Shown here: positions 1-64,000 of the stretch, one piece after another
Layout: the number at the start of each line of letters is the position of its first letter
How positions within the stretch are numbered: position 1 is the first letter of the stretch
DNA from: Minisyncoccota bacterium
GTDB taxonomy: Bacteria; Patescibacteriota; Minisyncoccia; Phycocordibacterales; JABAAK01
Direction of reading: 5' to 3'
Assembly: GCA_965204115.1 (NCBI GenBank)
Contig: OZ241963.1
Coordinates: 377,548 to 441,547, forward strand
DNA length: 64,000 nucleotides
Notes under the pieces: model-generated
Told to the model about the DNA's origin: nothing
The model's input: the letters and a program-made list of their open reading frames with translations, nothing else
Databases searched by the model: none
Position numbers and translations under genes: made by a program

Positions 1-2180
1 CTGACGGCCTGTTTCACATTTTTACTGATGATACTTCTCGTTCGATCGCTCCTCGGATCCCATTTTGCAATGTCGGAGCCTCCTTTTTCAAAGGCGAACG
101 CGAATGCCATAAATGCCTCCTCCATGATGTTTGCCCACAGTATCTGTATCGGGTGTATCGGCAGTGCTGCGCTTGCCAGTAAGCCGCCTGCCACCAGGAT
201 TGCTTCGCTGAGTGAGGTTGATAACAGGTAGATCAGGATTTTTTTCAGATTTCTTATAATTTTCTTCCCTTCAAGTATGGAGGCGGTGATGGTGGAGAAT
301 GAGTTTTTGAGCAGAATGAGGTCTGATGCCTCTTTTGCCACATCGGTTCCGGACGCTACGGCGATACCGATGGATGCTCGGTGCAGTGACGGCGCGTCGT
401 TGACCCCATCACCCGTCATGGCAACCACCTCTTTTTTATCCAGCAGCACGCGCAACAGGCGTGATTTTTGATTTGGCTCCATGCGCGCGAATACCCGCAC
501 CGTCTGTGCTTTTGTGAACAGGTCTTCATCTGTCATGCCTTCTATATCTTTTCCGGTCAGTGTTTCTTTTGAGTCACCTCCTTTGATGATGCCGGCTTTC
601 TCCGCTATGTGCAGCGCGGTGTGTTGATTGTCGCCGGTTACCATGGTGAGTGTCACATGGGAGTCGCGCATTTGCTGTATTGCATCCGGTACATCGGAGC
701 GGACGGTGTCCTCTAACGATAGGAGTGCCAGGAATACGATGCTTTGCTCTTCCTGCTCCATCGCTTTCTTTCGCTGCTCTGCTGTGTCCTTGATGCTTTC
801 TATATCAACATTCACCTCGGTGGAGCCGATGGCGATGACCCGCCGCCCCTTTCCTGCTTCTTCGGCGAGCATGGTGTGCAGTTTTTCTTTATCCGCGTTA
901 GTTAATGCTGTTACCCTCCCTTGCTTATACACCCGCTCTGATTGCTCCAGCACCACCTCCGGCGCGCCGACGGTATAGTAGCGCTGCTCTCCGCTTTGCT
1001 CCTTTGTGACCGCGGAGGAGCATTTTTTTACGGCGTTGAACGGGATGTAGACGACCCGCTTGTCCCGGCTCGGCACTTCTGTACACACTTCCTCACATGC
1101 CCGCACGAGTGATTGCTCAATGGCTGTCCCGCTGAAGACGGTTTCGTCCGGATCTGCGTCGTCGTCGATCTCGCGGTTGAGCCGTTTGCCGTCTGTCGCT
1201 AAGTATGCGTTGTGTACAATTCCCCGTCCGAATGGTGAGATTGTTTCATCTGAGACCTTTTCCCGCTGGTCAGCGTAGAGTATTTCAGTTAACACCATAT
1301 TGCCGTTAGTGAGGGTGCCGGTTTTATCCATCAGTATCCACGAGGTGCCGCCGAGTGTTTCAGCAGCGAGCATATTTCGTATGAGTCCGTTGTTTTTGAG
1401 TACTGACTGCATGCCCAGAACTAATACCACCGTAATCGCTGCCGGCAAGCCGGAAGGAATACCGGCGATCGCCACGGCGATGGCGGTGATCATCACCTCA
1501 GTAACCGGTATGCCCTGCAGTATCCCTATCCCGATGATCAGTGCTACTGCCAAGAATACCAACCCCATAATCCATCGCGCCAATTTTTTAATCTGCTGCT
1601 GCAGCGGCGTCTCCGCCTCTTCTTCGTACAGTTCTTTTGCGATACCGCCGACTGCGGTGCGCTCGCCGGTATTTACCACAACCCCGCTGCCGGTTCCGGT
1701 GATCACGGTCGTCCCCTTCCATGCCATGTTCACCTGCTCTGCAAGCATTTTTTTGTTGGCGAGTGTTACGACCTCTTTGTTCACCGGTGCCCACTCTCCG
1801 GTTAATATTGCCTCGTTGACTTGCAGATTGTTTTCGCGCAGGATTCGCACATCAGCGGGAATCTTTGACCCCGCCTTAAAAAAGATGATGTCCCCCGGCA
1901 CTAAATTGTTTACCGTAATTTCTATCTGCTTTCCGTCGCGCAGTACCAACGCATATTGCCGATCTATGTGGCGCAGCAAATCAAACGCCCGCGACACCTT
2001 GCCCTCCTGTAGCAGGGCAATTGTCATATTGATCACCAGCACTGCCAGAATGATGTGTGCATCCACCGTATAGCTAATGCTGTAGAGAACGATGCTTGAT
2101 AGCAGGAGGATGAGTACGATCGGGTTTTTAATCTGCGCTATAATTCGTCGCAACCATACGAAACGCTTTTTGCGCTGCAT
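1..2180 (-). CDS. P2-type cation-transporting P-type ATPase (SERCA/PMCA-like), 3' end beyond window
   Basis: Minus-strand translation from ATG (rc of 2178-2180) gives MQRKKRF... with DKTGTLT phosphorylation motif (rc of ~1310-1340), IPSGLPA TM4 motif (P2-type, not the CPC motif of copper P1B pumps), and GDGVNDAPSL hinge; reading frame runs off position 1 with no stop. Confidence 0.85.
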   Translation of the reverse strand, partial: MQRKKRFVWLRRIIAQIKNPIVLILLLSSIVLYSISYTVDAHIILAVLVINMTIALLQEGKVSRAFDLLRHIDRQYALVLRDGKQIEITVNNLVPGDIIFFKAGSKIPADVRILRENNLQVNEAILTGEWAPVNKEVVTLANKKMLAEQVNMAWKGTTVITGTGSGVVVNTGERTAVGGIAKELYEEEAETPLQQQIKKLARWIMGLVFLAVALIIGIGILQGIPVTEVMITAIAVAIAGIPSGLPAAITVVLVLGMQSVLKNNGLIRNMLAAETLGGTSWILMDKTGTLTNGNMVLTEILYADQREKVSDETISPFGRGIVHNAYLATDGKRLNREIDDDADPDETVFSGTAIEQSLVRACEEVCTEVPSRDKRVVYIPFNAVKKCSSAVTKEQSGEQRYYTVGAPEVVLEQSERVYKQGRVTALTNADKEKLHTMLAEEAGKGRRVIAIGSTEVNVDIESIKDTAEQRKKAMEQEEQSIVFLALLSLEDTVRSDVPDAIQQMRDSHVTLTMVTGDNQHTALHIAEKAGIIKGGDSKETLTGKDIEGMTDEDLFTKAQTVRVFARMEPNQKSRLLRVLLDKKEVVAMTGDGVNDAPSLHRASIGIAVASGTDVAKEASDLILLKNSFSTITASILEGKKIIRNLKKILIYLLSTSLSEAILVAGGLLASAALPIHPIQILWANIMEEAFMAFAFAFEKGGSDIAKWDPRSDRTRSIISKNVKQAV

Positions 2181-2427
2181 GGTGTTTTCGCCATATTTTC
2201 CCAGCCGTGTGTCCGCCTCGCGTTGAGTCAGACCTTTCAAAGAAGTCCGCAACACTCCCAACACTTCACTCTCTGAGTGTTCTGAGAAATGTCCGGCCTG
2301 TGAAGAGATATCTTTACCTGTACGCAATACTGGTTCCACTTTTAGTAGTATACAATATGCACTGCTTGATGAAATGCACTGCCTGCCGACACGGTATACT
2401 ATGGGTATGCCAATGACATGGTGTCCT

Positions 2428-2517
2428 GGAGAGGTGGCTGAGTGGTCGAAGGCGCTCCCCTGCTAAGGGAGTAAGGGATTAAAACTCCCTTCGAGGGTTC
2501 GAATCCCTCCCTCTCCG
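2428..2517 (+). tRNA. tRNA-Ser (anticodon GCT), long variable arm
   Basis: Manual cloverleaf: acceptor GGAGAGG/CCTCTCC, anticodon stem CTCCC/GGGAG with loop CTGCTAA, long variable arm, T-arm GAGGGTTCGAATCCCTC. Confidence 0.8.
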
Positions 2518-2523
2518 CAACGA

Positions 2524-2541
2524 GAAAATACTTGTATTTTC
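2524..2541 (+). terminator. Short hairpin GAAAATAC-TT-GTATTTTC immediately after tRNA-Ser
   Basis: Perfect 8-bp inverted repeat with 2-nt loop seen directly in sequence; a near-identical hairpin recurs at 9464-9477. Confidence 0.4.
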
Positions 2542-2545
2542 TTGT

Positions 2546-2640
2546 GGAGAGGGAGCAGTGCAATTGAATTTGCCCTGCGAGTATTCTTAGCGAACGAAGT
2601 GATCTTAGAAACTTGACGCCGAATCCCTCCCTCTCCGCAG
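2546..2640 (+). repeat. Degenerate tRNA-Ser-like element: starts GGAGAGGG and ends with an exact copy of the tRNA-Ser(GCT) 3' end (GAATCCCTCCCTCTCCGCA); inverted-repeat partner at 9484-9560
   Basis: 5' end mimics acceptor 5' strand, last 20 nt identical to tRNA 3' end, but no T-stem 5' strand (GACGCC replaces GAGGGTTC), so not a functional tRNA. 2584-2640 is ~93% identical to rc of 9484-9540. Confidence 0.7.
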
Positions 2641-2678
2641 TTAAAAGATGTTTGTGTGTCTGAAAGGGTGGTTTTTGA

Positions 2679-3167
2679 TCACAGAATCAGCAATATCGCT
2701 GCTGCTGCCATACCAAAATTTTCTGTTACTGAAATAGATGTCAGCGGGACTTTCAGAACAGTGCCGAGGCAGGCGCATTGAATATCTGACTGTTTTCTCA
2801 TAGCGAGTATTACACCGGTGCCGCTGAAAATCATCAGTGCCGCCTCTGTCCACAGTAGCCAATCAGGGTGAAATCCCGCGAGCATGACGAGACCGAACGC
2901 AATCTCAAGAAACGGATACACATATCCGTAATCCCGCCAACGCATTGCCAATATATCGTATGTCGCGTACCCTTCAACGAACCCTTTCAAGTTAATAAGT
3001 TTGAAGCCGCCGAACACAAGAAAGAATCCCACCATAGCATGTAGTAGAAATGTGTCTATGCTGCCATCACTGGTTATACCCGCGGATACCCCAATGAGGG
3101 TGAGTGTAACAATGAGCGGTAGGTAGCTTCTTCCTGTGTGCTGTTGTGTGTGTTCTTTGTGCTTCAT
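2679..3167 (-). CDS. MauE/DoxX-family integral membrane protein
   Basis: 162-aa ORF with about four hydrophobic helices, resembling methylamine-utilisation MauE/DoxX thiol-oxidoreductase-associated membrane proteins; sits directly upstream of the multicopper oxidase on the same strand. Confidence 0.5.
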   Translation of the reverse strand: MKHKEHTQQHTGRSYLPLIVTLTLIGVSAGITSDGSIDTFLLHAMVGFFLVFGGFKLINLKGFVEGYATYDILAMRWRDYGYVYPFLEIAFGLVMLAGFHPDWLLWTEAALMIFSGTGVILAMRKQSDIQCACLGTVLKVPLTSISVTENFGMAAAAILLIL

Positions 3168-3171
3168 AAAA

Positions 3172-4599
3172 TTATTGAACGATGACAGAGGTCATCATAC
3201 CGGCATCGGCATGTTCTGTGATGTGGCAGTGGTTCATCCAGATTCCCCGGTCAAGCGGTATCAGGCCGATGTCTACCGTTTCTTTTGAGCTGACAAGGAC
3301 AGTGTCTCTAAAATACTGCTCGCTGACCGGCTGCCCGTTGCGGGAAATAACCTTGAAAAACTGTCCGTGCAGGTGCATTGGGTGTAAACGAAATGATTTA
3401 TTTGTGAAACGAATTTTATTAAACTCTGCGTGTTTTAGTATCACCGGATCATGTTCCGAAAATACTTTGTCATTCATAGTCCACTCAATATCCCCTGAGG
3501 CGGAGGTTCGCGCGTCAAGGATGTACTCTTCGTCAATAGGCGCTTCTGTAGCATCTGACCAGTCCGGCACCTGCGGGTTTGTAGGGTGTGAAAATGTCGG
3601 TGTTTCCACTGCCTCCCCTTCAGCAGTAATAGTTCCGAGTGTGTTTGTGTACGATGTGAAGAAATCACGCACGACAAACGACTTTCCGTTCGCATCGTTC
3701 GGAATGGTGATATCAACATCTATTCTATTACCCGGGGCGAGTGCAAATCCGTCCGCGTTGAAGATCTCCTTGACATACATGCCATCAACGGCGATGACAT
3801 TCGCCTGCAAACTGCTGAAGTGCGGCTTATATACCCGACCGTTTGAGGCATTGATGAGGCGGAGACGAATTCTCTCCCCGGGTCTGACTGACAGAACCTC
3901 TTCTGTTGACCCATTGACCGTGATGACATTCCCCCACCTGCCGTCGTGTGCAAGGTCGTGTCGTGTGACAAAGTGTGGGCTAATCTGATAGCTTTCCTCA
4001 AGCAGCCAGTCGTCAATAACCCACACAATGTCCTGCGAATACTGTTCAACATATTCATCTTCCACAACAACAGTTCCGTACAACCCCCGCTCCATTTGCT
4101 CACTGGTGTTTTTGTGCGGATGAAACCAAAATGTTCCTGCGTCTTTCGGGGTGAATATATACACGAATGAATTACCCGGCTGTACTGCTTCCTGTGTGAC
4201 ATCCGGCACGCCGTCCATTTCGTTCGGCACACGAATGCCGTGAAAGTGTATGGTGCTCTCCTGCGGCAGATTATTCACGAAAGTAAGGCGTAATGTGTCC
4301 CCTTTTTGTATCCGTATTTCCGGCCCCGGAACCGTGCCGTTGTAACTCCACACTGCCGTTGTATGTCCTTCAAAAATCTCTACTGCACTCTCTTCGGCAA
4401 TTACTGTCACCTCCACGATGGTGCCGCCCTGCTCCGCTGTTTCAGTGTATGCCCCTGCAAATTCCTCGGCAAAAGATGTCTTCAGTGAGATGCTGCTTGT
4501 GATGTCAATGCTTCCTGATAGCAGGCATGCAAGGAAAATGAGGGCTGCAACGCACACCACACCAACTGTTGTTTTGTTTTTGGATAGCGCACGGTTCAT
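3172..4599 (-). CDS. Multicopper oxidase (CueO/laccase-like), secreted
   Basis: 475 aa with N-terminal signal/TM region and the four copper-ligand motifs HFHGIRVP, WFHPHKN, HPMHLHG and HCHITEHADAGMM. Confidence 0.85.
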   Translation of the reverse strand: MNRALSKNKTTVGVVCVAALIFLACLLSGSIDITSSISLKTSFAEEFAGAYTETAEQGGTIVEVTVIAEESAVEIFEGHTTAVWSYNGTVPGPEIRIQKGDTLRLTFVNNLPQESTIHFHGIRVPNEMDGVPDVTQEAVQPGNSFVYIFTPKDAGTFWFHPHKNTSEQMERGLYGTVVVEDEYVEQYSQDIVWVIDDWLLEESYQISPHFVTRHDLAHDGRWGNVITVNGSTEEVLSVRPGERIRLRLINASNGRVYKPHFSSLQANVIAVDGMYVKEIFNADGFALAPGNRIDVDITIPNDANGKSFVVRDFFTSYTNTLGTITAEGEAVETPTFSHPTNPQVPDWSDATEAPIDEEYILDARTSASGDIEWTMNDKVFSEHDPVILKHAEFNKIRFTNKSFRLHPMHLHGQFFKVISRNGQPVSEQYFRDTVLVSSKETVDIGLIPLDRGIWMNHCHITEHADAGMMTSVIVQ

Positions 4600-4684
4600 T
4601 GTATTATTAGTATATATGGTAACAGAATGCGGGGTTCTCTTGCGGCACCTTATGTAATAGCGGAGTAGACGCTGCTGGGCATAT

Positions 4685-4705
4685 CCCCCCTCCTCCTCTC
4701 CGCAA
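4685..4705 (+). repeat. Third copy of the tRNA-Ser 3'-end core (CCTCTCCGCAA) in the oxidase/spondin divergent intergenic region
   Basis: 11-12 nt identical to the last nucleotides of tRNA-Ser(GCT), preceded by a C/T-rich tract; chance expectation for a specific 11-mer in this window is ~0.03. Confidence 0.35.
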
Positions 4706-4759
4706 TTTTACACAGTCACAAATAAAAACAACACTGCGTGGCGTATAGTAAGTGTAAAT

Positions 4760-5488
4760 ATGGGCGTAGGGAAAAAACATGTACTCATCATAGTGATAGT
4801 CGGGGCTATCATTGTGTCTATTGTCATGTCGTCAAACTCGTCGGTAACAGAAAACCCGGTGCCGCAAGAAGATGCAGTTATAGATATCACACCGGAAAAT
4901 GAAACAGTGCCGATTGCGACAGAGCAAAATGAAAGGGTGTATACCGTTCGCATGCGCTCATCATGGAGTAAAGATTCGCATCCGAATTTTCATCCCGACG
5001 GATCGCACCTGTCTCCCATGATTGCATGGTCACACACATTTGAAGATACACTATTCAAATCAGGAGCTGTTGCCAGTGAAGGGATGGAGATAATGGCGGA
5101 AACCGGAGCGCCGACAGTAATCACAGAAGAAATAAAGGCACTGATTGCGAAAGGAAGTATTCTTGACTATGGTGTCGGATCGGTGTTTTTCACACCCGGA
5201 GAAGAAGAAGTGCAGGTGAGGGTTTCACCAAGCACACCGTATATAACGGTGGTAAGTATGATTGCACCAAGCCCCGACTGGTTTGTTTCCGCGCGTAATG
5301 TAAAACTCTATGACCAAGGGAAGTGGGTGGAACAAACGAGCATCCCGGCGCCGCTCTACGATGCAGGAACGGACGACGGAGAGGAGTTTACCTCGGCAGA
5401 CAAAGATACACAGCCGAAACAGCCGATTGGGAGATTTGCAGGAGCGCCTTCTGCCTCCATCGTCATTTTTGAATTTATAAGTAATTAA
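4760..5488 (+). CDS. Secreted Spondin_N-domain protein
   Basis: Signal/TM N-terminus, then motifs typical of bacterial spondin-N homologs (SSWSKDSHPNFHPDGSH, MIAPSPDWFVSARN, DAGTDDGEEF). Confidence 0.6.
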   Translation: MGVGKKHVLIIVIVGAIIVSIVMSSNSSVTENPVPQEDAVIDITPENETVPIATEQNERVYTVRMRSSWSKDSHPNFHPDGSHLSPMIAWSHTFEDTLFKSGAVASEGMEIMAETGAPTVITEEIKALIAKGSILDYGVGSVFFTPGEEEVQVRVSPSTPYITVVSMIAPSPDWFVSARNVKLYDQGKWVEQTSIPAPLYDAGTDDGEEFTSADKDTQPKQPIGRFAGAPSASIVIFEFISN

Positions 5489-5499
5489 CTTTCTTCTTT

Positions 5500-5973
5500 A
5501 TGAAAAAAACTGTGGCCATTGTTATTTTAGGAATCATCATCGTTGCGGGCATCGGCTATGCGGCGAGTGTTGGTTCACCTGAAAATGATACAGCGCTTGA
5601 AATATACCCTGACGATGTGACCACCGCCCCGACTGCAGATACCTCACCAAACTCAACAGGCGGCGAATATGTGAACTACAGTGACTCTCTTGTGCAGCAG
5701 ATGCTTGCTGACGGGAAGCGGGTTGTTTTATTCTTCCATGCGGCGTGGTGTCCGACCTGTAATTTGGCAGACAGAAGAATACAAGAAGCGGCACACCAGA
5801 TACCATCTGATGTTGCCATCTTTAGGGTTGATTACGATCGCGAAAAAGCGTTAGTGGATGCGTATGGTGTTTTGTATCAACACACATTCGTGCAGCTTAC
5901 CGAAGGTGGGTCTCTGGTAACCAAGTTCCAAGGCAGCAGCACACTGCCGGCAATACTTGCCAATATACAATAG
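5500..5973 (+). CDS. Membrane-anchored thioredoxin-like protein (TlpA/ResA-like), WCPTC active site
   Basis: 157 aa, N-terminal TM helix, FFHAAWCPTC thioredoxin motif. Confidence 0.8.
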   Translation: MKKTVAIVILGIIIVAGIGYAASVGSPENDTALEIYPDDVTTAPTADTSPNSTGGEYVNYSDSLVQQMLADGKRVVLFFHAAWCPTCNLADRRIQEAAHQIPSDVAIFRVDYDREKALVDAYGVLYQHTFVQLTEGGSLVTKFQGSSTLPAILANIQ

Positions 5974-5978
5974 GAATT

Positions 5979-6725
5979 ATGTTTGGCCTTCTTTTCATTT
6001 CTTTTATTGCAGGCATCTTAACAGTATTTGTTCCCTGTATTTTCCCGCTTATCCCTGTTGTTATTGGTGGCTCTGTTTCCGGTACCGAGCGGAATTCATA
6101 TACTATTATCGGCTCGTTGGTTGTTGCCATTGTCCTTTTTACGGTTGTTATCAAAACTTCTTCCGATGCGCTTGGCGTGCCGACTGAATTTTGGACCTAT
6201 GTTTCCGGTGTGCTGGTTGCCCTGGTCGGGCTTACTTTTGTATTCCCCTCTATGTGGTCTAAGGTTCCCTTAGTGTCTCGGCTTTACAAAAACAGTAACT
6301 CTCTTCTTTCCCGAGGACACCGAAAGTCCGGTACCGTCGGTGATATCATCATCGGCTCTGCGCTGGCACCCGTATTCACCTCCTGCAGCCCCACATACCT
6401 CCTCATACTTGCTGTTATCTTACCGAACAGCTTACTACAGGGAGGTGCTTATTTGCTCGCTTACGCGCTTGGTGTCGGCACCATCCTCTTATTTATATCA
6501 CTCATCGGACAAAGTATTATTCAAAAATTCGGCTGGCTGTCAGACGGTAATAACACATTCAGAAAAATCATCGGCGTCATCATCCTTATCGTCGGCATTA
6601 TGCTCGTTACCGGATATGACAAGGTTTTTGCGGCCTGGATTTTAGACATCGGTTTCATAGACTTCATCGGTGCTGAAGAAACCCTCTTAGAATCTGTAAT
6701 GGACAAACAGGTTACTTCGCAATAG
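5979..6725 (+). CDS. ccdA: CcdA/DsbD-family thiol-disulfide transporter
   Basis: 248 aa polytopic membrane protein with the two conserved Cys-containing segments VFVPCIFPLIPV and FTSCSPTYLL. Confidence 0.8.
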   Translation: MFGLLFISFIAGILTVFVPCIFPLIPVVIGGSVSGTERNSYTIIGSLVVAIVLFTVVIKTSSDALGVPTEFWTYVSGVLVALVGLTFVFPSMWSKVPLVSRLYKNSNSLLSRGHRKSGTVGDIIIGSALAPVFTSCSPTYLLILAVILPNSLLQGGAYLLAYALGVGTILLFISLIGQSIIQKFGWLSDGNNTFRKIIGVIILIVGIMLVTGYDKVFAAWILDIGFIDFIGAEETLLESVMDKQVTSQ

Positions 6726-6736
6726 TGGTGAGAATA

Positions 6737-8185
6737 CTACATCAAAAGAAAGTACTCAAGCGGTATTTTAATAGTGTTATTTTCGGAATCCAGTGATACC
6801 GTGGAGGTGTTATCTACAACAACACTGAACGCTGGATTTGCCCGTTTTGCCGTTTGCTTTACCTGTCTCAAATTTTTACCGCCGGCACTAACCTCAATAA
6901 CGATATTCTTCCCTCCAAAATTAACTACGAAATCAGCACCACCCTCCTTGGCGTCGTAAGTCAGGGTGACATCTGGGGTTTCAGGAGACACATTTACACG
7001 GTGTAGCGTAAGTCCAACTATATCTTCTAACAATTTTCCGTACATTACTTCGGGAGATAGAGTGCTCCCTCCTTTTTTAAAAATTGCCGAGCGAAATACC
7101 GGAGCGATAAACAGAAACTTTGACCTTTGTCGCACTTGGGCGTTGTGTGATGCTGTGTACGCCGGAATGTGCTGTAACATTCCTGCACCCACAAAAGCGT
7201 CAAATAAATTTTTCGTTGTGTGTCGACTGAGATTCAGTGCGTTCTTCCCGAGTGACTCATAACTAATCTGATCTGCAGATGCGAGTAAATATAGTACCGT
7301 TGGTGCTTTCTTAATGGTGCCTATCTTAAAGTTGGATGTTTGTGTTATATCTTCCCCAATGATGCGGTCAAGTATCCTGTTGCAGGAGTTAAACGCTTCT
7401 TCAGGTTGTTTTAGAAGCATGGATGGCAGTGAGCCCATTTTTATATATTTTTTTACTTCGCTTGGGTCAATGGAAGCGTAGTATTTTTTTATTTCACTTT
7501 CCAGAGAAGTGATTTTGTGATACACCTCATCTGCATCCACACTTTCAAAAAATGCTGTGCGTATTTGTTTTTGTATGCCTGCATGCAGTGGCTTTTTGTT
7601 CTTTAGTGTCATATACTCAGTGAAACTGAGTGGCAACATTTTTACAGACTCTTCCCTGCGCACTATATCGTTGTTCTCACTTAAATGCAGCGCGGAGGAT
7701 CCGGTTACATATATAAAAACTTTTCGCTTGGCACGATCATACACATCCTTGAGTGTGATGCCCCATTTTTTGTCATACTGTGCTTCGTCTATGAAGAGAA
7801 TCAATGGTTTTTCACGATTTTCAAAAGCACTGCCGGATATCTCCTCGTACACACGCAGCACATCGAACAGAGACACATTAAATAGCTCCGTGATTCTGTC
7901 CACTGATAAAAACAAAGTGTCGACCTCTTTGCGTGTCATTTCAGAAAGAATCTGCATAAGCATGGTTGTTTTTCCGACACCGCGCAATCCGGTTACGATG
8001 CACCAAGAGTATGTCATATTACCGCCTAAAAAATCGTCTGCGTACGCTTTTACCTGGGTGAAAATGTCTCGCTTTGGGTATTGATTGCCGGAAGGGTCCG
8101 TTGTGTACTGCTCCGCTACAGCACTTGTGTTTGCCATCTGTTCCCGCAAAAAAACCTCTATTTTTTCCCTTGTTTCTATATTCAT
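6737..8185 (-). CDS. AAA+ ATPase (AAA_14/DUF4143 family)
   Basis: Walker A GLRGVGKTT, Walker B ILFIDEAQY. The ORF track starts at 8260, but those first 25 codons are encoded by the palindromic repeat cluster; likely true start is MNIETREK at 8185. Confidence 0.75.
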   Translation of the reverse strand: MNIETREKIEVFLREQMANTSAVAEQYTTDPSGNQYPKRDIFTQVKAYADDFLGGNMTYSWCIVTGLRGVGKTTMLMQILSEMTRKEVDTLFLSVDRITELFNVSLFDVLRVYEEISGSAFENREKPLILFIDEAQYDKKWGITLKDVYDRAKRKVFIYVTGSSALHLSENNDIVRREESVKMLPLSFTEYMTLKNKKPLHAGIQKQIRTAFFESVDADEVYHKITSLESEIKKYYASIDPSEVKKYIKMGSLPSMLLKQPEEAFNSCNRILDRIIGEDITQTSNFKIGTIKKAPTVLYLLASADQISYESLGKNALNLSRHTTKNLFDAFVGAGMLQHIPAYTASHNAQVRQRSKFLFIAPVFRSAIFKKGGSTLSPEVMYGKLLEDIVGLTLHRVNVSPETPDVTLTYDAKEGGADFVVNFGGKNIVIEVSAGGKNLRQVKQTAKRANPAFSVVVDNTSTVSLDSENNTIKIPLEYFLLM

Positions 8186-8345
8186 ACTTCTATTGAAATA
8201 TACAAGGAACAGGTATTCCTTGTATAGTGTAGTATACAAGGAATTAGTATTTCTTGTCAAGTGTAGTATACAAGGAATGAAATTTGGAAAAATATGCTTT
8301 TAAATAAGGGTATTTTTGTGAATTCCTTGTATAGTGGTTTTATAA
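8186..8345. repeat. Cluster of 5-6 copies of 11-mer TATACAAGGAA in both orientations (e.g. TTCCTTGTATAGTGTAGTATACAAGGAA)
   Basis: Seen at ~8209, 8225, 8242, 8275, 8321, 8341; lies between the bcp stop and the ATPase start, so likely operator or decayed miniature repeat. Confidence 0.6.
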
Positions 8346-8801
8346 GGAACCTATGAGGGCAAGTACTTGCTGTGCATGCCCTTGCGCTTTGACCGTTTTC
8401 CAATGCTTGAGGATGGTGCCGCTTTCATCTACCAATACCGTACTGCGGACGATGCCCATTGATTTTTTGCCGAAATTGTTCTTTTCCCGCCATGCGCCGT
8501 ACGCCTCAATCATTTCGCCATTTTCATCACTGAGCAAGTCAATACCAAACCCATGCTTATCACAAAACTTCTTGTGTGAGGTGACAGAATCTTTCGAAAT
8601 ACCGAATACAACGGTGTTTTGTTTTTCAAATTCCTTACGCAACGCCGAAAACTCCAATCCCTCAGTTGTACACCCCGGCGTGTCGTCTTTCGGATAGAAG
8701 TACAGTACTACCCGCTTCCCTGCCAGATCAGCAAGTGAAACCATCTCACCGTCCTGGTTTTCCAACGAAAATGCCGGCGCCTTTTGCCCTTCCATACTCA
8801 T
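8340..8801 (-). CDS. bcp: Peroxiredoxin Bcp (thiol peroxidase)
   Basis: Core aligns to Bcp (FSLENQDGEMVSL..VVLYFYPKDDTPGCTTE). The ORF track extends to 8942, but that 47-aa extension (twice TRNATSVS) is encoded by REP-like palindromes; start placed at MSMEGQ. Confidence 0.8.
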   Translation of the reverse strand: MSMEGQKAPAFSLENQDGEMVSLADLAGKRVVLYFYPKDDTPGCTTEGLEFSALRKEFEKQNTVVFGISKDSVTSHKKFCDKHGFGIDLLSDENGEMIEAYGAWREKNNFGKKSMGIVRSTVLVDESGTILKHWKTVKAQGHAQQVLALIGSL

Positions 8802-8822
8802 TACTGACAGTGTAGCACAGGA

Positions 8823-8853
8823 GCAACGCGACACGGATGTCGCGTTGCGAGTA
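8823..8853. repeat. REP-like 31-bp palindromic element GCAACGCGACACGGATGTCGCGTTGCGAGTA (copy A)
   Basis: Stem CAACGCGACA / TGTCGCGTTG with 4-nt loop. Partial second copy at 8884-8907, exact reverse-complement copy at 12673-12703. Confidence 0.75.
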
Positions 8854-8883
8854 AGATGCGGCTGCCAAGTCGCACAATAAAAT

Positions 8884-8907
8884 GACACGGATGTCGCGTT
8901 GCGAGTA
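8884..8907. repeat. REP-like palindromic element, partial copy B
   Basis: GACACGGATGTCGCGTTGCGAGTA, identical to the 3' 24 nt of copy A. Confidence 0.65.
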
Positions 8908-8983
8908 GGCGCAAATTGAATTTTGCGCCGCGAGGCAGGCATATTTCCCGTGGCGACCTCTCTCTTGTGTTACAATCCTAATA

Positions 8984-9055
8984 CTCCTCGTAGTTCAACG
9001 GATAGAACGCGGGCTTGCGGAGCCCGTAATGCAGGTTCGATTCCTGCCGAGGAGG
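8984..9055 (+). tRNA. tRNA-Arg (anticodon GCG by manual fold)
   Basis: Acceptor CTCCTCG/CGAGGAG, D-arm GTTC-AACGGATA-GAAC, anticodon stem CGGGC/GCCCG with loop TTGCGGA, T-arm GCAGG-TTCGATT-CCTGC. Confidence 0.6.
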
Positions 9056-9074
9056 CTTGGGAGTAATACAGTGT

Positions 9075-9455
9075 ATGTTTAAATACTATATAACAGGTAT
9101 AAAAAAATCCATGGATTTTGACGGGAGGGCGAGAAGGAGAGAGTTTTGGGTTTTTGCGCTTATGCACGCAGTTATCTCTTCTGCAATATTAGTCGCATTC
9201 ATATCTATCGTTCCTACGATCCCGTACGGGGGTACAGAGTTGATAGTATTAACATGGTACTTTCTTACAGCCATTCCATTGTTGGCAGCTGTGTGCCGGA
9301 GATTGCACGATACAGGGAAAAGTGGATGGTGGATTTTTATACAGTTTGTTCCGCTTGTCGGACCTATTTGGCATCTCATAAATTTGTTATCAGATAGTGA
9401 GCCAGGAGGCAATCAGTATGGTCCGAATCCGAAACAGCGATCTGTGTCGACATAG
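9075..9455 (+). CDS. DUF805 (YhaH/YhaI-like) inner-membrane protein
   Basis: DFDGRARRREFW, RRLHDTGKSGWW and C-terminal GGNQYGPNP match the DUF805 family pattern; start moved to MFKYY to clear the tRNA. Confidence 0.75.
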   Translation: MFKYYITGIKKSMDFDGRARRREFWVFALMHAVISSAILVAFISIVPTIPYGGTELIVLTWYFLTAIPLLAAVCRRLHDTGKSGWWIFIQFVPLVGPIWHLINLLSDSEPGGNQYGPNPKQRSVST

Positions 9456-9460
9456 AAAAT

Positions 9461-9560
9461 AACAAATACAAGTATTTTCTACTTGCGGAGGGGGAGGGAT
9501 TCGGCGTCGAGTTTCTAAGCTCACTTCGTTCGCTAAGAACTCCCTGCCCGGGCTCGGCGA
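9461..9560 (-). repeat. Inverted-repeat partner of 2524-2640: hairpin AAATAC-AA-GTATTT plus copy of the tRNA-Ser(CGA) 3' end (GAATCCCTCCCCCTCCGCA) plus shared arm
   Basis: rc of 9484-9540 aligns to 2584-2640 (TTCTTAGCGAACGAAGTGA-CTTAGAAACT-GACGCCGAATCCCTCC-CTCCGCA). The copy carries the CGA-isoacceptor-specific CCCCC variant. Confidence 0.7.
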
Positions 9561-9684
9561 CAATTTTATTCCGCTTCGCTCCATAAAATCGTAGACCGCC
9601 TGCGCCTTTCGAATCCTCCGCAACGCGAAATACTATTCGCGCTGCTCCCCTCCTCGTAATAAAAATGTAAACATTTTTTAACTG

Positions 9685-9775
9685 CGGAGGGGGAGGGATT
9701 CGAACCCTCGATACGAGTGTATACTCGTATACCGGTTTTCGAAACCGGCGCTTTCAACCACTCAGCCACCCCTCC
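9685..9775 (-). tRNA. tRNA-Ser (anticodon CGA)
   Basis: rc gives GGAGGGGTGGCTGAGTGGTTGAAAGCG..; anticodon stem CCGGT/ACCGG with loop TTCGAAA, long variable arm, T-arm GAGGGTTCGAATCCCTC. Confidence 0.75.
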
Positions 9776-9803
9776 AGTGTGTATGGTGTATATGATACCG
9801 TAT

Positions 9804-10883
9804 TTAGTCGTTGGCACCCTCTTCCGCCTCTCCTGCGGCGATTTTTTCCAGCGACTGCACCACTGCCTCATTGGTGAGGAGTGAGGTGATGTAGGTGTGG
9901 ATCTGGTCGTCGGTCATATCAGTTTGCTTTTTCTTGAAGCGTTCCACCTCTCTTTCTACTTCATCTATGCCGGCGCGGATATTCTCCTGTGTGCTGATGG
10001 TGTTCATAATGAGCTGTATTTTTGCCCGTTTTCGCGCGTCTTCCCGCAACTGTTCCCACAGCTTCCCTTCTGACATTTTTTGTGCTTTGAGGTAATCCTC
10101 TATAGTGGTGTTGAAATGCTCTGCCTGTGCCTTCATCTCCTCGTATGCTCGCTTACTCTCCTCTTCAATCATTATTTCCGGCAGGGTAATGGTGGTTTGC
10201 TCTGCGATGGTGTCCAGTAGTTTTTGGCGGAATAGTGCACGCGCCTGCAATGCTTTTTCCTGTGTTATAGATTCCTGTATTCCTTTTTTGAAACTTTCTA
10301 CATCTTTGTGCTGTTGTGATACTTCCTGCACATATTCGTCAGTGAGCTCCGGCAAATCACTATCATCTTTCGGAATATCTTTTTCCGGATGCGCTTTTTT
10401 GTATAACCCCCTTCGCACATCCAAGAGTACTTGCTGCATTTCCTCATCGGTCGCCTCTTTTGGCTCTTCCGGCTTTTCCATCTTTTGCAAGAGTGGCTTG
10501 TAGTCCGGCAGTGTTACTTTCGGCATCATGTAAAACTCAATTTGAAACGACACATCATGCTTGTCAGCGATATTGGTTATCTGCATCTGCGGCTGCCCCA
10601 GTGGCACCACACCCTCCCCCGCCACGATGTCGGCAAAATGTTTTGTTATCACTTCCTGTGCGCTTTGTCGCCAAATCTCTAACGGGCCGATTTCTCGCTC
10701 CACGACCTCCGGCGGCGCGTTCCCCTCTCTGAATCCGTCTATTTTTTTCTCTGCCCCGATTCTCTGCAGCACCTCATCACGCACCGCCGCTATCATGTCT
10801 TTCGGCACCACGCCGTCAATCTTGGCGTGTGCTTTTTCATCGTCCTTGTGTATTTGTATTGAAAATTGTTCTTGTGTAGTCAT
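9804..10883 (-). CDS. tig: Trigger factor (N-terminal ribosome-binding and C-terminal chaperone domains; no PPIase domain)
   Basis: KIDGFREGNAPPEVVE matches the TF signature GFRxGxxP; the C-terminal region LPELTDEYVQE.. resembles the TF C-domain. At 359 aa it is too short to hold an FKBP domain. Confidence 0.65.
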   Translation of the reverse strand: MTTQEQFSIQIHKDDEKAHAKIDGVVPKDMIAAVRDEVLQRIGAEKKIDGFREGNAPPEVVEREIGPLEIWRQSAQEVITKHFADIVAGEGVVPLGQPQMQITNIADKHDVSFQIEFYMMPKVTLPDYKPLLQKMEKPEEPKEATDEEMQQVLLDVRRGLYKKAHPEKDIPKDDSDLPELTDEYVQEVSQQHKDVESFKKGIQESITQEKALQARALFRQKLLDTIAEQTTITLPEIMIEEESKRAYEEMKAQAEHFNTTIEDYLKAQKMSEGKLWEQLREDARKRAKIQLIMNTISTQENIRAGIDEVEREVERFKKKQTDMTDDQIHTYITSLLTNEAVVQSLEKIAAGEAEEGAND

Positions 10884-10890
10884 GGTAGTA

Positions 10891-11253
10891 TTATTCTTTT
10901 TCTTCCCCTTCTTCCTCTGTCAAATCTGTTAAAATTTCTGTTTCGAGCTCTTTTAATTTCTCCTGATTTTTTTCTCCGGATTGCAGAAGGGTATTTATTA
11001 TTCGCACCGCCTCAGCATCGGTTAGGTTTTCGTAGAGTATGGTGCCTTGCGGGGTGGCGTTGCTGTCCGGCAGACCCTCTACGACAATGTTTTTTTGTGA
11101 TTGCTCTTCCTGCACTTCTCTTTTATCATTGAGAATCTTTTTGATCGCGTTATATGCCATACCGATAACAATGAGCACTATCAGTATCATTGCGAAAATC
11201 GCACCATAGGTTGAACTGTATTTTTGGCTATCTTCCATACTTGCACGATACAC
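10891..11253 (-). CDS. Hypothetical membrane-anchored protein
   Basis: ORF with a single N-terminal TM helix and acidic C-terminus; no recognised domain. Confidence 0.4.
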   Translation of the reverse strand: MYRASMEDSQKYSSTYGAIFAMILIVLIVIGMAYNAIKKILNDKREVQEEQSQKNIVVEGLPDSNATPQGTILYENLTDAEAVRIINTLLQSGEKNQEKLKELETEILTDLTEEEGEEKE

Positions 11254-11290
11254 TGCTCTTTTGGTTTACGCAACCGCGTCCCACCCCGCG

Positions 11291-11941
11291 TTACCGATCA
11301 CCCTTTGTTACCGAATTTATCTTGACAAAGAGCAGTGCGATTTCTCTTCGTAGGGCGTATGATTGCTCCTGTATCTCATTCAAGTTGCTAATAATGCTTT
11401 TTTGGTTCAGATGGTGCAGGAGCCATTCGGTAAATGAGGTGTAAAGGCCGTACTTTTGCACTATCGCATAGCTCAACGGTGCATCACTTTCTATGTAGGG
11501 GAAAACAGCCACCTTCAGCCGCTCCGCCTCAAAGGCATGCTGATCTATTTCCTCCTGATAGCCGTTTTTCAGCTTTGTGGGAAAGTTTTCGATGAGCGTA
11601 TATAGTATCTTCGTTAGTTCGTTGTTTTCTTTTATCCCCTGTGCAATACGCGCCCGGTATTCATCAACATCCCGTGCATAGTCGTGCGCCCCCTCCGGCA
11701 CCCGCTTTTTCACCTTCCCGAAGAGTGATGAGATGAGTACGCTGTATTCTTTGTCGGCAATGGAGATAATCAGCTGATCATTGGTGACACTTGTTTCTGC
11801 GGCAACATGCCAGAGCGGAAATGATGCCGTTGCCACGAGCAGCAGTAGCGTCACCACCAAAACTAACGCATCAGATATAATCCCGCTCTTTTTTATTCCG
11901 ACCTCTTCACTGGTGATGTTTTTGTTTGGGATGAAATACAT
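11291..11941 (-). CDS. Hypothetical membrane-anchored protein
   Basis: 216-aa ORF with one TM helix; no recognised domain. Confidence 0.45.
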   Translation of the reverse strand: MYFIPNKNITSEEVGIKKSGIISDALVLVVTLLLLVATASFPLWHVAAETSVTNDQLIISIADKEYSVLISSLFGKVKKRVPEGAHDYARDVDEYRARIAQGIKENNELTKILYTLIENFPTKLKNGYQEEIDQHAFEAERLKVAVFPYIESDAPLSYAIVQKYGLYTSFTEWLLHHLNQKSIISNLNEIQEQSYALRREIALLFVKINSVTKGDR

Positions 11942-11950
11942 ATGATGGGG

Positions 11951-12481
11951 TTATTTACTGAATTTCTCTTTATACAATTTGCGCGACCGTTCAAATGCTT
12001 CTTTTGCTTCCGCCGCTGTGCCGACACCCTGTATATCTATCACCTTGTTCTGAATCTTTTTGTAGGTTTCAAAAAAGTGCTGTATCTCCTTTACCGTGTG
12101 CTTGTTCACATCACCGATATCTTTCACCTCGTCAAAGCGCGGATCATCCGCCGGCACACTGAGAATCTTATCATCGCTCTCACCGTCATCTATCATTTTG
12201 AAAACGCCGACCGGCCGCACCGGAACAAGAATACCGGGATACAGCGGGTAGGTAGTGATGACAGCGATATCCAGCGCATCGTCATCGTCCCACAAAGTTT
12301 GCGGGACAAATCCGTAGTCGACCGGATAGTCCTGAGCGGTATGCATCGCGCGATCAAGCGCAATGATGCCCGTCTCTTTGTCTATCTCATATTTGTTTTT
12401 TGATCCGCGAGGTATCTCTATGATGGCATGCATCACATCAGCATTACCCGGGTCAATGTCGTGTAACAAATTCATACACAC
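11951..12481 (-). CDS. ppa: Inorganic pyrophosphatase
   Basis: Aligns along its length to E. coli PPase (IIEIPRGSKNKYEIDKETG, DALDIAV, RPVGVFKMIDDGESDDKI, HFFETYK). Confidence 0.9.
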   Translation of the reverse strand: MCMNLLHDIDPGNADVMHAIIEIPRGSKNKYEIDKETGIIALDRAMHTAQDYPVDYGFVPQTLWDDDDALDIAVITTYPLYPGILVPVRPVGVFKMIDDGESDDKILSVPADDPRFDEVKDIGDVNKHTVKEIQHFFETYKKIQNKVIDIQGVGTAAEAKEAFERSRKLYKEKFSK

Positions 12482-12531
12482 TATTTGTTTACCTTTCTAT
12501 TGTACCCTAAAAAAATGATTGTGCAAGTACA

Positions 12532-13854
12532 CTATTCCCCAATCTCTTCAGTGTTTTTTTCGGCCTCATCTTTGACATCTTCTGCTTCTGTGGTTTTGCT
12601 TTCTGGTGCTGCTTCTTCTGTTTCAGTTGGTTTGTCTTCTTCTGTTGTTTTTTCGTCTTCGCTGCTTTCTTCTACTCGCAACGCGACATCCGTGTCGCGT
12701 TGCTCCTCCCTTTTAAATATTGTTATGTCCCCTTCTACGGTTGATTGTGCTACTTCTGTGCCGCCCGGGTCGGTGATGACAACTTCCCAGTCGGTCAGCT
12801 TTGCCGCGAGTTTGAGGTTCTGCCCGCCGCGGCCGATGGCAACCGGTATCTGATCATCGCTTGTTTTTACCAGTGCTCGCTTGCTCTCCTCGTTGATTTC
12901 CACTCCCATCACTTCTGCCGGCAACAATGCTTCGCCGATAAACTCTGAGATATCGCTCGGCCAGTTGATGATGTCAATCTGCTCGCCGTTCAGTTCACTC
13001 TTCACGGTCATCACCCGCACCCCCCGCTGCCCGACAAATGCTCCCACCGGATCCACCGACGGACTTTTGCTCTCAACCGCGATTTTGGTGCGGACACCCG
13101 GATCGCGTGCGATTGCTTTTATCTCAAGCGTTCCTTCGGTCAGTTCCGGCACTTCCGTTTCAAATAGCCGCACGACAAATTTTTCATCGGCTCGGGATAG
13201 TCGCACAAAGCCGCCGCTTCGCCGCTCGGTGTTTATTGACTGCACAAAGGCGCGGATGGTATCCCCTTGATTAAATCGTTCACCGCGTATCTGCTCTGAG
13301 AAAGGTAGTATTGCTACTGTTCTCCCGAGATCAACAAATACATTTCCCCGCTCCACGCGCTGCACCTGTCCGTGTACCAGTTTTCCTTCTTTTCCTTGAA
13401 ACTCTTCCACTGCCGCGTCTCGCTCCGCCTCGTGTATCTTTTGGGTTATCGCCTGTCGTGCTGATTGCGCTGCAATTCTGCCGAAATCGGTTTTCGACTC
13501 CAGCGGGAAGAGAATTTCTTCTCCCTGCTTCACCCCCTGCCGCACTAGCTGCGCATCGTCCACCATCATGTGTCGCTCAGGATTGAATCGCACCCGCTCT
13601 TCATCCTCTTCTTTTGGTGCCTCGTCTTCCGGGAGGATGTGTGCCTCATCTAATACCTGCTTCACCTGAAAAAAAGTTGACTCCCCCGTGCTTTGATTGA
13701 TTCTGCAGCGGACAATCTGATCACTCTTGCCATATTCCCGCTTATACGCCGTCGCAAACGCCGTTTCTAGCGCCTCCCATAGTGCATCCTCCGGCAAGTG
13801 CCGATCCTCTGCTATTTGTTGTACTACCGCTTTTATTTCTTTAATATCAAACAT
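12532..13854 (-). CDS. nusA: Transcription termination/antitermination factor NusA, with acidic C-terminal tail containing an in-frame REP-like element
   Basis: N-terminal domain, S1 and KH-like regions are recognisable. The C-terminal ~80 aa are E/D/K/T-rich, and codons for EEQRDTDVALRVEE are the 31-bp palindrome at 12673-12703. Confidence 0.85.
   Translation of the reverse strand: MFDIKEIKAVVQQIAEDRHLPEDALWEALETAFATAYKREYGKSDQIVRCRINQSTGESTFFQVKQVLDEAHILPEDEAPKEEDEERVRFNPERHMMVDDAQLVRQGVKQGEEILFPLESKTDFGRIAAQSARQAITQKIHEAERDAAVEEFQGKEGKLVHGQVQRVERGNVFVDLGRTVAILPFSEQIRGERFNQGDTIRAFVQSINTERRSGGFVRLSRADEKFVVRLFETEVPELTEGTLEIKAIARDPGVRTKIAVESKSPSVDPVGAFVGQRGVRVMTVKSELNGEQIDIINWPSDISEFIGEALLPAEVMGVEINEESKRALVKTSDDQIPVAIGRGGQNLKLAAKLTDWEVVITDPGGTEVAQSTVEGDITIFKREEQRDTDVALRVEESSEDEKTTEEDKPTETEEAAPESKTTEAEDVKDEAEKNTEEIGE
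12673..12703. repeat. REP-like 31-bp palindromic element, copy C (exact reverse complement of 8823-8853)
   Basis: TACTCGCAACGCGACATCCGTGTCGCGTTGC; 31/31 identity to rc of copy A. Confidence 0.8.
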
Positions 13855-14130
13855 AGTTTTTCGCTTATATCTGCCGATTTTTAATAAAAAATCCCGCCCA
13901 AGGCGGAATACTTACATCAGATACTTAAAGTATATCCCTTTTTATCCCTTGTGTCAACCAATCTTTCCACCGTTTACACCCCTCTACTCCCGACACTCCC
14001 TTCCCCGCAATGTTATACTGCGAACAGAGCATTTGTTTGCTCACTATGCGAGATATATGGGTAAACCATATACCCGCTCATTCGGAGCATAAGAAAATAA
14101 ACTTTGTTTCTTTTCTTGTTTCCTCATTAT

Positions 14131-14201
14131 GCGAGTATAGTTTAGTGGTAGAACGCGGCCTTGCCATGGCTGAGACGGGAGTTCGATTCTCCCTACTCGC
14201 A
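14131..14201 (+). tRNA. tRNA-Gly (anticodon GCC)
   Basis: Acceptor GCGAGTA/TACTCGC, anticodon loop TTGCCAT, T-arm GGGAGTTCGATTCTCCC. Confidence 0.8.
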
Positions 14202-14246
14202 CTGACATCATACAGATGTGACGCTTTTCTTTTTTCGCAGTGAGTT

Positions 14247-14972
14247 CTAACGGTGCTTTTTCAGGTGCGTCGTAAAAAATGCAAGTGCATCTTCCAGTAT
14301 CTCTCTTTTCATAGGTTTAAAAAACTCTTTTTTGTGAATTGGCTGATTTACTTTTCTATCCCCTTCTAAAAGGGTGATGATATGCAGTGTGTAATCGAAG
14401 TAAGACATGAGAGTGTGGGTGCTGGCACTGCCGAATTTTTTCTCTTTGAAAATATCGGAGTAATCTCCTCCGAGCTGGCTTTCAAATTGAAACAATACAA
14501 CTTCTGCGTCAGGAGACATTTCTTTAATAAAGGATCCGTCAATTAGCACTCGTTTTATCATCGCATTTTCTGCGTATGATTTACATTCAATGGCCATAAC
14601 GAGATTCTCTCTGATGTATACTGGCACATCTATCTTAAACTTGTAGGAATAATCTTTTATATTTTTCTTTATGTAACCAGCTACCTCTTTATCCTGCACT
14701 CTTTTCAGGTAGTCCTTTTTCAGCGGAACAGTCACAGCGCCCTTGTTAGTTCTTAAATCAGAAATGTCACCAGTTAGGTTAAACCACGCTCTTTTGACAA
14801 GTCCGCGTGCAAACGCTTCAACAAAAGAACCTTTGATGGACCGCTCTATCCCGCCGGATGCCCGCTGCCTGTCCTGCACTTTAAAATCTACATCCTCAAC
14901 TAATGAATTATATGCCTCCAGCAACTCATCAATTGTTGGGATGTCGGGAATATTTGGAGCATCTTGTGACAT
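14247..14972 (-). CDS. Putative Type II restriction endonuclease (PD-(D/E)xK-like)
   Basis: 241 aa, AT-rich, immediately downstream of and co-oriented with a DNA methyltransferase. Candidate catalytic motif IDVPVY..ENLVMAIECKSY (D..E-x-K). Confidence 0.5.
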   Translation of the reverse strand: MSQDAPNIPDIPTIDELLEAYNSLVEDVDFKVQDRQRASGGIERSIKGSFVEAFARGLVKRAWFNLTGDISDLRTNKGAVTVPLKKDYLKRVQDKEVAGYIKKNIKDYSYKFKIDVPVYIRENLVMAIECKSYAENAMIKRVLIDGSFIKEMSPDAEVVLFQFESQLGGDYSDIFKEKKFGSASTHTLMSYFDYTLHIITLLEGDRKVNQPIHKKEFFKPMKREILEDALAFFTTHLKKHR

Positions 14973-14983
14973 ATACTTCTGTA

Positions 14984-16225
14984 TTAGAGCAGTCTACCAC
15001 TTAATCGTCTTTTTGCAACATCACAATATTCTTTTGATATATCAATTCCCAAATATCTTCTGTCAAGTGTGTGGGCAACACTAGTGGTCGTCCCAACGCC
15101 ATTAAAAACATCTAATATTACATCGTTTTTAAAACTAAACAACTTTAGACATCGTATCACAAGGTTTTCAGGAAACATTGCAGGATGGCCGTATTCTTTC
15201 ATTTTTCTTTCTGGTGCGATAGACCACTTAGCGACAACCCATTTTTTAAACTCCTCTGCTGATATATCAATGTTTTCTGCATCTCCTGCATGCTTTAAGT
15301 CACCCTTGCAAAAAACCTCAATGAATTCCCATGTGTACTTGAGGTATGGGCTGCTCGGACTCTTCCAACTACCCCACGCTGTATACTTGCAATTATAGTT
15401 GTTTTTTTCCCACAATATCTCCCCTTTCCAAAGCATGCCGATATCCAACAGGTACTTGGAAATAAGATGATGTGTCGGGATGTAATCTGAAAACAATGGT
15501 TGCACATTCACAATCATTCGCCCTCCGTGTTTTAACACTCGCCTTGTTTCATTTAGTATAGCGAAAAGTTGCGTAAAGTACTCATCCCATCTTTTATCAT
15601 CTTCACCACTTTCATATTCAAGACCAAAGTTGTATGGTGGCGATGTTACCATCACATCAATGCAATTGTCAGGTAATTTTTTGAGCACCTCCAAACTGTC
15701 ACCGCATACTATCGCGTTTTCATATTCAGATGGCAAGATGTTTGTTTGTGTGTCGTTTTTATTATTTTTTTTCTTTACGCTGGCAGTTCTCTTCTCAGAT
15801 TTTTCTTTTCTGTTCTTTACCTTTCGCTCCTTATTAAAATTAATATATACTCTTTTCCCGCTTCGCAATCCATATGAACCAATGCTGTCGACCGCCTCAA
15901 CGAAATCGTCAATTAAATCTACCATTACCAGATCTTCACCTTCACTTGCTTTTATCTCTAATGCTCGTATTTTGAACTTTTCAAAGTTAAGATTATTAAC
16001 AAAAAGCTTTACTTCCCTTGCTCCCTTTGGCTCAAAGTAGATATGGTTATCAAATTCGTTGAAAAACGAGCGCATGACATCTTGGCTTTTCTTGTCAAAT
16101 TGATGCCTGGTTCTCAATGCAACCTCTTTATATTCCATATGTTTAGTATATCTCACAAAATTTATTGTCAATAATGATATCCCGAATTGATGAATGATTG
16201 CAAAATGCGCAGTAAATCTTATCAA
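14984..16225 (-). CDS. Beta-class DNA methyltransferase (SPPY motif, probably N4-cytosine or N6-adenine) with N-terminal extra domain
   Basis: Motif IV TSPPY precedes the C-terminal AdoMet motif I VILDVFNGVGTT (beta-class order). The N-terminal ~160 aa is unassigned; an internal start at MEYKEV (~16138) is possible. Confidence 0.8.
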   Translation of the reverse strand: MIRFTAHFAIIHQFGISLLTINFVRYTKHMEYKEVALRTRHQFDKKSQDVMRSFFNEFDNHIYFEPKGAREVKLFVNNLNFEKFKIRALEIKASEGEDLVMVDLIDDFVEAVDSIGSYGLRSGKRVYINFNKERKVKNRKEKSEKRTASVKKKNNKNDTQTNILPSEYENAIVCGDSLEVLKKLPDNCIDVMVTSPPYNFGLEYESGEDDKRWDEYFTQLFAILNETRRVLKHGGRMIVNVQPLFSDYIPTHHLISKYLLDIGMLWKGEILWEKNNYNCKYTAWGSWKSPSSPYLKYTWEFIEVFCKGDLKHAGDAENIDISAEEFKKWVVAKWSIAPERKMKEYGHPAMFPENLVIRCLKLFSFKNDVILDVFNGVGTTTSVAHTLDRRYLGIDISKEYCDVAKRRLSGRLL

Positions 16226-16283
16226 GCAGCATAGACAGCAAATTGATTATATTCCGATTCTTTGTTACAGTTACATTCTCACA

Positions 16284-18281
16284 TTAATCTAAACCGAGGC
16301 GGTGAAAAAAAATATTATTCCTTTCCTCAGCGTCAGTTAATAATTGATCCCAAGTGACATATTCTATGTGTAGATTATAGGCACTATGCCACTTTACCCA
16401 TCTATGCCCATTTGGCAATTGCTTAAACTCTCTTCTTTCCAGCCAGATTTTTACCTTTTCCGAATAATCAGCAATAATATATCCATAAAATGGCGTATTG
16501 TCTGAAATCTGTATCGGCCTGTTTTGCGGACTTTTTATTTCTCCGCTTTTAATTTTCTCAACATAACGAATGATTTGATCATGGGAATCCTCTTTCGAAG
16601 AGGGGTTGGCAAAACTATCCTCGCCAGGTCTTTTAAATTCGAATATGGATACAGGATTACTCGGAACATCTGACCCCCTGAATGTTACTTTTTTATTAAA
16701 CACAATTAAATCAGCTCTGTCCTTGCATTTTTCAACAAAATCTTGATCTGACCTTAAATACTCAACAAAATTTAACCTTTCATCTAGTATCCAGAGATTG
16801 TGGTCACGGAAATGAACTTGTTCAGAGTCTTTCTTTGCGGGAAAAATTATATTGTGTAATGTATTTTCTTTTTCATGTTTTTTGTCTTCACCTATACCCA
16901 AGGCTCTGGTAAAAACATCTAAGTAAATTTTTCTCAATGTAACATAGTGCGCCAATTCACTCTGTTTTGCAGTGTCAATTTTTTCAAATGCCTCTTCTAT
17001 TTTCTTTTCTACATCCCCGTCAAAATTTTTCAAGACATCATTTATTTTCTCTCTACCGTCTTTTTCTTCTAGATATCTTGCGTTGTGAAAAACATCCTCC
17101 ATATCGTCATCTGATGGATTCATTGGTAATTTATCTAGGCCAATTTTTTCCTCGTAATGTTTATACCAAGGGTGCTTGTCTAGATATTCAGACACTTTCT
17201 GCTTCTTTTTTTCTCGCCTACTTTTCAAATCATCAGAATAAGTATTTTTCACAATTTCAGCGACTTTTTCTTCTATTTCCTTTTGAGAAAACGGATGCAG
17301 CATATCTTTTTCTTTATTAAACTTGAAACCTGATCTCTCCATGTTGACATTATCATTTAAGTATTTTCCTAAAACATAAGCCTTTATTATGTAATTCTTT
17401 TTGACCAACTTATTTCCCTTGGCAGACTCAGATTCTTCATAAAAATCATCATCGAACTCTGTAACATAATCAGAAAAATTCGCTGTGTCAACTTCTCTAT
17501 TGTGTGCAGTAAAGACCATCCTGCTTTTCTGTGAATTTGTAAAAAATACTTTAAACATTTTTACCTGGAAAGACTCTTTTCTGTTTTCATTTTTTAATAA
17601 AAATTTCTCTTCCTCATCCAAGAATATTTCATCACTATTATTAAACAAATCATTTAGAACTATCTCTTCGCACCCCTCTTCCTTTAAGACTATTTTTGGC
17701 ATTTTATCAGAAGAAACGAAGTACACAAGCATCCTTTCTAATATATTTCGTGCAACTGTTTTCAATTCTTTATCAAACCTCTTGTCTCCTAAAAGCCTGT
17801 TTAATAGAATAGTTGTTCCTGTTTCTTGAGCAATGTCTTTATCATATTTTGGGTTTTCTACTATGTCTCGCTTCTTGCCAAAATTAAATTCAATTGATTT
17901 TTGCTCATTTTTATCTTCATAGGTTGATTTAACTATAACTTTATCAAAATATTCTATATATGAAAATCTACCAAATCCTTTGCCACCTTTTGCGACTTTA
18001 TCATCTGTGTAAAGGGTATCAAAGGCATCTAGGTTATTTTTGTTTAAACCAATCCCGTTATCAAAGATTTCAACATTCAAAAAATGATTTTTTCCTGCGC
18101 TCTCCATCAATTTTTGCTGGTTTTCATCTCGTTTGAAAGTGACGGATATCAAACCGTCATCGTGATTTCCTTTCTCCTCAATTGCCTCAATACTGTTCAT
18201 TATTGCCTCAATAATAGGATGATAGACGGTACTTTTTCCACTCATATGTCTAACCACTCCCTCAATGTTTATCTTTGACAT
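16284..18281 (-). CDS. GHKL (Bergerat-fold) ATPase fused to a C-terminal restriction-endonuclease-like domain; paraMORC-like defence candidate
   Basis: N-box HPIIEAIMNSIEA, G1 box DNGIGL, G2 box GGKGFGRFS; long K/E-rich helical middle; C-terminal ADLIVFNKK..VSIFEFKRP is D..E-x-K-like. First gene of an apparent GHKL-M-R operon. Confidence 0.6.
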   Translation of the reverse strand: MSKINIEGVVRHMSGKSTVYHPIIEAIMNSIEAIEEKGNHDDGLISVTFKRDENQQKLMESAGKNHFLNVEIFDNGIGLNKNNLDAFDTLYTDDKVAKGGKGFGRFSYIEYFDKVIVKSTYEDKNEQKSIEFNFGKKRDIVENPKYDKDIAQETGTTILLNRLLGDKRFDKELKTVARNILERMLVYFVSSDKMPKIVLKEEGCEEIVLNDLFNNSDEIFLDEEEKFLLKNENRKESFQVKMFKVFFTNSQKSRMVFTAHNREVDTANFSDYVTEFDDDFYEESESAKGNKLVKKNYIIKAYVLGKYLNDNVNMERSGFKFNKEKDMLHPFSQKEIEEKVAEIVKNTYSDDLKSRREKKKQKVSEYLDKHPWYKHYEEKIGLDKLPMNPSDDDMEDVFHNARYLEEKDGREKINDVLKNFDGDVEKKIEEAFEKIDTAKQSELAHYVTLRKIYLDVFTRALGIGEDKKHEKENTLHNIIFPAKKDSEQVHFRDHNLWILDERLNFVEYLRSDQDFVEKCKDRADLIVFNKKVTFRGSDVPSNPVSIFEFKRPGEDSFANPSSKEDSHDQIIRYVEKIKSGEIKSPQNRPIQISDNTPFYGYIIADYSEKVKIWLERREFKQLPNGHRWVKWHSAYNLHIEYVTWDQLLTDAEERNNIFFHRLGLD

Positions 18282-18401
18282 ACTGTTTATTTTAACATTA
18301 AATATCCTAATTTTTAATTATCTTAGATGTATTTTGGGCGCCCGCTTGATTCGGATATGTCGTATGTCGTAAAAGAGTAATCTGCGAGTGAGTGATGTTG
18401 G

Positions 18402-19415
18402 TTATTCAACCGTGAGGACGATGCCGTCTTTTTGGTGGTGGGTTGCCCAGGAGAACCAGAGCTCGAAGTAGCCGGGTAGTTGTTTGTTGTTTGTGTGGGC
18501 TGTTATTTCGCCGCCGTTGCGGGTGATGGTGAGTGTTTTTCCTTGAATGATGAATGTTTGTGTGCCGTCTGTGAATTGTCGGTATGGGAGGGCGATTGAC
18601 TTTTCGCCGAGGGGGATGACATACATCAGCTCTTTCGCATGAAACCGTTTGTCTGAAACTGATACCGGAAATATGGTGTTTTCTGTTTCGGTGTAGCCGG
18701 CGTATGGGTTGGCTGTGTAGTTTCGCGAAAACCCGGTGTCGGTGCTCAGCACTTCTGTGTTTGGATATTTTTCCCGTACTTCACTCAGGGTTATAACCTG
18801 TAGCGGCAATATGGAGAGTTTTTCTCCGGTGTATGCGCCGACAACTGCATCAGTTCGCGCTTGTGACCACAGCGACTCAGTGGCGGTGTCGTACATAAGC
18901 AGATTGGATTCAAATAATAGTCCGCTCACACCGAAGCTGAGTGTTGTGCCTCCGACACGGCGGTCAAATACGATACCTGAGTCACAGAGCGGGCAGAAGG
19001 TGACGGCAATCGGTGTTTCACCTATCGTGTCGTTCACGATCTCATGCCAGACAAGAATGCTGTACGGATAAAAACGGCGTACTCCGTGCAGTGCGGCAAG
19101 AATGCCTCGTGCATCGTCCGCGACCTCTGTTTCGGAGAGTGGTACAAATGTCGGGTTGTTGATAGCAGGAATCCCGTCTTTCCCTGGCCCGCCGGACAAG
19201 ATGTCCTGGAGGTCAATGGTTTTCTTTGTGGTGTCAGTTTTGAGGCCGAAGGTAGGTAAGAATGACCGCTCTGCCGGCTCTGACGGTGCTGTTTTGTGCT
19301 GCCTGTTATAGAGCCCGGTAAGCAAGAGGAGTATAAAAAGGGTTATGGCGATTCCGGTGATGGATTTCCTGCTGAGTTCCTGTTGTGTCTTGCTTTTTGT
19401 GTTACATGTAGTCAT
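18402..19415 (-). CDS. DUF3179-family secreted protein
   Basis: N-terminal TM/signal region; GGPGKDGIPAINNPTF and a CPLCDSG motif typical of DUF3179. Confidence 0.6.
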   Translation of the reverse strand: MTTCNTKSKTQQELSRKSITGIAITLFILLLLTGLYNRQHKTAPSEPAERSFLPTFGLKTDTTKKTIDLQDILSGGPGKDGIPAINNPTFVPLSETEVADDARGILAALHGVRRFYPYSILVWHEIVNDTIGETPIAVTFCPLCDSGIVFDRRVGGTTLSFGVSGLLFESNLLMYDTATESLWSQARTDAVVGAYTGEKLSILPLQVITLSEVREKYPNTEVLSTDTGFSRNYTANPYAGYTETENTIFPVSVSDKRFHAKELMYVIPLGEKSIALPYRQFTDGTQTFIIQGKTLTITRNGGEITAHTNNKQLPGYFELWFSWATHHQKDGIVLTVE

Positions 19416-19454
19416 ATTGAGATACCTTGTGTGGATTCAGCGAGGGTTCCGATG

Positions 19455-22400
19455 CTACTCCGCATCGTTGGAGTGGGTGGCGCCAATATTGCCCGCTCTG
19501 TCACGCACGATGAAACAGACGCCGTTTAGAGCGGTGGTGGGCAACTCGTAGAAGGTGAACGGTGTGTATTCGTCGCCATCGGTCGGGAAGACGGTGAGCG
19601 CGTCACATTCGGTTTTGGTCATCGCCTTTACCGCGACGGTGTCAACAGAGTCAACGGCCGCGGGCGGATCGCTGGGCGCGCCGAAGATGACTATGTCTTC
19701 GCTGCCAGTGATATTCCGGTCTTCTATACGAGAGAGCTGCATGCGCGGACTATTGACATCAATGGCAACGGTAAATTGTTCGGATTCCTGAGAGGTGTTC
19801 CCTGCGATGTCGGTCGCGGTCGCGGTGAGGGCGATAAGTCGTGATTCCTCAGGTAGGGTTCGGGTGATGGTGGCGGGAGTCCCGTCACTTCCAATGACTC
19901 CACTCGCGCCTCCTGAATCGGACAAAACAGCAACGGTATTCGGTTCAGCGCTTATCAAGAAGGTCAGATCGGTGAAGCGGTTGGTAATCCCATCCGAATT
20001 GCTCAAGCCGCTATCGTATTCGGTGGCGAGCGTGATGGCGGATGGCGGCGCGGGCGCGGTGGTGTCAATAATAATATCAAGCTGCTGTGTTGAAGTGGTC
20101 ACATTGCCCGGTATGTCCGAGACCGTTATACTCACCTGCTGCGGCTTGTTCTCGTCGTCGGGTTGCACGATGTAGGAGGCGTTGTAGCTGCCGGGGACAC
20201 CGGTTACCGACAGCGCGGTGCCGATCGCATCTGTGCCGGTGAATATACGCACGGTCGGTAGGGCGTTGTTGAAATTCAAATCTGACTCGGAAAATACTAT
20301 GTTGATGGTGTCACCCGCTTTCGCGTACTTACCGGTGTTGTTGACGGTGCCGGATGTGTTCGTGATGATCTCACCGACGAAAGGCGGTGTGGTGTCTATG
20401 TCAATGATACGCGCCGAGCGGGCGAACGAGACATTGCCGACTGCGTCGCGGGCGCGGAAACAGACATACTGCCCGTTGTACGCTTCGTCGTCCAGCACGA
20501 TACTTCCTCCGGAGGTGTAGAGATCGCCGTCTGTGTCGCTGTCAATCAGGGTTTCGTCACAGACATCACTTGTGATGACATATCGGTCGCCGGCATCCAC
20601 GGCAAGACCGGTCACGCTCGCGCTGACGACTTTTAGCCGGGCAGGGTCGGATGTCGGTCCGAATGGTGTTATGACCGGACCGGTTCGGTCTATGCCGGTA
20701 ATCTGCGCCGAGCGGGCGAACGAGACATTGCCGATTTCGTCGCGGGCGCGGTAACAGATGTAGCGTCCGTTGTATGCCTCGTTGTCCAGCACGATATTCC
20801 TGCCTGAAACATACAGATCACCATCGGCATCACTCGCGATTACGGTTTCATCACAGGCCCCGTCCGTGATGACATATCGGTCGCCGGCATCCACGGCAAG
20901 ACCGGTCACGCTCGCGCTGACGACTTTTAGCCGTGCTGTGCCGGGTTCCGGTCCGAATGGTGTTATGACCGGACCGCTCTGGTCTATGCCGATAATCTGA
21001 TCAGATCGCGTGAATGAGATATTGCCGACTGTATCAGCGGCGCGGAAACAGACATGCTGCCCGTTGTATGCTTCGTCGTCCAGCACGATACTCTCTCCGG
21101 AGGTGTAGAGCTCGCCGTCTGTGTCGGTTCTGATCAGGTCGGAATCACACGCATCGCCGGAGATGATGTAGCGGCTCTTTGCTACATCGGCATCGCCGGT
21201 GATACTGGCACTGACACTCTTGACGAGCGCCGGCTCGGTCGTTAGATCAGCAACCGCAATGGTCGGTGCTGTGGTGTCTATCCCGTCTATCTGTAGTGAG
21301 CGCACAAACGAGACATTGCCGGCTTCATCGCGGGCGCGGTAACAGATGTAGCGTCCGTTGTATGCCTCGTTGTCCAGCACGATATTCCTGCCTGAAACAT
21401 ACAGATCACCATCGGCATCACTCGCGATTACGGTTTCATCACAGGCCCCGTCCGTGATGACATATCGGTCGCCGGCATCCACGGCAAGACCGGTCACGCT
21501 CGCGCTGACGACTTTTAGCCGTGCTGTGCCGGGTTCCGGTCCGAATGGTGTTATGACCGGCGGTGTTCGGTCTATGCCGGTGATCTGTGCGGAACGGGCG
21601 AATACGATATTACCGATAGCGTCTCGTGTACGGAAACAGACATGCTGCCCGTTGTACGACTCACTGTTTAGCGCGACATTTGTGCCGGGAATATAGAGTT
21701 CGCCGTCGATATCGCTTGCAATCAGCGCTTCATCACAGGGCTCGCCTGAAATGATGTACCGCGTACCCGTGGCAACCAGTGAGAGATCCGTGATTTCTGC
21801 GCTGATGTTTTTTATTCGTGCCGTACCCCCGGAAAGCGCGGCGACATTGATAGACGGACCGGAGGTGTCTATCCCGTTTATTTGCTGCGAGCGGGCGAAC
21901 GAAACATTGCCGATCGCATCGCGGGCGCGGTAGCAGATGTAGCGTCCGTTCTGCTCCCGATCATCCAGTATGATACTGCCGCCGGAGGTATACGCCTCGC
22001 CGTCGGCATCACTCGCGATCACGGTTTCATCACAGACCTCGTCCGTGATGACATATCGGTTACCGACCGCCTCAGCGAAGCCGGTTACCCGTGCGTTGGC
22101 GACTTTCAGCCGCGCCGCGCCGGATTCCGGTCCGAACGGTGTGATGACCGGACCGCTGCGGTCTATGCCGGTGATCTGCGCGGAACGGGCGAACGAGACA
22201 TTGCCGATCGCGTCGCGCGCGCGGAAACAGACATATTGCCTGTTGTACGCTTCATCATCCAGCACGATACCGCCGCTCGGGGTATATGCTTCGCCGTCGG
22301 TATCACTTGCGATCACGGTTTCATCACAGACCCCGCCCGTGATGACATATCGGTTGCCGGCGTCTGCGGCAAGGCCGGTAATACTCACTGCGGCGACTTT

Positions 22401-25400
22401 TACCTGCAAGGTACCGGGTTCCGGACCGACCGGTGTGATGACCGGTGGTGTCCTATCTATGTCGGTTATTTGCTCAGATCGGGCGAACGAGACATTGCCG
22501 ACCGTGTCAGCGGCGCGGAAACAGATATATTGCCCATTGTACGATTCATCGTCAAGCGCGATATCCGTGCCGGAGGTATACGGCTGTCCGTCTGCGCTAC
22601 TGCCGATGAGAGAGGCATCGCAGGCACCAGTTGAAATAGCATACTGACTACCGACGGTTGCTGATCTGTCGGTTATCACTGCGCTGACGGTCTTCTCTTG
22701 TGAGGTTCCCGATGCCGGATTGTTCAGGGTGATAGTCGGACCGACACGGTCAATGCCGGTGATCTGCTCAGATCGGGCGAACGAAACATTGCCGACCGTG
22801 TCTGCTGAGCGGAAGCAGACATACTGCCCGTTGTATGTCTCGTTGTCCAGCGTAATGTCCGCGCCGGGGACATAGGGTTCGCCATCTGAGTCGCTGCCGA
22901 TGAGGTCTGTGTCGCAGGCGCCGTTTGCAATACGGTACCGACTACCCGCTGCTGCAACATTGCCAGTAATGGTGGCACTGACGGTTTTTGTCTGTGCTTC
23001 ACCGGTGATTGGTTCAGTAATAGTGATCACCGGAGCAGTTCGGTCTATCCCGCTGATCTGTTCGGAACGGGCGAATGCGATGTTACCCACTTCATCGCGA
23101 GCGCGGAAACAGACATAGTGTCCGTTGTGTGCCTCTTCATCCAGCACGATGTTCTCGCCGGCGGTGTAATTCACGCCATCTGAGTCGCTACTGATGAGTC
23201 TGCTGTCACAGTTTCCGTCTGAGAGTATATATTGCGTACCGGTGTCAACAGGCAGTCCGGTCGCGCTCGCGCTCGCGACTTTCAGCCGCGCAAGACCGGC
23301 TGACGGACCGAGTGTCGTGATAACCGGTGGTGTCCTATCTATGCCGGTGATCTGCTCAGATCGGGCGAACGAAACATTGCCGACCAAATCTGAAGCGCGG
23401 AAACAGGCGTACTGCCCGTTGTATGTCTCATCGTTGAGCGCGATGGTCGCGCCGGAGGTGTACGGTCTGCCGGTCGCGCTGTTACCGATGAGCGATTCAT
23501 CACAGGAGGCATCTGAAATGATATAGCGTGTGTCCGTCGTGATTGCACCGTCGGTAACAATCGCGCTGACAAACTTCTCCTGCGCGGCACCTGTTGACGG
23601 GTCGTTCAGGGTGATGGTCGGACCGGTGCGATCTATGTCAGTGATACGCGCCGAACGGACGAACGAGACATTGCCTGCCGCGTCTCGAGCGCGGAAACAG
23701 ACATGTTGCCCGTTGTATGACTCGTCGTCAAGCGTGATATCCGTGTCGGAGGCATAGAGTTCGCCATCCGCGTCGCTACTGATGAGGGTCGCATCACAGG
23801 CGGATGATGTAATAAGGTATCGCGTGCTCTCAGCGACCGCATCACCGGTGATGACGGCACTCACCAGTTTTTCCCGCGCGTCGCCGAATGCCGGATCAAC
23901 CACCCGCACTGTCGGTGCAGTGCGGTCTATGCCGGTGATCTGCGCGGAACGCGTGAACGAGACATTACCGACCGCGTCGCGAGCGCGGAAGCAGACATAC
24001 TGTCCGTTGTATGCCTCGTCATCAAGTGTGATACTCTTGCCGGAGGTGTATGCTTCGCCGGCAATGTCGCCGCTGATAAGGGTTGCATTGCAGACACTGC
24101 CGGCAATAGTGTACCTGCTGCCGGTAATAGCGGCATCCTCGGCAATCGCAGCGCTGACGGTCTTTTCCCGCGCCGCTCCCACTACCGGATCGGTTACTGT
24201 TACTGTCGGACCGGTACGATCTATGCCGGTGATCTGCTCAGATCGGGCGAACGAGACATTACCGACCGCGTCGCGTGCGCGGAAGCAGACATATTGCCTG
24301 TTGTACGCCTCGTCGTTGAGTATGATGGTCGCGCCGGAGATATACGGTCTGCCGGTCGCGCTGTTACCGATGAGCGATTCATCACAGGAGGCATCTGAAA
24401 TGATATAGCGTGTGTCCGTCGTGATTGCACCGTCGGTAACAATCGCGCTGACAAACTTCTCCTGCGCGGCACCTGTTGACGGGTCGTTCAGGGTGATGGT
24501 CGGGCCGGTGCGATCTATGTCGGCTATCTGCGCGGAGCGGGCGAATGAGACATTGCCTGCCGCATCCGAGACGCGGAAGCAGACATACTGTCCGTTGTAT
24601 GCTTCATCGTTGAGCGCGATATTTGTGCCGGAGGCATAGAGTTCACCATCTGTATTACTGCTGATGAGTGCTGCGTCACAGGCGGATGATGTAATAAGGT
24701 ATCGCGTGCTCTCAGCGACCGCATCACCGGTGATGACGGCACTCACCAGTTTTTCCCGCGCGTCGCCGAATGCCGGATCAACCACCCGCACTGTCGGTGC
24801 AGTGCGGTCTATGCCGGTGATCTGCGCGGAACGCGTGAACGAGACATTACCGACCGCGTCGCGCGCCCGGAAGCAGACATACTGCCCGTTTTGCAGCTCA
24901 TTGTTCAGTGTAACCTCCTCTCCGGAGGTGTATGCTGCCCCTTCGGTATCGCTGCCGATGAGATCAGCATCACAATCTTCAGAAGAGATGGCGTACCTGC
25001 TGCCGGCAGTAGCGGCATCTTCGGCAATCGCAGCGCTGACGGACTTCTCTCGCGCTGTTTCTCCTGCCGGATTGGTCACTGATACTGTCGGACCGGTACG
25101 ATCTATGCCGGTTATCCGCGCGGATCGGGCGAAGACGATGTTATTCACTGTGTCACGCGCCCGGAAGCAGACATACTGTCCGTTGTATGCCTCGTCATCA
25201 AGTGTGATACTCTCGCCGGAGGTGTATGCCGTTCCCTCAGTATCGCTTCCGATGATGTCCGCATCGCAGTCCTCGGTTGTGATGTCATATCGGCTTGCCG
25301 CGGCAATCAGGTGGGTGTCCTCAATCTCCGCGCTGATACTCTTCAGCTGTGCCGCTCCTGATGTCGGCTCGGTGATACTGATTGACGGCTTAATCCGGTC

Positions 25401-28400
25401 AATACCGTCAATCTGCGCCGACCGAGTGAACGAGACATTGCCGACTGCGTCGCGTGCCCTGAAGCAGACATGTTGCCCGTTGTACTCTTCCTTATCCAGG
25501 TTGATGGTATTACCGGCGGTGTAGGAGGTGCCGTCTGTGTCGCTGCCGATGAGATCACTGTCGCAGTCTTCGGTTGTAATGGCATATCGGCTACCGATGG
25601 CGATCGCGATGCCGGTAATACTCGCGCTGACCACTTTCAGCGGCGAGACCCCCGCTGTCAAGCCGAGTGTCGTAATAGTCGGACCGGTGCGGTCTATGCC
25701 GGTTGTCTGCGCGGAACGGGCGAATGAAATATTGCCGGCACTGTCGGATGCCCGGAAGCAGATATGCTGCCCGTTGTATACCTCATCATTAAGGGTTATG
25801 CTCTCTCCGGATTGGTATGTCTGCGCATTGAAACCGATAAATAGTTCAGTATCACAATCTTCGTCTGCAATGCGGTACTTTGTTTCCGTCGCTGATGAGT
25901 CCGTGATCTTGGCACTCACGGTTTTTGTCCGCGCCGCGCCGGTTGCCGCCTCGGTGATGGTGATGTTCGGACCGCCGGTGTCAATGGTTACAGTGATGTC
26001 AGATGTCCATGCGTCCGTATTGCCGGCATCGTCCAGCGCCTGTAAGTATATCCGTTGTGGACTGCGGTTCTCGTCACCGACAGCGATGGTATAGGTGCCA
26101 GTATAGGTGCCGTCGGCACCCTTATTCACCGTTACACTTTCACCGCTTGTCTTCCCGCTGCTGAAAATTCGCATAACCGGATCGGTTCCCAAATGCTCGT
26201 CAACGATCACAGCGTTCACGGTGATGGTATCCCCCGTGCCGGCATAGGTAGTGCCGTCAGCGTCGGAACCTGAGCTCGTTATGGTTACTCCCCCGAAGGT
26301 CGGTTCCGTTCGGTCAATGTTGTCAATCACCGAAGAGCGCGCGAAACGCACATTACCCGCTTCGTCGCGTGCCCGGAAACAGACATACTGCCCGTTTTGC
26401 AGCTCATTGTTCAGTGTAACCTCCTCTCCGGAGGTGTACGCTGTCCCTTCGGTATCGCTGCCGATGAGATCAGCATCACAATCTTCAGAAGAGATGGCGT
26501 ACCTGTTCCCCACACTGACCGGGTTCGCGTCCGTGATGGTCGCGGCAACGGTTTTCTCCCGCGCTGCGCCTTCCGCCGGTTCTGTGACGCTGATTGTCGG
26601 TGCGCTTCGGTCTATTCCGGTGATCACCGATGAGCGCGCGAATGAGATATTGCCGATAATATCCCGGGCGCGGAAACAGACATACTTACCGTTATGCTGC
26701 TCACTGTTCAGATCAATGTCCGTGCCGGAGATGTATGCATTGCCGCTACTGTTGTCGCTGATAAGGTTTTCATCGCATGCGCTCTCTGAAATGACATACC
26801 GTGCACCGGCGATAACGATGTTTTTGTCCGTGATGCCCGCTTTGAGCGTCTTTTCCTGTGCCGCGCCGGTGGCGAGTGATCCGACACTGATAACCGGATC
26901 AACTGTGTCAATGATGACTCCGATATCGACTCCGCGTCCGCTGAGGTTTCCGGCTGCGTCACGCGCCTCCATGTGCAGGAGTTGCGTTGAACGATCTTCA
27001 TCGTCGGCACGCACGGTGTAGGTCGCGGTGTAGGTGCCGTCGTTGTTGTCGGTCACTTGCATTGCTTCGCCGAGTGTGCTGTTCTCGCTGAAAATCTTGA
27101 CTGTGGGCAGTCCGCTGAAGTTCGTGTCCGATACAGAGAGTGTGGCGGTGATGGTGTCTCCCGCTCCGGCATAGTAGGTGCTTTCGTAGGCACTGTCTGT
27201 GGTGACCGAAACGGTGCTAATAACCGGATTCGTTCGGTCAATGCCGGTGATCACTTTTGAGCGGGCGAACGAAATATTGCCCACCGCATCGCGCGTCCTA
27301 ACACAGAGGTACTTGCCGTTGTAGGTTTCACTGTTGAATGCGATGCCGCTGCCGGAAACATACCGATCGCCTTCAGTGTCCGAACCGATGACCTCCTCGT
27401 CACAGGAGCCGTTCGCAATGATCGCGCGGCGAGTGCCGGCGGCAATTGCATCCGCACTGATGGTCACACTAATTGTCTTTGTGTTCGTTACACCGTCCGG
27501 ATGAATAATACTGATTGTCGGCCCGGTGCGGTCAATACCGCTTATTTTCGCCGATCTCGCGAAGACGACATTCCCCGCCTTGTCCCGCGCGCGGAAGCAG
27601 ACATACTGCTCGTTATACGCTTCGTCGTTCAGCGTGATCTCCGCGCCGGAGGTGTAACTGTTGCCGCTCGTGTCGCTTGCGATGAGGTCTTTATCGCATG
27701 TTTTGTCTGAGATACTGTAGCGAGTGCCGCTCGTGAGTATGCCGCTGCCGACATCACTGAGTGTCGCGCTGACTGTTTTCTCCCGTGATCCGCCTGCTGG
27801 TATAGCGGTAACACTGACAGTCGGCGCCGCGGTATCAATGACCACCCCGAGTGTGCCGGTGCCGGTGCTGACATTGTCGGCGTCATCCTGCGCCCGCACA
27901 AATATCTTTTGCACAGCACTGTCTTCGTCATCAGGGCGTACTGTGTGGGTTAGCGTATAGTTTCCATTATCAATTCTGTTCACCGTCATAGCGGTGCCGC
28001 CCGTCGTTGTCTCGCTGAATATCCGCGCTTCCGGAAGTGCGATGAGATTTGAATCGGCAATGAGTACGGTTCCGGTGATAATATCCCCCGCTTTCGCATA
28101 CTTCACACCGTTGGCAGTGATGCCGGTGGTGGTGATATGTATATTACCGATCGCCGGACTGATTCGGTCTATTCCGGTGATCATCGACGAGCGGGCGAAC
28201 ACGATATTGCCGGCACTGTCACGCGCGCGGAAGCAAACATACTTCTCGTTGTAATGTTCACTGTCCAGCGCGACATTATTACCGGAAGTATATGCCTTGC
28301 CATCATCGTCATTGCCAATGAGGTCTGCATCACAATCGTCTGCTGAAATAGTGTAGCGGGTGCCGCTGGTGTCCGCGTCCGCGCTGACAATCGCGCTGAT

Positions 28401-31400
28401 GCCTTTCTCCCGCTGCACGCCGCTCCTCGCCTCGGTAATACTGATGGTCGGTGCCGTGGTGTCTATGCCCGTCACTTGTGTCGAACGCGCGAATGAGACA
28501 TTGCCCGCGACATCAATTGTCCGAAAGCAGACATAACTGCCATTTTGCGCTTCGTCGTCCAACACAATCGCGCGACCGGAGGTGTAGGGTTCGCTGTTCG
28601 CACTGGCTGCCAGGGTACTCTCGTTGCAGATTGAGCTTTTTGAAATGAGGTATCGCGCACTTTTGGGGTTCGCGTCTATTATTTTCGCACTAACGGTTTT
28701 TTCCTGTGCCGTGCCGCTTGATGCTTCGGTAACGGTAATCGTCGGTACGGTGGTGTCAACAATTATTGTTTTTCCGTATCCGTCGGTACCGCCGGCGTAG
28801 GTGGTGTCGGGAATGGTGTTACCCACTGCATCGGCAATTGCCTTGATGGTGAAGCTTAGATCACCGTTCTCCCCCGCGACAACAGTGTGTACCCATTGAA
28901 AAATTTTCGCATTATTCGCGCCGTCTTGCGACAAAATGATCGGTGTGCCGGTGACGGTCTCTCCGTCCAGATGTATCGCTATGCGACTAACCGCGTTATC
29001 CGAGAAACTGAGCTGGTCAGCGACGGTTGCCTGGATGGTTATCTGATCTCCCGCCTGTGCGGCAGTTGTAATCTCGTTGTTCGTGGTCGCGTGTACGCTT
29101 GAGAGTGTCGGCGGGGTGGTTTCCGCTTCAATAATCTTAATTTCCTGACTTTCGTCGGGTGCTGCGTTTCCCGCATTGTCCTTTAAATCGGTAACAGACC
29201 ATCTCAACACGCCGTTGTCTCCGGGCTGGATCGTGTACGGGTACCGTACATGACCGGCGGCGGCACCCTCAACAGTACCCGCTTCCGCATCTCGGTACGC
29301 TTCGTCGCCGAACTTTACTTTCCAGAGCCCCGCGCTGTGCGAAGAAAAGCCGCTGGCGCTCACTTCGTTGTTGTATCTCCGTTCAATGATGATCGTACTG
29401 CCTGCCGGAAGGTACTTAACGACGCCGTCAAATCTTTTTTTGGCGGCATCGCTGGTGCCGTTGATGTAATAATCGGTTGCACTTGCAACCGGTCTCGTGG
29501 TGTCTATGACCACCCCGATGTCAACGCGATGACCTCCGGCATTACCGGCATCATCACGCGCCTCCAGGTGAATCTTTTTCGGGGTTTTACTCTCATCGCC
29601 CGACTGGACGGTATAGGTGGCGATGTACCCCTGCTCGCCGGTTTTCCTCACGGTCATGCCGGTGCCGCCGGCAGCGCTCTCGCTGAATACTCGCATCACC
29701 GGAAGCGTGGTCAGGTGCTCGTCAGAAACGGTTGTAGTCGCGACGATGTCATCCCCCGCTTTTGCGTATTTATTGGTGCCGTAGACATTGCCCGAAGTGG
29801 TTACGGCGATATTCCCTATTACCGGATTTGTGCGGTCTATGTCGGCGATTTGCGCCGAACGCGCGAATGAGACATTGCCGAGTGTGTCACGCGCGCGGAA
29901 ACAGATGTAGGAACCGTTCTCATCTTCCCTGTTCAGCGTGATAACACTGCCGGAGGTGTAGTTCACACCGGCGGTGTCACTCCCGATAACACTTTCGTCG
30001 CAGTCCTCAGATGAAACTGTGAAACGGATACTGCCGGTGACGGCAGTTGCGTCAATTGTCGCGTGCATGGTTTTCTGTCGAGCAGCACCTCCTCCGGGTC
30101 CGACAGTGGTGATAGATGGTCCCGTCCGGTCTATGCCGTTTATCCGCGCAGATCGCGCGAACGAAATATTACCCGCTTTATCGCGTGCCCGAAAACAGAG
30201 ATATGTGCCGTTGTACCCTTCATTTTTCAGGACGACAGCTTCGCCTGAAGTCCATGCGCTCCCCACCCCATCACTACCGATGAGTGCTTCGTCACAAGTC
30301 GCGCTTGAGATAACATAACGGTTGCCGGTTGCGTCCGTGTTGGTGTCTGTTACGGTCGGGGTTATGCTCTTGCTCTGCGCTGCGCCTGACGCAGGGTCGG
30401 AGATGCTGAGTGCCGGGCTTGTGGTATCGATTTTCATCGCGTTCGTTGACACCTGCACGGTTGTGCTTTTGCCGTCGCTTGCCGCGAAACAGGCATATTT
30501 GCCGGAATGATTTTCTGTGTTGAAAGTTGCCGTGTACTCCTCGCCACGCTCCGGTGACGGAACGACCACAAAGGATGTTGGCGGTGTGGTGCCGTTATAT
30601 GTGGAATTATCGAGGCATTCTGCACTGGTTTCGACTTGCTGATAGCTCAAGTACAGCGTGTCATTTGGGTTAACATCACTAAGGCGCACGGTAAAGCCGT
30701 GCGATCTTGCCCAAGTGTTCGGGATATCATTAATTATTGTCAGTATCGGTGGGGTATTTTGTGGTGCGATAGCCGGAGAGACAGCACTGCGTATGTTTCC
30801 TGAGTAATCTTCCGCATAGACGCATATCTTGTCGGACAGGGCATTCGGCACGGTATACGAGTAGGACACCTCCTTTGGTAATCCCCCCGGTTCCACGACT
30901 TTCCCGCTGCTGACCTCGTTGTAGGTATCGCAGGCAGTTGAGTCCTCAGACCCGCTGATTTTTAGTGCGCCGTAGCGGTATATACCTGACTGGCTGTCTG
31001 TAATATTGATCGTATAGTTTTTTTCCACTTCTGGTGTGCCTGGAAAGGTTATAATAGGGGTGGTGTTATCCGGCTCATCTGCTTCAATGCTGTTGAGTGT
31101 CCAGGTTTCGTTATTCGCAGTGTTGCCCGCATTGTCGCTCGGTCCGGTGAGGGAAAATTTGAGTACGCCGTCGTCGCCAGGAGCGATGGTGTATGAGTAC
31201 CTCACCCTGCTGTTGCTGTCAAACACGGTGCCGTTGCTCATATTCCTCCACCGTCCGTTGCCGAATCTGATCCGCGCTACGCCGGCGTTCCCCGGAGACA
31301 GACCGCTCTCTCTTCCTTCGTTGGCGTACAACAGCATAATGGCAATCCGGGTGCCGGCGTTCACTTTACTGTGAACATTGAGATTTTTCTTCACCTCGTT

Positions 31401-31907
31401 AATGAAATAGTCAGTTGTGGTGCGTACCGGAGGTCTGGAATCTATTCGCAGTGTTCCGTGGAGCGGTATGTTCACGATGCCCCATGTGTCAAAAAACGAC
31501 ACGCATGCCTTGTTTGTTACTGTAAATAAACCGTGCTTAATGGGAAACTGTATGTTCCTTGTCTGTTCTCGATTACCCGGCACACTCAGCTGTACGCTAT
31601 TTGAAATTTCAGTCGCGTGGCCGTTGCAATTTGGATGTGAAAAATTGAGAAGACGCATCTCGGGGCGCACGGTCGCGGAGCTGAATGTCCGGTAGGTGAA
31701 GGTTACCCATGCGGCGATAGTATCGTTGTTACCCAGCCACCTGTTAATATTTGAAGTGTACGAAGCCCTGTTCGCCGCAAAAACATTCGGCATAAACACC
31801 GTTAAACCGATGAACGGCACAAAACATATGAGTAAAATATAAAGGGCTACTCGATACCTGCGAACGAAAAAAGACCTGTCCATAGGTGATGGGACTAAAA
31901 TTGACAA
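19455..31907 (-). CDS. Giant (4150 aa) membrane-anchored surface protein with ~35-40 tandem ~95-aa Ig-like repeats
   Basis: Single 12.45-kb ORF with N-terminal TM helix. Repeat unit ..GIDRTGPTI(T/S)..G.A.EKTVSA.I.D....RY.IS...CD..LIGSD..G..YTSG..I.LDDEAYNGQYVCFRARDAVGNVSFARSAQIT. Many repeats are near-identical at the DNA level. Confidence 0.85.
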   Translation of the reverse strand: MSILVPSPMDRSFFVRRYRVALYILLICFVPFIGLTVFMPNVFAANRASYTSNINRWLGNNDTIAAWVTFTYRTFSSATVRPEMRLLNFSHPNCNGHATEISNSVQLSVPGNREQTRNIQFPIKHGLFTVTNKACVSFFDTWGIVNIPLHGTLRIDSRPPVRTTTDYFINEVKKNLNVHSKVNAGTRIAIMLLYANEGRESGLSPGNAGVARIRFGNGRWRNMSNGTVFDSNSRVRYSYTIAPGDDGVLKFSLTGPSDNAGNTANNETWTLNSIEADEPDNTTPIITFPGTPEVEKNYTINITDSQSGIYRYGALKISGSEDSTACDTYNEVSSGKVVEPGGLPKEVSYSYTVPNALSDKICVYAEDYSGNIRSAVSPAIAPQNTPPILTIINDIPNTWARSHGFTVRLSDVNPNDTLYLSYQQVETSAECLDNSTYNGTTPPTSFVVVPSPERGEEYTATFNTENHSGKYACFAASDGKSTTVQVSTNAMKIDTTSPALSISDPASGAAQSKSITPTVTDTNTDATGNRYVISSATCDEALIGSDGVGSAWTSGEAVVLKNEGYNGTYLCFRARDKAGNISFARSARINGIDRTGPSITTVGPGGGAARQKTMHATIDATAVTGSIRFTVSSEDCDESVIGSDTAGVNYTSGSVITLNREDENGSYICFRARDTLGNVSFARSAQIADIDRTNPVIGNIAVTTSGNVYGTNKYAKAGDDIVATTTVSDEHLTTLPVMRVFSESAAGGTGMTVRKTGEQGYIATYTVQSGDESKTPKKIHLEARDDAGNAGGHRVDIGVVIDTTRPVASATDYYINGTSDAAKKRFDGVVKYLPAGSTIIIERRYNNEVSASGFSSHSAGLWKVKFGDEAYRDAEAGTVEGAAAGHVRYPYTIQPGDNGVLRWSVTDLKDNAGNAAPDESQEIKIIEAETTPPTLSSVHATTNNEITTAAQAGDQITIQATVADQLSFSDNAVSRIAIHLDGETVTGTPIILSQDGANNAKIFQWVHTVVAGENGDLSFTIKAIADAVGNTIPDTTYAGGTDGYGKTIIVDTTVPTITVTEASSGTAQEKTVSAKIIDANPKSARYLISKSSICNESTLAASANSEPYTSGRAIVLDDEAQNGSYVCFRTIDVAGNVSFARSTQVTGIDTTAPTISITEARSGVQREKGISAIVSADADTSGTRYTISADDCDADLIGNDDDGKAYTSGNNVALDSEHYNEKYVCFRARDSAGNIVFARSSMITGIDRISPAIGNIHITTTGITANGVKYAKAGDIITGTVLIADSNLIALPEARIFSETTTGGTAMTVNRIDNGNYTLTHTVRPDDEDSAVQKIFVRAQDDADNVSTGTGTLGVVIDTAAPTVSVTAIPAGGSREKTVSATLSDVGSGILTSGTRYSISDKTCDKDLIASDTSGNSYTSGAEITLNDEAYNEQYVCFRARDKAGNVVFARSAKISGIDRTGPTISIIHPDGVTNTKTISVTISADAIAAGTRRAIIANGSCDEEVIGSDTEGDRYVSGSGIAFNSETYNGKYLCVRTRDAVGNISFARSKVITGIDRTNPVISTVSVTTDSAYESTYYAGAGDTITATLSVSDTNFSGLPTVKIFSENSTLGEAMQVTDNNDGTYTATYTVRADDEDRSTQLLHMEARDAAGNLSGRGVDIGVIIDTVDPVISVGSLATGAAQEKTLKAGITDKNIVIAGARYVISESACDENLISDNSSGNAYISGTDIDLNSEQHNGKYVCFRARDIIGNISFARSSVITGIDRSAPTISVTEPAEGAAREKTVAATITDANPVSVGNRYAISSEDCDADLIGSDTEGTAYTSGEEVTLNNELQNGQYVCFRARDEAGNVRFARSSVIDNIDRTEPTFGGVTITSSGSDADGTTYAGTGDTITVNAVIVDEHLGTDPVMRIFSSGKTSGESVTVNKGADGTYTGTYTIAVGDENRSPQRIYLQALDDAGNTDAWTSDITVTIDTGGPNITITEAATGAARTKTVSAKITDSSATETKYRIADEDCDTELFIGFNAQTYQSGESITLNDEVYNGQHICFRASDSAGNISFARSAQTTGIDRTGPTITTLGLTAGVSPLKVVSASITGIAIAIGSRYAITTEDCDSDLIGSDTDGTSYTAGNTINLDKEEYNGQHVCFRARDAVGNVSFTRSAQIDGIDRIKPSISITEPTSGAAQLKSISAEIEDTHLIAAASRYDITTEDCDADIIGSDTEGTAYTSGESITLDDEAYNGQYVCFRARDTVNNIVFARSARITGIDRTGPTVSVTNPAGETAREKSVSAAIAEDAATAGSRYAISSEDCDADLIGSDTEGAAYTSGEEVTLNNELQNGQYVCFRARDAVGNVSFTRSAQITGIDRTAPTVRVVDPAFGDAREKLVSAVITGDAVAESTRYLITSSACDAALISSNTDGELYASGTNIALNDEAYNGQYVCFRVSDAAGNVSFARSAQIADIDRTGPTITLNDPSTGAAQEKFVSAIVTDGAITTDTRYIISDASCDESLIGNSATGRPYISGATIILNDEAYNRQYVCFRARDAVGNVSFARSEQITGIDRTGPTVTVTDPVVGAAREKTVSAAIAEDAAITGSRYTIAGSVCNATLISGDIAGEAYTSGKSITLDDEAYNGQYVCFRARDAVGNVSFTRSAQITGIDRTAPTVRVVDPAFGDAREKLVSAVITGDAVAESTRYLITSSACDATLISSDADGELYASDTDITLDDESYNGQHVCFRARDAAGNVSFVRSARITDIDRTGPTITLNDPSTGAAQEKFVSAIVTDGAITTDTRYIISDASCDESLIGNSATGRPYTSGATIALNDETYNGQYACFRASDLVGNVSFARSEQITGIDRTPPVITTLGPSAGLARLKVASASATGLPVDTGTQYILSDGNCDSRLISSDSDGVNYTAGENIVLDEEAHNGHYVCFRARDEVGNIAFARSEQISGIDRTAPVITITEPITGEAQTKTVSATITGNVAAAGSRYRIANGACDTDLIGSDSDGEPYVPGADITLDNETYNGQYVCFRSADTVGNVSFARSEQITGIDRVGPTITLNNPASGTSQEKTVSAVITDRSATVGSQYAISTGACDASLIGSSADGQPYTSGTDIALDDESYNGQYICFRAADTVGNVSFARSEQITDIDRTPPVITPVGPEPGTLQVKVAAVSITGLAADAGNRYVITGGVCDETVIASDTDGEAYTPSGGIVLDDEAYNRQYVCFRARDAIGNVSFARSAQITGIDRSGPVITPFGPESGAARLKVANARVTGFAEAVGNRYVITDEVCDETVIASDADGEAYTSGGSIILDDREQNGRYICYRARDAIGNVSFARSQQINGIDTSGPSINVAALSGGTARIKNISAEITDLSLVATGTRYIISGEPCDEALIASDIDGELYIPGTNVALNSESYNGQHVCFRTRDAIGNIVFARSAQITGIDRTPPVITPFGPEPGTARLKVVSASVTGLAVDAGDRYVITDGACDETVIASDADGDLYVSGRNIVLDNEAYNGRYICYRARDEAGNVSFVRSLQIDGIDTTAPTIAVADLTTEPALVKSVSASITGDADVAKSRYIISGDACDSDLIRTDTDGELYTSGESIVLDDEAYNGQHVCFRAADTVGNISFTRSDQIIGIDQSGPVITPFGPEPGTARLKVVSASVTGLAVDAGDRYVITDGACDETVIASDADGDLYVSGRNIVLDNEAYNGRYICYRARDEIGNVSFARSAQITGIDRTGPVITPFGPTSDPARLKVVSASVTGLAVDAGDRYVITSDVCDETLIDSDTDGDLYTSGGSIVLDDEAYNGQYVCFRARDAVGNVSFARSARIIDIDTTPPFVGEIITNTSGTVNNTGKYAKAGDTINIVFSESDLNFNNALPTVRIFTGTDAIGTALSVTGVPGSYNASYIVQPDDENKPQQVSITVSDIPGNVTTSTQQLDIIIDTTAPAPPSAITLATEYDSGLSNSDGITNRFTDLTFLISAEPNTVAVLSDSGGASGVIGSDGTPATITRTLPEESRLIALTATATDIAGNTSQESEQFTVAIDVNSPRMQLSRIEDRNITGSEDIVIFGAPSDPPAAVDSVDTVAVKAMTKTECDALTVFPTDGDEYTPFTFYELPTTALNGVCFIVRDRAGNIGATHSNDAE

Positions 31908-32018
31908 TGACTATACTAAACTCTCTTCACGATACTTTCAGTATACCCCGCCTTTAAGCCAACATACCCCGTGCATAGCACGGGGTGTGTTTATCAGGAT
32001 AGGTGATTCAACAGGTGA

Positions 32019-33179
32019 TTAGTCACGGATGGTGACTACTTGCCCGTTTTCAATTCGCTTTTTGACATGGGAGACGCCGGTTATGTCGCCGTTTTCGTCA
32101 AATTCGTGTTTTCCGGTGACACCGTCATATCCTTCCAGGTCGTCCAAGTACTTTCTGATCGCGTCGGTGTCTTCCGAGCCGACTGCCGCAACAGCTTCGG
32201 CAAGGATGTAGACATTGTCATATGCGGCACCGGTGTAGTACTCAATGCTCAGGTGACCGTATCGTCTTTCGTATTCCTCCAGGAATTCCACCGCTTTCGG
32301 GTCACTGTGATCCAGCTCAGGGTTGTCAAAGAAAGTGAGTCCCTCTATCGCATCACCGGCGGTTTGGATCACTTCCGCGCTTGAGAGCACATTGGTCCCG
32401 TACAGCGGAACAGTGATGCCTGCTTCTTTGATCTGCTTGATGATCGTGGCACCGGCGTCTCCTTGTGGGTTGATAAAGATCGCTTCGGGATTCGTCGACT
32501 TTATTCTCGCGATAATGTCACTGAAGTCAGTCGTGCCGGGAGCGAATCGCTCACTGTCAAGGATGGTTCCGCCGGCCTTCACGAAGTGTCCCTCAAGCAC
32601 CCGCTCCAAGGCGAGCGCATATTCGGTCTCTTCGGCAATCGTCGCGATCTTCTTATACCTTTTCAGAATTACATCAGCCAGAAAGAACCCGCCGGCCGCG
32701 TCAGACGGACTACTACGGAAGAAGTATCTCCCTGCACCGGTCAGGTTTGGGCTGGATGCTGAAGGTGAGAAGACAATTACTTTCTCTCCCTCGGTAACCG
32801 CGAGCATCGCCTGCGTTTCACTGCTGCAAACGCCGCCGATGATCATTTTCACTTTGTCAACATTCACCAGCTTGTATGCTACCTCCACGGCATCTTTAGC
32901 GGTACATTTACCGTCTTCATAGACCACCCGTAGCTCCCGACCGTTTATTCCGCCGGCGGCATTAATGTTATCTACTGCCATCTCGACACCATTGCGAATC
33001 GGGTTTCCGTATGATGCCGCACTTCCGGTCAATGCGCCGATGAACCCGATGGTAACCGGACTCGTGTCCTGAGGAGCGCGCGACCCCGAAGTTAATTCTG
33101 ATTGTGATATATATTGATACCCGAACCATAGTGCTATAACTGCAGCGATACCAATTACCACTTTTGTTGTTGTATTCAT
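32019..33179 (-). CDS. LivK-like (Peripla_BP_6) solute-binding protein, N-terminal TM anchor
   Basis: 386 aa; matches branched-chain amino acid SBP-family motifs; paralog of 33311..34507 and 61611..62743. Confidence 0.8.
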   Translation of the reverse strand: MNTTTKVVIGIAAVIALWFGYQYISQSELTSGSRAPQDTSPVTIGFIGALTGSAASYGNPIRNGVEMAVDNINAAGGINGRELRVVYEDGKCTAKDAVEVAYKLVNVDKVKMIIGGVCSSETQAMLAVTEGEKVIVFSPSASSPNLTGAGRYFFRSSPSDAAGGFFLADVILKRYKKIATIAEETEYALALERVLEGHFVKAGGTILDSERFAPGTTDFSDIIARIKSTNPEAIFINPQGDAGATIIKQIKEAGITVPLYGTNVLSSAEVIQTAGDAIEGLTFFDNPELDHSDPKAVEFLEEYERRYGHLSIEYYTGAAYDNVYILAEAVAAVGSEDTDAIRKYLDDLEGYDGVTGKHEFDENGDITGVSHVKKRIENGQVVTIRD

Positions 33180-33310
33180 GTTTTTTCTGTTTTTTGATAA
33201 TTATATATACGAACATTTTCGGCGTATACATCTTTATGATAGCACTCAAGTATACCTTAAAACAGCATTTTCAACATAGCCATGCGGATGGGTAAAACGC
33301 TCCTTAGTGC

Positions 33311-34507
33311 TTACCGAATAGTTAGCACCTCGCCGCCTTCAATCTTTTTCTCCACATGCACAATGCCGGTTATGTCGCCATTTTCATCAAATGCATGCCT
33401 ACCGATTACCCCGTCAAAGTCCTTCATAGTGCGCAGGTAGTTTCTGATTGCATCGGTATTCTCTGAGCCGACCCGCTTAATGGCTTCAGTGAGGATGTGT
33501 ACAGCGTCATAGGCGGCACCAGTGTAAAATTCTACACCCGGATCGTCGTAGGTATCTTTGTACCGCTCCAAAAACGATACCGCCTTCGGGCTGTTTAGGG
33601 TTATGTCAGGGTTGTCAAAGAAGGTGAGTCCTTCTATTGCCTCACCGGCGGCTTGGATCACTTCCGCGCTTGAGAGCACATTCGTCCCGTACAGCGGAGC
33701 GGTGACGCCCGCTTCCCTGATCTGCCGTACAATAATTCCGCCGGCATCTCCCTGCGGATTAACAACAACCGCTTCGGGCGAGAGTGCTTGCATTTTCGCG
33801 ATTTTATCCGTGAAATCTTTTGTGCCGGGAGCGAATCGCTTGCTTATAAGGATTGTGCCGCCATTCTTGGCGAAAGTGTCCTCAAACACCTGTTCCAGTG
33901 CGAGCGTGTATTCGGTCTCCTCAGCAATTGTCGCTATCGTTGTGTATTTTTCCAGAATCAAATCTGCCAGAAACGAACCGCCTTTGGCATCAGACGGACT
34001 GCTGCGGAAGAAGTAGTCCCCCGCGCCGGTCAGGTTGGGGCTTGATGCCGACGGTGATAGGACAATCACCTTTTTTTCCTCAGTAACCGCGAGCATCGCC
34101 TGCGTTTCACTGCTGCAAACGCCGCCGATGATGATACGTACCCCGGCTGCATTCACCAGATTATCCGCCGCATGTACGCCGCCGTTGGCAGTACACTTAC
34201 TGTTTTCATAGAGTACCTTCAAAGACCTGCCGTTCACGCCGCCGGCAGCGTTAATATCATTGACCGCCATCTCAACAGCATTGCGAATCGGCACTCCCCA
34301 GATTGCCGCGTCTCCGGTCAGCGCGCCGGCAAATCCGATGGTGATTGGCAGAGCAGTGTCTGTGGCACCGGCAGGGTCAGCAGCATTTTTCGAATGCACG
34401 CGTTCGTTTGTGTCTCTGGTATTGTTTTGTGGTAGGTATTGGTAACCAGACCATAGTAACGCTGCAATTGCAGCAATACCAATTATCACCTTTACTACTG
34501 TGTTCAT
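33311..34507 (-). CDS. LivK-like (Peripla_BP_6) solute-binding protein, N-terminal TM anchor (tandem paralog)
   Basis: 398 aa, high similarity to the neighbouring SBP over its whole length. Confidence 0.8.
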   Translation of the reverse strand: MNTVVKVIIGIAAIAALLWSGYQYLPQNNTRDTNERVHSKNAADPAGATDTALPITIGFAGALTGDAAIWGVPIRNAVEMAVNDINAAGGVNGRSLKVLYENSKCTANGGVHAADNLVNAAGVRIIIGGVCSSETQAMLAVTEEKKVIVLSPSASSPNLTGAGDYFFRSSPSDAKGGSFLADLILEKYTTIATIAEETEYTLALEQVFEDTFAKNGGTILISKRFAPGTKDFTDKIAKMQALSPEAVVVNPQGDAGGIIVRQIREAGVTAPLYGTNVLSSAEVIQAAGEAIEGLTFFDNPDITLNSPKAVSFLERYKDTYDDPGVEFYTGAAYDAVHILTEAIKRVGSENTDAIRNYLRTMKDFDGVIGRHAFDENGDITGIVHVEKKIEGGEVLTIR

Positions 34508-34679
34508 AGGTCTTGTGGTATATGTGAGCGATTTTTAATACTCTATATATTGAGTATAGTAGCATGTGTCTTTCTGCGTACGGTAAGCAAATGGTGGGCT
34601 GTGGTGGATAATTCGTTGTCGGAGTACCCTATGTCTGACGCTCCGCTCTTAATTTTCCTCATTCCTCTTATGGGTCAGG

Positions 34680-36248
34680 ATGTTGAGTGGCGCCTATATA
34701 GAACAGATGGTACACTTACCATATATTTGTATGGTTACTTTTATCAATGGTGTGCAGCGGTGGCTGGATGGGATTGCGATGTATCGGGTGGTTACGCTCG
34801 GGCTTTGCTTTTTGGTTGGGGTGAGCTTGGCGCTGGGTGGTGCGGGGCTGCTGCCGTACAGTTTTTTGGAGCAAGGGGTTTCACTGGTGGTTGTGGTTAG
34901 TGTCGCAGTTGCCGGAAATGTGGTGTTCGCGCGTTTGTTTCGGATGTCTGCTAATCACGAGTCAGCGGTTATTACTGCGTTGATTATTTTCTTTCTCGTC
35001 ATTCCTGCCACCTCATTTTCCGGACAGTGGGTTGTTGCCGTCATCGCCCTTCTTGCGGTCGCTTCAAAATTTCTTCTCGCGGTGAGGCGGCAGCACATTG
35101 TTAACCCTGCCGCGTTTGGCGTGCTTGCACTGAGTGCGCCGAACATTGTTGAGGCGGCGTGGTGGGTCGGAAGTTCGTGGTTGTTTGTGCCGCTTGTTGT
35201 CGTAGGGTGTCTTGTGGTTATGAAGATACGGCGGTGGCCGCTTGTGGTGTGGTGTGTGGGTACCGCGTTTGTTGTGTATGTATTTGAGGCGTGGCGGCTC
35301 GGCACTGATGTTTTTGCCTCTGTGCCGGTCTTTTTTCTGTCGTGGCCGATACTGTTCCTTGCGTTTTTTATGCTTACTGAGCCATTCACCATGCCGCCGA
35401 CAAAAAAACTGCAGGCATATTACGGCGCGCTGGTCGGCGGGCTTTCCAGTGCCGCTTTTTTCGCGCCGTATGTCGCGATGTCCCCGGAGCTCGCACTGAT
35501 TATCGGCAATCTTGCTTTTTATTATTTCTCTTTGCGCAGGAAGTTACACCTGACGCTCACTGAAACAAAAGAGGTCGCGAAAAATACCCGGGAATTTGTT
35601 TTCACCAAGCCGGAAGGGGTGCAGTTTCACGCCGGGCAATATCTTGAGTGGATGCTGCCGCACAACAAGCCGGACAATCGCGGGACACGGCGGTATTTTA
35701 CCATCGCCTCCGCGCCGCATGAGGGAGTGCTGCGTATTGTGGTGCGGTTTTCTGAGGGCGGGAGTACATACAAGCAGGCGTTGCAAAAACTGCAGCCCGG
35801 TGATCGTATTGTTGCCAGTCAGCGGGCAGGAGATTTCTTGCTGCCGGATGATCTTGCGACAAAGCTTGCCTTTATTGCCGGCGGGATTGGTGTTACCCCG
35901 TTTTTGAGCCACCTTGGATATATTACTCAGCAGGGTATCCCGCGGGACATTGTTTTGTTCTACTGCAACAACACGAGTGCAGAAGTTGCCTATCGGGAAA
36001 CATTTGACGCGCTTGCCGCTTCCGGACAGTGCAGAGTGGTGCACTCGTTGGAGCGAGAGAAAAAGGCGGGCTGCGAACATGGACGCCTTACTGAGAATGT
36101 TATCAAAAAACATACTCCTGATTATCGAGAGCGGGTTTGGTATCTTTCCGGTCCGCCCGGCATGGTGTATGCCTATACCGCACTCCTGAGTGGCGCAGGT
36201 GTGCCGAAGCGGAATATTATTCGTGACTTCTTTCCCGGATTGGCGTAG
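34680..36248 (+). CDS. Membrane-embedded oxidoreductase: N-terminal polytopic domain fused to ferredoxin-NADP-reductase-like FAD/NAD(P)-binding domain
   Basis: ~300 aa with 8-10 TM helices, then RRYFTIAS (RxY[ST] FAD motif) and GGIGVTP (NAD(P) motif). Start uncertain (possibly MYRVV at ~34779). Confidence 0.7.
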   Translation: MLSGAYIEQMVHLPYICMVTFINGVQRWLDGIAMYRVVTLGLCFLVGVSLALGGAGLLPYSFLEQGVSLVVVVSVAVAGNVVFARLFRMSANHESAVITALIIFFLVIPATSFSGQWVVAVIALLAVASKFLLAVRRQHIVNPAAFGVLALSAPNIVEAAWWVGSSWLFVPLVVVGCLVVMKIRRWPLVVWCVGTAFVVYVFEAWRLGTDVFASVPVFFLSWPILFLAFFMLTEPFTMPPTKKLQAYYGALVGGLSSAAFFAPYVAMSPELALIIGNLAFYYFSLRRKLHLTLTETKEVAKNTREFVFTKPEGVQFHAGQYLEWMLPHNKPDNRGTRRYFTIASAPHEGVLRIVVRFSEGGSTYKQALQKLQPGDRIVASQRAGDFLLPDDLATKLAFIAGGIGVTPFLSHLGYITQQGIPRDIVLFYCNNTSAEVAYRETFDALAASGQCRVVHSLEREKKAGCEHGRLTENVIKKHTPDYRERVWYLSGPPGMVYAYTALLSGAGVPKRNIIRDFFPGLA

Positions 36249-36282
36249 GTTTTGCTGCTCTCTTGTGCTATAGTAACGGTAT

Positions 36283-36783
36283 ATGCTTCTCGTTTTCGTT
36301 ATTATTATCGGTGTAGTTGTGATTGCAGGTTTAGCATTTTTCCTTTTGCCGAACAGACAGCCACCGGAACCGCCTGCAACATCCGCAACAGCGACCGTTA
36401 CCGAAACTGACTTCCCTGCCGTTCCGCCGGCGGAGCGCCGTGAGAATGTAGTGCCGCTTGAACCTGCTGTGCCGACGCAAACGAATGTTTATCGTGATGG
36501 CACCTACACCGCCAACGCGGAATACTACACGCCAAAGCGGCGAAAGCATGTCATCTCTGTTACGCTTTCATTGCAGGATGATGTGATTGCCGGTGCTGAT
36601 GTGCAGTATGACGGCGCAGAAGCGAAGACGCCGAGTCACATACGGTTTGACGGCGCTTATGAGACGCTTGTCCTCGGTGTGGAAATGGATGATCTTGACC
36701 TATCACGAGTCGGCGGCGCTTCCCTTACCACTACCGCTTTTAATGAGGCATTGGGAGACATTACTTCAGATGCGTCTCTATGA
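36283..36783 (+). CDS. FMN_bind-domain protein (NqrC/RnfG-like), membrane-anchored, candidate flavinylation substrate
   Basis: N-terminal TM helix, YRDGTYTA start of the FMN_bind domain, C-terminal DLSRVGGASLTTTA resembling the D..[ST]GA[ST] flavinylation motif; overlaps apbE by 4 bp (ATGA). Confidence 0.55.
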   Translation: MLLVFVIIIGVVVIAGLAFFLLPNRQPPEPPATSATATVTETDFPAVPPAERRENVVPLEPAVPTQTNVYRDGTYTANAEYYTPKRRKHVISVTLSLQDDVIAGADVQYDGAEAKTPSHIRFDGAYETLVLGVEMDDLDLSRVGGASLTTTAFNEALGDITSDASL

Positions 36784-37664
36784 CGATACAGCTTAAAGAG
36801 ATTCCCGCACTCGGCACCCATTGGTGGTTTGACTTGTTTGGCGTGCCGCTGTCACGAGAAAAAGAAATTGCTGACCGGCTTATCAGCCGCCTGAATACTT
36901 TTGAGCAACAGTACTCCCGTTTTTTACATACTTCTTATATTGGTGTCCTGAATAAAACAGGTACGCTTAACAACCCGTCTGCTGAGCTTGTCTCTCTGCT
37001 GCAGTTCGGGCAAAAACTGTACCGAGACACCGGCGGGATGTTTAATTTTCTTTCCGCTCACACACAGGTCTCCCGTGGCTATGGTTCTCTGGACAGCGTG
37101 CGTGCAGGTGAAAGTGCGGCGATTGCTGACCCTACGGTCGACCTCGTTGTTGACCGGCAGTACATCACGCTGCATCGCGGCGCTGTTGATCTCGGCGGTT
37201 TCGGGAAGGGGTGGCTCATTGATGACTTGGCTGCTCTGCTGCGGACATCTCTCGGTGTGCGGCACTTTCTTATAAACGGTGGGGGTGATATATACGCGAG
37301 TACGCTCCCTGATGATTCACCGGTTCCTATTTTTGTTGAGCATCCGACCGAGCAAAAACAAATTATTGCGAAAGTGCCGCTTACTAACCAAGGGTTTGCC
37401 GGCTCCGGCACGTACAAGCGCCGCTGGCAGCGCGCCGGTACACCGCAGCACCATATCATAGCCGAACACACCGCTGACATAACAGCTCACACTGTTGCTG
37501 ATACTGCACTTACCGCTGATGTCTTCGCCACGCTCGCCTGCGCAGTTGCGCCTTCAGATGCCCCTCATTTGCTGCGTGATAATAACCTTGACTACCTCCT
37601 CATACAGCGCAATGCGGTTTCCTGTTCGGAATATTTCAAACAGTGCCTGCTCTCCCCCGCATAA
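36780..37664 (+). CDS. apbE: FAD:protein FMN transferase ApbE
   Basis: 294-aa ORF matching the ApbE family; translationally coupled to the FMN_bind gene upstream. Confidence 0.7.
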   Translation: MTIQLKEIPALGTHWWFDLFGVPLSREKEIADRLISRLNTFEQQYSRFLHTSYIGVLNKTGTLNNPSAELVSLLQFGQKLYRDTGGMFNFLSAHTQVSRGYGSLDSVRAGESAAIADPTVDLVVDRQYITLHRGAVDLGGFGKGWLIDDLAALLRTSLGVRHFLINGGGDIYASTLPDDSPVPIFVEHPTEQKQIIAKVPLTNQGFAGSGTYKRRWQRAGTPQHHIIAEHTADITAHTVADTALTADVFATLACAVAPSDAPHLLRDNNLDYLLIQRNAVSCSEYFKQCLLSPA

Positions 37665-37693
37665 CGCCGCACGCTTCACTATGTGGTCGCCCG

Positions 37694-39610
37694 CTACCAC
37701 ACAAACGCATCGTTGAGATAGCGCAGCAGGTCTTGTGTGTCGGTGAAGGCGTTTTCTGAGTTGAGTATGACTGTTATAACATGCCCCTTTTGCTTTGGTG
37801 CTTTGGAAATTATTGCGAGATTGCTTTTTGCTCTCGGTGTTGTGCCGGTTTTACCGCCCAGTATCTGTAGTGGGAGGTCTTGGCTGCTGAGCAGTTCGTT
37901 GGTTGTTGTTATCGGTACGGTTCGATTGTCATTTACGGTGGTGATGATGTGTTCATCTTTTTGCAGGATTGCAAAGATGTCTTTCTTGTTCTTGAATAGA
38001 TGCTGCAGGAGTGCCACGACGTCTGATACGGTTGCGTGGTTCAGGTCGCTGCTTCCCTGTTCCGGGTCAAGTCCGGTTGTGTTGAAGAAGTGTGTGTTGA
38101 GCATTTTTAGCTGGCGAGCTCTGTTGTTCATTTTTTGTATAAATTTTTCCCTGCCGATTGTTTCTGCGATTGCGATTGCGACTTCGTTATTTGATTCTAT
38201 CAAAATCGCATGCAGCGCGTCGTTGAGTGTTAGTGTTTCTCCTGCGGTAAATTTTCCTGACACACCTTTTCCGCTCAACGCGCTCCGGTTGATGGTGATG
38301 TGGCTGTTTCGCTGCAGGGTCTCCGTCGCGACTAGTGCGGTCATTAGTTTGGTGATACTCGCGATTGGTACTTCCCTTTCTTTATTTTTTTGTAGGAGTG
38401 CTTGGTTTGTACGGTTTGCGTTTATTGCTATTGCCACAGCGCTGTCCGCGGACAGTGTGGGCTCTTCACTGTTGCTGCGCTTTAGGATTGGGGACGGTGT
38501 TGTTCGTCGCGCTGCCGGCAGCACGAGTTCGGCATGCCACACATCGTTTTGCCAGCGCCAGTCAGCATCCATGCCGCCGAAGATCCACATCTTATCTTTA
38601 AATATAATTGAGGAGAAATCTTCCCGCCCCTTCCATTGCGGATCAGTCACGGTCTTGCTCCAGATGATTCCGTCTTCGGTATACCACACATTGTTCGGTC
38701 CGCCGTTTCTTGCATCGTTAAATCTCCCGATGAGCCACAGTTTTCCTTTGTATGCTTCCATCGCGTGACCCTGCCGGCTTTCCCATGGCGGGTTGTCGGT
38801 GAGCAGCCGCCAGTCCATACCGTTTTCGGTTACCCAGACATCACTAAAGATTGCGTTGTTCAAATCCATACCGCCGGTTAGGAATAGTTTTCCGTTGAAC
38901 GCCGCGGTTGCGTGATCCCACCGCGACTCCCACGGCGCTTCCTTCGCCTCTGTCCAGGTGACTCCGTCTTCGGAGTACCACACATCGTTTTTCGTTTCTC
39001 GGTCGTCATAGTTCACGCCGCCGATGAGCCAAATCTTATCCTGAAAAATTTCCACCAACTGCCCTTCCCGTGCCGGCCACGCTGCCTCCTTGACCACCTG
39101 TGTCCAGTGCACTCCGTCAACTGATGACCAGATATCGTTTGTGTATCCGGTTACCGGACTCCACCCGCCGAACATCCACAAGGTGTCTTTAAAGAGCACT
39201 ACTGACATTGATCGCCTCGGTGGCCATGCAGCTTCTGCTGTCGCCTGTTGCCACACCACACCGTCTTCGGAGTGCCATACATCGTTGAAGTGTGGTGCCT
39301 TCCAGTAGTCGATGGTTTTGTCTCCCCTGACTGTTTGGTTGCCGTTGATCCCCCCCATCATCCAGATTTTATTTTGGAATATAAATGCCTCGGCAGAATC
39401 TCGTGCCTCCCATGGTGCCGCTGCTGTTACCTTTGTCCAACGCATATCCTGCCGTCGTGGTGTTGCTGGCTTTTGGTCGGTGCCGTTTTGTGCGATCTTT
39501 TTTTCGTCATCTGTAGCGTCCGGTTCGGTGGATGGACCGACCATGTGGTACATACCGAAAACGAAGAGGGCGAAGACAGCCGCAAAGATGACGAATTCAA
39601 ACCATTTCAT
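37694..39610 (-). CDS. Fusion protein: N-terminal Asp-box (BNR-like) beta-propeller + C-terminal D-Ala-D-Ala carboxypeptidase (S11, DacA-like)
   Basis: Five S-x-D-G-x-x-W boxes (HSEDGVVW, SSVDGVHW, YSEDGVTW, VTENGMDW, YTEDGIIW). C-terminal SITK (SxxK), SNN (SxN) and KTG motifs of PBP5-type peptidases; N-terminal TM anchor. Confidence 0.75.
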   Translation of the reverse strand: MKWFEFVIFAAVFALFVFGMYHMVGPSTEPDATDDEKKIAQNGTDQKPATPRRQDMRWTKVTAAAPWEARDSAEAFIFQNKIWMMGGINGNQTVRGDKTIDYWKAPHFNDVWHSEDGVVWQQATAEAAWPPRRSMSVVLFKDTLWMFGGWSPVTGYTNDIWSSVDGVHWTQVVKEAAWPAREGQLVEIFQDKIWLIGGVNYDDRETKNDVWYSEDGVTWTEAKEAPWESRWDHATAAFNGKLFLTGGMDLNNAIFSDVWVTENGMDWRLLTDNPPWESRQGHAMEAYKGKLWLIGRFNDARNGGPNNVWYTEDGIIWSKTVTDPQWKGREDFSSIIFKDKMWIFGGMDADWRWQNDVWHAELVLPAARRTTPSPILKRSNSEEPTLSADSAVAIAINANRTNQALLQKNKEREVPIASITKLMTALVATETLQRNSHITINRSALSGKGVSGKFTAGETLTLNDALHAILIESNNEVAIAIAETIGREKFIQKMNNRARQLKMLNTHFFNTTGLDPEQGSSDLNHATVSDVVALLQHLFKNKKDIFAILQKDEHIITTVNDNRTVPITTTNELLSSQDLPLQILGGKTGTTPRAKSNLAIISKAPKQKGHVITVILNSENAFTDTQDLLRYLNDAFVW

Positions 39611-39635
39611 TTTTGTAGTGTAGCATTATATATCA

Positions 39636-39920
39636 ATGACCCCGTTTAAGAAAAGAGTGTTTGCCATTGTTTCCCGCATCCCGAAAGGGTCGGTGATGAC
39701 CTATGGAGAGGTCGCGGCGCGAGCAGGATCACCCGGCGCGGCGCGAGCGGTTGGGAGCAGCATGGCACAAAATGTTGACCCCGCAGTTCCCTGCCACAGA
39801 GTTGTGCGATCTGACGGCAAAATCGGAAAATATAACCGAGGAGGGGTTTCCCGGAAAAAACAGCTTTTGCAAGATGAAGGTGTGGTGGTTATCGGTGATC
39901 GAGTAAAGTGTTTCACATAG
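39636..39920 (+). CDS. MGMT-family DNA-binding domain protein (O6-alkylguanine-DNA alkyltransferase C-domain only), PCHRVV active site
   Basis: 94 aa; the YGEVAARAG..RAVG...NP..VPCHRVV pattern is the MGMT C-terminal domain with catalytic Cys retained. Confidence 0.7.
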   Translation: MTPFKKRVFAIVSRIPKGSVMTYGEVAARAGSPGAARAVGSSMAQNVDPAVPCHRVVRSDGKIGKYNRGGVSRKKQLLQDEGVVVIGDRVKCFT

Positions 39921-40390
39921 CGACATGTTTCACGTGAAACACTCCATTTGAGAAAAACCTTGATTTTTCGTTGGGGTGTTTCACATAGCCACATGTTTCA
40001 CGTGAAACACTTTTGACGCTTTCCTATGTGAAACATGTTTCACGTGAAACACTCCATTTGAGAAAAAACCTTGATTTTTCGTTGGGGTGTTTCACATAGC
40101 CACATGTTTCACGTGAAACACTTTTTTAAAAAACCTTGATTTTGTGTAGAGTGTTTCACATAGCGACATGTTTCACGTGAAACACTTTTGCTGCTTTCCC
40201 TTGTGAAACATGTTTCACGTGAAACACTCCATTTGAGAAAAAACCTTGATTTTTCGTTGAGGTGTTTCACATAGCCACATGTTTCACGTGAAACACTTTT
40301 TTAAAAAACCTTGATTTTGTGTAGAGTGTTTCACATAGCGACATGTTTCATGTGAAACACTTTTCTCTGTGAAACATGTGAAACACTTTT
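39917..40390. promoter_or_regulatory. Tandem array of 8 parS centromere sites (7 perfect TGTTTCACGTGAAACA, 1 with a central C-to-T change), plus half-sites, in ~240-bp higher-order repeats
   Basis: Perfect 16-mers at 39926-39941, 39994-40009, 40036-40051, 40105-40120, 40169-40184, 40211-40226, 40280-40295; variant TGTTTCATGTGAAACA at 40344-40359. Matches the Bacillus/general ParB-Spo0J parS consensus TGTTNCACGTGAAACA. Confidence 0.75.
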
Positions 40391-40497
40391 TTGTAAAAAA
40401 TCATAATTTGTATTATTGTCAAAGTTATGGTTTAATATTTTTTTAAGTTGCTTGATTCTGTGTTCCGTCTTCCGGTGCTTATATACTGTGTATAACT

Positions 40498-40863
40498 ATG
40501 TTCATATTGTGTAAATTTTTTGGAAATATTGGGGAGAAGTATGCTGAAAAGTATTTGAAAAGTTGTGGATATAAAATTATAGCTCGACAGCACAATGCAA
40601 AATTTGTGGAAATTGATATCCTGGCTCAGCGAGAGGGAACACTCTATCTCTTTGAGGTTAAAACTTCTTCGCGAAGCATCTCCGATCACTCACCATTCCA
40701 CCCCGCTTATCGCGTCAACCAACGCAAGATCAAAAAGATGAGTCAGTTCGCTGACGCCTATTTGAATAACCATCAGGAATATGTCGGAGCTGCTATTGGA
40801 GTCATCGTTGTTTCTCTCGCTGAGGAATTGTCACACCCGGAGATTGAGATCATTTGGACTTGA
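40498..40863 (+). CDS. yraN: YraN/UPF0102-family predicted endonuclease
   Basis: GEKYAEKYLKSCGYKIIARQHNAKFVEIDILAQREGTLYLFEVKTS matches the UPF0102 pattern (GE.A..YL...G..I..RN.R...GEIDII....TLVFVEVK). The first half of the gene is unusually AT-rich. Confidence 0.6.
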   Translation: MFILCKFFGNIGEKYAEKYLKSCGYKIIARQHNAKFVEIDILAQREGTLYLFEVKTSSRSISDHSPFHPAYRVNQRKIKKMSQFADAYLNNHQEYVGAAIGVIVVSLAEELSHPEIEIIWT

Positions 40864-40926
40864 TCTTCGTAGAGCAGGGAAGTGTCTCGCTCCCATGTTA
40901 CAATTCTTATGTGATGGTGCCGCTTA

Positions 40927-40999
40927 CGGGGAATGGTGTAACGGCTAACATGCCCGCTTTGGGAGCGGGTGATTCCGGGTTCGAATCCCGGTTCCCCGA
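40927..40999 (+). tRNA. tRNA-Pro (anticodon TGG)
   Basis: Acceptor CGGGGAA/TTCCCCG, anticodon loop TTTGGGA, T-arm CCGGGTTCGAATCCCGG. Confidence 0.8.
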
Positions 41000-41077
41000 C
41001 TGACTATCTGATGATCCTGCTATCTGTTTTTTGTGATTGGTGATCTGGCATATTTGGTTGTATAGTGTTGGTGTGGG

Positions 41078-41149
41078 CGGAGAGTGGTGTAACGGTAACA
41101 TACACGATTCGGGTTCGTGTGACTCCGGGTTCGATTCCCGGCTCTCCGA
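41078..41149 (+). tRNA. tRNA-Pro (anticodon CGG)
   Basis: Acceptor CGGAGAG/CTCTCCG, anticodon stem CACGA/TCGTG with loop TTCGGGT, T-arm CCGGGTTCGATTCCCGG. Confidence 0.75.
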
Positions 41150-41503
41150 CATCTCTATTAGGCACCTGCTTGCCGGACGGCTATCTTGACTTTTACTGGT
41201 AGAGTAGTTATATAATAAATCTATGGCTTTGGCAAGCGTTTTCCACCCCTTGCGCTTCTGGAGAAAATTGGTGTATTATATAGGTGTCGCCTGTAGGCGA
41301 CCGATTATCAACTAAACGAAACATTTTATGTTTACTATCATGAATTCTGATGACCCAACTGAGAAGAACCCGAGCGATCAGCCAATGGATGGGTAATGAC
41401 TAATGCAATTCGACCTACAGAAATAGTTTAATCACAAAAGCGGAGCACCATGCTCCGCTTTTGTGTTTGAGGTGCTTCTTTTGCGGTATACTGCTGGTGT
41501 TCA

Positions 41504-41574
41504 GCGGGCGTAGTTTAGTGGTAGAACATCCGCCTTCCAAGCGGAAAATGAGAGTTCGATTCTCTCCGTCCGCA
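41504..41574 (+). tRNA. tRNA-Gly (anticodon TCC)
   Basis: Acceptor GCGGGCG/CGTCCGC, anticodon loop CTTCCAA, T-arm GAGAGTTCGATTCTCTC; the D-arm is identical to that of tRNA-Gly(GCC) at 14131. Confidence 0.8.
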
Positions 41575-41591
41575 CTTTAGCCGAGAATCTA

Positions 41592-43040
41592 ATGAAAATT
41601 ATTGACTTGTATATGCCCGGCGAGTATACTGTCGTATATATGCGTGTTGTCACCAAGCAATCACAGGCAGAGCAGCCGGAGGTCATTGTGTATTCTTTTA
41701 ACCCCGATGATTTTATGAGTGGGTTGCAGATGCTCAGCGCGTCTCTTGCAGCGATTGCGGAGCGGAAAGGGTTGAAAGGGGAAGTCGGTGATGTTGTTGT
41801 TGGGATGAATACTGACGGCATTCAGATGTACTGTGTTGTTACTGATCGTTCTGATGGGGTGAGAACACGGGATGCCGGGGGTGCCTGTGCTGCGTGGGCG
41901 ATAGGGGAGCGTCTAAATATAGTAGAGATGGCGGAAGGAGTGCCGGAGGACTTTGTGGAAGGGTTTTTGCTGCGTAACTATGTGTTTTCTGAGTATAAGA
42001 CGGTTGAGGATAAAAAGATGGCGACTGTTGCGTCCGTGCTGACAGCAAGCCCTTTTCCCGAGGGGCGCCTGCACAGTGTACGGGCGAACCATGCTGCGCG
42101 TGATTTTATGAATGAGCCGCCTAATGCCCTCCATCCTGCCCGATACGCTGAAAAAATACAAACACTCTTTGCTGATACGGCAGTTTCTGTTGAGGTGCTG
42201 GGGGAGGAAACCCTGGAAAAGCTCGGTATGCGCGCGTTGCTCGCGGTTGGTCGGGGGTCGGCACATGAGAGCAAGGTTGTCGTTATGCGCTGGCAGGGCG
42301 GGCAGGATGCCGCTGTTGACCTTGCGCTCGTCGGGAAAGGGGTTACCTTTGATACCGGTGGTATATCCCTCAAGCCGGGTGGGCAGATGGATGCGATGCG
42401 GTGGGATATGGGCGGCTCAGCGGCAGTTGTGGGTGCTCTGTATGCGGCAGCGAAAAACAATGTGCAGTGCAGCATTGTCGGGGTGGTTGGTTTGGTGGAG
42501 AATATGCCGGACGGCAGTTCGTACAGACCCGGAGACATTGTTACCAGCATGTCCGGAAAGACGATTGAAATCATAAATACCGATGCTGAAGGTCGTATGG
42601 TACTCGCTGATGCGCTCTGGTATGTGCAGGAGCGGTTTTCTCCCTGTGAAATCATTGATTTTGCCACCCTCACTGGTGCGATTGTTGCTGCGCTTGGTGC
42701 TGAGTATGGTGGACTTTTCACTAATAATACCGCATTCGCGGAACGGCTTGTGTATGCCGGTGAGCGATCCGGTGAGCCCGTGTGGCATATGCCGATTCAC
42801 GATAACTACATCAAGCGCATGAAGTCACGGACCGCTGATTTGCGGAATATGAGCGTTTTGTGCGAGGACACAGGCGCAGGGACTGCTGCGGCGTTCCTTC
42901 GCGAATTCATCAAGAAAGATTCCGTGTGGGCACACATTGATATTGCCGGCTGCGCATTTCCATCTAAGCATAATAAGCTCGCAGGTGAAGATCCGAGCGG
43001 ATTCGGCGCCCGTTTCATACATTCCTATCTCACGGAGTAG
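41592..43040 (+). CDS. pepA: Leucyl aminopeptidase (M17 family)
   Basis: NTDAEGRMVLADAL M17 signature, two-domain length (482 aa). Confidence 0.85.
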   Translation: MKIIDLYMPGEYTVVYMRVVTKQSQAEQPEVIVYSFNPDDFMSGLQMLSASLAAIAERKGLKGEVGDVVVGMNTDGIQMYCVVTDRSDGVRTRDAGGACAAWAIGERLNIVEMAEGVPEDFVEGFLLRNYVFSEYKTVEDKKMATVASVLTASPFPEGRLHSVRANHAARDFMNEPPNALHPARYAEKIQTLFADTAVSVEVLGEETLEKLGMRALLAVGRGSAHESKVVVMRWQGGQDAAVDLALVGKGVTFDTGGISLKPGGQMDAMRWDMGGSAAVVGALYAAAKNNVQCSIVGVVGLVENMPDGSSYRPGDIVTSMSGKTIEIINTDAEGRMVLADALWYVQERFSPCEIIDFATLTGAIVAALGAEYGGLFTNNTAFAERLVYAGERSGEPVWHMPIHDNYIKRMKSRTADLRNMSVLCEDTGAGTAAAFLREFIKKDSVWAHIDIAGCAFPSKHNKLAGEDPSGFGARFIHSYLTE

Positions 43041-43054
43041 CGGCGTGGTTTTTG

Positions 43055-44728
43055 CTATTTCGGCTCGTCAAGGAGGTGCAATATTGTTTTCTTAGGAAGT
43101 GCCCAGAGGAAGGTGCCGAGGCGCGGGCCGCTGTTTTTGGTGACGAGGAGTTGGTAGAGGTGTTTGAATAGGTTGCGCTGTGCCTTTTTGAGTTCTTTTT
43201 CATCAGTATAATCTTTTTTGGGTAGGGAATAGATCTGCTCCTCTAAGTTTTGTACCGATGGTTTTTCACTCTTTTTCAGGTAGTCGCACATATTTTTGAT
43301 ATATTGCCTGTTTTTTTCATCTATTGTTTCCCAGTGTGCAGCATTCTTGTCTTCACGCACGGCAATTACTGCTTCTTTGTTATACTTAGTCAGCCATGCT
43401 TTTGCTTTCGGGAGGCGGGATCGTATTGATTTTGTGTCAAAAGAGAGGTTTGATGCGGTGAGTATCATCTGCATCTTACTCATATCCCACTGCGCAATTT
43501 GGGCAAAGCCGGTGAGGTTGCGAAAGGAGATGGGGTTTTTGTAGACATTGTGCGGATATACACTTTTGACCGCTTCGGTGATTCTTTTCTCTGTATTATC
43601 TTCCGCCGTTTGTTTTTTGAACCATTTGGCAAAAAAGTTTGCGCGCTTTTTGGTGAATGCTCGGTCTAATTCGTCGTATTGACGGTACACCTCTGTATCA
43701 AGGGCGAGGGAAAAGGTCTGGTTGGGGAGTCGGCGGAGGTACATCCAGAGGAGGAGTGCCGGCTCATAGATGGAGAGCAGTGTGCCGGGAGTGATTGTCG
43801 CGCCTTTTGATCCGGACATTTTGGTTGATCCGCCATGTATGCCGACAAAGCCGTATTCGGTGAATATCGGCGGTTCGGCGTTGAATATCTCTTTTGCAAT
43901 AGCAGCAGAGGCATCGTAGCTGCCGCCCGGTGCCGCATGATCGCTGCCGCCCGGCTCAAAGCAGACCTCTTCATACCCCCAGCGCATTGCCCAGTCCACT
44001 TTCCAGCTCAGTTTTGCGATGCGTGTTTCTGTGAGGTCTACCGTCTCTTCTTTTTTGGTTATTTTGCAGCGGTAGCGGACTGTTTTCTCACCATCGTAGT
44101 CAAGTATTTCCGTCGCATCTTTGCCGGTGAAGCGGGAGTAGAGTGAGATAGGGAAGTAGGTTTCGCGGTACTCGCTGTCTACTATATTTTTATTCTTTTT
44201 TCCTTTTTCTGTCATAAAAGAGAGCAGGATGTCGGCTATCTCTTTTCTCTTGCGCAGCGCTGTGATTATATGCTCGTCGTAGGTGCCTGATTGGTATAAT
44301 TTTGTCTGGTATTTATAGGTCGGTGTGATGTTGAACGCCTCTAACGCTTTTTCAAACTCCTGTTGGTAGTATGCGGCGTACGATACGCTTTGGTTGTGCG
44401 GTGATGGTATGTCTGACAGTGCTTTGCCAATGTGTTCCTCGTATGCTTGATCAATGTTCGCCGGCACTTTTCTGAAACGATCAAAGTCGTCCCATGAGTA
44501 GATAAACTCTGCCTGCTTGCCTTTTTCCTGCAGTGCCTTGACTACTGCAAAGGTGGTGATGACCTCGCGCAGATTGCCGAAATGGATCGGTCCCGATGGG
44601 CTGATGCCCGATGCGCAGACAAATTTTTGCTTGTTTGGATACCGCTGTATGAGGTAATCGGCGATGCCGTCTGCCCAATATGCCGCTTTTCCGTATTCTT
44701 CTCCTCCTATTCTGGTGCCGTGTTTCAT
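43055..44728 (-). CDS. Lysine--tRNA ligase, class I (archaeal-type LysRS)
   Basis: SGISPSGPIHFGN (HIGH-type motif of class I LysRS) and KMSGSKG (KMSKS); 557 aa. Confidence 0.8.
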   Translation of the reverse strand: MKHGTRIGGEEYGKAAYWADGIADYLIQRYPNKQKFVCASGISPSGPIHFGNLREVITTFAVVKALQEKGKQAEFIYSWDDFDRFRKVPANIDQAYEEHIGKALSDIPSPHNQSVSYAAYYQQEFEKALEAFNITPTYKYQTKLYQSGTYDEHIITALRKRKEIADILLSFMTEKGKKNKNIVDSEYRETYFPISLYSRFTGKDATEILDYDGEKTVRYRCKITKKEETVDLTETRIAKLSWKVDWAMRWGYEEVCFEPGGSDHAAPGGSYDASAAIAKEIFNAEPPIFTEYGFVGIHGGSTKMSGSKGATITPGTLLSIYEPALLLWMYLRRLPNQTFSLALDTEVYRQYDELDRAFTKKRANFFAKWFKKQTAEDNTEKRITEAVKSVYPHNVYKNPISFRNLTGFAQIAQWDMSKMQMILTASNLSFDTKSIRSRLPKAKAWLTKYNKEAVIAVREDKNAAHWETIDEKNRQYIKNMCDYLKKSEKPSVQNLEEQIYSLPKKDYTDEKELKKAQRNLFKHLYQLLVTKNSGPRLGTFLWALPKKTILHLLDEPK

Positions 44729-44813
44729 ATAGGTAGTGTATCATAGCGGGTTTGTTTGTGTATATAAAGAAGTTGCCCCGAGCGGATGCTCGGGGCTGAT
44801 GGGAAGAATTGAT

Positions 44814-45278
44814 CTAGCGGCGACTTTTCACTCGCTTGCTTGTTCGCCGCCTCTCGTCGGCGCGCTCTGGCGCCTGATGCGTTGCCCGACTCCGACTCGC
44901 TTGTCGGCGGGACGACTGATAGGTCGTCTTGCTCCGGCTCACCTGCTGGCGAGTGCGGGACGACTGGTAGGTCGTCTTGCTCCGACTGGTGGAGTGGGGG
45001 TATGACCTCCGCACTTGCCGTGGGGCAGCAGGGGCGGATGGGACATATCGGGTGTGGCGTCGGGGAGGGGCGTACCTGTGTGACGAAGGGGTGTGGTACG
45101 TCTTCTCCACCACCACCGTCCTGTAGTAGGAGCGGTGGTGCCGGTGGGTACACCCGTACCCACTACATATCGTGCAGTACGCACGGGTGGTGCGGTGCGG
45201 TGCGGTGTCGTGGACTACTACGGTGCACCCACCGAGCGATACCATCAATAGTGTCGCTATCAGGAAAAGATTTCTCAT
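44814..45278 (-). CDS. Low-complexity basic lipoprotein-like ORF (Arg/Ser/Tyr-rich, tandem SRSKTTYQSSR repeats) in a GC-rich patch
   Basis: MRNLFLIATLLMVSLGGC lipobox-like N-terminus. ~45-bp tandem DNA repeats; three mutually overlapping ORFs occupy this GC-rich segment, so the coding assignment is uncertain. Confidence 0.35.
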   Translation of the reverse strand: MRNLFLIATLLMVSLGGCTVVVHDTAPHRTTRAYCTICSGYGCTHRHHRSYYRTVVVEKTYHTPSSHRYAPPRRHTRYVPSAPAAPRQVRRSYPHSTSRSKTTYQSSRTRQQVSRSKTTYQSSRRQASRSRATHQAPERADERRRTSKRVKSRR

Positions 45279-45359
45279 TTCTTTTCCCTCCTTTTTTTTA
45301 AAGATTGTGGTGCAAAGGCACCGCTTTAATTATACCACAATATAGTTATTTTGTCAATG

Positions 45360-45437
<78 letters not shown>

Positions 45438-45506
45438 CTTAGATTGTACACCATTGTTCATCTATCTGTCTGAAACTTGTATTTTTGCGTTTTAGGCGCA
45501 ATGTTG

Positions 45507-45590
45507 TGCCCAGGAAAGGACTTGAACCTTCACGAGATTGCTCCCATACGCTCCTGAAGCGTACGCGTCTACCAATTCCGCCACCTGGGC
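45507..45590 (-). tRNA. tRNA-Leu (anticodon CAG), long variable arm
   Basis: rc gives GCCCAGGTGGCGGAATTGGTAGACGC..; anticodon stem TACGC/GCGTA with loop TTCAGGA; T-arm AAGGTTCAAGTCCTT. Confidence 0.8.
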
Positions 45591-45664
45591 TCTACAAGGA
45601 GTATACCGCATGTGCGCTCTTTTTTTACCCCTTGTCGGCTGCTGGGTATATACTGTTGGTAAGT

Positions 45665-47155
45665 ATGACTGGAAAAAATACGCTCTCTTTGTCGGTGCCC
45701 GACTTTGTCGTGGGGGTCGCGCAGACACTCCATACCGCCGGATTTGAGGTGTACCTTGTCGGCGGGTGTGTGCGAGGACTGATTATGGGGCGGGAGATTG
45801 CTGACTGGGATTTCACGACGAATGCCACGCCGGAGCAGATACAGGGACTGTTTGAGCATACGGTATGTGAGAATGACTTCGGCACGGTTGGGGTGGTGCT
45901 GGATGGGATCCCTGACGGCGAACAGGATCATACCGTTGTTGAGGTGACTCCGTATCGCAAGGAGAAAGGATACAGTGATAACCGCCGTCCGGATGAAGTG
46001 GTTTTTTGTGATTCTCTTGACGAAGATTTGTCGCGGCGGGACTTTACCATTAACGCGCTGGCGTATAATCCGGTGACGAAAGATTTGGTGGATCAGTATG
46101 GCGGCATTGCTGACCTCCACCAGGGGCTTATCCGCTCGGTCGGCGATCCCGCGGAGCGATTTGAGGAGGACGCGCTGCGCCTTATGCGCGCAGTGCGCAT
46201 TGCCACACAGCTCAACGGCACGATTGAAGCGGGAACCCTTCGGGTAATACAGGAGAAGTCCGATACACTCGTGTCTATTGCCGCGGAGCGTGTGCGGGAT
46301 GAGTTTGTGAAACTTGTCATGGCTGAAACACCGGATGTCGGCCTTCGACTTTTATTGCAGACCGGCCTGCTGGCGCACATCATTCCTGAGTTGCTGGAGG
46401 GAGACGGCGTTGAGCAGAGTCAGGCACACCGGTACGATGTGCTGGAGCACAGCATCCGGACACTCGCGCATAGCGGCGTGAAGCAGTTTCGTCTTGAGGT
46501 GCGGCTTGCGGCACTGCTGCACGATATCGCCAAACCGAAGACCCGGGAGTGGCATGAGGGTCGGGGGGATTGGTCGTTTCACGCGCACGAGGTGGTTGGC
46601 GCGCGGATGGTGAGAAAGATTTTGCGGCGGCTAAGGTTTTCAAAAGAGGTTGCTGATACTGTCACGCTGTTTGTCCGATGGCATATGTTTTTCTCCGATC
46701 CTGATAAGGTTTCTCTCTCCGGGGTGCGGCGGATGGTCGCGCGGGTGGGCGAGCAGCATATCTGGGATTTAATTGACTTGCGAGTGTGCGATCGTATCGG
46801 CACCGGCAGGCCGAAAGAGCAACCCTACCGATTGCGCAAGTATATTTCCCTCATTGAAGAGGTGCTGCGGGAACCGGTTACCCCCGGCACACTTGTTATA
46901 GACGGGACGGCGTTGATGCAGGAGCTTGATCTTAAACCCGGACCGATGGTCGGACACATCCTCCACATTCTGCTTGCGGAAGTGCTGGATGATCCTGAGA
47001 AAAATACCGCGGATGCGCTGCTTGCCCGCGCGAAAGAGTTGTCAGTACTGCCTGAGAAAGAGCTCGCCATACTCGGCAAGCAGGGAAGGGTGCGGCGGTT
47101 TGAGGAGGAGGAGGGGCAGGTTGCAGAGATTCGGAAAAAGTACAAAGTTGATTGA
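45665..47155 (+). CDS. cca: CCA-adding enzyme / class II tRNA nucleotidyltransferase with HD domain
   Basis: YLVGGCVRGLIMGREIADWDFTT (GGxVRD..DxD head-domain motif) and HDIAKP HD motif. The ORF track start at 45485 would overlap tRNA-Leu; start placed at MTGKN (ATG 45665). Confidence 0.8.
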   Translation: MTGKNTLSLSVPDFVVGVAQTLHTAGFEVYLVGGCVRGLIMGREIADWDFTTNATPEQIQGLFEHTVCENDFGTVGVVLDGIPDGEQDHTVVEVTPYRKEKGYSDNRRPDEVVFCDSLDEDLSRRDFTINALAYNPVTKDLVDQYGGIADLHQGLIRSVGDPAERFEEDALRLMRAVRIATQLNGTIEAGTLRVIQEKSDTLVSIAAERVRDEFVKLVMAETPDVGLRLLLQTGLLAHIIPELLEGDGVEQSQAHRYDVLEHSIRTLAHSGVKQFRLEVRLAALLHDIAKPKTREWHEGRGDWSFHAHEVVGARMVRKILRRLRFSKEVADTVTLFVRWHMFFSDPDKVSLSGVRRMVARVGEQHIWDLIDLRVCDRIGTGRPKEQPYRLRKYISLIEEVLREPVTPGTLVIDGTALMQELDLKPGPMVGHILHILLAEVLDDPEKNTADALLARAKELSVLPEKELAILGKQGRVRRFEEEEGQVAEIRKKYKVD

Positions 47156-47238
47156 TACCTGTTTTTTGGTACAATGTGGTACAGAATTGATTTTGAAACA
47201 CACAGCAGTATATTTTTAGTTATAAGGAGAAAATACTA

Positions 47239-47634
47239 ATGGCTGAACAAGAATTGATGGCAGAGTCACCTTTGTATCTCTTGCTGCTCCCGCAGATTGA
47301 GCGGGAAACGATTACCGTGCGTCCGACACACCGGAAGGAAACAACGCTTGAGGTGCCGCTCTTGTCTCAGAATAATGAAGTACCCCTCACCACCGGCAAC
47401 AAACAAACGATCAACGCCATGCGAGATATTGCGCTGGAAAAGAATGAGGTGGTGTGTATTACTATTGAGCCCCACGAGAGTTTGCAGTTCTTTCTGGAAT
47501 TCTTCTTTTATATGAACGATGTAAAGGTTGCCTTTTTTGATGCGGACAGCCAAAAGTACACAGTACTTAACGGCGCGCCTCGGAAAATAAGAAACCGAGA
47601 GCGGGGGATCTTGCAGGAATTTTTTCCGGCGTAG
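47239..47634 (+). CDS. Hypothetical protein
   Basis: AGGAG RBS 8 nt upstream, followed by a rho-independent terminator on the same strand. The overlapping minus-strand ORF 47266..47643 is rejected. Confidence 0.5.
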   Translation: MAEQELMAESPLYLLLLPQIERETITVRPTHRKETTLEVPLLSQNNEVPLTTGNKQTINAMRDIALEKNEVVCITIEPHESLQFFLEFFFYMNDVKVAFFDADSQKYTVLNGAPRKIRNRERGILQEFFPA

Positions 47635-47650
47635 TAACACCATTAAAACA

Positions 47651-47676
47651 AAGGGCTGTTTTCAGCCCTTTTTTCT
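47651..47676 (+). terminator. Rho-independent terminator (AGGGCTG-TTTT-CAGCCCT + T6)
   Basis: 7-bp GC-rich stem followed by TTTTTT, seen directly in sequence. Confidence 0.7.
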
Positions 47677-47720
47677 GTACCGGATATGCCTGACACGGTG
47701 CGTGTTGTATACTGCAAGCA

Positions 47721-48131
47721 ATGGCAGAAACTATTTTTCAAAAAATCATTGATGGGGGAGTGCCGGCAGACAAAGTGTATGAGACGGATCAGGTGTTGGC
47801 GTTTTTAGACATCAAGCCGGTGCACAAAGGACACACACTGGTGATACCGAAAACAGCAGTTCGGGATATTTTTTCACTTAGTGATGAAGATGCGGCACAT
47901 GTAATGCAGGCGATTGTGGTGGTGGCAAACGCGGTGAAGCAGGTGACTGATGCGCCCGGGGTGAACATTATCTCAAACAATGGCTCTGCGGCTGGGCAGG
48001 AAGTGTTTCACTTACATTTTCATATCATTCCACGGTTTGAGAAAGGTGAGTTCCATCCGTTTCCACACACATCGTATGAAAGTGATGATGAGCGAGCGGC
48101 ATATGCGAGGAGAATTATGGGTGCGGTATAG
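47721..48131 (+). CDS. HIT-family (histidine triad) nucleotide hydrolase
   Basis: VFHLHFHIIPR histidine-triad motif; 136 aa. Confidence 0.85.
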   Translation: MAETIFQKIIDGGVPADKVYETDQVLAFLDIKPVHKGHTLVIPKTAVRDIFSLSDEDAAHVMQAIVVVANAVKQVTDAPGVNIISNNGSAAGQEVFHLHFHIIPRFEKGEFHPFPHTSYESDDERAAYARRIMGAV

Positions 48132-48141
48132 GGTGTGGTTT

Positions 48142-48708
48142 TTATAGTTTCACTGCACCTTGACGCAATATTTTTATAGCACTGCCGCGCGCATCCACGA
48201 CCGTGCTTGCCGGTCCGCGTAGTTCTCCTGCGTCAATTGCCACGGTGATGCCGCTCGGTATCTGCTGCAGGATTTCGCTGACGGTGTGCGGATCTTCTTC
48301 GCCGCTGATATTCGCACTCGTTGCGGTGATTGGTCCGTATGCGGTAGCGAGGGTGCGGCACAGCTCGTTGTCCGGTATGCGGACACCGATTGTCTCTTCA
48401 GGGTTTTTCTTACTCTTGAGGATGATGGTCAGTTTGCCCGGGAGATGTTTGGACAGTGCTGCAGCGGTGTCGGTGAGATGTGCGTATTGCCGCACCTGCT
48501 CAAGGTCTGAGAAAATGTATGACACCTTTCTCTCCTGCGGGCGCTGTTTGAGTGCGAACAGTTTTTTCATAGCATCCGGCTGTTGCGGATCCGCTCCGAG
48601 CGCGTAGAGCGTGTCGGTCGGGTATACGATTATGCTGCCCGCTGCAAGTGTTTCGCACATCTTCTTAATAGGGGTTTCTTTTTCAGTGTAGATAATCGTT
48701 TCACTCAT
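48142..48708 (-). CDS. tsaC: L-threonylcarbamoyladenylate synthase TsaC/YrdC
   Basis: IIVYPTDTLYALGADP .. KLFALKQRP .. TSANISGE pattern of the YrdC/Sua5 family; 188 aa. Confidence 0.8.
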   Translation of the reverse strand: MSETIIYTEKETPIKKMCETLAAGSIIVYPTDTLYALGADPQQPDAMKKLFALKQRPQERKVSYIFSDLEQVRQYAHLTDTAAALSKHLPGKLTIILKSKKNPEETIGVRIPDNELCRTLATAYGPITATSANISGEEDPHTVSEILQQIPSGITVAIDAGELRGPASTVVDARGSAIKILRQGAVKL

Positions 48709-48716
48709 AGGTAATA

Positions 48717-49262
48717 CTATGCGCTGTTGTCGGCAATGTCTGTGACTGGTTTTCTCGGAGTTCGTTCTTCCGTTTCATTTGCCTTCTGTGTTGGTTTGCC
48801 GACCGCTATAGCGGCAAAGATTTCGTACTCCTTTTTATCCACACCTAATTCACTGTACGCGCGCACTTCATCAAAACCGCCCATCGCATGCGCGCTCAGT
48901 CCAATGAGGTGCGCCTGCAGCGCCAATGCCATCCATGCGGCGCCGGTGTCAAAGGCGTAGTGTCTGTTTTGCTCTCCGGTCTCGCTGAGTATTCGTTTCG
49001 CCGCGAGGAAAAAAATGATTCCTGCGTTTTTTGCCCACTCCTGATTCCCGTCAAAAAGTAGATTGAGGAATTTCTTCTGCTGATTGTCGGTTTTGGGGTA
49101 GAAAAATTTCCACGGTTGCTCGTTATAGCTGGACGGCGTCCAGCGCGCTGCTTCAAGCAGTGTGTCTATCTGCTCCTGCGTGAGCGCCGTGCCGTCATAA
49201 TCACGACTGCTCCATCGGTTGATGAATTGCGGTGCGACTCCTTCTGCGTCGGTCTTTTTCAT
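48717..49262 (-). CDS. Nitroreductase-family oxidoreductase
   Basis: RWSSRDY .. LLEAARWTPSSYNEQPW typical of the nitroreductase fold; 181 aa. Confidence 0.75.
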   Translation of the reverse strand: MKKTDAEGVAPQFINRWSSRDYDGTALTQEQIDTLLEAARWTPSSYNEQPWKFFYPKTDNQQKKFLNLLFDGNQEWAKNAGIIFFLAAKRILSETGEQNRHYAFDTGAAWMALALQAHLIGLSAHAMGGFDEVRAYSELGVDKKEYEIFAAIAVGKPTQKANETEERTPRKPVTDIADNSA

Positions 49263-49290
49263 TGTCTGTAGTATAGCAACGGTATTTGTT

Positions 49291-49385
49291 TCTGTGAAAC
49301 GAGTGTATCAAAAAGCTTGAAAAATAAAGGCGGGTTGTCCTGTGAAACGCGTGAAACACCGTTTCACGCGTTTCACAGGTCATCC
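49291..49385. promoter_or_regulatory. Nested near-perfect 39-bp palindrome CTGTGAAACGCGTGAAACACCGTTTCACGCGTTTCACAG plus an extra CTGTGAAACG copy; candidate operator in a divergent intergenic region
   Basis: Arms are exact reverse complements. Half-sites are related to, but arranged differently from, the parS half-site GTGAAACA. Confidence 0.5.
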
Positions 49386-49484
49386 ACAGAACACCCATAA
49401 CGGATTCACAAATTATATTTGTATCTGCTATAGTATGAACAGGGTTTGTGTACATTCTATTTCTATCTTGTAGGAGGTTTTAAA

Positions 49485-49841
49485 ATGTATGTACTCATTA
49501 GGGTAAAGGAGGCAGGTTTAGAGAAAAAGTTTGGATTTCTGTCAACTCCCAAGCCGGATGGTTTGTTTCGACGAATGGTGTATGAGATAAAATTTCTTAT
49601 TTCATACTTTAAGTTTAGATTTCATTGTACGAATGTAGAAGTCCGAAAAGGTGAGCGACCTCCGAGATTTCCGGTTTTAGTGCTTGAAAGGCCTATTTCA
49701 AAAGATTCCGGAGGGTTGCTCAAAAAATTCCACCACGGGTGTGAGGCCGTGGTTGAAAAACATAGAGGGAACTATTATGTTGTATGCTCTGACAACTCGT
49801 TATGGTATCCTGGTGACACAGTTTCTGTTGAAAGCGTGTGA
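49485..49841 (+). CDS. Hypothetical protein
   Basis: AGGAGG RBS 8 nt upstream of ATG 49485; followed by the hairpin at 49851-49870; no recognised domain. Confidence 0.45.
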   Translation: MYVLIRVKEAGLEKKFGFLSTPKPDGLFRRMVYEIKFLISYFKFRFHCTNVEVRKGERPPRFPVLVLERPISKDSGGLLKKFHHGCEAVVEKHRGNYYVVCSDNSLWYPGDTVSVESV

Positions 49842-49850
49842 TCCCTGAGT

Positions 49851-49880
49851 CGCAGATTGGTAGATCTGCGGCTCTTTTCT
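49851..49880. terminator. Bidirectional terminator hairpin between convergent genes (CGCAGAT-N6-ATCTGCG + T-run)
   Basis: 7-bp stem followed by CTCTTTTCTTT on the + strand, located between the stop of the + gene and the pgk stop. Confidence 0.5.
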
Positions 49881-51041
49881 TTATGCGGCAGGAACCGCTT
49901 CCGTTTGCTTGATTTTCTTCTTGAATGCCTCAAGGACCGGCAAGGTTCCTTTCGCGAGGTAGGTGAGAAGCGACCCGCCGCCGGTTGAGATAAATTTCCA
50001 GTCGTCCATTAGGTCGTGCTGCTCCAGCAGCGCGGTTGTTTCGCCACCGCCGGCGAATGAATATGTTTGTGTTTTTGCGACGAGTGCGGAGAGTGCGGCG
50101 GTCTGAGCGTAGAACCCTTTTTCATACCAGCCGAGAGGTCCGCTCAGGAGTACTGTCTTCGCGCCTTCGAGGTGGTGCTGTATCGCCTTGAGCGTTTTAT
50201 CACCGATGTCAACAATTATTTCATCGGGTTCAATTTCTTGTAATGGTATCATTCTCGTTTCGGTGAAATCTTCTTTTGCGACGATGACATCATGCGGCAA
50301 GATAATATTTCTATTGTTTATTGTGCTCTCTGCGATAGGAGTGTCGGTCACCTTTGATGCGCCGATTTGTAAGCCTCGCTGTTTGAGCATGGTGTTCGCG
50401 ATGACGCCGCTGACAAAAACGGTTTGGTATGAATCCAGTAGCCGTTCAATGAGTGGTATTTTTGTTTCGCACTTCGCACCGCTGACGATCGCGATTGCCG
50501 GTCTTTCCAGTCGTTCTGTAAGGCGGAGTGTCGCGGTTACTTCTTCATAGAAAAGCACGCCCGCGTATGATGGAAGTTCATTGATGAGTCCTGTCGTTGA
50601 TGCGTGCTCCCGGTGCGCTGCGGAGAAGTCATCAAAGACAAACAAGTCGGTTTGCGCCACGATCTCTTCAACCAGTAGATTGTCATTCTCCACCTCTCTC
50701 GGATCTGTTCTGGTGTTTTCAAGGAGCACTGCTTCACCGGGTTGCAAGTTCTTCCGCGCGGCATAGGGCACTTCGCCTGTTAGGTGCGGGACGAAGGAGA
50801 GTGGTGTTATCTTGTTCAGCGCCTGATGCACCGGCGCGAGCGTTTCGCCCTCTCTGCCAAGATGCCCGATCACAGTAATGCACGCGCCTTTTTGTTTGAG
50901 CAGATCAATTGTTCGCGCGGTTTTTTGCAGGCGGAACAGTCCGGCGACTTCGCCGTCTTGAATCGGCGCATTGAGTGATGCGCGCAGCAGCACGCGCGCG
51001 CCGTGTGGAAGGTGTGTTTGCTGTATTGACGGGAATAACAT
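49881..51041 (-). CDS. pgk: Phosphoglycerate kinase
   Basis: RASLNAP, GHLGRE, DDFSAAHREHAS, GGGET and STGGGS motifs align with the Pgk family; 386 aa. Confidence 0.9.
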   Translation of the reverse strand: MLFPSIQQTHLPHGARVLLRASLNAPIQDGEVAGLFRLQKTARTIDLLKQKGACITVIGHLGREGETLAPVHQALNKITPLSFVPHLTGEVPYAARKNLQPGEAVLLENTRTDPREVENDNLLVEEIVAQTDLFVFDDFSAAHREHASTTGLINELPSYAGVLFYEEVTATLRLTERLERPAIAIVSGAKCETKIPLIERLLDSYQTVFVSGVIANTMLKQRGLQIGASKVTDTPIAESTINNRNIILPHDVIVAKEDFTETRMIPLQEIEPDEIIVDIGDKTLKAIQHHLEGAKTVLLSGPLGWYEKGFYAQTAALSALVAKTQTYSFAGGGETTALLEQHDLMDDWKFISTGGGSLLTYLAKGTLPVLEAFKKKIKQTEAVPAA

Positions 51042-51042
51042 A

Positions 51043-51780
51043 CTACAAGGTGTGAAGAATGGTGTTCGCGGTTTCTGCGTTGGTGCTTGCGCGGCCGAGG
51101 AGGAAGCCGTTTGCTCCCGCTGTTTCTGTGATCCCTTCCGCGTTTTCCACGCTGACTGATCCGCCGTACAGGATTGGGGCGTCCTGTATGCTGTTTTTAC
51201 TGAGAACAGCTCGGAGCAGGTCGGTGGTGTGTTTTATTTTTTCGGGTGCGAGCGCGTCCTGCGCGCCGATGTACGCTGTTGGTTCGTATGCCACGATGAT
51301 GCGCGGTGCGTTGCCGGATTTTTTTTGCAGTTCCTCTTTGTTCAGTCGCAGCACCTCTTCTAACTGCTGCGCTACCTCTTCGCCGTTGCCGTCTTCATTT
51401 TCCTCCTGCTCACTCAGGCAGAGTATCGGTGTCAGTCCGGACAGCAGTGCATGTTGTGTTTTGTCGGCGACCATGGGGTTGGTGACTCCCGCTGCGCGGG
51501 TTTCTGCGTGTCCGACGATGGTGTGGGACATGCCCGCAGCGGCTGCCTGCGCGCCGGATATATTTCCGGTTCTCGGGTTGTCGGGGGAGATGGAGATGTC
51601 CTGCGCTCCGAGTGCGATATTTTTGCCGTGTATCGTTTTTGCAACATCCTGAATATGGAGTGCTGATGGGCATACCACAACCTCCACCCTGTCGGAATCT
51701 TCCAGCGCGCCCGCAAGAGTGACCGCGTCATTCGCGGTGGTGATGTAGGTTTTCCAATTGTAGACCAGGAAAGGTTTCAT
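51043..51780 (-). CDS. tpiA: Triosephosphate isomerase
   Basis: YNWKTY, GHAETR, AYEPTAYIG and YGGSV motifs; start placed at MKPFLVYNWK (an internal Met of the listed ORF). Confidence 0.85.
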   Translation of the reverse strand: MKPFLVYNWKTYITTANDAVTLAGALEDSDRVEVVVCPSALHIQDVAKTIHGKNIALGAQDISISPDNPRTGNISGAQAAAAGMSHTIVGHAETRAAGVTNPMVADKTQHALLSGLTPILCLSEQEENEDGNGEEVAQQLEEVLRLNKEELQKKSGNAPRIIVAYEPTAYIGAQDALAPEKIKHTTDLLRAVLSKNSIQDAPILYGGSVSVENAEGITETAGANGFLLGRASTNAETANTILHTL

Positions 51781-51848
51781 ATCTATAATTGTACACCGCA
51801 TACTTCGGCTGTTGCGTATATGGGAATTGTAGGGTACAGTATAGGTAT

Positions 51849-52094
51849 ATGGCTAAACAATGTCCAATCTCACAAAAGACCGGCGCTGTTGGAGGCGGGT
51901 ATAGTAATCGTACCCGTGCGACGAAGTATAACCCGACCGGCAAAGTGCGTAAGCAGACAAACACCCACAAGAAGAAGATATTTGTTCCGTCACTCGGTAA
52001 GACGGTGAAGGTTGCTATGACCACAAAAGGACTTCGCACCCTGAAAAAGAACGGTGCTGAAAAAGTGCTGCGGAAGGCGAAGGTGGTTTCGTAG
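51849..52094 (+). CDS. rpmB: 50S ribosomal protein L28
   Basis: MAKQCPISQKTGAVGGGYSNRTRATK.. matches the bL28 family; the ORF-track N-terminal extension is rejected and the start placed at MAKQC. Confidence 0.8.
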   Translation: MAKQCPISQKTGAVGGGYSNRTRATKYNPTGKVRKQTNTHKKKIFVPSLGKTVKVAMTTKGLRTLKKNGAEKVLRKAKVVS

Positions 52095-52103
52095 TTGTGG
52101 CTG

Positions 52104-52784
52104 CTACCACTCAATTGGTTGTTTGTTGTGCTGTTTGAGGTAGTCGTTTGCTTGACTGAAGTGTTTGCAGCCGAAGAAGCCGCTCGCGGCGGAGTAGGGA
52201 GAAGGATGCGGGGCAGTGAGGATGCAGTGGTTGCTTTCATCTATAAGGTGCTGTTTTTGTTTTGCGAAATTGCCCCAGAGCAAAAAGACGAGGTTGTCCC
52301 GCTTGTCTGACAAGAGGCGGATGACATCGTCGGTGAATTGTTCCCAGCCGATGTCGCGGTGCGAGGTGGGCTTGCGGGCTTCCACCGTGAGGATGGCGTT
52401 GAGCAGGAAGACTCCCTGCGCTGCCCAGCGGGTGAGGTCGCCGTTGGGAGGCGGGGTAGTGCCGAGATCGCTTTGTATCTCTTTAAAAATGTTTTGCAGG
52501 GAGGGCGGAGAGTTGGTGCCTTCCGGAACTGAGAAGCAGAGGCCGTGTGCCTGCCCGATGCCGTGGTATGGATCCTGCCCGAGTATGACAACCGCCACCT
52601 TGTCAAACGGACAGGAATCAAAGGCGTTGAAAAGATTTTTCGGGTCAGGGTAGATGGCTTTTGTCGGGTCTTGATATCGCTGCCGCACGGTGTCCCGCAG
52701 GTCGCGCATATATGGCTCGGCGAGTATTGGTGCCAGGTTTTCTTTCCATGATGGCTCAATTTTGATGTCTGATTTCTCGGTCAT
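52104..52784 (-). CDS. ung: Uracil-DNA glycosylase (family 1)
   Basis: VVILGQDPYHGIGQAHGLCFSV and the NAFDSCPFD region align with E. coli Ung. Confidence 0.9.
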   Translation of the reverse strand: MTEKSDIKIEPSWKENLAPILAEPYMRDLRDTVRQRYQDPTKAIYPDPKNLFNAFDSCPFDKVAVVILGQDPYHGIGQAHGLCFSVPEGTNSPPSLQNIFKEIQSDLGTTPPPNGDLTRWAAQGVFLLNAILTVEARKPTSHRDIGWEQFTDDVIRLLSDKRDNLVFLLWGNFAKQKQHLIDESNHCILTAPHPSPYSAASGFFGCKHFSQANDYLKQHNKQPIEW

Positions 52785-53430
52785 TGTACATTTTTGGTAA
52801 CATTGATTTTGGATCCCACTGCCGCATCATTTCGTCAAGGTTTTCGGTTGTTTGGTATTTACTGCCTTGCTGTATGTAGTTATCCAGCTTTATCTCTCCT
52901 GTGTCAAAAAATATAATTTGTGCGATGCGTCTCCCCACGATGAGGGGGATGCGGTGATGCCTTGAGTTGTTTGTTATCTCCATTGTCCACCGATTGGTGT
53001 AGCCGACATCACCCCAGCCGGCGCATTTACATACTTCAATAAAGTTTCTCCCCCATGATGAACGGGCTTTCATCATCGTGGTGATGTGAATTCGCCCACC
53101 GATAAATTCTTCAGTGTGTGCCAGCACGGTCTCCCCCGGAGAGAGGACGATCACCCGGTCATCTTCAGCGATGCCCGTGAACTCAAACGGTTCATTTTTA
53201 AACACTTCTTTTGCCGGCTTTGCCTGCTGTGGTTCGGTGCCCCATACCTGCTCCACATCCTGCTGATTGCATGGATTGTATACATCATGCGTGTTATTTT
53301 TTTCTGAAAAATAATACTCGCCAAGTGCTACATCATAACTTGCGGTTGAGAGGTTTTCCTCCTTGAACGGGGTGATAACGATGTGCCCCTTTTCCATCTC
53401 ATCAAGGATTCTCTTGTCTGATAACGCCAT
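52756..53430 (-). CDS. dcd: dCTP deaminase-like (dUTPase-superfamily) protein
   Basis: N-terminus MALSDKRILDEMEKGHIVITPF..SYDVALG parallels Dcd; the 3' end overlaps the ung start by 29 nt. Confidence 0.6.
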   Translation of the reverse strand: MALSDKRILDEMEKGHIVITPFKEENLSTASYDVALGEYYFSEKNNTHDVYNPCNQQDVEQVWGTEPQQAKPAKEVFKNEPFEFTGIAEDDRVIVLSPGETVLAHTEEFIGGRIHITTMMKARSSWGRNFIEVCKCAGWGDVGYTNRWTMEITNNSRHHRIPLIVGRRIAQIIFFDTGEIKLDNYIQQGSKYQTTENLDEMMRQWDPKSMLPKMYNDREIRHQN

Positions 53431-53515
53431 ACCGTAGTATACAATATGTTCAGTGCCGGCGAAAAGAGGCGTAACTGCCCATATTGCCAGAATAATCTGC
53501 CGGCACTCCCTATTT

Positions 53516-53588
53516 CCACCTGTAGCTCAATTGGTAGAGCGCGTGTCTTATACACACGTGGTTCCTGGTTCGAGTCCAGGCGGGTGGA
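53516..53588 (+). tRNA. tRNA-Ile (anticodon TAT)
   Basis: Acceptor CCACCTG/CGGGTGG (one G-T pair), anticodon stem CGTGT/ACACG with loop CTTATAC, T-arm CCTGGTTCGAGTCCAGG. Confidence 0.65.
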
Positions 53589-53696
53589 CTGTTTTAGGTA
53601 ACTAAAGAAATCTATTTATGTATTCCCTGTACTCATATGTTTGTGCGCCTTAGTGCATGGAGCGATCTGGTGGAATGTGCCTCGTACGCTTCGTAG

Positions 53697-54233
53697 TCAC
53701 TTTTTCATCTTCATATGCTCAAGTGCGAGTTTGCGCATGGAGATGGCGTTTTTTTCTGTGGCGGTCATTTCGGCAAAGGTCTCTTCATAACCATCAGGGA
53801 TGAATATCGGATCCCAACCGAAGCCACCGGTGCCACGAACGGTCTTTGATATCGTGCCGGAGATTTCTCCGACGAATATATGAGGTTGTGTGCCGTCAAA
53901 GAACCCTACTGCTGTTTTTGCCACCGCTTTACGATTTGTCTCGTCAGCGAGCATCTTGAGGATGCCCTCATTGCCGACCGTGTCAAGGAACCACTTGACA
54001 AGTGCTCCGGGGAGTCCCTTCCATGCGACATATTCCAGACCAGTGTCTTCAACCAATACAATCTTGTCGGTTTTATGAAAGGCGTCCTCGGCTTTTTCAC
54101 GCACGATATTCTCTACATCTACATCTTGCGGCTCGAAAAGATCAACTGAAATTTGCTTGAGATCCCGACCGAGGATTTCATTCACCTCGCGCCACTTATC
54201 TTCATTTGTGGTAGCAAAAAATTCCGGATACAT
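53697..54233 (-). CDS. Non-canonical purine NTP pyrophosphatase (Ham1/RdgB/ITPase family)
   Basis: FGWDPIF and upstream motifs of the Ham1 family; 178 aa. Confidence 0.8.
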   Translation of the reverse strand: MYPEFFATTNEDKWREVNEILGRDLKQISVDLFEPQDVDVENIVREKAEDAFHKTDKIVLVEDTGLEYVAWKGLPGALVKWFLDTVGNEGILKMLADETNRKAVAKTAVGFFDGTQPHIFVGEISGTISKTVRGTGGFGWDPIFIPDGYEETFAEMTATEKNAISMRKLALEHMKMKK

Positions 54234-54249
54234 ATGAATTATTTTACTA

Positions 54250-54290
54250 TATACACGCAGGCTCTTGGTTCAAGTCCAGACGCATGGCTG
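54250..54290 (+). pseudogene. tRNA-Ile 3'-half remnant (T-arm + acceptor 3' strand)
   Basis: TATACACGCAGGCTCTTGGTTCAAGTCCAGACGCATGG aligns to the 3' half of tRNA-Ile(TAT) at 53546-53588, with the T-arm 15/17 identical. Confidence 0.6.
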
Positions 54291-54316
54291 TATAATAGAT
54301 ATATCTTAAAAGACCT

Positions 54317-55453
54317 ATGAAAAATAATGTGCTCATACTTCTTATATCCTTTTTGCTCCTGCTGGTACTTGGCGGCTTGGTGGTGCCGAACTATCTCAAT
54401 AACACACCGCCGTCAGATACTGCAGGCATAGATGGTGATCTTAAGAAGAAGGTCGGGCAAATTTTTATTATTGGTCTTCCGGGTGTGACCTCTGTGGATG
54501 ATGGGGTGCGGAGTGTACTTGAGGATATTAATCCGAGTGGCATTGCAATCTTTAGGAGTAATATTGAGTCGCCGGAACAACTTAAAGGACTCATTGCTGA
54601 TTTACAAAAAATACCGGAAACTCCTTACTTCATTGCCATTGATGCGGAAGGTGGTGTCATTAATCGCCTGGTCACCGAAAAAGGATTTGCCATTGTCACA
54701 CCATCGGCGCAGACGCTCGGCAAAAGATCTGTAGAAAAAACAGGGGTAGCGATTCGAACGCTCTCATCTCAATTACAATCACTCGGTATTAACTGGAACT
54801 TTGCGCCGGTTGTTGCTGTTAACATTAACCCGGAGGGCGAAGCAATCGGTGCTCTTGAGCGATCGTTCAGTGCTGATCCGGAAATCGTTATCTCGCATGC
54901 GAAAGCATTTATACAAGCATCTGAATCCTTTAATGTTATACCGACGATCAAGCATTTTCCCGGTCTCGGCAGTGCGGCAAACAACACTGATTTTGCGACA
55001 GCTGACACTACAGACACCTTCCGATCGGATGAGGAGCTTCTGCCATACAGACACCTTATCGGAACCTTTGACTATAACAGTCCCGTTATGGTGACGCATG
55101 TTATAAACAGGGATCTTGATCCGAGCGGTCTCCCCGCATCACTGTCAAAAAGAATTACGACTGACCTTTTGCGGGATCAGATGGGCTTTGAAGGAGTTAT
55201 CGTGGTTGATGACATGCAGGCGGCGGCCATTGTTCAAAATTTTGATATTTCAGATGCGACCATTAAGGCAATACTAGCCGGTGTTGATATCATAATGTTT
55301 GATAATACACGCACCACATTTCCTCTGCAAGCGACTACTGCCGCGCGGGATGCCGTACTTCAGGCGGTGAAAGATGGTACGATCACCGAAGAGCAATTCA
55401 ACACCTCCCTGCAACGCATCAAAAAACTAAGGGAAAAGTTTGGTGTTGAGTAA
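54317..55453 (+). CDS. Glycoside hydrolase family 3 N-terminal-domain protein (NagZ-like beta-N-acetylhexosaminidase), membrane-anchored
   Basis: IDAEGGVINRL and KHFPGLGS GH3 motifs; N-terminal TM helix; 378 aa. Confidence 0.75.
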   Translation: MKNNVLILLISFLLLLVLGGLVVPNYLNNTPPSDTAGIDGDLKKKVGQIFIIGLPGVTSVDDGVRSVLEDINPSGIAIFRSNIESPEQLKGLIADLQKIPETPYFIAIDAEGGVINRLVTEKGFAIVTPSAQTLGKRSVEKTGVAIRTLSSQLQSLGINWNFAPVVAVNINPEGEAIGALERSFSADPEIVISHAKAFIQASESFNVIPTIKHFPGLGSAANNTDFATADTTDTFRSDEELLPYRHLIGTFDYNSPVMVTHVINRDLDPSGLPASLSKRITTDLLRDQMGFEGVIVVDDMQAAAIVQNFDISDATIKAILAGVDIIMFDNTRTTFPLQATTAARDAVLQAVKDGTITEEQFNTSLQRIKKLREKFGVE

Positions 55454-55563
55454 CCAAACGACCCTGGTGGTGAATCACACAATGGTGGATTATTCTGCTA
55501 TATATGGCGTACCATACTATACTAGGTGAACTTTAAAAAACAACACAGAAAGGAAGGATAGAT

Positions 55564-56511
55564 ATGAAACTTCAAGGCATTGACTTTGGGAATGTTCTCG
55601 GAGCATCAGGGGTGCAGGGGTTTTTCGGCGAGGGATACTGGTTCCACAAGGTATACAAGGTGATCGGCATGGATCTTTCAGCGATGACTTTTGTCTCCAA
55701 GACCGCAACAGCACGCCCGGAAGAGGGGAATATGCCCCTGACTAAGCGCTACACACCCAGGCAACTTCTTCCGGATTGCATCCGTGTGCGGATGGGTGAG
55801 GGGGCGGTGCTCAACGCCGTCGGGCTGAGTAACCCCGGGCTCTGCACACTTCTTGGGGTGGGGGAGTGGCAGCGGCGCATCAAGCCGTTCTTCATCTCAC
55901 TCACTTCGCTGGCAAACACTCGGGAAGGGCGTCGTCGTGAATTCCAACTTATGGTGGAACAATTGCATGCTGTTAAACACTTTTCAGCTCCATTCGGCGT
56001 GCAGCTCAACTTCTCCTGCCCCACAGAGCGTGTTAAGTCGTGGGAGATGATGCAGGAATCAGAAGAGATTCTCACTATAATGGGACAGCTCGGCGTGCCG
56101 GTAATGGCGAAATACAGTATCGCTTCGGCCTCGATAGACGCAGTTGTGGCCTTGGAAGATCACCCTGCCTGTGATGCGATTTGCGTGTCAAACACGATTC
56201 CATTCGGCTGGTGGCGGATTGATTGGAAAAGGGTGTGGGGAAGTGAGACCTCGCCGCTTGAACAGTATGGCGGCGGCGGGCTCTCCGGTGCTCCACTCGC
56301 CCGCATCGTGCCCAGATGGATCGACCGCCTTCGCGAAGCGGGCTTCACCAAGCCGATCAACGGTGGCGGTGGCATACTCCATCCGAGCGATGTGGACCGG
56401 TATCACCGATACGGTGCGTCCTCGATCTTTCTCGGCTCAGTTGTAATGCTGCGCCCATGGCAGATTCAAAAGATTATTGATCGTGCAAACACACTTTCCT
56501 GGGACAGATGA
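55564..56511 (+). CDS. Dihydroorotate dehydrogenase-family TIM-barrel flavoprotein (PyrD-like)
   Basis: NAVGLSNPG substrate/FMN motif and C-terminal GGGGILHPSD..GASSIFLGS pattern typical of the DHOD/DHPD-like family. Confidence 0.55.
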   Translation: MKLQGIDFGNVLGASGVQGFFGEGYWFHKVYKVIGMDLSAMTFVSKTATARPEEGNMPLTKRYTPRQLLPDCIRVRMGEGAVLNAVGLSNPGLCTLLGVGEWQRRIKPFFISLTSLANTREGRRREFQLMVEQLHAVKHFSAPFGVQLNFSCPTERVKSWEMMQESEEILTIMGQLGVPVMAKYSIASASIDAVVALEDHPACDAICVSNTIPFGWWRIDWKRVWGSETSPLEQYGGGGLSGAPLARIVPRWIDRLREAGFTKPINGGGGILHPSDVDRYHRYGASSIFLGSVVMLRPWQIQKIIDRANTLSWDR

Positions 56512-56537
56512 CGGAGGAGGTAGCATTGATCACAAGA

Positions 56538-56578
56538 GGTGCAGAAGCAAAAAGCTTCTGCACCCTTTTTCCTTTTTC
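56538..56578 (+). terminator. Rho-independent terminator (GGTGCAGAAGC-AAAAA-GCTTCTGCACC + T-run)
   Basis: 11-bp perfect stem followed by CTTTTTCCTTTTTC. Confidence 0.75.
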
Positions 56579-56705
56579 TCATCTTTTAATTGCCAAGCCC
56601 GAAAGTTGTTGGTGCCGTCTGAACGACAGTGGGGTATTTTATTGAGTAGAGTGGTTTTGTTGATACGCAGTATGTTGTGTTGAGGTGGTGTTATAGTATG
56701 GTTGT

Positions 56706-57083
56706 ATGTTCGTGAGGAAAAATATTGGGGAGATAGTGAGGGTGAGTACGGTTCCGGCGCTTATTGCGTCGTTGTGTTGTTTTTCTCCGGTATTGCTCGT
56801 GTCATTTGGGGTTATTTCGGTCAGTGTTGCCGGTGATCTTGCTCACACGCTCTATGGGGAATATAAGTGGCTGTTTCGCGCCGCAGGGTTTGTTGCGCTC
56901 ATTGTTTTTCTTGTTGCGTATCTCAAGAGGAAGAAAAATATCTGCACCCTGAATGATGTGAAGAGGCGGAGAAACGAGATTATTAATACCATCGCCCTGG
57001 CACTCATTGCCGGTTCTGTACTCTATATCATTTTTCTGTACGGCGTTGTTGAGTTGATTGGCATGGCGTTGGGTATTTGGTAG
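56706..57083 (+). CDS. Hypothetical small membrane protein (3-4 TM helices)
   Basis: 125-aa ORF, hydrophobic throughout. Confidence 0.4.
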   Translation: MFVRKNIGEIVRVSTVPALIASLCCFSPVLLVSFGVISVSVAGDLAHTLYGEYKWLFRAAGFVALIVFLVAYLKRKKNICTLNDVKRRRNEIINTIALALIAGSVLYIIFLYGVVELIGMALGIW

Positions 57084-57135
57084 AGTTTCACACCACTCTT
57101 GCTGCGGGGTGGGTTATTTTGATTTTTGTGCTTTC

Positions 57136-57408
57136 CTATTGCGTCAGTTGAATGAGTATTGCTTCTTTGTCCTCTACTGTTTTGAGGCAGAAACGATTTA
57201 CATCGTTCAGCAGCTGTTCGTTTTGAGATAATTCCTCTATGTCAAGTTTTGGCTTGCCTGTTATCTCTTCAACACACTTTTTTACTGCTTCTATGTCGGT
57301 TACCGGATCGTAGGTGTGCTTGATTTTCTTCGGCTGCGTGAGCATGATTCCGACGAGGATGGTAACGCCCACCACCACTGCTATACCTATTGCTTTATTT
57401 TTATTCAT
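57136..57408 (-). CDS. Hypothetical small membrane-anchored protein
   Basis: The ORF track extends to 57552, which would overlap tRNA-His on the other strand; shortened to internal start MNKNKAIGIAVVVG. Confidence 0.35.
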   Translation of the reverse strand: MNKNKAIGIAVVVGVTILVGIMLTQPKKIKHTYDPVTDIEAVKKCVEEITGKPKLDIEELSQNEQLLNDVNRFCLKTVEDKEAILIQLTQ

Positions 57409-57480
57409 TAGTATAAGTATACAACACTGTTTTTGTGGGATGTGTTGTTTTGCACTCTTGCGGTGTATAATTGAGATTGT

Positions 57481-57553
57481 GGTGCCTATGGTGTAATGGT
57501 TAGCACTTGGGCTTGTGGAGCCCACGGAGAGGGTTCGAATCCCTCTAGGCACC
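57481..57553 (+). tRNA. tRNA-His (anticodon GTG) with encoded G-1
   Basis: G-1 pairs with discriminator C73; acceptor GTGCCTA/TAGGCAC, anticodon loop TTGTGGA, T-arm GAGGGTTCGAATCCCTC. Confidence 0.8.
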
Positions 57554-57877
57554 CCTTAGAAATTACTATTTTCAGGTTAATTCGTGGGGTCCTTATTTTT
57601 TACGGTATTTCCTCCGGTATTTCCTCATTTGTTTGACAAGATCAGGGTTCTATCTTTTGGTTTTTGTCAAGGTTGTTGATATTGTGGAAGTGGGTATAAT
57701 GATTGGGATGGTGTGTGGCTTTGATACCTGCCTACGGCAACCCAAACAGTGGTCGGAGCTGGAAGATCTCACATCTTTAATGGTCACCCGACTTACAACA
57801 AAAACACTCGCGCATACCTGCGCGAGTGTTTTTGTTTGGGCGGTATGGTGTATTTTCGTGATATACTTTTTGCAGGT

Positions 57878-59416
57878 ATGCGCTTCATTTCTCGCAAGAA
57901 TGTCGGTGTTGTGTTAGCAGTCATTATGCTGGCTGTGGGTGCATACTTTATTATGATACAACCTATGTCAGAACAAAAAAACCGTACACAGGTTACGCTT
58001 GCCAAACATCAGGATTTTGTAATTGCGACAGGACGCGTTGAAGCGCGGGATGATGTTACGCTCTCATTTGAGGGCGGCGGCTCTGTTTCTCATGTTGCCC
58101 GTCAGGCGGGGGACACTGTTTCCGCGGGAGGCACCATCGCTTCGCTGGACGCAGGAACTTTGCGGGCAGATGTTGAGGCGCAGCGGCTGCGCGTTGAGCA
58201 GGCATCCATTCGGCTGAACAGCTTTGTTGACGGCCCTGAGGACGCTGAGCGGATGCGGGTTGAGGCAGATGTCACTGTCGCCGATAAGACGATGGATAAG
58301 GAGGTGCACCTTGCCCTTGTGTCGGCACAGAAGATTGCCAACAACGTTGAGAATATGGTACGCACGGAGTTTGACACTCTGTTTGATCGATCCGGTGATG
58401 ATTTTCGCTTTAAGATGAATATTTCCTCCACCGACAGGCAGCGAGTTAGTGAGATTCGTGAAGGTTTTGAGAAGGTGCTTGATCGCTGGCGTATTTGGCT
58501 CAACAACAGTGAGTTTACCTACCATCAATCCATTATTATTTCAAAACAACTTGAGCGTGATCTGCGCTTGCTTCTTGAGGGGGTCGTTGAAATCTATGAT
58601 TTTGTGCTACCGTTCCGGGACTCTCAGGTGGAAGGGGAGAATGTGTTCCTGCTTTCTTCAAGGCTGCGTGGAGTGCTTGTCACGGCGATTGCGGATGTGG
58701 TGCGCGCTCTTAACGCTGTTGAGGTGGCGCGGGCAAAATATCAGCTTTCTGTCGCCCGATCAAAAGAGATTCTTGCCGGCAGCACCAAATCAGACCAAAA
58801 AACACAGGAAGCACAGATTGATATTGAGCGAAAAAAGCTGCAGCGACTTGAGTTGCAGCTGGCGAAGACGGAGATCAAGGCGCCGTTTGATGGTGTGGTC
58901 GGTGAGATCTTCGTGACTGAGGGTGAGGTCGTCACCGCAGGTGCTGATGCTGTTCGCTTCATTTCTCAGGAAGGGTTCACTTTGTCGGTTGATGTGACCG
59001 AGGTTGAGATACAGGATGTTGTGCCGAAACAGGAGATGCAGGCGTATGTGGAGGCGACCGGTACGGAGATATCTGTTCGGGTGCGTACCATTGATGCAAC
59101 GGAGAACCGCGTGAATGATGTGCCGGTGTATACCGTTGTCCTTGATGTTGGTGAGGAGCACACCTCGCTTCGCCCGGGTATGACGGTGGATGTGTATATC
59201 CCTTCCGGTGATGCGACCGATGTGTTTTCTGTGCCGCGGGCTGCTATCGTGGCGAAGGACGGAAAAGATTTTGTGGTGATCGAACGAGGAGGCGATACTA
59301 TGCAGGTTCCGGTTGTTGTTGGTGCTTCACTTGATAACGGTTTTGTTGCGGTAACCGGTGACTTACTCAAAGACGATGTGGTCGTGTTCACAAAGAACTC
59401 ACCTGATCGGCGGTAA
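57878..59416 (+). CDS. HlyD/MacA-family periplasmic adaptor (membrane fusion protein)
   Basis: N-terminal TM helix, long coiled-coil region and C-terminal beta-barrel-type segment. The ORF-track start at 57749 is rejected in favour of ATG 57878 just before the TM helix. Confidence 0.7.
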   Translation: MRFISRKNVGVVLAVIMLAVGAYFIMIQPMSEQKNRTQVTLAKHQDFVIATGRVEARDDVTLSFEGGGSVSHVARQAGDTVSAGGTIASLDAGTLRADVEAQRLRVEQASIRLNSFVDGPEDAERMRVEADVTVADKTMDKEVHLALVSAQKIANNVENMVRTEFDTLFDRSGDDFRFKMNISSTDRQRVSEIREGFEKVLDRWRIWLNNSEFTYHQSIIISKQLERDLRLLLEGVVEIYDFVLPFRDSQVEGENVFLLSSRLRGVLVTAIADVVRALNAVEVARAKYQLSVARSKEILAGSTKSDQKTQEAQIDIERKKLQRLELQLAKTEIKAPFDGVVGEIFVTEGEVVTAGADAVRFISQEGFTLSVDVTEVEIQDVVPKQEMQAYVEATGTEISVRVRTIDATENRVNDVPVYTVVLDVGEEHTSLRPGMTVDVYIPSGDATDVFSVPRAAIVAKDGKDFVVIERGGDTMQVPVVVGASLDNGFVAVTGDLLKDDVVVFTKNSPDRR

Positions 59417-59459
59417 GGTTCGGATAATTTGTGGGTGTTATTTTATATAAGTAGGTATT

Positions 59460-60794
59460 ATGAAAAAGAATGATCTTTCTGTCGGCTCTTTTCTGACACT
59501 GCGGTACATTCGCGGCGCGAATCGCTGGACAACCGCGCTTATTATATTCGTGATGGTGCTGACTTTTTTAAACTTAACCGTTATCGGCGGTTTGCTGGAG
59601 GGTATTGTGGTCGGATCGTTTGTCGGGCTGCGTGATCGCGCGATTGGGGATGTGTTTATCTCTGCGAAGGAGGGTGAGTCCGCTGTCGGGAGGACGCAAT
59701 ACATCCTGCGTGATCTGCGCGGTGATGCCCGGGTTATGTCGTTCTCGCCGCGGTATAGTACGCGCGTTGAAGCGATTACTGAGGACGATGTGTATATGGT
59801 GACCAACGCTCGTGAGATGCGAAAGTCTGTGACCGCAACTGCACTCGGTGTTGATCCGGACGCAGAGCGGCGCACCACTAACCTGCAGAATAGTTTGCTT
59901 GAAGGCAGCTATTTCAGTCCGTCCGGTTCGCGGCGTGAGATTCTTATCGGCAGTGCGTTGCTGGAGCGATACTCACCGTTCGGCGCTGAGGTGCTCTCTG
60001 ATGTATACCCCGGGGACTTTATCTTTTTGCGCATGGGAGGCAGTGGGGGAAGCGGTTTTGGGTACGATACCGACGATGACCGGCTGAGCCAGAATGCGCT
60101 CTCCGGAAAACGCGATGCTGTTTCCGGTACGATACTGCAAAAATATCAGGTTCGCGGCGTATATCGCACTAAAGCAGGTGAGCTTGACTTGGCGATTATT
60201 ATGCATGATGACGAGGTTCGCGCACATAACCCTATTCCCGGTAATAACGCAAACAGTATCGCCATTCGCCTCGCTGATCCTAATAGCGCTGTTTCCGTGC
60301 GGGATGATTTGCTCGGTTCATTCGGACGGTACGCAAAGGTTGAGACGGTTGAAGATGCTATCGGGCCATTTCTCGGTGATATCCGAACGGTATTCAAGAT
60401 GCTCGGTTCTGTGGTCGGTGCTATCGGGCTGGCGGTTGCGTCGGTGACTATTTTTATCATTATTTTTGTTACCGCTGTTTCACGCAGTCGGTTTATTGGC
60501 ATCCTGAAAGCGATCGGTATCACGCCGAATGCCATACGGATATCGTATGTTTTGTACGCCCTGTCATTTGCAGTGGTTGGCTCGCTTGTCGGCCTGTCAA
60601 TACTGTACTTTGTGTTGGTGCCGTTCTTTGCGGCAAATCCGATACCGTTTCCTTTTAGTGACGGTATTTTATACATCACGCCGAGCGGGGTTGGCATACA
60701 AGTCGCCCTCCTGTTTGTCGCCACCCTTATTGCCGGACTCATTCCGGCACATCGCGTGGTGAGGCGCCCGGCGATACAGGCGATACGAGGATGA
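59460..60794 (+). CDS. FtsX-like ABC transporter permease (MacB/LolE-type)
   Basis: N-terminal TM helix, large extracytoplasmic domain, and C-terminal three-helix FtsX bundle; 444 aa. Confidence 0.75.
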   Translation: MKKNDLSVGSFLTLRYIRGANRWTTALIIFVMVLTFLNLTVIGGLLEGIVVGSFVGLRDRAIGDVFISAKEGESAVGRTQYILRDLRGDARVMSFSPRYSTRVEAITEDDVYMVTNAREMRKSVTATALGVDPDAERRTTNLQNSLLEGSYFSPSGSRREILIGSALLERYSPFGAEVLSDVYPGDFIFLRMGGSGGSGFGYDTDDDRLSQNALSGKRDAVSGTILQKYQVRGVYRTKAGELDLAIIMHDDEVRAHNPIPGNNANSIAIRLADPNSAVSVRDDLLGSFGRYAKVETVEDAIGPFLGDIRTVFKMLGSVVGAIGLAVASVTIFIIIFVTAVSRSRFIGILKAIGITPNAIRISYVLYALSFAVVGSLVGLSILYFVLVPFFAANPIPFPFSDGILYITPSGVGIQVALLFVATLIAGLIPAHRVVRRPAIQAIRG

Positions 60795-60834
60795 GTTATA
60801 GGCGGTGTATTCAGGCAGTGTATTATAGAGGTGT

Positions 60835-61554
60835 ATGAGCAAGAAAAAGAAGGGGCGCGCGAAGACGGCTGCGGTGCGGGCTGAGGACCTGGTGAAGTCT
60901 TTCATTGACGGAGATCAGGAGATACAGGTCTTGCGGGAAGTTGATTTTTCTGTTGCGCAGGGTGAATTTGTTGCTATCACCGGTGCGTCCGGTACCGGCA
61001 AGAGTACTTTGGTGTATCAGATGGGACTGCTGGATGAGCCGACGAGTGGTTCAGTGTATGTGGGGAGCCGGCTTGCCGGGAATATGTCGGTTTCTGAGCG
61101 GACAGCGTATCGGCTGCAACATTTCGGGTTTGTGTTTCAGGATTACGCGCTTATCCCTGAGCTGCGGGCGTGGGAGAATGTCGCACTGCCGGTGTTGATG
61201 CGTGGTGTCAGCATGCGAAAGGCGCGGAAGGCGGCATCCGCGATGCTGGATCAATTCGGTATGGGGGATCGGGTTAACCATTTTCCGAATCAGCTGTCCG
61301 GCGGGGAAGGGCAGCGGGTTTCTATTGCGCGGGCGATTGTACACCGTCCGAAAGTGTTGTTTGCCGATGAGCCGACTGCTAATCTTGATTCTGACCGGTC
61401 ACGACAGATTATTGATATTTTTCATGAGCTGCACCGCGGCGGGCAGACTATTGTGATGGTCACCCATGAGATGGAGTACGCGAGAGAGGCGGGGCGGTTG
61501 GTTGTTATGCATGCTGGTAAAGTGGAGTGTATGTCCACTAGGCGCAAGCGGTAG
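60835..61554 (+). CDS. ABC transporter ATP-binding protein (MacB/LolD-type)
   Basis: Walker A GASGTGKST, signature LSGGEGQRVSIAR, Walker B VLFADEPT, H-loop VTHE. Confidence 0.9.
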   Translation: MSKKKKGRAKTAAVRAEDLVKSFIDGDQEIQVLREVDFSVAQGEFVAITGASGTGKSTLVYQMGLLDEPTSGSVYVGSRLAGNMSVSERTAYRLQHFGFVFQDYALIPELRAWENVALPVLMRGVSMRKARKAASAMLDQFGMGDRVNHFPNQLSGGEGQRVSIARAIVHRPKVLFADEPTANLDSDRSRQIIDIFHELHRGGQTIVMVTHEMEYAREAGRLVVMHAGKVECMSTRRKR

Positions 61555-61657
61555 TTTGTGTCGTTGCAAAACATGCTATACTTTTTGTAATTAACACTTA
61601 AATTTTTTATATGAAAAATATTGTCAAATTAGTAGGGGGGGGGTAATTTTTGTTTTA

Positions 61658-62743
61658 TTGGTTATTGTGATTTTTTCTGCACAATCCGGTGAACAAGATG
61701 CTTTGCTGGTATCCGGCGACACTGTTACCATTGGTTGGATTGGTCCTCTTACCGGAGATGCTGCTGCGGTCGGTACCGACAGCGCCAAGATGGCACAGCT
61801 GTCTGTTGACGCTGTTAATGCACAGGGTGGTATTGATGGGAAGATGCTTCATTTGATTGTTGAGGACGATAAATACTCCACCGAGAAATCAATTGGTGCG
61901 TATGAAAAGTTGGTCAGAGTTGATGGCGTGAAGATTATTTTGATGCAGACCTACGGGTCATTGTTCGCTTTATCTGACAGGGCGGAGAGGGATGGTGTGG
62001 TGTTGGTTGGTGTTTTGGATAGCAATGACAATTTGGCTAACTTGGGGAAGCATGTTTTTTCGCTTGGTGTTGAATCAGAAAGTATTTCGAAGATGTTATC
62101 TGGCTATGCTAATACACAAGGATTTAAGAAGGCGGGAATATTGTATTTTGAGAGTGATACCTTTTTCCCTTATATAAAAGACCTTTTCGTGTCACTCTTT
62201 GACGGTGCGTCAGTGGCTGAGGGATATGTTGCCGGATTGCACGATTTTCGAACACCGCTCTTAAAGATGAAGGATGAGGGTGTAGATGTCTTTGTCTGCT
62301 TTGGGTATGACGAGTGTGGTAGTGCAATTTATCAGGCAAGGACACTTGGTATTGATACCCCCCTCCTTATGGCCGGAACTATTATGAGTCCTGCATTGCA
62401 TGAATTGGCGAGAGGGTACGCAGAGGGAGGCGTCTTTACTTTTTGGATAGCGTCTAAAGACAAGGAACCGGCGAGATCTGTTTTGGAGCGGTTCAAGGCG
62501 AAAGAGGGGAGGATGCCTTTTGTTGATGTGTTCTCACTACCTGCTTACGATGCGGTTCAGGCGACATCTTCTGCACTCTCCTCCTCTGGGGATTACAGTG
62601 TGAATTCTTTTTCTCGGTCGCTCAGAAATGTTCGTGGACTGCGAGGGGTGACCGGTGCGGTTAATTTTTCTGATGACGGAACTGCAAGGATACCATTCTC
62701 ATTATTCAGGTTAGAGCAAGGAGCTCCGGTGCCAATTAGGTAG
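61658..62743 (+). CDS. LivK-like (Peripla_BP_6) solute-binding protein; annotated from a TTG start, but the probable true ATG (61611) and signal peptide are out of frame because of a G9 homopolymer
   Basis: Body is a paralog of the SBPs at 32019 and 33311. Upstream ATG 61611 plus the G tract 61635-61643 would encode MKNIVKLVGGGVIFVLLVIVIFSAQS if the tract were G10. Confidence 0.7.
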   Translation: MVIVIFSAQSGEQDALLVSGDTVTIGWIGPLTGDAAAVGTDSAKMAQLSVDAVNAQGGIDGKMLHLIVEDDKYSTEKSIGAYEKLVRVDGVKIILMQTYGSLFALSDRAERDGVVLVGVLDSNDNLANLGKHVFSLGVESESISKMLSGYANTQGFKKAGILYFESDTFFPYIKDLFVSLFDGASVAEGYVAGLHDFRTPLLKMKDEGVDVFVCFGYDECGSAIYQARTLGIDTPLLMAGTIMSPALHELARGYAEGGVFTFWIASKDKEPARSVLERFKAKEGRMPFVDVFSLPAYDAVQATSSALSSSGDYSVNSFSRSLRNVRGLRGVTGAVNFSDDGTARIPFSLFRLEQGAPVPIR

Positions 62744-62821
62744 ATGTCTGTTGGGTTATTCTTTTCGCAGGCGGCAATGCGCGCTCCGCAGGGTGATTAT
62801 ATTGCTATACTATAGGCGTCT

Positions 62822-63052
62822 ATGGCGTATGGTGTCCTTATACTTCTTTTTGTGATCGTGGTGATGGTTATTTTTTTCATCGTTGTGAGCGGTGGGATTT
62901 CTGATATGTGGGACACCGCGAAGGATGTTTTTCAATACAAGGCGACGAGTGCGATGCTGGGGGCGGGGATTTTACTGATACTTCTTATCATTGTCGGCGG
63001 AGGTGTCGCCCGGGAGGGGTTGACAATTATGGATATTCTGTTGTGGCAGTAG
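62822..63052 (+). CDS. Hypothetical small membrane protein (2 TM helices)
   Basis: 76-aa hydrophobic ORF. Confidence 0.35.
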   Translation: MAYGVLILLFVIVVMVIFFIVVSGGISDMWDTAKDVFQYKATSAMLGAGILLILLIIVGGGVAREGLTIMDILLWQ

Positions 63053-63167
63053 CGGCTTTGCTTTTTTGCTGTTTTATGGTATTGTATAGGCGGGACTGGT
63101 TGGGGTTACCCTGACCTTGTACTCACAATTTTACTATAAGATTTTGCTGTAAGGAGGCAAAAAACAA

Positions 63168-64000
63168 TGAGGTATTTGATTGCAGTAGTTCTCTGGTTAT
63201 TAGTGTTTTTGATTGCAGTCCTTTATGCTTCCTATTCTGTGGAAGCATCGGGTATGGAAACTTCGGACGCAGAGACATTGAGCCAGACGGGTGTGGAGCA
63301 GGAAGTGGTGGAAGAGGGGATTCAGGAAGATTCTCAGGATGTGGATTCCTTGAACGATATGAGGGATACTGAGGAGATTCAAGAAGATTCTCAAAGTACG
63401 GATATCATCCCGATTGATGCAGAGGAGATCCGGGAAGACTCTCAAGATACGGATTCTTTGAGTGATGTGGAGGATACTGAGGAACTTTCAGCTGACCCTC
63501 TTCCTGAGTTCTCATTGTCATCAGAGGCGGAGAAGCGGCTTTCCGAAAGGATCAGAGAGATATCGGAGGAGGCGCAGAGACGGGAGCGGTCCAGTTATGC
63601 CCTATCTTACCTTGCTGGCTACACCGATCAAGGTGTTGATGAGGTCCTCCCGGAACATTTTTTCCAAGGACATATTGTTTCTCAGGGAATCGCATTCTCG
63701 CATCGCGCCGGTTTTCGGCTTGCTATTGAGAACCTTACCAGCATTGCTGGCGGGGGATTTAGCGATATGGGAGACAGGACACTGCTGAGTGCCGAGGTTT
63801 GGAAAAAATCCGGTTTTCTGTATGGTTCCGTCCAGCATCGATGGGTGCATGCGAATTATAGGGTGAGCGAAGATTTTTTCTTTGGTGACAGGCACAGAAC
63901 GGCCGTGCGAGTCGGGCTGATGATCGGACCACTACAGCCGCATGCCTTCGTCGCATCTGATCTTCCGGCATATATGTCAGTCAATGAGATGGCTGTGTAC
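63168..64000 (+). CDS. Secreted protein with acidic IQEDSQD(V/T)DSL repeats, 3' end beyond window
   Basis: AGGAGG RBS at 63152-63157, signal/TM N-terminus MRYLIAVVLWLLVFLIAV, three acidic ~19-aa repeats, open frame to the window end. Confidence 0.55.

Follow-up and report, generated by a model that had tools for sequence, protein, structure and literature searches.

The attachment (att) sites of elements that integrate at tRNA genes reportedly start, in the classical case, in the T-loop and extend past the gene end to take in the terminator. Such elements, including integrase-less derivatives of the CIME type, lie between duplicated copies of this tRNA segment, show tandem accretion and empty sites in relatives, and replace the tRNA 3′ end. 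Integron attC and CTX-phage attP sites combine a variable sequence with a conserved hairpin-like structure, terminal inverted repeats and strand-specific folding, and their stem can recreate a duplex target. Among RNAs, mascRNA (the MALAT1 3′ end), plant mitochondrial t-elements and the tRNA-like domain of tmRNA carry an acceptor-like helix and discriminator base in or near a longer transcript, which recruits tRNA-processing enzymes, and 3′-trailer RNAs such as 3′ETS-leuZ of E. coli are transcribed together with a tRNA and lie immediately 3′ of it. MITEs, REP/BIME sequences and Rickettsia palindromic elements are short hairpin-forming sequences that carry no genes and differ in copy number.

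In a 64-kb window (the whole stretch of Minisyncoccota DNA analysed here, from a tiny-genome bacterium of the Kaiserbacteria/CPR) we find elements that resemble each of these systems in part, and for which we propose the name tRNA-tail units. As at tRNA att sites, the tRNA is duplicated from its T-loop to its 3′ end, in this case along with the terminator, and the unit lies between the copies; tandem copies, empty sites and a replaced tRNA 3′ end are also seen. However, a unit is only about 175 nt long and gene-free, opens with the complement of the tRNA end and encloses a strand-specific, covarying fold that is conserved across host tRNAs, and no integrase was found nearby. The traits listed above for attC and attP apply to the units too, but an IntI-like gene is lacking, genes and sites do not alternate, a tRNA gene takes the place of attI or dif as anchor, and much of the sequence is also conserved. 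As in mascRNA and its counterparts, an acceptor-like helix with a discriminator base would lie within a longer putative transcript, and is predicted to recruit tRNA-processing enzymes; the unit nevertheless lacks a cloverleaf or T-arm because its T-loop bases are paired in another helix (P2), its closing helix copies a particular neighbouring tRNA rather than a generic one, and units are tandem and dispensable. The position directly 3′ of a tRNA, probably in the same transcription unit, is shared with the 3′-trailer RNAs, but these are short, unstructured, single-copy and fixed, and do not mimic tRNA ends. Unlike MITEs, REP/BIME sequences and Rickettsia palindromic elements, full units are not dispersed but are found only behind tRNA genes, and they are associated with a long duplication of the tRNA end and its trailing hairpin instead of a short target-site duplication.

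Results

Two tRNA-Ser genes in the window, tRNA-Ser(GCT) (2428-2518, + strand) and tRNA-Ser(CGA) (9684-9775, − strand), were identified by both ARAGORN and Rfam, confirming the pair named in a preliminary description of this DNA. Their last 20 nt form a repeat, X (CGAATCCCTCCC[T/C]CTCCGCA), which occurs exactly four times in 64 kb compared to 0.02 times in shuffled sequences. One copy ends each tRNA-Ser (X1, 2500-2519, +; X4, 9683-9702, −) and one ends the element downstream of each (X2, 2620-2639, +; X3, 9484-9503, −), with the T variant in X1 and X2 and the C variant in X3 and X4. That each element copies its own isoacceptor, as was first proposed, is true in the window, but variants are mixed in three related loci (L006, L017 and L012), so this is no rule. 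The 5′ end of each element reads GGAG(A/G)GGGAGCAG, complementary to the element's own 3′ end, and both fold far more stably than shuffled sequences (z = −5.0 and −4.1). The inverted arms said to be ~93% identical over ~57 bp proved ~95% identical over those 57 nt, within an inverted repeat of 72 nt at 88% (2584-2655 versus 9468-9539); the 30-nt core of the arm has two copies in the window versus 0 expected.

The element behind tRNA-Ser(CGA), el2 (9484-9657, −, 174 nt), is an intact unit, matched by our covariance model with 187 bits (E 1e-40). Its closing helix P1 (GGAGGGGAG paired with CTCCCCCTCC) is followed by hairpin H1, helix P2 (GGAGGATTCG with CGAATCC-TCC), hairpin H2, helix P3 (GGC with GCC), hairpin H3 and, as its end, X3. 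The 95-nt element behind tRNA-Ser(GCT), el1 (2543-2639, +; 38.6 bits, E 1e-6), is a deleted unit. It runs from a 5′ complement of X (GGAGAGGGAG) through H1, CGAGTA, H3 and ACTTGACGC to X2, and is missing H2 as well as the 5′ strands of both P2 and P3. A trailing hairpin, T, follows each X copy, and the four are crossed between the two loci: the A/T-rich type A hairpin after tRNA-Ser(GCT) (2520-2545, +) is closely like type A′ after el2 (9456-9483, −; I3, 93% over 40 nt), and the degenerate type B hairpin after X2 (2640-2662, +) is like the A/T-rich type B′ after tRNA-Ser(CGA) (9658-9682, −; I4, 94% over 34 nt). A further X-like site (ATCCCCCCTCCTCCTCTCCGCAA, 4683-4705, +), in the orientation of X1 and X2, had been listed as a third copy of the core. 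It has 11 exact bases (4695-4705) and is 18/18 identical to X once two short insertions are removed, but the covariance model gives no match there, and it may be a relic or chance.

The covariance model (R1) was applied to the window and related loci. Together with the window, 10 loci hold 16 full units (E 1e-15 to 1e-46), all of them directly 3′ of a tRNA gene, 25-35 nt after it and on the same strand. The hosts are tRNA-Ser GCT, CGA and TGA in Kaiserbacteria relatives, one divergent tRNA-Ser and one tRNA-Met. Unit ends follow the host tRNA across the three Ser isoacceptors and Met: the tRNA-Met unit (L015) ends in CGAATCCGGCCCCCGCAA and begins with GTTGCGGGG, both matching that tRNA, and the unit behind the divergent tRNA-Ser (L014) likewise has matching ends, with one example each of a Met-linked and a distant Ser-linked unit. 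The A/T versus G/C end variants are present in the window, L008 and L012. Among GTDB representatives, the unit body pattern matched a sole genome, the complete MAG OY764332.1, where 5/5 matches lie behind its tRNA-Ser GCT, CGA and TGA genes. Rfam returned tRNA matches only and no known family for the units, and there was no match in two body-pattern scans of viral contigs or when phage and plasmid records were searched by BLAST with the el2 body.

Copy number varies among close relatives from 0 to 2, plus fragments, in head-to-tail arrays. One or two full copies stand behind each of the two tRNA-Ser genes in L006 and L012, sites in L008, L009 and L017 have a 5′ fragment only, and the sites are empty in the closest relatives, L001 and L003, from which it follows that the unit is dispensable. 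Units of one genome are nearly identical across loci. In L012, tRNA-Ser(CGA) bears the T-variant 3′ end of the other isoacceptor. In L001, two genes, A2M and Memo, separate the tRNA end from a second, degenerate copy, and the type A′ hairpin sequence is retained after this degenerate half of X.

Units are ~155-190 nt long and share one order: antiX (the complement of the 3′ strand of the tRNA acceptor and T-stem), H1, a P2 strand, H2, GAGCCCGGGCAGGAAG, H3, ACTTGACGC, X and T, where X copies the last 20 nt of the tRNA and T its trailing hairpin. The strand after H1 pairs with the T-loop bases CGAATCC to form P2, so the fold is not a cloverleaf. The GAGCCCGGGCAGGAAG stretch and H3 (AAGTTCTTAGC...GCTTAGAAACTT) are conserved and H2 is variable; in all three hairpins, loops vary in length or the hairpin is replaced outright, with stems remaining paired. 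Every copy folds into a closing helix copying the tRNA acceptor and T-stem, followed by three hairpins. The same architecture was obtained for 8 units folded singly, with very stable folds of −75 to −85 kcal/mol. The tRNA-sense strand folds as a rod whose closing helix is identical in sequence to the acceptor and T stems of the neighbouring tRNA.

The structure is maintained by compensatory changes. In a plain MAFFT alignment, RNAalifold finds compensatory change in 15/40 pairs. In the model alignment 96.1% of cells pair, 34/61 pairs change on both sides, and the covariation score is 0.353 compared to 0.165 for shuffles (0/500 reach 0.353) and 0.03-0.09 for slid partners, these counts coming from 14 distinct sequences, many from related genomes, in an alignment fitted to the model. 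Outside P1, G-U cells outnumber A-C cells four to one when read on the tRNA-sense strand (28 versus 7), which indicates that this is the strand that folds. Folded single-stranded DNA tolerates G-T pairs as well, and the asymmetry fits RNA and single-stranded DNA alike.

Between the tRNA-Ser genes, the window carries the genes listed in the preliminary description. An accessory group (2679-6725) encodes a MauE-like protein (2679-3167, −), a multicopper oxidase (−), Spondin_N (+), thioredoxin (+) and CcdA/DsbD_TM (+), and a conserved core (6737-9455) holds an AAA_14/DUF4143 ATPase (−), a Bcp peroxiredoxin (−), tRNA-Arg(GCG) (8984-9056, +) and DUF805 (9057-9455, +). Relatives with trigger factor 78-83% identical share the layout ATPase - tRNA-Ser(GCT) - ... 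Bcp, tRNA-Arg ... - tRNA-Ser(CGA) - tig in the same orientation, and the order and orientation of the core relative to tig match L001 and L006-9. The convergent tRNA-Ser pair, tRNA-Arg and Bcp are ancestral, and only the MauE-to-CcdA genes are specific to the window: none of the relatives examined has them in this interval, and MauE sits elsewhere in L003-5. Gene content between the tRNA-Ser pair is hypervariable and includes restriction-modification systems in relatives. Neither an integrase nor a tyrosine recombinase was found across the 64-kb window and ~280 kb from related loci.

An insertion of ~110 nt (8819-8930, +) consists of 'GGAGCA-hairpin-TGCGAGTA' modules, which are built like the 5′ part of el1. 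It is missing at the same site in L001, L006 and L007, and these small hairpin modules, related to the unit's 5′ part, are demonstrably mobile. A related 34-nt hairpin module sits in frame within the tail of nusA, much as Rickettsia palindromic elements occur in frame in host genes.

Discussion

Our preferred reading, held tentatively and with slightly less than even confidence, is that el1 and el2 are members of a family, not described before, of small, structured, non-coding and presumably transcribed units directly behind tRNA genes, whose copies are amplified and lost as the duplicated tRNA ends recombine. As DNA, units would be gained, lost and homogenised through recombination between direct X-T repeats, and would move between tRNA genes that share X. 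Such transfer would swap tRNA 3′ ends and trailing hairpins, and would thereby explain the crossed hairpins in the window. At the RNA level, the unit would be transcribed through read-through from the tRNA gene and excised by tRNA-processing enzymes, with RNase P acting at the 5′ side and trimming at the 3′ side, since the closing helix resembles a tRNA minihelix with discriminator G. Recognition by RNase P is inferred, and against it counts that the fold is no cloverleaf, its T-loop bases being paired in P2. Hairpin T stands between tRNA and unit, and in L015 it forms a good terminator, GC-rich and with a U run, which would limit read-through. Also weighing against this reading, no promoter-like sites were found next to the units, and close relatives live without them.

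It is also conceivable, if rather unlikely, that the unit is a non-autonomous integrative element with a folded single strand as its attachment site, in the manner of attC or CTX-phage attP. In single-stranded DNA the antiX/X helix would restore the duplex sequence found at the 3′ end of the tRNA gene, and a recombinase encoded elsewhere would insert a circle into the T-loop-to-3′-end segment, giving X-T duplications and tandem arrays. The extent of the duplicated segment, from T-loop to gene end and terminator, is that of classic tRNA att sites, and crossed trailing hairpins are expected if the circle carries its own T. Tandem arrays alongside empty sites, the swapped tRNA 3′ end in L012, the switch of both unit ends to tRNA-Met in L015, the genes between X and half of X in L001, the mobility of the small modules, and a strand-specific, sequence-variable structure with terminal inverted repeats all agree with it. 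However, the search of the window and ~280 kb of relatives' loci for a tyrosine recombinase and the viral, phage and plasmid searches were empty, and there is no cassette-like alternation of genes and units within the variable region. Across distant lineages the units also keep unpaired stretches conserved and the H3 stem 100% conserved, which is more than is usual for att sites.

The preliminary description took the elements for decayed attL/attR-type scars of serial integration by larger elements whose integrase was lost, with the 7-kb block as the remains of an island. Direct repeats of the tRNA 3′ end, hypervariable gene content with restriction-modification systems in relatives, A2M and Memo between X and degenerate X in L001, and the possible X relic between the multicopper oxidase and Spondin_N genes would suit such a history. 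Part of it stands: DNA-level recombination at tRNA-Ser 3′ ends is supported by the duplication of the tRNA end and trailing hairpin around each element, by head-to-tail arrays that differ in copy number among close relatives, by the exchanged 3′ end in L012, by the L001 arrangement and by the crossed hairpins of the window. Scars would decay, though, and the unit body is conserved and covarying across genomes and host tRNAs, the very outcome that the description had itself named as refuting it; we regard the scar interpretation as largely refuted and improbable. The X copies bounding the block are inverted, not direct, the convergent pair with tRNA-Arg and Bcp is ancestral and fixed in orientation, no integrase was found in the window or the related loci, and the proposed comparison of enclosed and flanking GC gives 0.42-0.51 for the block, matching its flanks.

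Equally doubtful is a purely cis-acting structure, a reinforced terminator or insulator that would guard against tRNA read-through into converging genes and yield no separate RNA product. Units invariably lie just 3′ of a tRNA and on its strand, their folds are very stable, and both window elements face converging genes, MauE (−) and DUF805 (+). But close relatives manage without any unit, a scan for consensus terminators gave no match at the units, and tRNA-copying ends, conserved unpaired motifs and tandem copies are needless for a terminator. Decayed tandem duplicates of tRNA-Ser genes are very improbable and were rejected: although tRNA positions 1-7 and about 56-76 are common to the unit and the adjacent tRNA and R1 gives weak 13-18 bit matches on tRNAs themselves, units have no D arm or anticodon arm and are missed by ARAGORN and the Rfam tRNA model, and independent decay of different tRNAs cannot yield the same body behind tRNA-Met (L015) and a very different tRNA-Ser (L014).

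The tRNA-tail units have the look of a structured RNA or miniature mobile element that was not described before, rather than of decayed integration scars, and the copper/redox genes beside them are ordinary accessory cargo in a hypervariable interval between anciently convergent tRNA-Ser genes.

Elements bounded by copies of the tRNA-Ser 3′ end

The window holds two tRNA-Ser genes, tRNA-Ser(GCT) at 2428-2518 on the plus strand and tRNA-Ser(CGA) at 9684-9775 on the minus strand, both called by ARAGORN and Rfam. Each is followed by an A/T-rich hairpin (T) and then by an element whose 3′ end repeats the last 20 nt of the tRNA gene. This segment, X, has the sequence CGAATCCCTCCC[T/C]CTCCGCA. The 64-kb window contains four copies of it where 0.02 would be expected, which bears out the preliminary description of elements ending in copies of the tRNA-Ser 3′ end. 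The copy that ends tRNA-Ser(GCT), X1, and X2 at 2620-2639 (+), 120 nt beyond it, are both of the T variant; the copy that ends tRNA-Ser(CGA), X4, and X3 at 9484-9503 (−), 199 nt beyond it, are both of the C variant. The 5′ end of each element is the complement of X (GGAGAGGGAG or GGAGGGGAG), hereafter antiX. Direct repeats of the tRNA 3′ segment bracket both elements, X1/X2 around el1 (2543-2639) and X4/X3 around el2 (9484-9657), and the 7-kb block between the tRNA genes is bracketed by X copies that are inverted, not direct.

The inner arms of el1 and el2 form a 72-nt inverted repeat (88%), and the 30-nt core of this arm occurs at these two places only. A third copy of the core had been proposed at 4695-4705, but this is a match of 11 exact bases in a pyrimidine run that cannot be confidently distinguished from chance. 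A search for relic copies of X allowing up to three errors was too noisy for use. Both elements fold much better than shuffled sequences (z = −5.0 for el1 and −4.1 for el2), and R1, a covariance model of what we call the tRNA-tail unit (a structured element of ~155-190 nt lying 3′ of a tRNA gene), matches the window at el2 (187 bits) and el1 (38.6 bits) only. El2 is a full unit; el1 lacks the 5′ strands of helices P2 and P3 and the whole of hairpin H2, and is a deletion derivative of the unit.

Units lie directly behind tRNA genes

Searching with R1 gave 16 full units with E values from 1e-15 to 1e-46, Met-linked and distant Ser-linked cases included, and all 16 full copies stand behind tRNA genes. 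The unit is always directly 3′ of the tRNA gene and co-oriented with it. Relatives were compared by way of their fetched loci of the trigger factor gene tig, which lies at 9804-10883 (−) in the window. The homologues of its product span identities from 96% to 50%, and one carries the name Candidatus Kaiserbacteria; a look-up of the exact trigger factor protein of the window gave no record. The copy number of units changes fast among these loci. There is one copy after tRNA-Ser(CGA) and a tandem pair after tRNA-Ser(GCT) in L006; one copy and a fragment after CGA, with a 3′-truncated copy after GCT, in L007; a single copy after GCT, with no more than a 5′ fragment after CGA, in L008; one copy and a fragment after CGA, with a 5′ fragment after GCT, in L009; one copy after GCT and a fragment after CGA in L017; and an aberrant copy in L016. 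Four loci, L001 (tig 96% identical), L003 (86%), L010 and L018, have an intact tRNA-Ser(CGA) with no unit after it, and are thus empty sites.

A scan for a body pattern across one genome per GTDB species matched a single complete metagenome-assembled genome, OY764332.1 (tig 83%; locus L012), in which five of five matches lie behind tRNA-Ser genes (GCT, CGA and TGA), with two tandem units at two of these. Scanning metagenomes added two distant cases. At L014, a unit trails a very different tRNA-Ser(CGA), to which its 3′ end is matched. At L015, a tRNA-Met(CAT) is followed by a good terminator, a unit with the conserved 3′ body of the family (GAGCCCGGGCAGGAAGTTCTTAACGAGCGGAGCGAGTTTAGAAACTTGGCGCCGAATCC) and a second copy of the terminator; the 3′ end of this unit is that of tRNA-Met (CGAATCCGGCCCCCGCAA) and its 5′ end is the complement (GTTGCGGGG). 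The ends of the unit therefore copy the host tRNA, both being tailored to it, and the body is conserved. One other pattern match, at L013, is a chance hit inside coding sequence. We also see a mini-unit at L011 (2270-2319) that comprises antiX, hairpin H1 and the 3′ half of X only (GGAGGGGGAGT-hairpin-ACTCCCCCTCC), a deletion having removed its entire body.

The tRNA-tail unit fits no described family found here, and is the interesting object in this region. Rfam scans of the window and four loci, using gathering thresholds and E values, returned tRNAs only, and the units score nothing at E up to 5; sub-threshold matches (sX4, plastid psbI-rps4 and permuted tmRNA) all fall on the tRNA-Ser genes themselves. 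The el2 body had no blastn match in phage and plasmid records, two body patterns had none in IMG/VR, and the literature searched held nothing comparable. The units are not tRNAs or tRNA pseudogenes, as neither ARAGORN nor RF00005 calls them and the body is common to Ser-linked and Met-linked (L015) units. Miniature inverted-repeat elements (MITEs) would share the inverted ends (antiX/X), but the duplication here is an X-T segment of ~45 nt rather than a short target site, and the full copies are not dispersed. An integron-like cassette array is rejected because the variable region has no units interspersed with its genes; the tRNAs are flanked by tig and an ATPase gene. Group I introns within tRNA genes are common in Patescibacteria (PMC13011429), but the units have neither a D nor an anticodon arm and no RF00028 match, and their anatomy is unlike that kind. 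Nor do they resemble a primer-binding site, since the unit 5′ end complements genomic ...GCAA, not ...GCCA, and thus does not match the mature tRNA end.

A conserved, covarying and strand-specific fold

When folded separately, eight units gave one common architecture. The closing helix P1 pairs antiX with the 3′ half of X and has the sequence of the tRNA acceptor stem and T-stem 3′ strand. Hairpin H1 comes next, P2, in which T-loop bases take part, pairs GGGATTCG with CGAATCCC, the variable hairpin H2 has a GGC/GCC closure, P3 consists of GGC/GCC, and H3 is a long hairpin (AAGTTCTTAGC...GCTTAGAAACTT). The 3′ strand GCC-GAATCC-C-TCCCYCTCC is thus paired over its entire length.

RNAalifold recovered this fold from a plain MAFFT alignment, with 15/40 pairs compensated. 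In the alignment to R1, which was built from six seeds, 96.1% of cells pair, 34 of the 61 pairs are changed on both sides, and the covariation score is 0.353 compared to 0.165 in shuffles (0/500 reach it). Because the sequences are related and their alignment was made to fit the model, these figures lean towards structure, a bias from which the separate folds and the MAFFT alignment are free. Sliding the partners by 1-3 columns lowered the score to 0.03-0.09, with 31-46% of cells pairing. Ten covarying pairs lie in H1, and H3 switches between G-C and A-U, C-G and U-A, and U-A and G-C.

Spacing varies, in that H2 is swapped for a different hairpin in some genomes and the H3 loop, mostly of 12 nt, reaches 24 nt in L007. 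That pairing is kept despite this argues for a folded single strand, not a palindrome bound by protein as a double strand. With P1 left out of the count, 28 cells are G-U and 7 are A-C, indicating that the folding strand is the tRNA-sense strand, an asymmetry compatible with RNA and single-stranded DNA alike. The unit is, in short, a conserved fold that covaries and is specific to one strand. A promoter-like site was not found adjoining the units, each of which is preceded by hairpin T.

An ancestral tRNA-Ser pair around a hypervariable interval

The relatives share a conserved backbone, nusA - ppa - x - x - tig - tRNA-Ser(CGA). The relatives L006-L009, L012 and L017, whose tig is 78-83% identical, have an interval of 4-9 kb closed by a convergent tRNA-Ser(GCT) and then a P-type ATPase gene, and every such interval contains tRNA-Arg(GCG) and Bcp in unchanged orientation. 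The pair in the window is likewise flanked by tig and a P-type cation ATPase gene (1-2300, −), the latter adjoining tRNA-Ser(GCT) as in the relatives. Because this gene runs past the left edge, it is missing from the ORF list of the window, which shows only shadow ORFs on the plus strand (e.g. 1300-2073). The shared ATPase and interval layout shows that the facing tRNA-Ser pair is ancestral.

The remainder of the interval is hypervariable among relatives, with restriction-modification genes, proteases, A2M and others. The enclosed genes in the window are those listed previously (MauE-like, multicopper oxidase, Spondin_N, thioredoxin, CcdA, AAA ATPase, Bcp, tRNA-Arg and DUF805). The multicopper oxidase, Spondin_N, thioredoxin and CcdA genes were found in no examined relative's interval; MauE is present in L003-L005, but elsewhere. 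A comparison of GC content, one of the checks proposed, gave 0.42-0.51 for the block, resembling the flanks. The old, hypervariable interval between the two tRNA-Ser genes carries the copper/redox block as ordinary accessory cargo.

Recombination at tRNA 3′ ends

Units are flanked by direct repeats of X and T of ~45 nt, and arrays run head-to-tail. Within one genome, units are almost identical across loci (L012, L011 and L006). The X variant at the unit end sometimes mismatches the preceding tRNA (CGA in L006, GCT in L017), and the tRNA-Ser(CGA) gene of OY764332.1 (L012 4976-5067, −) has the 3′ end of the GCT isoacceptor, the T variant, which gives a G5-U68 wobble in its acceptor stem. The trailing hairpins of the window are crossed: X1 and X3 are followed by similar hairpins (93% over 40 nt), as are X2 and X4 (94% over 34 nt). 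A recent inversion of the 6.8-kb block via the 72-nt inverted repeat would explain this in one step, but a simple inversion (X2-X3) is rejected because tRNA-Arg, Bcp, AAA_14 and DUF805 are oriented alike relative to tig in the window, L001 and L006-L009. The crossed hairpins likely result from exchange of units or X-T segments between the two loci.

At L001 (3767-9659 and 9660-9700), the closest relative, which has no unit, A2M and Memo genes lie between the X of tRNA-Ser(CGA) and a degenerate half of X (CCCGCTCCACAA, 12 nt). The A2M/MG2 protein, of 1659 aa with a Hint domain, takes the place of el2 together with Memo. Beyond the degenerate half-X, the hairpin and DUF805 flank are as in the window, and the second X-T is therefore older than the split of the two genomes. 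The tRNA 3′ flank is thus the site of gene gain and loss. Loss of full units through recombination between X-T repeats, ahead of an older truncated unit, would be expected to leave sites that have a 5′ fragment only.

Other features of the window

A small module, GGAGCA-hairpin-TGCGAGTA(G), resembles the 5′ part of el1 in its build and makes up a ~110-nt insertion at 8819-8930 (+), between the Bcp start and tRNA-Arg(GCG), that L001, L006 and L007 do not have at this position. The module recurs as an identical 34-mer at 12673-12706 (−), in frame within the variable acidic C-terminal tail of NusA. The module looks like a miniature mobile repeat able to land in coding sequence.

Directly after tRNA-Gly(GCC) (14131-14202), the stretch 14200-18300 has a low GC content of 0.31-0.36 versus 0.45-0.53 around it and encodes an N6/N4 DNA methylase and an HATPase_c_3 protein. 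Clearly foreign by GC, it was probably acquired as a restriction or defence islet. Tandem repeats of 294 nt (98 aa), ~26 in number and 60-90% identical, make up most of a single 4150-aa ORF (19455-31907, −). At 39885-40400, between a Kelch/Peptidase_S11 gene and a UPF0102 gene and just ahead of two tRNA-Pro genes, there are ~2.5 copies of a 175-nt tandem repeat packed with the palindrome TGTTTCACGTGAAACA; relatives too have a long gene-free stretch adjoining UPF0102. The sign of the GC skew switches between ~18 and 40 kb, and dnaA does not adjoin this repeat. The tRNA-Ile at 53516-53589 (+) has the anticodon TAT, which is uncommon in bacteria.

Possible nature of the unit

The unit may be transcribed by read-through from the tRNA gene and, because P1 copies the acceptor/T minihelix of the tRNA, could be released by tRNA-processing enzymes. 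At the DNA level, units would multiply, vanish and move between tRNA genes via the X-T repeats. We put forward, as a speculative reading that we ourselves consider rather unlikely, that the units form a novel RNA class that mimics tRNA. RNase P and 3′ processing would free the putative transcript from the tRNA precursor because its closing helix exactly copies the acceptor and T stems of the host tRNA with the discriminator base. The transcript would then receive CCA and perhaps an amino acid, or would decoy factors that target the acceptor end of that tRNA (toxins, nucleases, phage factors), and its gene would spread from one tRNA gene to another, both ends being refitted to each new host tRNA. 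The main rival to transcription and processing of the unit, a gene-less integrative element with an att site acting as folded single-stranded DNA, explains the same anatomy.

The preliminary description had read 2428-9775 as attL/attR scars of integration at tRNA-Ser genes. Its idea of DNA-level recombination at the tRNA-Ser 3′ ends is retained, given the X-T repeats and crossed hairpins, and scars would also account for the direct repeats around el1 and el2 and for the empty sites with intact tRNA. The scars themselves fail on several counts, however. The sequence between the repeats is not an unconstrained remnant but a conserved structured element, with covariation far above controls; synteny shows a 7-kb block bounded by inverted X copies within an ancestral tRNA pair; and no integrase gene or remnant was found in or near the element in the window and related loci. 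No recombinase domain occurs among the block genes or the called genes of 12 related loci, and tblastn with an approximate XerD query against the window and all loci (~280 kb of related sequence) gave nothing below E = 4, a weak negative. A pure terminator role would leave the tRNA-matched ends and tandem copies unexplained.

If the units are RNA, they would form a new family of structured RNAs in the little-studied CPR/Patescibacteria, and offer a natural example of tRNA-processing signals serving the release of another RNA. To our knowledge, termini that co-evolve with a neighbouring tRNA have not been described for bacterial non-coding RNAs. If they are instead DNA elements, they would be gene-less, structure-defined hitch-hikers on tRNA genes that show how tRNA 3′ ends become recombination hot spots in genomes with no obvious integrase, and they would explain the hypervariable content between the two tRNA-Ser genes, copper/redox genes included.

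Follow-up and report, generated by a model that had tools for sequence, protein, structure and literature searches.

Using subterminal hairpins, IS200/IS605 elements integrate directly 3' of a short, specific target that they do not duplicate. REP sequences, which occur in tens to hundreds of copies, are thought to derive from ends of the IS200/IS605 type and to owe their mobility to RAYTs (PMC3337134). Palindromic repeats of other kinds include the Rickettsia palindromic elements (RPEs; ~100 to 150 bp), which lie in frame within many genes, essential ones included, and are translated and tolerated by landing in surface or disordered regions. Hairpins with a long G+C-rich stem and an AYGGAY loop define TwoAYGGAY (RF01731), a family with members in human gut Clostridiales and gamma-proteobacteria that is predicted to bind CsrA (PMC4333381). 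The literature searched yielded no description of REP-like elements from Patescibacteria. Here, we describe a 31-mer palindrome in a 64-kb stretch of DNA (the window, ~10% of the genome) from a Kaiserbacteria-like Patescibacteria genome; our best reading is that it represents one copy of a small, lineage-specific family of ~30-nt single-hairpin cassettes.

With REP/BIME and RAYT systems (REPtrons), this family shares short palindromic units forming related hairpin families, conserved foot or flank nucleotides, covarying stems, clustering with other motifs (here BIME-like, 8820-8935), variation in presence among strains, and stable transcript hairpins. However, the copy number here looks low, with one copy intragenic; the cassettes are single and direct, whereas REPINs are inverted doublets; the flanks are 5' GGAG and 3' CGAGTA rather than the 5' GTAG of enterobacterial REPs; and the RAYT that REPtrons include was not seen in the sequence scanned. 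As with IS200/IS605 ends and PATEs, insertion lies directly 3' of a short specific sequence without target duplication, excision and insertion are apparently precise, and the unit is defined by a hairpin instead of terminal inverted repeats. IS200/IS605 ends and PATEs differ in their left and right hairpins and span at least ~100 nt, whereas the whole unit here seems to be a single 25-nt hairpin with a 5- to 6-nt tail, and TnpA was not found in the sequence scanned. Although in-frame placement in a coding gene recalls RPEs, the unit measures 30 nt, nusA is its only known coding insertion, and the two have no sequence relationship. The features at the two principal loci are as follows.

8340-8801, minus strand: true bcp (peroxiredoxin) coding sequence
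8802-8942, minus strand: artefactual extension of the bcp ORF, read through the hairpin cluster
8820-8853, plus strand: intergenic copy 1, with GGAG at 8820-8823 and the same 30-nt cassette as in nusA at 8824-8853
8854-8883, plus strand: module 2, 30 nt, hairpin GCGGCT-GCCA-AGTCGC
8884-8907, plus strand: module 3, a cassette copy truncated at its 5' side (GACACGGATGTCGCGTTGCGAGTA)
8908-8935, plus strand: module 4, hairpin GGCGCAAA-TTGAAT-TTTGCGCC with tail GCGAGG
8984-9056, plus strand: tRNA-Arg(GCG), with the cluster ~50-165 nt upstream in the same orientation
12532-13854, minus strand: nusA ORF, encoding NusA_N, S1, and KH domains followed by an acidic tail that differs in length among relatives
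12673-12706, minus strand: nusA copy, with GGAG at 12706-12703 and the 30-nt cassette CAACGCGACACGGATGTCGCGTTGCGAGTA at 12702-12673

Exact copies of GCAACGCGACACGGATGTCGCGTTGCGAGTA lie at 8823-8853 (plus strand) and 12673-12703 (minus strand), where the first-pass annotation had placed them, against a shuffle expectation of zero. The partial copy reported at 8884-8907 was likewise recovered, with 24 matching nucleotides (25 against the nusA copy); a 19-nt core of the 31-mer occurs three times (0.01 expected), the third at 8884-8902. The stem had been given as 10 bp and is in fact 11 bp, closed by the last G of the preceding GGAG around the 4-nt loop CGGA and followed by the 3' tail CGAGTA; its predicted RNA folding energy is -19.4 kcal/mol. 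A reading as an intrinsic terminator was rejected, as no U-tract follows the hairpin. Exact identity between the nusA and bcp/tRNA-Arg loci covers 35 nt (AGGAG, the palindrome, and GAGTA). An extended repeat of 59 nt at 81% identity was also rejected, its flank alignments scoring no better than shuffles. The common unit is sharply bounded, consisting of GGAG and then the 30-nt cassette (hairpin plus CGAGTA) between unrelated flanks. The 35-nt identity, the sharp ends, and the lack of flank similarity support the original proposal of a standalone palindromic unit rather than a longer shared duplication. Among close relatives, both loci show presence/absence polymorphism. Exact copies of the 31-mer also exist outside this genome, the nusA position being occupied in four related metagenome contigs as well, and in ~170 kb of the lineage the exact element was found only at the two orthologous loci. 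The description of the element as interspersed and REP-like is supported insofar as a small hairpin family exists, but high copy number is not, with four family loci in the 64-kb window.

The nusA copy is indeed in frame, as first annotated, and translates as EEQRDTDVALRVEE; its 30-nt cassette supplies ten in-frame codons (QRDTDVALRV) to the essential protein NusA, directly after the KH domains, where the acidic tail starts. Among related metagenome contigs, the 31-mer is exact at this position in L004, L005, and L007 and carries two mismatches in L008, where an A.C mismatch is uncompensated. L005 has an additional 30-nt tandem copy in which the hairpin is lost. The cassette is missing from L006, L009, and L013. 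By core identity, L006 nests among filled alleles, and its empty allele, GAGGAG-AGG-GAAGAA, falls short of a fully precise excision, having AGG in place of 30 nt (net 27 nt). Among the NusA C-termini of relatives, the tail varies in length and sequence, and both filled and empty alleles occur; the 31-mer is far more conserved than the tail. Because the tail varies in this way across relatives, it evidently tolerates insertions. Across four genomes, 0 of 31 columns vary in the nusA copy versus 46 of 105 (44%) in the surrounding tail (p=5e-7), and 13% vary in the conserved nusA core. As judged from these alignments, such invariance amid variable surroundings is better accounted for by selection or homogenisation than by selfish DNA evolving neutrally.

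At the second locus, copy 1 is one of four hairpin modules clustered within ~110 nt (insert, ~107-112 nt; right edge, ~8930-8933). The 200-aa bcp ORF (8340-8942) reads TRNATSVS twice within a 47-aa N-terminal extension, which the first-pass annotation rightly called spurious and inflated by the element, because all Bcp homologues are 151-153 aa long and start with MSMEGQ or MEGQ. Copy 1 abuts the extended -10 (TGCTACACT) of an apparently leaderless bcp promoter. In L010, a variant of copy 1 at the same site shows a compensatory G-C to A-T stem change, the G.U pair of module 2 is A-U, and module 3 has a C-to-T change shared with right arm 1; the left arm and both right arms (1 and 2) have changed in concert. 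The copy is missing in L011 and L012, with the empty allele of L011 reading TAGGAG^CATT (^, junction), although alignment of the intergenic empty alleles is ambiguous.

These substitutions, together with the invariance of the nusA copy, bear on a live rival explanation, which we consider unlikely though it can coexist with a mobile origin: the stable GGA-loop hairpin would be under selection as a site in sense transcripts that binds protein or stabilises the RNA, with the intergenic cluster being a small two-GGA-hairpin RNA (a TwoAYGGAY-like sponge) and the nusA copy an mRNA-embedded site. All four substitutions (4/4) between the window and L010 inserts fall in predicted stems and keep plus-strand pairing (GC to AU, GU to AU, GC to GU), while two of them would give A.C mismatches on the minus strand. 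The ACGGAU loop and GAGUA tail are kept in every element copy except L008, all family members are sense relative to the gene closest to them (nusA, tRNA-Arg, or one of the two tRNA-Ser genes), and ACACGGAUGU fits the CsrA/RsmE consensus A/U-CA-NGGA-NG-U/A. The long G+C-rich stem, AACGCG...CGCGUU, matches the TwoAYGGAY model consensus, and the cluster holds two ACGGAU motifs at a spacing of 54 nt. However, both loci match one hairpin of that model at half the gathering score (21.7 bits versus 43; E=0.3-0.9 even with a search space of a few hundred bases), the second motif has a stem of 4-5 bp, and one copy here lies within coding sequence. Transcripts of csrA are reported among those of highly expressed genes in ultra-small groundwater prokaryotes (PMC9938205), but neither the window nor the relatives' loci yielded a CsrA gene. 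No promoter or terminator for an intergenic RNA was detected at the cluster, which is flanked by two divergent promoters. The element is also dispensable, given its absence from L006, L011, and L012; the L008 mismatch and the lost hairpin in L005 argue in the same direction, as do the other loops of the remaining family members, which have no GGA. Moreover, compensatory changes can arise without selection, by template switching (PMC8794818).

Both tRNA-Ser genes are adjoined by diverged cassettes that keep this geometry and these ends, and one more is present in a relative.

2552-2583, plus strand: cassette A, GGAG then CAGTGCAATTGAATTTGCCCTGC then GAGTA, downstream of tRNA-Ser(gct), junction GGAG^TTCTTAGCG
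9536-9543, minus strand: empty paralogous/orthologous junction, ...CAGGGAG^TTCTTAGCG, between 9540 and 9539
9614-9648, minus strand: cassette B, GGAG then CAGCGCGAATAGTATTTCGCGTTGC then GGAGGA, ~35 nt downstream of tRNA-Ser(cga)

Cassette B shares outer arms and geometry with the 31-mer, differs in inner stem and loop, and was recovered with a model trained solely on copies of the element (22.6 bits, E=0.0035). Its orthologue in L009 is a hairpin in which the outer arms are retained; compared with the L009 hairpins, cassette B in the window has the outer arms of H2 but the inner part of H1. Cassette A does not reach significance under the same independent model (11.5 bits, E=1.6), and its candidate membership rests on its shared ends, its junction, and its match to the inner part of module 4. 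At the empty junction, L009 carries the 30-nt cassette GGAG, TGAGGTGAATAGTATTTCACCTCAC, GAGTA, giving a clean 30-nt indel 3' of GGAG, and this type of junction is occupied elsewhere in the window by a different cassette.

Cassettes A and B both lie within short segments that have a tRNA-Ser gene on one side and, on the other, a partial duplicate of that gene's 3' end; the two tRNA-Ser genes have swapped trailers. This setting would fit site-specific recombination, in which the palindromes would be att-like fragments left by integrases at tRNA genes, or inverted recombinase sites able to invert 8854-12672. The nusA and bcp copies are mutually inverted in both genomes, two 10-nt arms flank an asymmetric 6-nt ACGGAT in a layout like a tyrosine-recombinase core, and L009 has phage-like genes surrounded by duplicated tRNA-Gly. 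The tail and arm start, in reverse complement (TACTCGCA), equal the 3' end of the tRNA-Gly(gcc) adjoining nusA, but this 8-nt match was found post hoc and is weak evidence. We regard recombination as very improbable: the genes between nusA and tig keep one order and orientation in the window, L004, L009, and L013, with no inversion seen; the neighbourhood yielded no recombinase gene; tRNA-end duplication is lacking at the nusA and bcp sites; and the symmetric double change in L010 suits base pairing rather than two independent protein half-sites.

Returning to the cassette family, we give an even chance to low-copy, REP- or IS200/IS605-like hairpin cassettes that insert 3' of GGAG without target duplication. 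Filled sites begin directly 3' of GGAG, empty alleles retain GGAG, and no target duplication is apparent when the two are compared. A search of 170 kb for the pattern GGAG-hairpin-GAGTA gave 7 matches, against none in shuffles. Members with different stem sequences keep constant length, ends, and base pairing; both sides have changed in 8 of 11 stem pairs, and 90.9% of cells are paired versus 77.9% in shuffles (0/500 as high). The cassettes may have moved or been copied as hairpin-forming single strands, in the REP or IS200/IS605 manner, served in trans by a putative Y1 (HUH) transposase whose gene would lie elsewhere in the genome. Because the unit is 30 nt, its insertion into the acidic tail of NusA, a region of low complexity and variable length, would keep the frame and be tolerated, while at bcp/tRNA-Arg four modules would have accumulated into a BIME-like cluster misread by the gene caller as the Bcp N-terminus. 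Inserted copies would persist as very stable hairpins in sense transcripts and could be co-opted.

Several observations count against mobility: the few loci in 64 kb, one hairpin per unit (unlike two-ended IS200/IS605 derivatives or inverted REP doublets), the imperfect nusA and ambiguous intergenic empty alleles, the invariance of the nusA copy, and the E value of cassette A. In addition, the scanned window ORFs contained no domain of a Y1 transposase, RAYT, or integrase, and the same domains are absent from precomputed Pfam tables of the relatives' loci.

All window members lie within ~10 kb (2.5-12.7 kb), a clustering that would also suit by-products of local mutation, with template switching making and homogenising inverted repeats and short-patch ectopic conversion spreading them between nearby hairpins, free of dedicated mobility or function. 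Template switching is a documented source of perfect stems and multi-base compensatory changes (PMC8794818), and the mixed composition of cassette B and the concerted change in L010 fit such a process. In the outgroup L013, the homologous nusA position reads GAC ACG GA with no right arm, and part of the left arm plus the loop may therefore be ancestral. We nevertheless consider this origin improbable, as local mutation leaves unexplained the conserved loop and tail and the constant 30-nt unit with its common CGAGTA tail and 5'-adjacent GGAG at independent sites. It likewise fails to account for the left arm of the nusA element, which is CAACGC where non-element alleles have AGG.

The 31-nt palindrome GCAACGCGACACGGATGTCGCGTTGCGAGTA (the element) is a real, non-chance feature of the window. 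Exact copies lie at 8823-8853 (+) and, as the reverse complement, at 12673-12703, with 0 chance matches expected, and 24 nt of its 3' part recur at 8884-8907. All three positions were listed in the first-pass annotation, whose 10-bp stem is corrected to 11 bp with a CGGA loop (-19.4 kcal/mol as RNA, z=-5.5). The nusA and intergenic loci are identical over 35 nt, comprising AGGAG, the palindrome, and GAGTA. Outside this stretch, the similarity of the flanks is no greater than that seen with shuffled sequence, and the 31-mer is therefore a discrete unit; the possibility that it is part of a longer duplicated segment, which the annotation had raised against its own proposal, is ruled out. Nor is the 31-mer unique to the window, since exact copies were also found in the nusA genes of relatives L004, L005, and L007. 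As a short (~20-40 nt) imperfect palindrome with a stable hairpin, it has the form of a REP. The earlier reading of interspersed REP-like palindromes stands in part and is restated more precisely here as a set of GGAG^hairpin-CGAGTA cassettes.

Searches with NusA and Bcp placed the window in the Patescibacteria, with named matches from Kaiserbacteria and Paceibacteria. The relatives compared are represented by ten contigs, close and less close, with nusA loci L004-L009 and L013 and bcp loci L010-L012 (L004 and L010 are adjoining pieces of one 451-kb scaffold). Lineage scans covered the window (64 kb) and ~106 kb of relatives, or ~170 kb, in which the exact element is confined to two orthologous loci. 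Pattern searches of JGI metagenomes, IMG/VR, and phage and plasmid collections did not return the element, and no other long-stem GGA-loop hairpins occur in the window or in loci L004-L011.

The nusA gene and the members of the cassette family
12532-13854 (-): nusA ORF, with NusA_N, S1, and KH domains
Element: the 31-mer, in nusA and in the bcp/tRNA-Arg intergenic region
9614-9648 (-): cassette B, a diverged member beside tRNA-Ser(cga)
2552-2583 (+): cassette A, a diverged member beside tRNA-Ser(gct)
H1 and H2: hairpins in L009

As the first-pass annotation proposed, the nusA copy is in frame. The ORF reads the element as EEQRDTDVALRVEE and runs through the cassette as QRDTDVALRV; it is unbroken and matches database protein P0001 at 100% identity. 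At this site, the window, L004, L005, and L007 share one and the same 31-mer. The L008 copy differs at two positions, including an A.C mismatch that is not compensated, and L005 has an additional, diverged 30-nt tandem copy whose fold is lost. Alignment of NusA C termini across relatives, a check suggested with the original observation, showed the element to be missing from L006, from L013, and from more distant relatives, within a variable tail. L006 reads GAG GAG AGG GAA GAA at the site, and its nusA core identity to the filled (cassette-bearing) relatives, 0.92-0.94, is as close as that among those relatives; L013 reads GAG AGG GAC ACG GAA at the element position. In the four genomes whose copies are identical, none of the 31 element columns varies, versus 46 of 105 in the downstream acidic tail (p=5e-7) and 13% in the nusA core (p=0.01). 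If the cassette was acquired here, a 30-nt unit would have kept the nusA frame on landing in an indel-tolerant tail.

At the second locus, ORF 8340-8942 encodes a peroxiredoxin (Bcp) whose first 47 residues, including TRNATSVS twice, have no counterpart in any homologue. All homologues are 151-153 aa, which bears out the earlier view of a spurious N-terminal extension. An insert of ~107-112 nt (about 8820/8824 to 8930/8933) is present in the window and L010 and missing from L011 and L012. It consists of a full cassette, a 30-nt segment with its own hairpin, a 5'-truncated cassette, and a fourth hairpin, GGCGCAAATTGAATTTTGCGCC (modules 1-4). The insert adjoins the extended -10 box of bcp and lies upstream of the tRNA-Arg promoter; a scan detected no promoter or terminator belonging to it. 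Four substitutions separate the window from L010 within the insert, all of which preserve pairing on the + strand: G8830A and C8841T form a compensatory pair, the truncated copy in L010 carries the same C-to-T change as the full cassette, and in module 2 a G.U pair becomes A-U.

Several other explanations were tried and set aside. A transcription factor operator for bcp was judged unlikely, as the symmetric double change in L010 suits base pairing rather than two protein half-sites. An intrinsic terminator was rejected because no U-tract is present (GAGUAGAAGAA or GAGUAAGAUG follows the stem) and the full hairpin is uncalled on either strand. A CRISPR (mini-)array was rejected as well: such arrays have at least three regularly spaced repeats with unique spacers, plus cas genes or a leader, but here a complete repeat and a truncated one are spaced at a 54-nt period, the third copy is inside nusA, and the window ORFs scanned gave no cas domains. 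A programmed frameshift signal at nusA was likewise rejected, given that there is no in-frame slippery heptamer and that the upstream codons differ in relatives. Finally, no relative shows inversion of the segment between the two inverted copies.

The element belongs to a wider family. Within the tRNA-Ser(cga) trailer, GCAACGCGAAATACTATTCGCGCTGC at 9620-9645 has the outer arms and the 26-nt frame of the 31-mer, and a covariance model for which only element copies were used recovered cassette B in the window at 22.6 bits (E=0.0035). Cassette A was marginal with the same model (E=1.6); it has its ends, junction, and inner GCAATTGAATTTGC in common with module 4. Aligned in the sense of the neighboring gene, family members have GGAG on the 5' side, the final G of which closes the stem; a hairpin core of 25 nt follows, with GAGTA or GGAGG as the 3' tail. 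In a comparison of seven distinct sequences, both partners have changed in 8 of 11 stem pairs, and 90.9% of cells are paired, versus 77.9% in shuffles (0/500 reached this level) and no more than 52% when partners are slid. In 170 kb, the arrangement GGAG-hairpin-GAGTA was counted seven times; shuffled sequence gave none. Four family loci, one of them intragenic, lie in the 64-kb window, and only orthologous loci were found in the ~106 kb of relatives. A purely mutational origin keeps some weight, as template switching is able to mimic compensatory evolution (PMC8794818) and may also account for the exchange of modules between hairpins. Such an origin is nonetheless quite unlikely. Birth of the nusA palindrome purely in situ is weakened by the AGG found in non-element alleles where the left arm is CAACGC, as well as by the older, same-armed cassettes at the tRNA-Ser locus.

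Comparison of filled and empty alleles places gain and loss directly after GGAG. The L009 filled junction reads ...CAGGAG[TGAGGTGAATAGTATTTCACCTCACGAGTA]TTCTTAACG (cassette in inner brackets), and its window orthologue is empty, ...CAGGGAG[]TTCTTAGCG; the paralogous junction beside tRNA-Ser(gct) in the window is occupied by cassette A. GGAG stands directly 5' of the element at its nusA and intergenic sites and of cassettes A, B, and L009-H1, and it is kept in the empty alleles of L006 nusA (GAGGAG), the L011 intergenic region (TAGGAG), and window position 9540. There are exceptions, in that the nusA empty allele has AGG instead of the 30 nt and the L012 empty allele reads GGAA. No target site duplication is visible at the filled sites examined. 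In this they resemble IS200/IS605-type elements, IS608 included, which enter next to a specific tetra- or pentanucleotide on its 3' side and leave it unduplicated. Gain and loss of this kind is the signature of IS200/IS605- and REP-type hairpin elements, not of DDE transposons, although the fit is imperfect. Insertion after a short target without duplication has been described for hairpin elements (PMC3337134). The best-supported reading, which we consider about evenly balanced between right and wrong, is a low-copy family of REP or IS200/IS605-like hairpin cassettes. Derivation from a recombinase or att scar is very improbable, in view of the conserved gene order and of a neighborhood in which no recombinase gene was found.

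Comparison with known systems shows both likenesses and differences. Enterobacterial REPs carry a conserved GTAG 5' of the hairpin foot; the cassettes have GGAG there instead, and GTAG appears near them on the 3' side of the hairpin alone, where two of three copies have it within GAGTAG. REP/RAYT systems have tens to hundreds of mostly extragenic copies per genome and a cognate Y1/HUH transposase (RAYT) gene, usually flanked by REPs; the count here, four family loci, is for the 64-kb window. The window ORFs scanned contain no transposase domain and L009 has only a DDE fragment (~10% of the genome covered); the window and ~106 kb of relatives yielded no transposase, integrase, Cas, or CsrA, nor TnpA (Y1_Tnp). 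IS200/IS605-type elements have distinct left-end and right-end hairpins, whereas each cassette has one hairpin per unit. Rickettsia palindromic elements, like the nusA cassette, are inserted in frame and translated, but they are ~100-150 bp and occur in many genes, while the cassette is 30 nt with one known coding site. No account of REP-like elements in Patescibacteria was found in the literature searched.

The strongest rival, unlikely but deserving of attention, is that the element copies are selected RNA hairpins, which is compatible with a mobile origin. The nusA copy is invariant, the substitutions between the window and L010 are strand-consistent, and every member lies in sense orientation. 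The CsrA/Rsm consensus is A/U-CA-NGGA-NG-U/A, with GGA in a hairpin loop. The element loop fits it, with ACACGGAUGU topping the stem (consensus from literature cited in PMC4333381). The element also has a subthreshold match to one hairpin of TwoAYGGAY (RF01731), a family predicted to sponge CsrA (PMC4333381). TwoAYGGAY comprises two AYGGAY hairpins; the element scores 21.7 bits against a gathering threshold of 43, covers model positions 76-105 of 168 only, and has no match to the second half of the model. Queries with E. coli and B. subtilis CsrA gave no tblastn match in the window or loci.

A bolder proposal joins the mobile reading to the RNA one: the 30-nt hairpin and five-base tail would be a complete mobile unit, inserted 3' of GGAG in this ~0.66-Mb genome by a trans-acting HUH/Y1 enzyme, with the nusA and bcp/tRNA-Arg copies later co-opted as GGA-loop sites for a CsrA-like regulator. 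We regard this as a long shot. Co-option would explain 31 invariant nt in a fast-evolving tail, and the unit would be among the smallest mobile units known. If the cassettes truly move, streamlined, epibiont-type genomes of ~0.66 Mb still carry REP-like mobile DNA, in an unusually small unit whose length happens to preserve reading frames and which is a source of variation in the disordered tails of essential proteins. With its GGA loop and its invariance inside a quickly diverging tail, the nusA hairpin makes a concrete, testable candidate regulatory site at the RNA level; post-transcriptional control in this group is almost unknown. For annotation, the cassettes matter in that they generate spurious N-terminal extensions, as in Bcp, and "insertions" specific to a lineage in core proteins, and pipelines for candidate phyla should mask them.

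The surroundings of these loci have features of their own. Upstream of nusA, the region beyond tRNA-Gly(gcc) is an integration hotspot, with different content in each relative: an N6/N4 methyltransferase and a 241-aa partner in the window (14131-16225), a SacI-like enzyme and a C5 methylase in L007 (2048-4186), a PDDEXK protein in L008 (857-2515), and a duplicated tRNA-Gly with phage tail genes and a copper oxidase in L009 (4091-9745). Directly downstream, unrelated insertions occur in the closest relatives, L004 (11342-18146, 6.8 kb), L005 (11369-12740), L006 (1589-3615), and L007 (5859-6835), several of which start with a terminator-like hairpin, CGCCCTCCTGAAAGCAGGAGGGCG; ppa follows nusA in the window, L009, and L013.

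Behind each tRNA-Ser gene, at 2519-2655 and 9464-9683, comes a segment of 100-220 nt ending in a partial duplicate of the tRNA 3' end. A 72-nt inverted repeat (88% identity) joins the two loci, and trailers are swapped between real genes and partial copies; the picture resembles scars of former integrases or, alternatively, an inverted ~7-kb stretch lying between the two loci. A DUF805 membrane protein gene (window 9057-9455, L011 1501-1890, L012 567-950) adjoins tRNA-Arg in the window and L012 and has Memo and peptidase S9 as its neighbors in L011, and may itself form a small mobile cassette. Between bcp and an AAA_14/DUF4143 ATPase gene, overlapping palindromes of ATTCCTTGTATA / TATACAAGGAAT (8199-8278) are kept in L010, L011, and L012. 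ORF 6737-8260 was mechanically assigned a TTG start, which these palindromes overlap; the true start of the ORF probably lies downstream, at MNIETREK.

Elsewhere in the window, a tandem array at 39885-40400 contains seven copies of a 16-nt palindrome, TGTTTCACGTGAAACA; TGTTTCACG occurs 16 times, versus 0.7 expected. Because GC skew turns positive there, the array could be an origin of replication, or else a set of binding sites for a regulator. A palindrome with a 19-bp stem and a related GTGAAAC motif lies at 49339-49379. A giant ORF of 4150 aa at 19455-31907 (-) comprises ~25 tandem repeats of 294 nt (98 aa), and a comparable gene in relatives gives faint Big_3_3/Big_6 matches. The window also encodes a tRNA-Ile with anticodon UAU (53516-53589) and a tRNA-Arg with anticodon GCG (8984-9056), both unusual decoding choices in bacteria.

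Follow-up and report, generated by a model that had tools for sequence, protein, structure and literature searches.

Among the closest described relatives of the locus analysed here are the paraMORC3 proteins, whose architecture was defined by Iyer, Abhiman and Aravind (Biol Direct 2008; PMC2292703): a GHKL ATPase domain, an S5 domain and a C-terminal nuclease of the restriction endonuclease (RE) fold with E-D-ExK motifs. These proteins are widely and sporadically distributed, and are either linked to SF-II helicases, methyltransferases and restriction-modification (R-M) genes or stand alone. ParaMORCs were proposed to loop DNA between recognition and cleavage sites (PMC2292703). In 2023 paraMORC3 was placed in Shedu type 1D (PMC10441436), and in 2025 VcSduA of the Vibrio cholerae WASA lineage (AWB73059.1; a Shedu type I-D protein whose N-terminal domain is GHKL) was reported to be a self-sufficient anti-phage gene that confers protection from Drexlerviridae on E. 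coli and from X29 on V. cholerae (Adams et al., Nat Microbiol 2025; PMC12137116). Protection was seen at every multiplicity of infection (MOI), and defence was lost in the E27A and K557A mutants (PMC12137116). The same authors expect GHKL-Shedu proteins to be dimers, in contrast to the tetramer of canonical SduA. Looping inside R-M systems was thus the prediction for paraMORC3, whereas the sole tested relative acts alone. We take the equivalence of paraMORC3 and VcSduA-type proteins from the statement in PMC12137116; the 2008 paper gives no identifiers, and its members are compared here by description.

We examined a low-GC islet in a 64,000-nucleotide stretch of a Minisyncoccota contig (the window). 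An earlier note, made from the sequence alone, had read it as a defence island in which a GHKL-nuclease fusion heads a Type II R-M operon.

Results

The islet comprises three open reading frames, all on the minus strand, of 665, 413 (the longest frame, 14984-16225) and 241 codons (Table 1). GC content is 0.30-0.41 over positions 14250-18250, against 0.43-0.56 in the left flank and 0.46-0.58 in the right, and 44 bp separate the stop codon of the 241-aa gene from tRNA-Gly(GCC), so that the layout first described, with a gap of about 45 bp, is accurate. We sought an integrase in the flanks and found none, nor did we find an att-like repeat of the tRNA-Gly(GCC) 3′ end flanking the islet, its far border included. 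The word "island" is therefore justified by composition and gene content only. Since GC lies 15-25 points under that of the flanks, the GHKL-nuclease gene and the methyltransferase-endonuclease (M-R) pair were both gained horizontally, and the integration machinery is no longer there.

Table 1. Features of the islet, with window coordinates and the evidence for each
Feature	Position	Strand	Evidence and remarks
tRNA-Gly(GCC)	14131-14202	+	ARAGORN; islet border
241-aa Type II restriction endonuclease, PD-ExK (D115 ... E129-x-K131)	14247..14972	-	PADLOC REase_II; conserved pairing
384-aa beta-class N4/N6 DNA methyltransferase	14984..16138	-	Pfam, PADLOC, PDB relatives, homologues, exact public-collection product
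Spacer between GHKL gene and methyltransferase gene	16139..16283	-	145 bp; sequence read, consensus scan
665-aa VcSduA-like GHKL-nuclease (Shedu type I-D / paraMORC3)	16284..18281, stop included	-	ORF, full-length family, VcSduA BLASTP, AF2
C-terminal PD-(D/E)xK nuclease domain	16287..16874	-	Residues ~470-665; D524, E548-x-K550
Helical region	16899..17285	-	Residues ~333-461; DSSP helices H333-461
Beta-rich transducer / S5-like middle domain	17322..17774	-	Residues ~170-320; DSSP of model, Foldseek
GHKL (Bergerat) ATPase domain	17787..18281	-	Residues ~1-165; conserved columns, Pfam near cutoff, Foldseek

The 665-aa protein is a fusion of a GHKL ATPase with a restriction-endonuclease fold, as its AF2 model (pLDDT 81.7, lower over residues 410-450), its fold matches and its conserved residues all indicate. 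The five motifs quoted in the earlier note (EAIMNSIEA, DNGIGL, GGKGFGRFS, ADLIVFNKK and IFEFKRP) are present, and they place the N-box at E25/N29, the G1 box at D74-N75-G76-x-G78 and the G2 box at K101-G102-F103-G104-R105. The match to Pfam HATPase_c_3 reaches 22.7 bits, slightly under the cutoff of 25, and matches to HATPase_c and HATPase_c_3 likewise fall around or at threshold among the other family members. For the GHKL domain, Foldseek matched Topo VI-B, Hsp90, GyrB, MutL and MORC3 (best E 3e-10), and alignments of 330-520 columns over GHKL domain and transducer together were obtained with Topo VI-B 1mx0, GyrB 43K 1kij, ParE 1s16, MORC3 5ix2 and PMS1 3h4l; in the model, an S5 (transducer) domain is predicted to follow the GHKL domain. 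The C-terminal domain gave RE-fold matches. E25, N29, D74, N75, K101, G102, F103, R105, D524, E548 and K550 are invariant across an alignment of 41 family members, in which G76, G78 and G104 are conserved at 90% or more, so the GHKL and nuclease motifs are beyond chance; E472, D500, E501 and D512 are further invariant residues of the nuclease domain. Searches of Pfam and NCBIfam at E<=1 returned no MutL_C, Toprim, HisKA or Hsp90 family match. Where a MutL, GyrB or histidine-kinase signature would have pointed to a housekeeping enzyme, we found a nuclease fold instead.

By sequence comparison, the 665-aa protein belongs to the known VcSduA family (GHKL-Shedu, Shedu type I-D, formerly paraMORC3). 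In BLASTP, VcSduA(1-399) aligns with window residues 5-406 at 29% identity (E=3e-37); this direct comparison covers 400 of the 673 residues of VcSduA, and the last 273 are bridged by a V. fluvialis relative with 63% identity to VcSduA, whose alignment to the window protein spans residues 3-664 of the latter (E=1e-62). VcSduA E27 aligns with window E25, and V. fluvialis D526, E554 and K556 align with D524, E548 and K550, the last being the equivalent of VcSduA K557. P. gingivalis PG_RS06305, which the authors' own VcSduA model ranks first among its matches, shares 38% identity with the window protein (E=3e-74). VcSduA and the window protein are alike in length class (673 versus 665 aa), domain order and the positions of the catalytic Glu and ExK Lys. 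They differ in that identity is below 30%, which marks a distinct subfamily, and in their neighbours: within VSP-II, VcSduA adjoins a GmrSD-like Type IV system, and the window protein adjoins a Type II R-M pair. The paraMORC label given at the outset also fits, because the GHKL domain, the S5 domain, the C-terminal RE-fold nuclease and its E-D-ExK motifs are all found, and the family of the window protein shows the same sporadic, partly R-M-linked distribution as paraMORC3.

The window protein differs from canonical Shedu SduA (DUF4263 / SduA_C; B. cereus 8ti8, E. coli 8ps4) in having a GHKL ATPase as its N-terminal sensor. Its C-terminal domain has no match to Pfam SduA_C (DUF4263), and a bona fide SduA_C protein gave an insignificant result in profile comparison (E=0.2), below the scores of the generic restriction nucleases N.BspD6I, FokI and McrC. 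Neither PADLOC 2023 nor NCBIfam nor Pfam SduA_C recognises the 665-aa protein, whose nearest database homologue is 59% identical.

The family numbers 757 clusters at 50% identity, spread patchily over at least 563 species genomes and many phyla, and has members on plasmids (28 of 55 conjugative) and on nine IMG/VR viral contigs. Source annotations say merely "ATP-binding protein", or for one homologue "sensor histidine kinase". We sampled the neighbourhood of 73 unique genome loci, with flanks of equal length and a distance limit of 8 kb for methyltransferases. A DNA methyltransferase lies within 8 kb at 36 of these loci, an SF2 helicase occurs at 16, and 34 have no recognised partner. The methyltransferase frames lie almost entirely on one side of the GHKL-nuclease gene, 40 upstream (39 of them co-oriented) and one downstream (p=4e-11), and the upstream gene overlaps the GHKL start in 13 of the 73 loci; plasmid examples show 4-bp overlaps. 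The R-M partners include Type I, IIG (MmeI), III and helicase-containing sets. The GHKL-nuclease thus usually closes diverse R-M operons as their last gene. In the window the order is reversed: the GHKL gene comes first and the methyltransferase gene follows downstream.

Downstream of the GHKL gene, the methyltransferase and endonuclease genes form a Type II M-R pair, as had been claimed. The methyltransferase has the motif order SPPY (motif IV) then FNGVGTT (motif I) of the beta class, and matches Pfam N6_N4_Mtase (2.6e-39) and PADLOC MTase_II (5e-66). Its best solved relatives are the DNA cytosine-N4 methyltransferases 8s9n and 8s9m (E=7e-22, residues 131-380), which suggests that it is probably an m4C enzyme. 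The exact 384-aa protein is present in a public collection, and full-length homologues, which form a populous family, are 379-395 aa long with 99-100% coverage and 55-83% identity. The "unexplained" N-terminal domain of the methyltransferase is real and conserved in this family; since translation starts at the ATG at 16138, however, it is about 135 aa long and not about 160. This extension has no Pfam or PDB relative. The endonuclease matches PADLOC REase_II (PDLC03499; 3e-65) over model positions 9-239 of 241, and its homologues at loci L090, L091 and L092 (61-78% identity) lie immediately downstream of M homologues, with D115, E129 and K131 invariant. Like PvuII-type R-M systems, which combine a beta-class N4-cytosine methyltransferase with a PD-ExK endonuclease, the pair is ordered M then R in the same orientation, here 11 bp apart; unlike them, it has the conserved N-terminal domain on M and lacks a controller (C) protein gene.

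At these same three loci, which lie in other genomes and are the close relatives examined, M (68-83% identity) and R stand side by side without a GHKL gene, from which we conclude that M and R here make up a cassette independent of the GHKL gene. Beside other GHKL loci we found no homologue of the window M or R, except one 23% match to M, and the closest GHKL homologues adjoin unrelated partners (C5-MTase with HindVP, N6_Mtase with S, DarTG) or none. Identity to the closest homologue is 83% for M and 59% for the GHKL protein, which suggests that the two have different histories. In the spacer, an element TTGACA-15 nt-TATACT ends 6 nt ahead of the methyltransferase ATG and is a possible promoter for M-R itself; a consensus scan picked out TTGCAA-18-TATCAT at 16203-16174, and promoter-like sites in the region are not above chance. 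Terminator prediction found none between the GHKL gene and M, and the co-oriented genes may be co-transcribed.

Discussion

We consider it probable that two distinct, separately mobile defence modules simply lie side by side in the islet, a single-gene immune nuclease of the VcSduA family and a classical Type II R-M cassette. Neither is a new system; both are of known kinds. The proposal that the GHKL gene heads an M-R operon as a module not yet described is not supported, given paraMORC3 in 2008, Shedu 1D in 2023, VcSduA in 2025 and the independence of the M-R pair.

How the two modules would work we infer from relatives and from sequence. By homology, the N-terminal GHKL domains of the nuclease would dimerise upon ATP binding, and with the transducer and helical regions they could close as a clamp on DNA or on some other infection cue as the trigger. 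ATP binding and hydrolysis, with E25 as the catalytic Glu, would gate the C-terminal PD-(D/E)xK nuclease (D524, E548, K550), which would then cut invading DNA; immunity of this kind would be direct and not abortive. The beta-class SPPY methyltransferase, most likely forming m4C, would shield host sites, and the PD-ExK endonuclease is predicted to cleave unmodified DNA.

Alternatively, the three genes could form one coupled system, with the GHKL-nuclease serving as an ATP-dependent R-M accessory, perhaps through the looping proposed for paraMORCs, or as a second-stage nuclease on restriction-made DNA ends. The family-wide statistics favour such coupling: the one-sided placement of methyltransferases, the overlapping starts and the breadth of R-M types involved. 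At the locus itself the genes share one orientation, with 145 bp and no predicted terminator between the GHKL gene and M. Nevertheless, we think this reading unlikely here. The window M-R pair stands alone in all three relatives, the gene order opposes the family rule, a promoter-like element lies directly upstream of M, partner families vary and none is recognised at about half of the loci, and VcSduA alone suffices in E. coli (PMC12137116).

The linkage can also be taken more broadly, with GHKL-Shedu lacking full autonomy in nature and serving as a polar 3′-terminal add-on of many restriction operon types that exploits or guards restriction, and that here would cooperate with the Type II pair. 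In one such arrangement, GHKL-Shedu would engage DNA ends or nicks made by R-M enzymes and finish the destruction of the phage genome. We hold this to be doubtful too; the 40:1 co-oriented methyltransferase linkage over Type I, IIG, III and helicase-containing sets, often with overlapping stop and start codons, is compatible with it. The strong directional linkage of the family leaves scope for functional coupling.

There is little likelihood that the GHKL-nuclease, instead of being a direct immune nuclease, is an effector of the toxin-like or abortive-infection kind or has decayed to a remnant. Abortive infection has been proposed for some Shedu-type proteins (PD-T4-8, cited in PMC10441436), and a Zeta toxin lies near a family member in one genome. 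Against this, VcSduA cultures are protected whatever the MOI, which fits direct immunity (PMC12137116), and decay is countered by intact catalytic residues, a full-length frame and strong family-wide conservation. Finally, the 665-aa protein is most improbably a housekeeping GHKL enzyme (MutL-like, a topoisomerase ATPase subunit, Hsp90-like or a sensor kinase) fortuitously beside R-M genes: the resemblance of its model to the Topo VI-B, Hsp90, GyrB and MutL N-terminal modules and the kinase label on one homologue are outweighed by the PD-(D/E)xK nuclease found where those families carry other domains, the patchy, plasmid- and virus-borne distribution, GC well under host level and defence-gene neighbours in other genomes.

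The window adds to a validated defence family a divergent member, which shares under 30% identity with VcSduA and no more than 59% with any database entry, and its low-GC islet also contains an ordinary Type II R-M cassette; the import for the window itself is very little. More generally, the GHKL-Shedu family, with its hundreds of clusters, is under-annotated in defence censuses, since PADLOC 2023, NCBIfam and Pfam SduA_C fail on it. The R-M polarity of the family extends the linkage reported in 2008, and simple clustering in defence islands fails to account for it. This polarity is relevant to the question of whether GHKL-Shedu nucleases work by themselves, as in the one tested example, or usually with restriction enzymes, as was predicted in 2008.

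The Islet Beside tRNA-Gly

The earlier note had described three minus-strand genes of low GC beside tRNA-Gly(GCC). The open reading frames, the tRNA and the base composition (GC of 0.30-0.41 in the three genes vs 0.43-0.58 in the flanks) confirm that description, and every motif it quoted is found in the window sequence. Because its GC is low relative to its flanks, the islet formed by these genes looks horizontally acquired; since no integrase or att repeats were found at its borders, and the 3′ end of the tRNA is not repeated at the far one, the insertion route is not visible. Eleven tRNA genes lie within the 64-kb window. An open reading frame of 4150 aa (19455-31907, minus strand) starts about 1 kb from the islet and consists of dozens of repeats with the recurring motif '...NGQYVCFRARD..GN.SFARS..I.GIDRT.P...'; its sequence looks like that of a giant surface or adhesin-like protein.

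Features of the islet and modelled parts of the 665-aa protein
Feature	Position	Strand	Basis or remark
GHKL-nuclease ORF, 665 aa	16284-18281	-	ORF calling
Methyltransferase ORF, longest form	14984-16225	-	ORF calling
241-aa ORF	14247-14972	-	ORF calling
tRNA-Gly(GCC)	14131-14202	+	44 bp from stop of 241-aa gene
GHKL domain	residues ~1-165		AlphaFold2 model
Beta-rich middle domain	residues ~170-320		AlphaFold2 model
Helical region	residues ~333-461		AlphaFold2 model
Alpha/beta C-terminal domain	residues ~470-665		AlphaFold2 model

The GHKL-Nuclease Belongs to a Known Defence Family

The 665-aa protein is a divergent new member of a known, recently validated defence family. Pfam gives GHKL matches near threshold only (HATPase_c_3, 22.7 bits vs a cutoff of 25), PADLOC, NCBIfam and PHROGs give no match, and searches of PDB sequences with the protein and with its C-terminal profile returned nothing at E<=10. 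In a 41-member family alignment the Bergerat residues E25, N29, D74, N75, K101, G102, F103 and R105 are invariant and G76, G78 and G104 at least 90% conserved; the C-terminal set E472, D500-E501, D512, D524 and E548-x-K550 is likewise invariant. The AlphaFold2 model (pLDDT 81.7) has four parts, and Foldseek aligns 330-520 of its columns, with E down to 3e-10, to the GHKL-plus-transducer modules of Topo VI-B, Hsp90/GRP94, GyrB/ParE 43K, PMS1 and MORC3. A reading as MutL, GyrB or a histidine kinase is rejected, since Pfam and NCBIfam show none of their partner domains.

The earlier note raised the possibility of an ATP-dependent module not yet described in this lineage. That the module is an undescribed one is not supported, since paraMORC3 was defined in 2008 (Iyer, Abhiman and Aravind 2008, PMC2292703) and VcSduA was characterised in 2025 (Adams et al. 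2025, PMC12137116). In paraMORC3 proteins a GHKL and an S5 domain are joined to a C-terminal nuclease of RE fold that bears E-D-ExK motifs; their distribution is sporadic, and the genes either stand alone or show linkage to R-M operons, methylases and SF-II helicases (PMC2292703). That paper gives no gene identifiers, and the window protein is equated with paraMORC3 through the statement on VcSduA-type proteins in PMC12137116. Gu et al. (preprint PMC10441436) count among the Type 1D Shedu some homologues in which a GHKL fold is combined with a middle domain of Hsp90/MORC-like type. VcSduA, from Vibrio cholerae, is a single gene whose product joins a GHKL ATPase to a nuclease reported as PD-(D/E)xK (DUF4263). 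It confers resistance to Drexlerviridae in E. coli and to phage X29 in V. cholerae, at all MOIs; E27A or K557A abolishes protection, and the study remarks that proteins of this kind "were previously annotated as paraMORC3" (PMC12137116).

Membership in the VcSduA/paraMORC3 family is supported by direct homology at the sequence level. Residues 1-399 of VcSduA (AWB73059.1, 673 aa; the comparison used these first 399 residues, from the preprint supplement) align with window residues 5-406 at 29% identity (E=3e-37), with E27 on E25. A V. fluvialis plasmid protein 63% identical to VcSduA can be aligned with the window protein along the entire length, its D526/E554/K556 falling on D524/E548/K550. 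PG_RS06305 of P. gingivalis, the top hit of the VcSduA model built by the authors of PMC12137116, is 38% identical to the window protein (E=3e-74). The published assignment of the nuclease to DUF4263 finds no confirmation here: Pfam SduA_C has no match in the window protein or in the Vibrio protein resembling VcSduA, and when the C-terminal alignment was compared by hhalign with one canonical SduA_C protein, only the D...ExK core aligned, at an insignificant E=0.2.

The family is large and uniform in length. A word-index search with the window protein gave 493 matches, all about 660-670 aa with full-length coverage, and 757 representatives of 50%-identity clusters (among 1.84 billion proteins) fall at E<=1e-30. 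The species genomes that encode members number at least 563 and range from Proteobacteria, Cyanobacteria and Acidobacteria to CPR lineages and one Altiarchaeota MAG; members also occur on 55 plasmids, half of them conjugative, and on nine IMG/VR contigs. The closest genome matches are in Saccharibacteria and Peribacteria, which, taken with the giant repeat protein and the eleven tRNA genes, hints at a small-genome, CPR-like host. Paracoccus angustae (L081), P. sediminis (L082) and Kaistia adipata (L084), from different genera, carry an identical GHKL protein, their DNA is identical across the 100 bases compared, and a Nitrospira MAG (L080) has the same gene order. This points either to a single element that moved very recently or to contamination of assemblies or bins.

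A Type II Restriction-Modification Pair

The other two genes had been proposed as a Type II R-M pair, and this is borne out. The methyltransferase (M) is beta-class by motif order (SPPY before FNGVGTT) and matches Pfam N6_N4_Mtase (2.6e-39) and PADLOC MTase_II (5e-66); its product is likeliest m4C, because among proteins of solved structure its best matches are DNA cytosine-N4 methyltransferases (8s9n, 7e-22, residues 131-380). Along its full length the endonuclease (R, 241 aa) fits the PADLOC profile REase_II PDLC03499 (3e-65); it has no match among PDB sequences at E<=10, and no relatives were found on plasmids. Three other genomes have the same pairing: an R homologue (61-78% identity, with D115...E129-x-K131 invariant) lies 3-26 bp beyond an M homologue (68-83% identity), and no GHKL gene lies nearby in any of the three. 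We therefore regard M-R as a self-contained Type II cassette.

The N-terminal extension of M described in the earlier note is present and conserved, but it spans about 135 aa rather than about 160. M starts at the ATG at 16138, giving 384 aa, the form on public record. Since homologues of like length (379-395 aa, 55-83% identity) cover 99-100% of the query, the extension is a trait conserved in a populous family of beta-class methyltransferases (~380 aa). Residues 1-135 have no Pfam or PDB relative; the phage family phrog_67 aligns with M from residue 43 and so includes part of the extension. A Lys-rich linker, KERKVKNRKEKSEKRTASVKKKNNK, follows the N-terminal domain.

Polar Linkage to Restriction Operons

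We surveyed 73 unique genome loci, a sample in which Alphaproteobacteria are heavily represented and the GHKL proteins share 37-46% identity with that of the window. ORFs were called heuristically and neighbours classed with local profiles iterated from seed proteins; Pfam verification covers the seeds only, and a motif check found [ND]PP[YFW] in 33 of 36 N6_Mtase hits. A DNA methyltransferase lies within 8 kb in 36 of the 73. Forty methyltransferase ORFs are upstream of the GHKL gene (39 co-oriented) and one downstream (binomial p=4e-11; 500 kb of flank searched upstream vs 483 kb downstream). At 24 loci the methyltransferase is inside the same-strand gene chain of the GHKL gene, and at 13 the GHKL start lies within the gene upstream. 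Such one-sided linkage is not what chance clustering in defence islands would produce; the signal is real, and confirms and quantifies the 2008 paraMORC3 observation.

The contexts comprise an MmeI-type IIG set (16 loci), Type I HsdM/HsdS (9), other large IIG-like enzymes (6), Type III Mod-Res (4), an AAA_13 ATPase (3) and another methyltransferase (1); 34 have no recognised partner. Annotated plasmids agree with this: on a Celeribacter plasmid the GHKL gene overlaps, by 4 bp and downstream, a 1361-aa restriction endonuclease, and on a V. fluvialis plasmid it closes a Type I operon with a 4-bp overlap.

The MmeI set recurs in Alphaproteobacteria (e.g., L011:1138-10004; L013:430-10007, Erythrobacter sp. 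NAP1) as five genes with overlapping starts: an MmeI-family Type IIG enzyme (917 aa, five of five MmeI Pfam domains, PADLOC 6e-294), a 290-337-aa unknown protein, an SF2 helicase (~685 aa), T5orf172/MUG113 (~400 aa; not constant) and the GHKL-nuclease. PADLOC has no system model for it. ArdC often follows, which suggests ICE or plasmid cargo. The V. fluvialis IncC plasmid pIDH5335-1 (L086:1-10010) has a Type I R-M operon with three extra genes, in the order hsdR, AAA ATPase, hsdM, hsdS, canonical Shedu (SduA_C 1.3e-25) and VcSduA-like GHKL-nuclease; the last two overlap by 4 bp, placing two Shedu-type nucleases in tandem in one operon. Close relatives (87-97% identity) occur in V. cholerae, Klebsiella, Proteus, Aeromonas and E. 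coli.

Probable Adjacency Without Coupling in the Window

The two modules are probably not functionally coupled in the window. The earlier note placed the GHKL gene at the head of an M-R operon; M-R travels without it in the three other genomes, and the window order, GHKL to M to R, is opposite to the family's, which favours mere adjacency. Homologues of the window M and R, sought in all GHKL loci, yielded none that was real (one 23% match to M). The closest GHKL relatives adjoin unrelated genes: in L088 C5-MTase+HindVP together with serine recombinases, in L001 an N6_Mtase/Eco57I gene with an S subunit, in L003 an unrelated, divergently oriented N6_N4 methyltransferase pair, and in L089 nothing recognisable. 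In Dyella lipolytica (L004/L005/L009:6639-10010) the GHKL-nuclease, again terminal, is 16 bp downstream of and co-oriented with a DarT-NADAR (DarTG) pair, a non-R-M defence partner.

A promoter-like TTGACA-15 nt-TATACT (16139-16175, minus strand) ends 6 nt before the M ATG and, if used, would make the M-R mRNA leaderless or nearly so. Since a promoter consensus scan found sites not above shuffled (chance) expectation, and a terminator scan predicted none after the GHKL gene, co-transcription of the GHKL gene with M-R may still occur.

Proposed Mechanism and Meaning

We suggest that the GHKL domains would dimerise on ATP, that the transducer and helical regions would form a clamp, and that ATP turnover via E25 would license cleavage of invading DNA by the D524/E548/K550 nuclease, conferring direct immunity; the R-M pair would independently methylate (m4C) and restrict its site. 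Most of this scheme is inferred, with the activities drawn from the VcSduA mutants and from what is generally known of GHKL ATPases and Type II R-M systems; what the analysis itself shows is the domain architecture, the conserved residues, the homology and the independence of the two modules.

The earlier interpretation is thus supported in part: the family is known, and the R-M cassette beside the GHKL gene is an ordinary Type II one. The window itself, a divergent member of that family next to such a cassette, is of low interest. The sole thread of wider interest is the polar tie of the GHKL-nuclease family to restriction operons.
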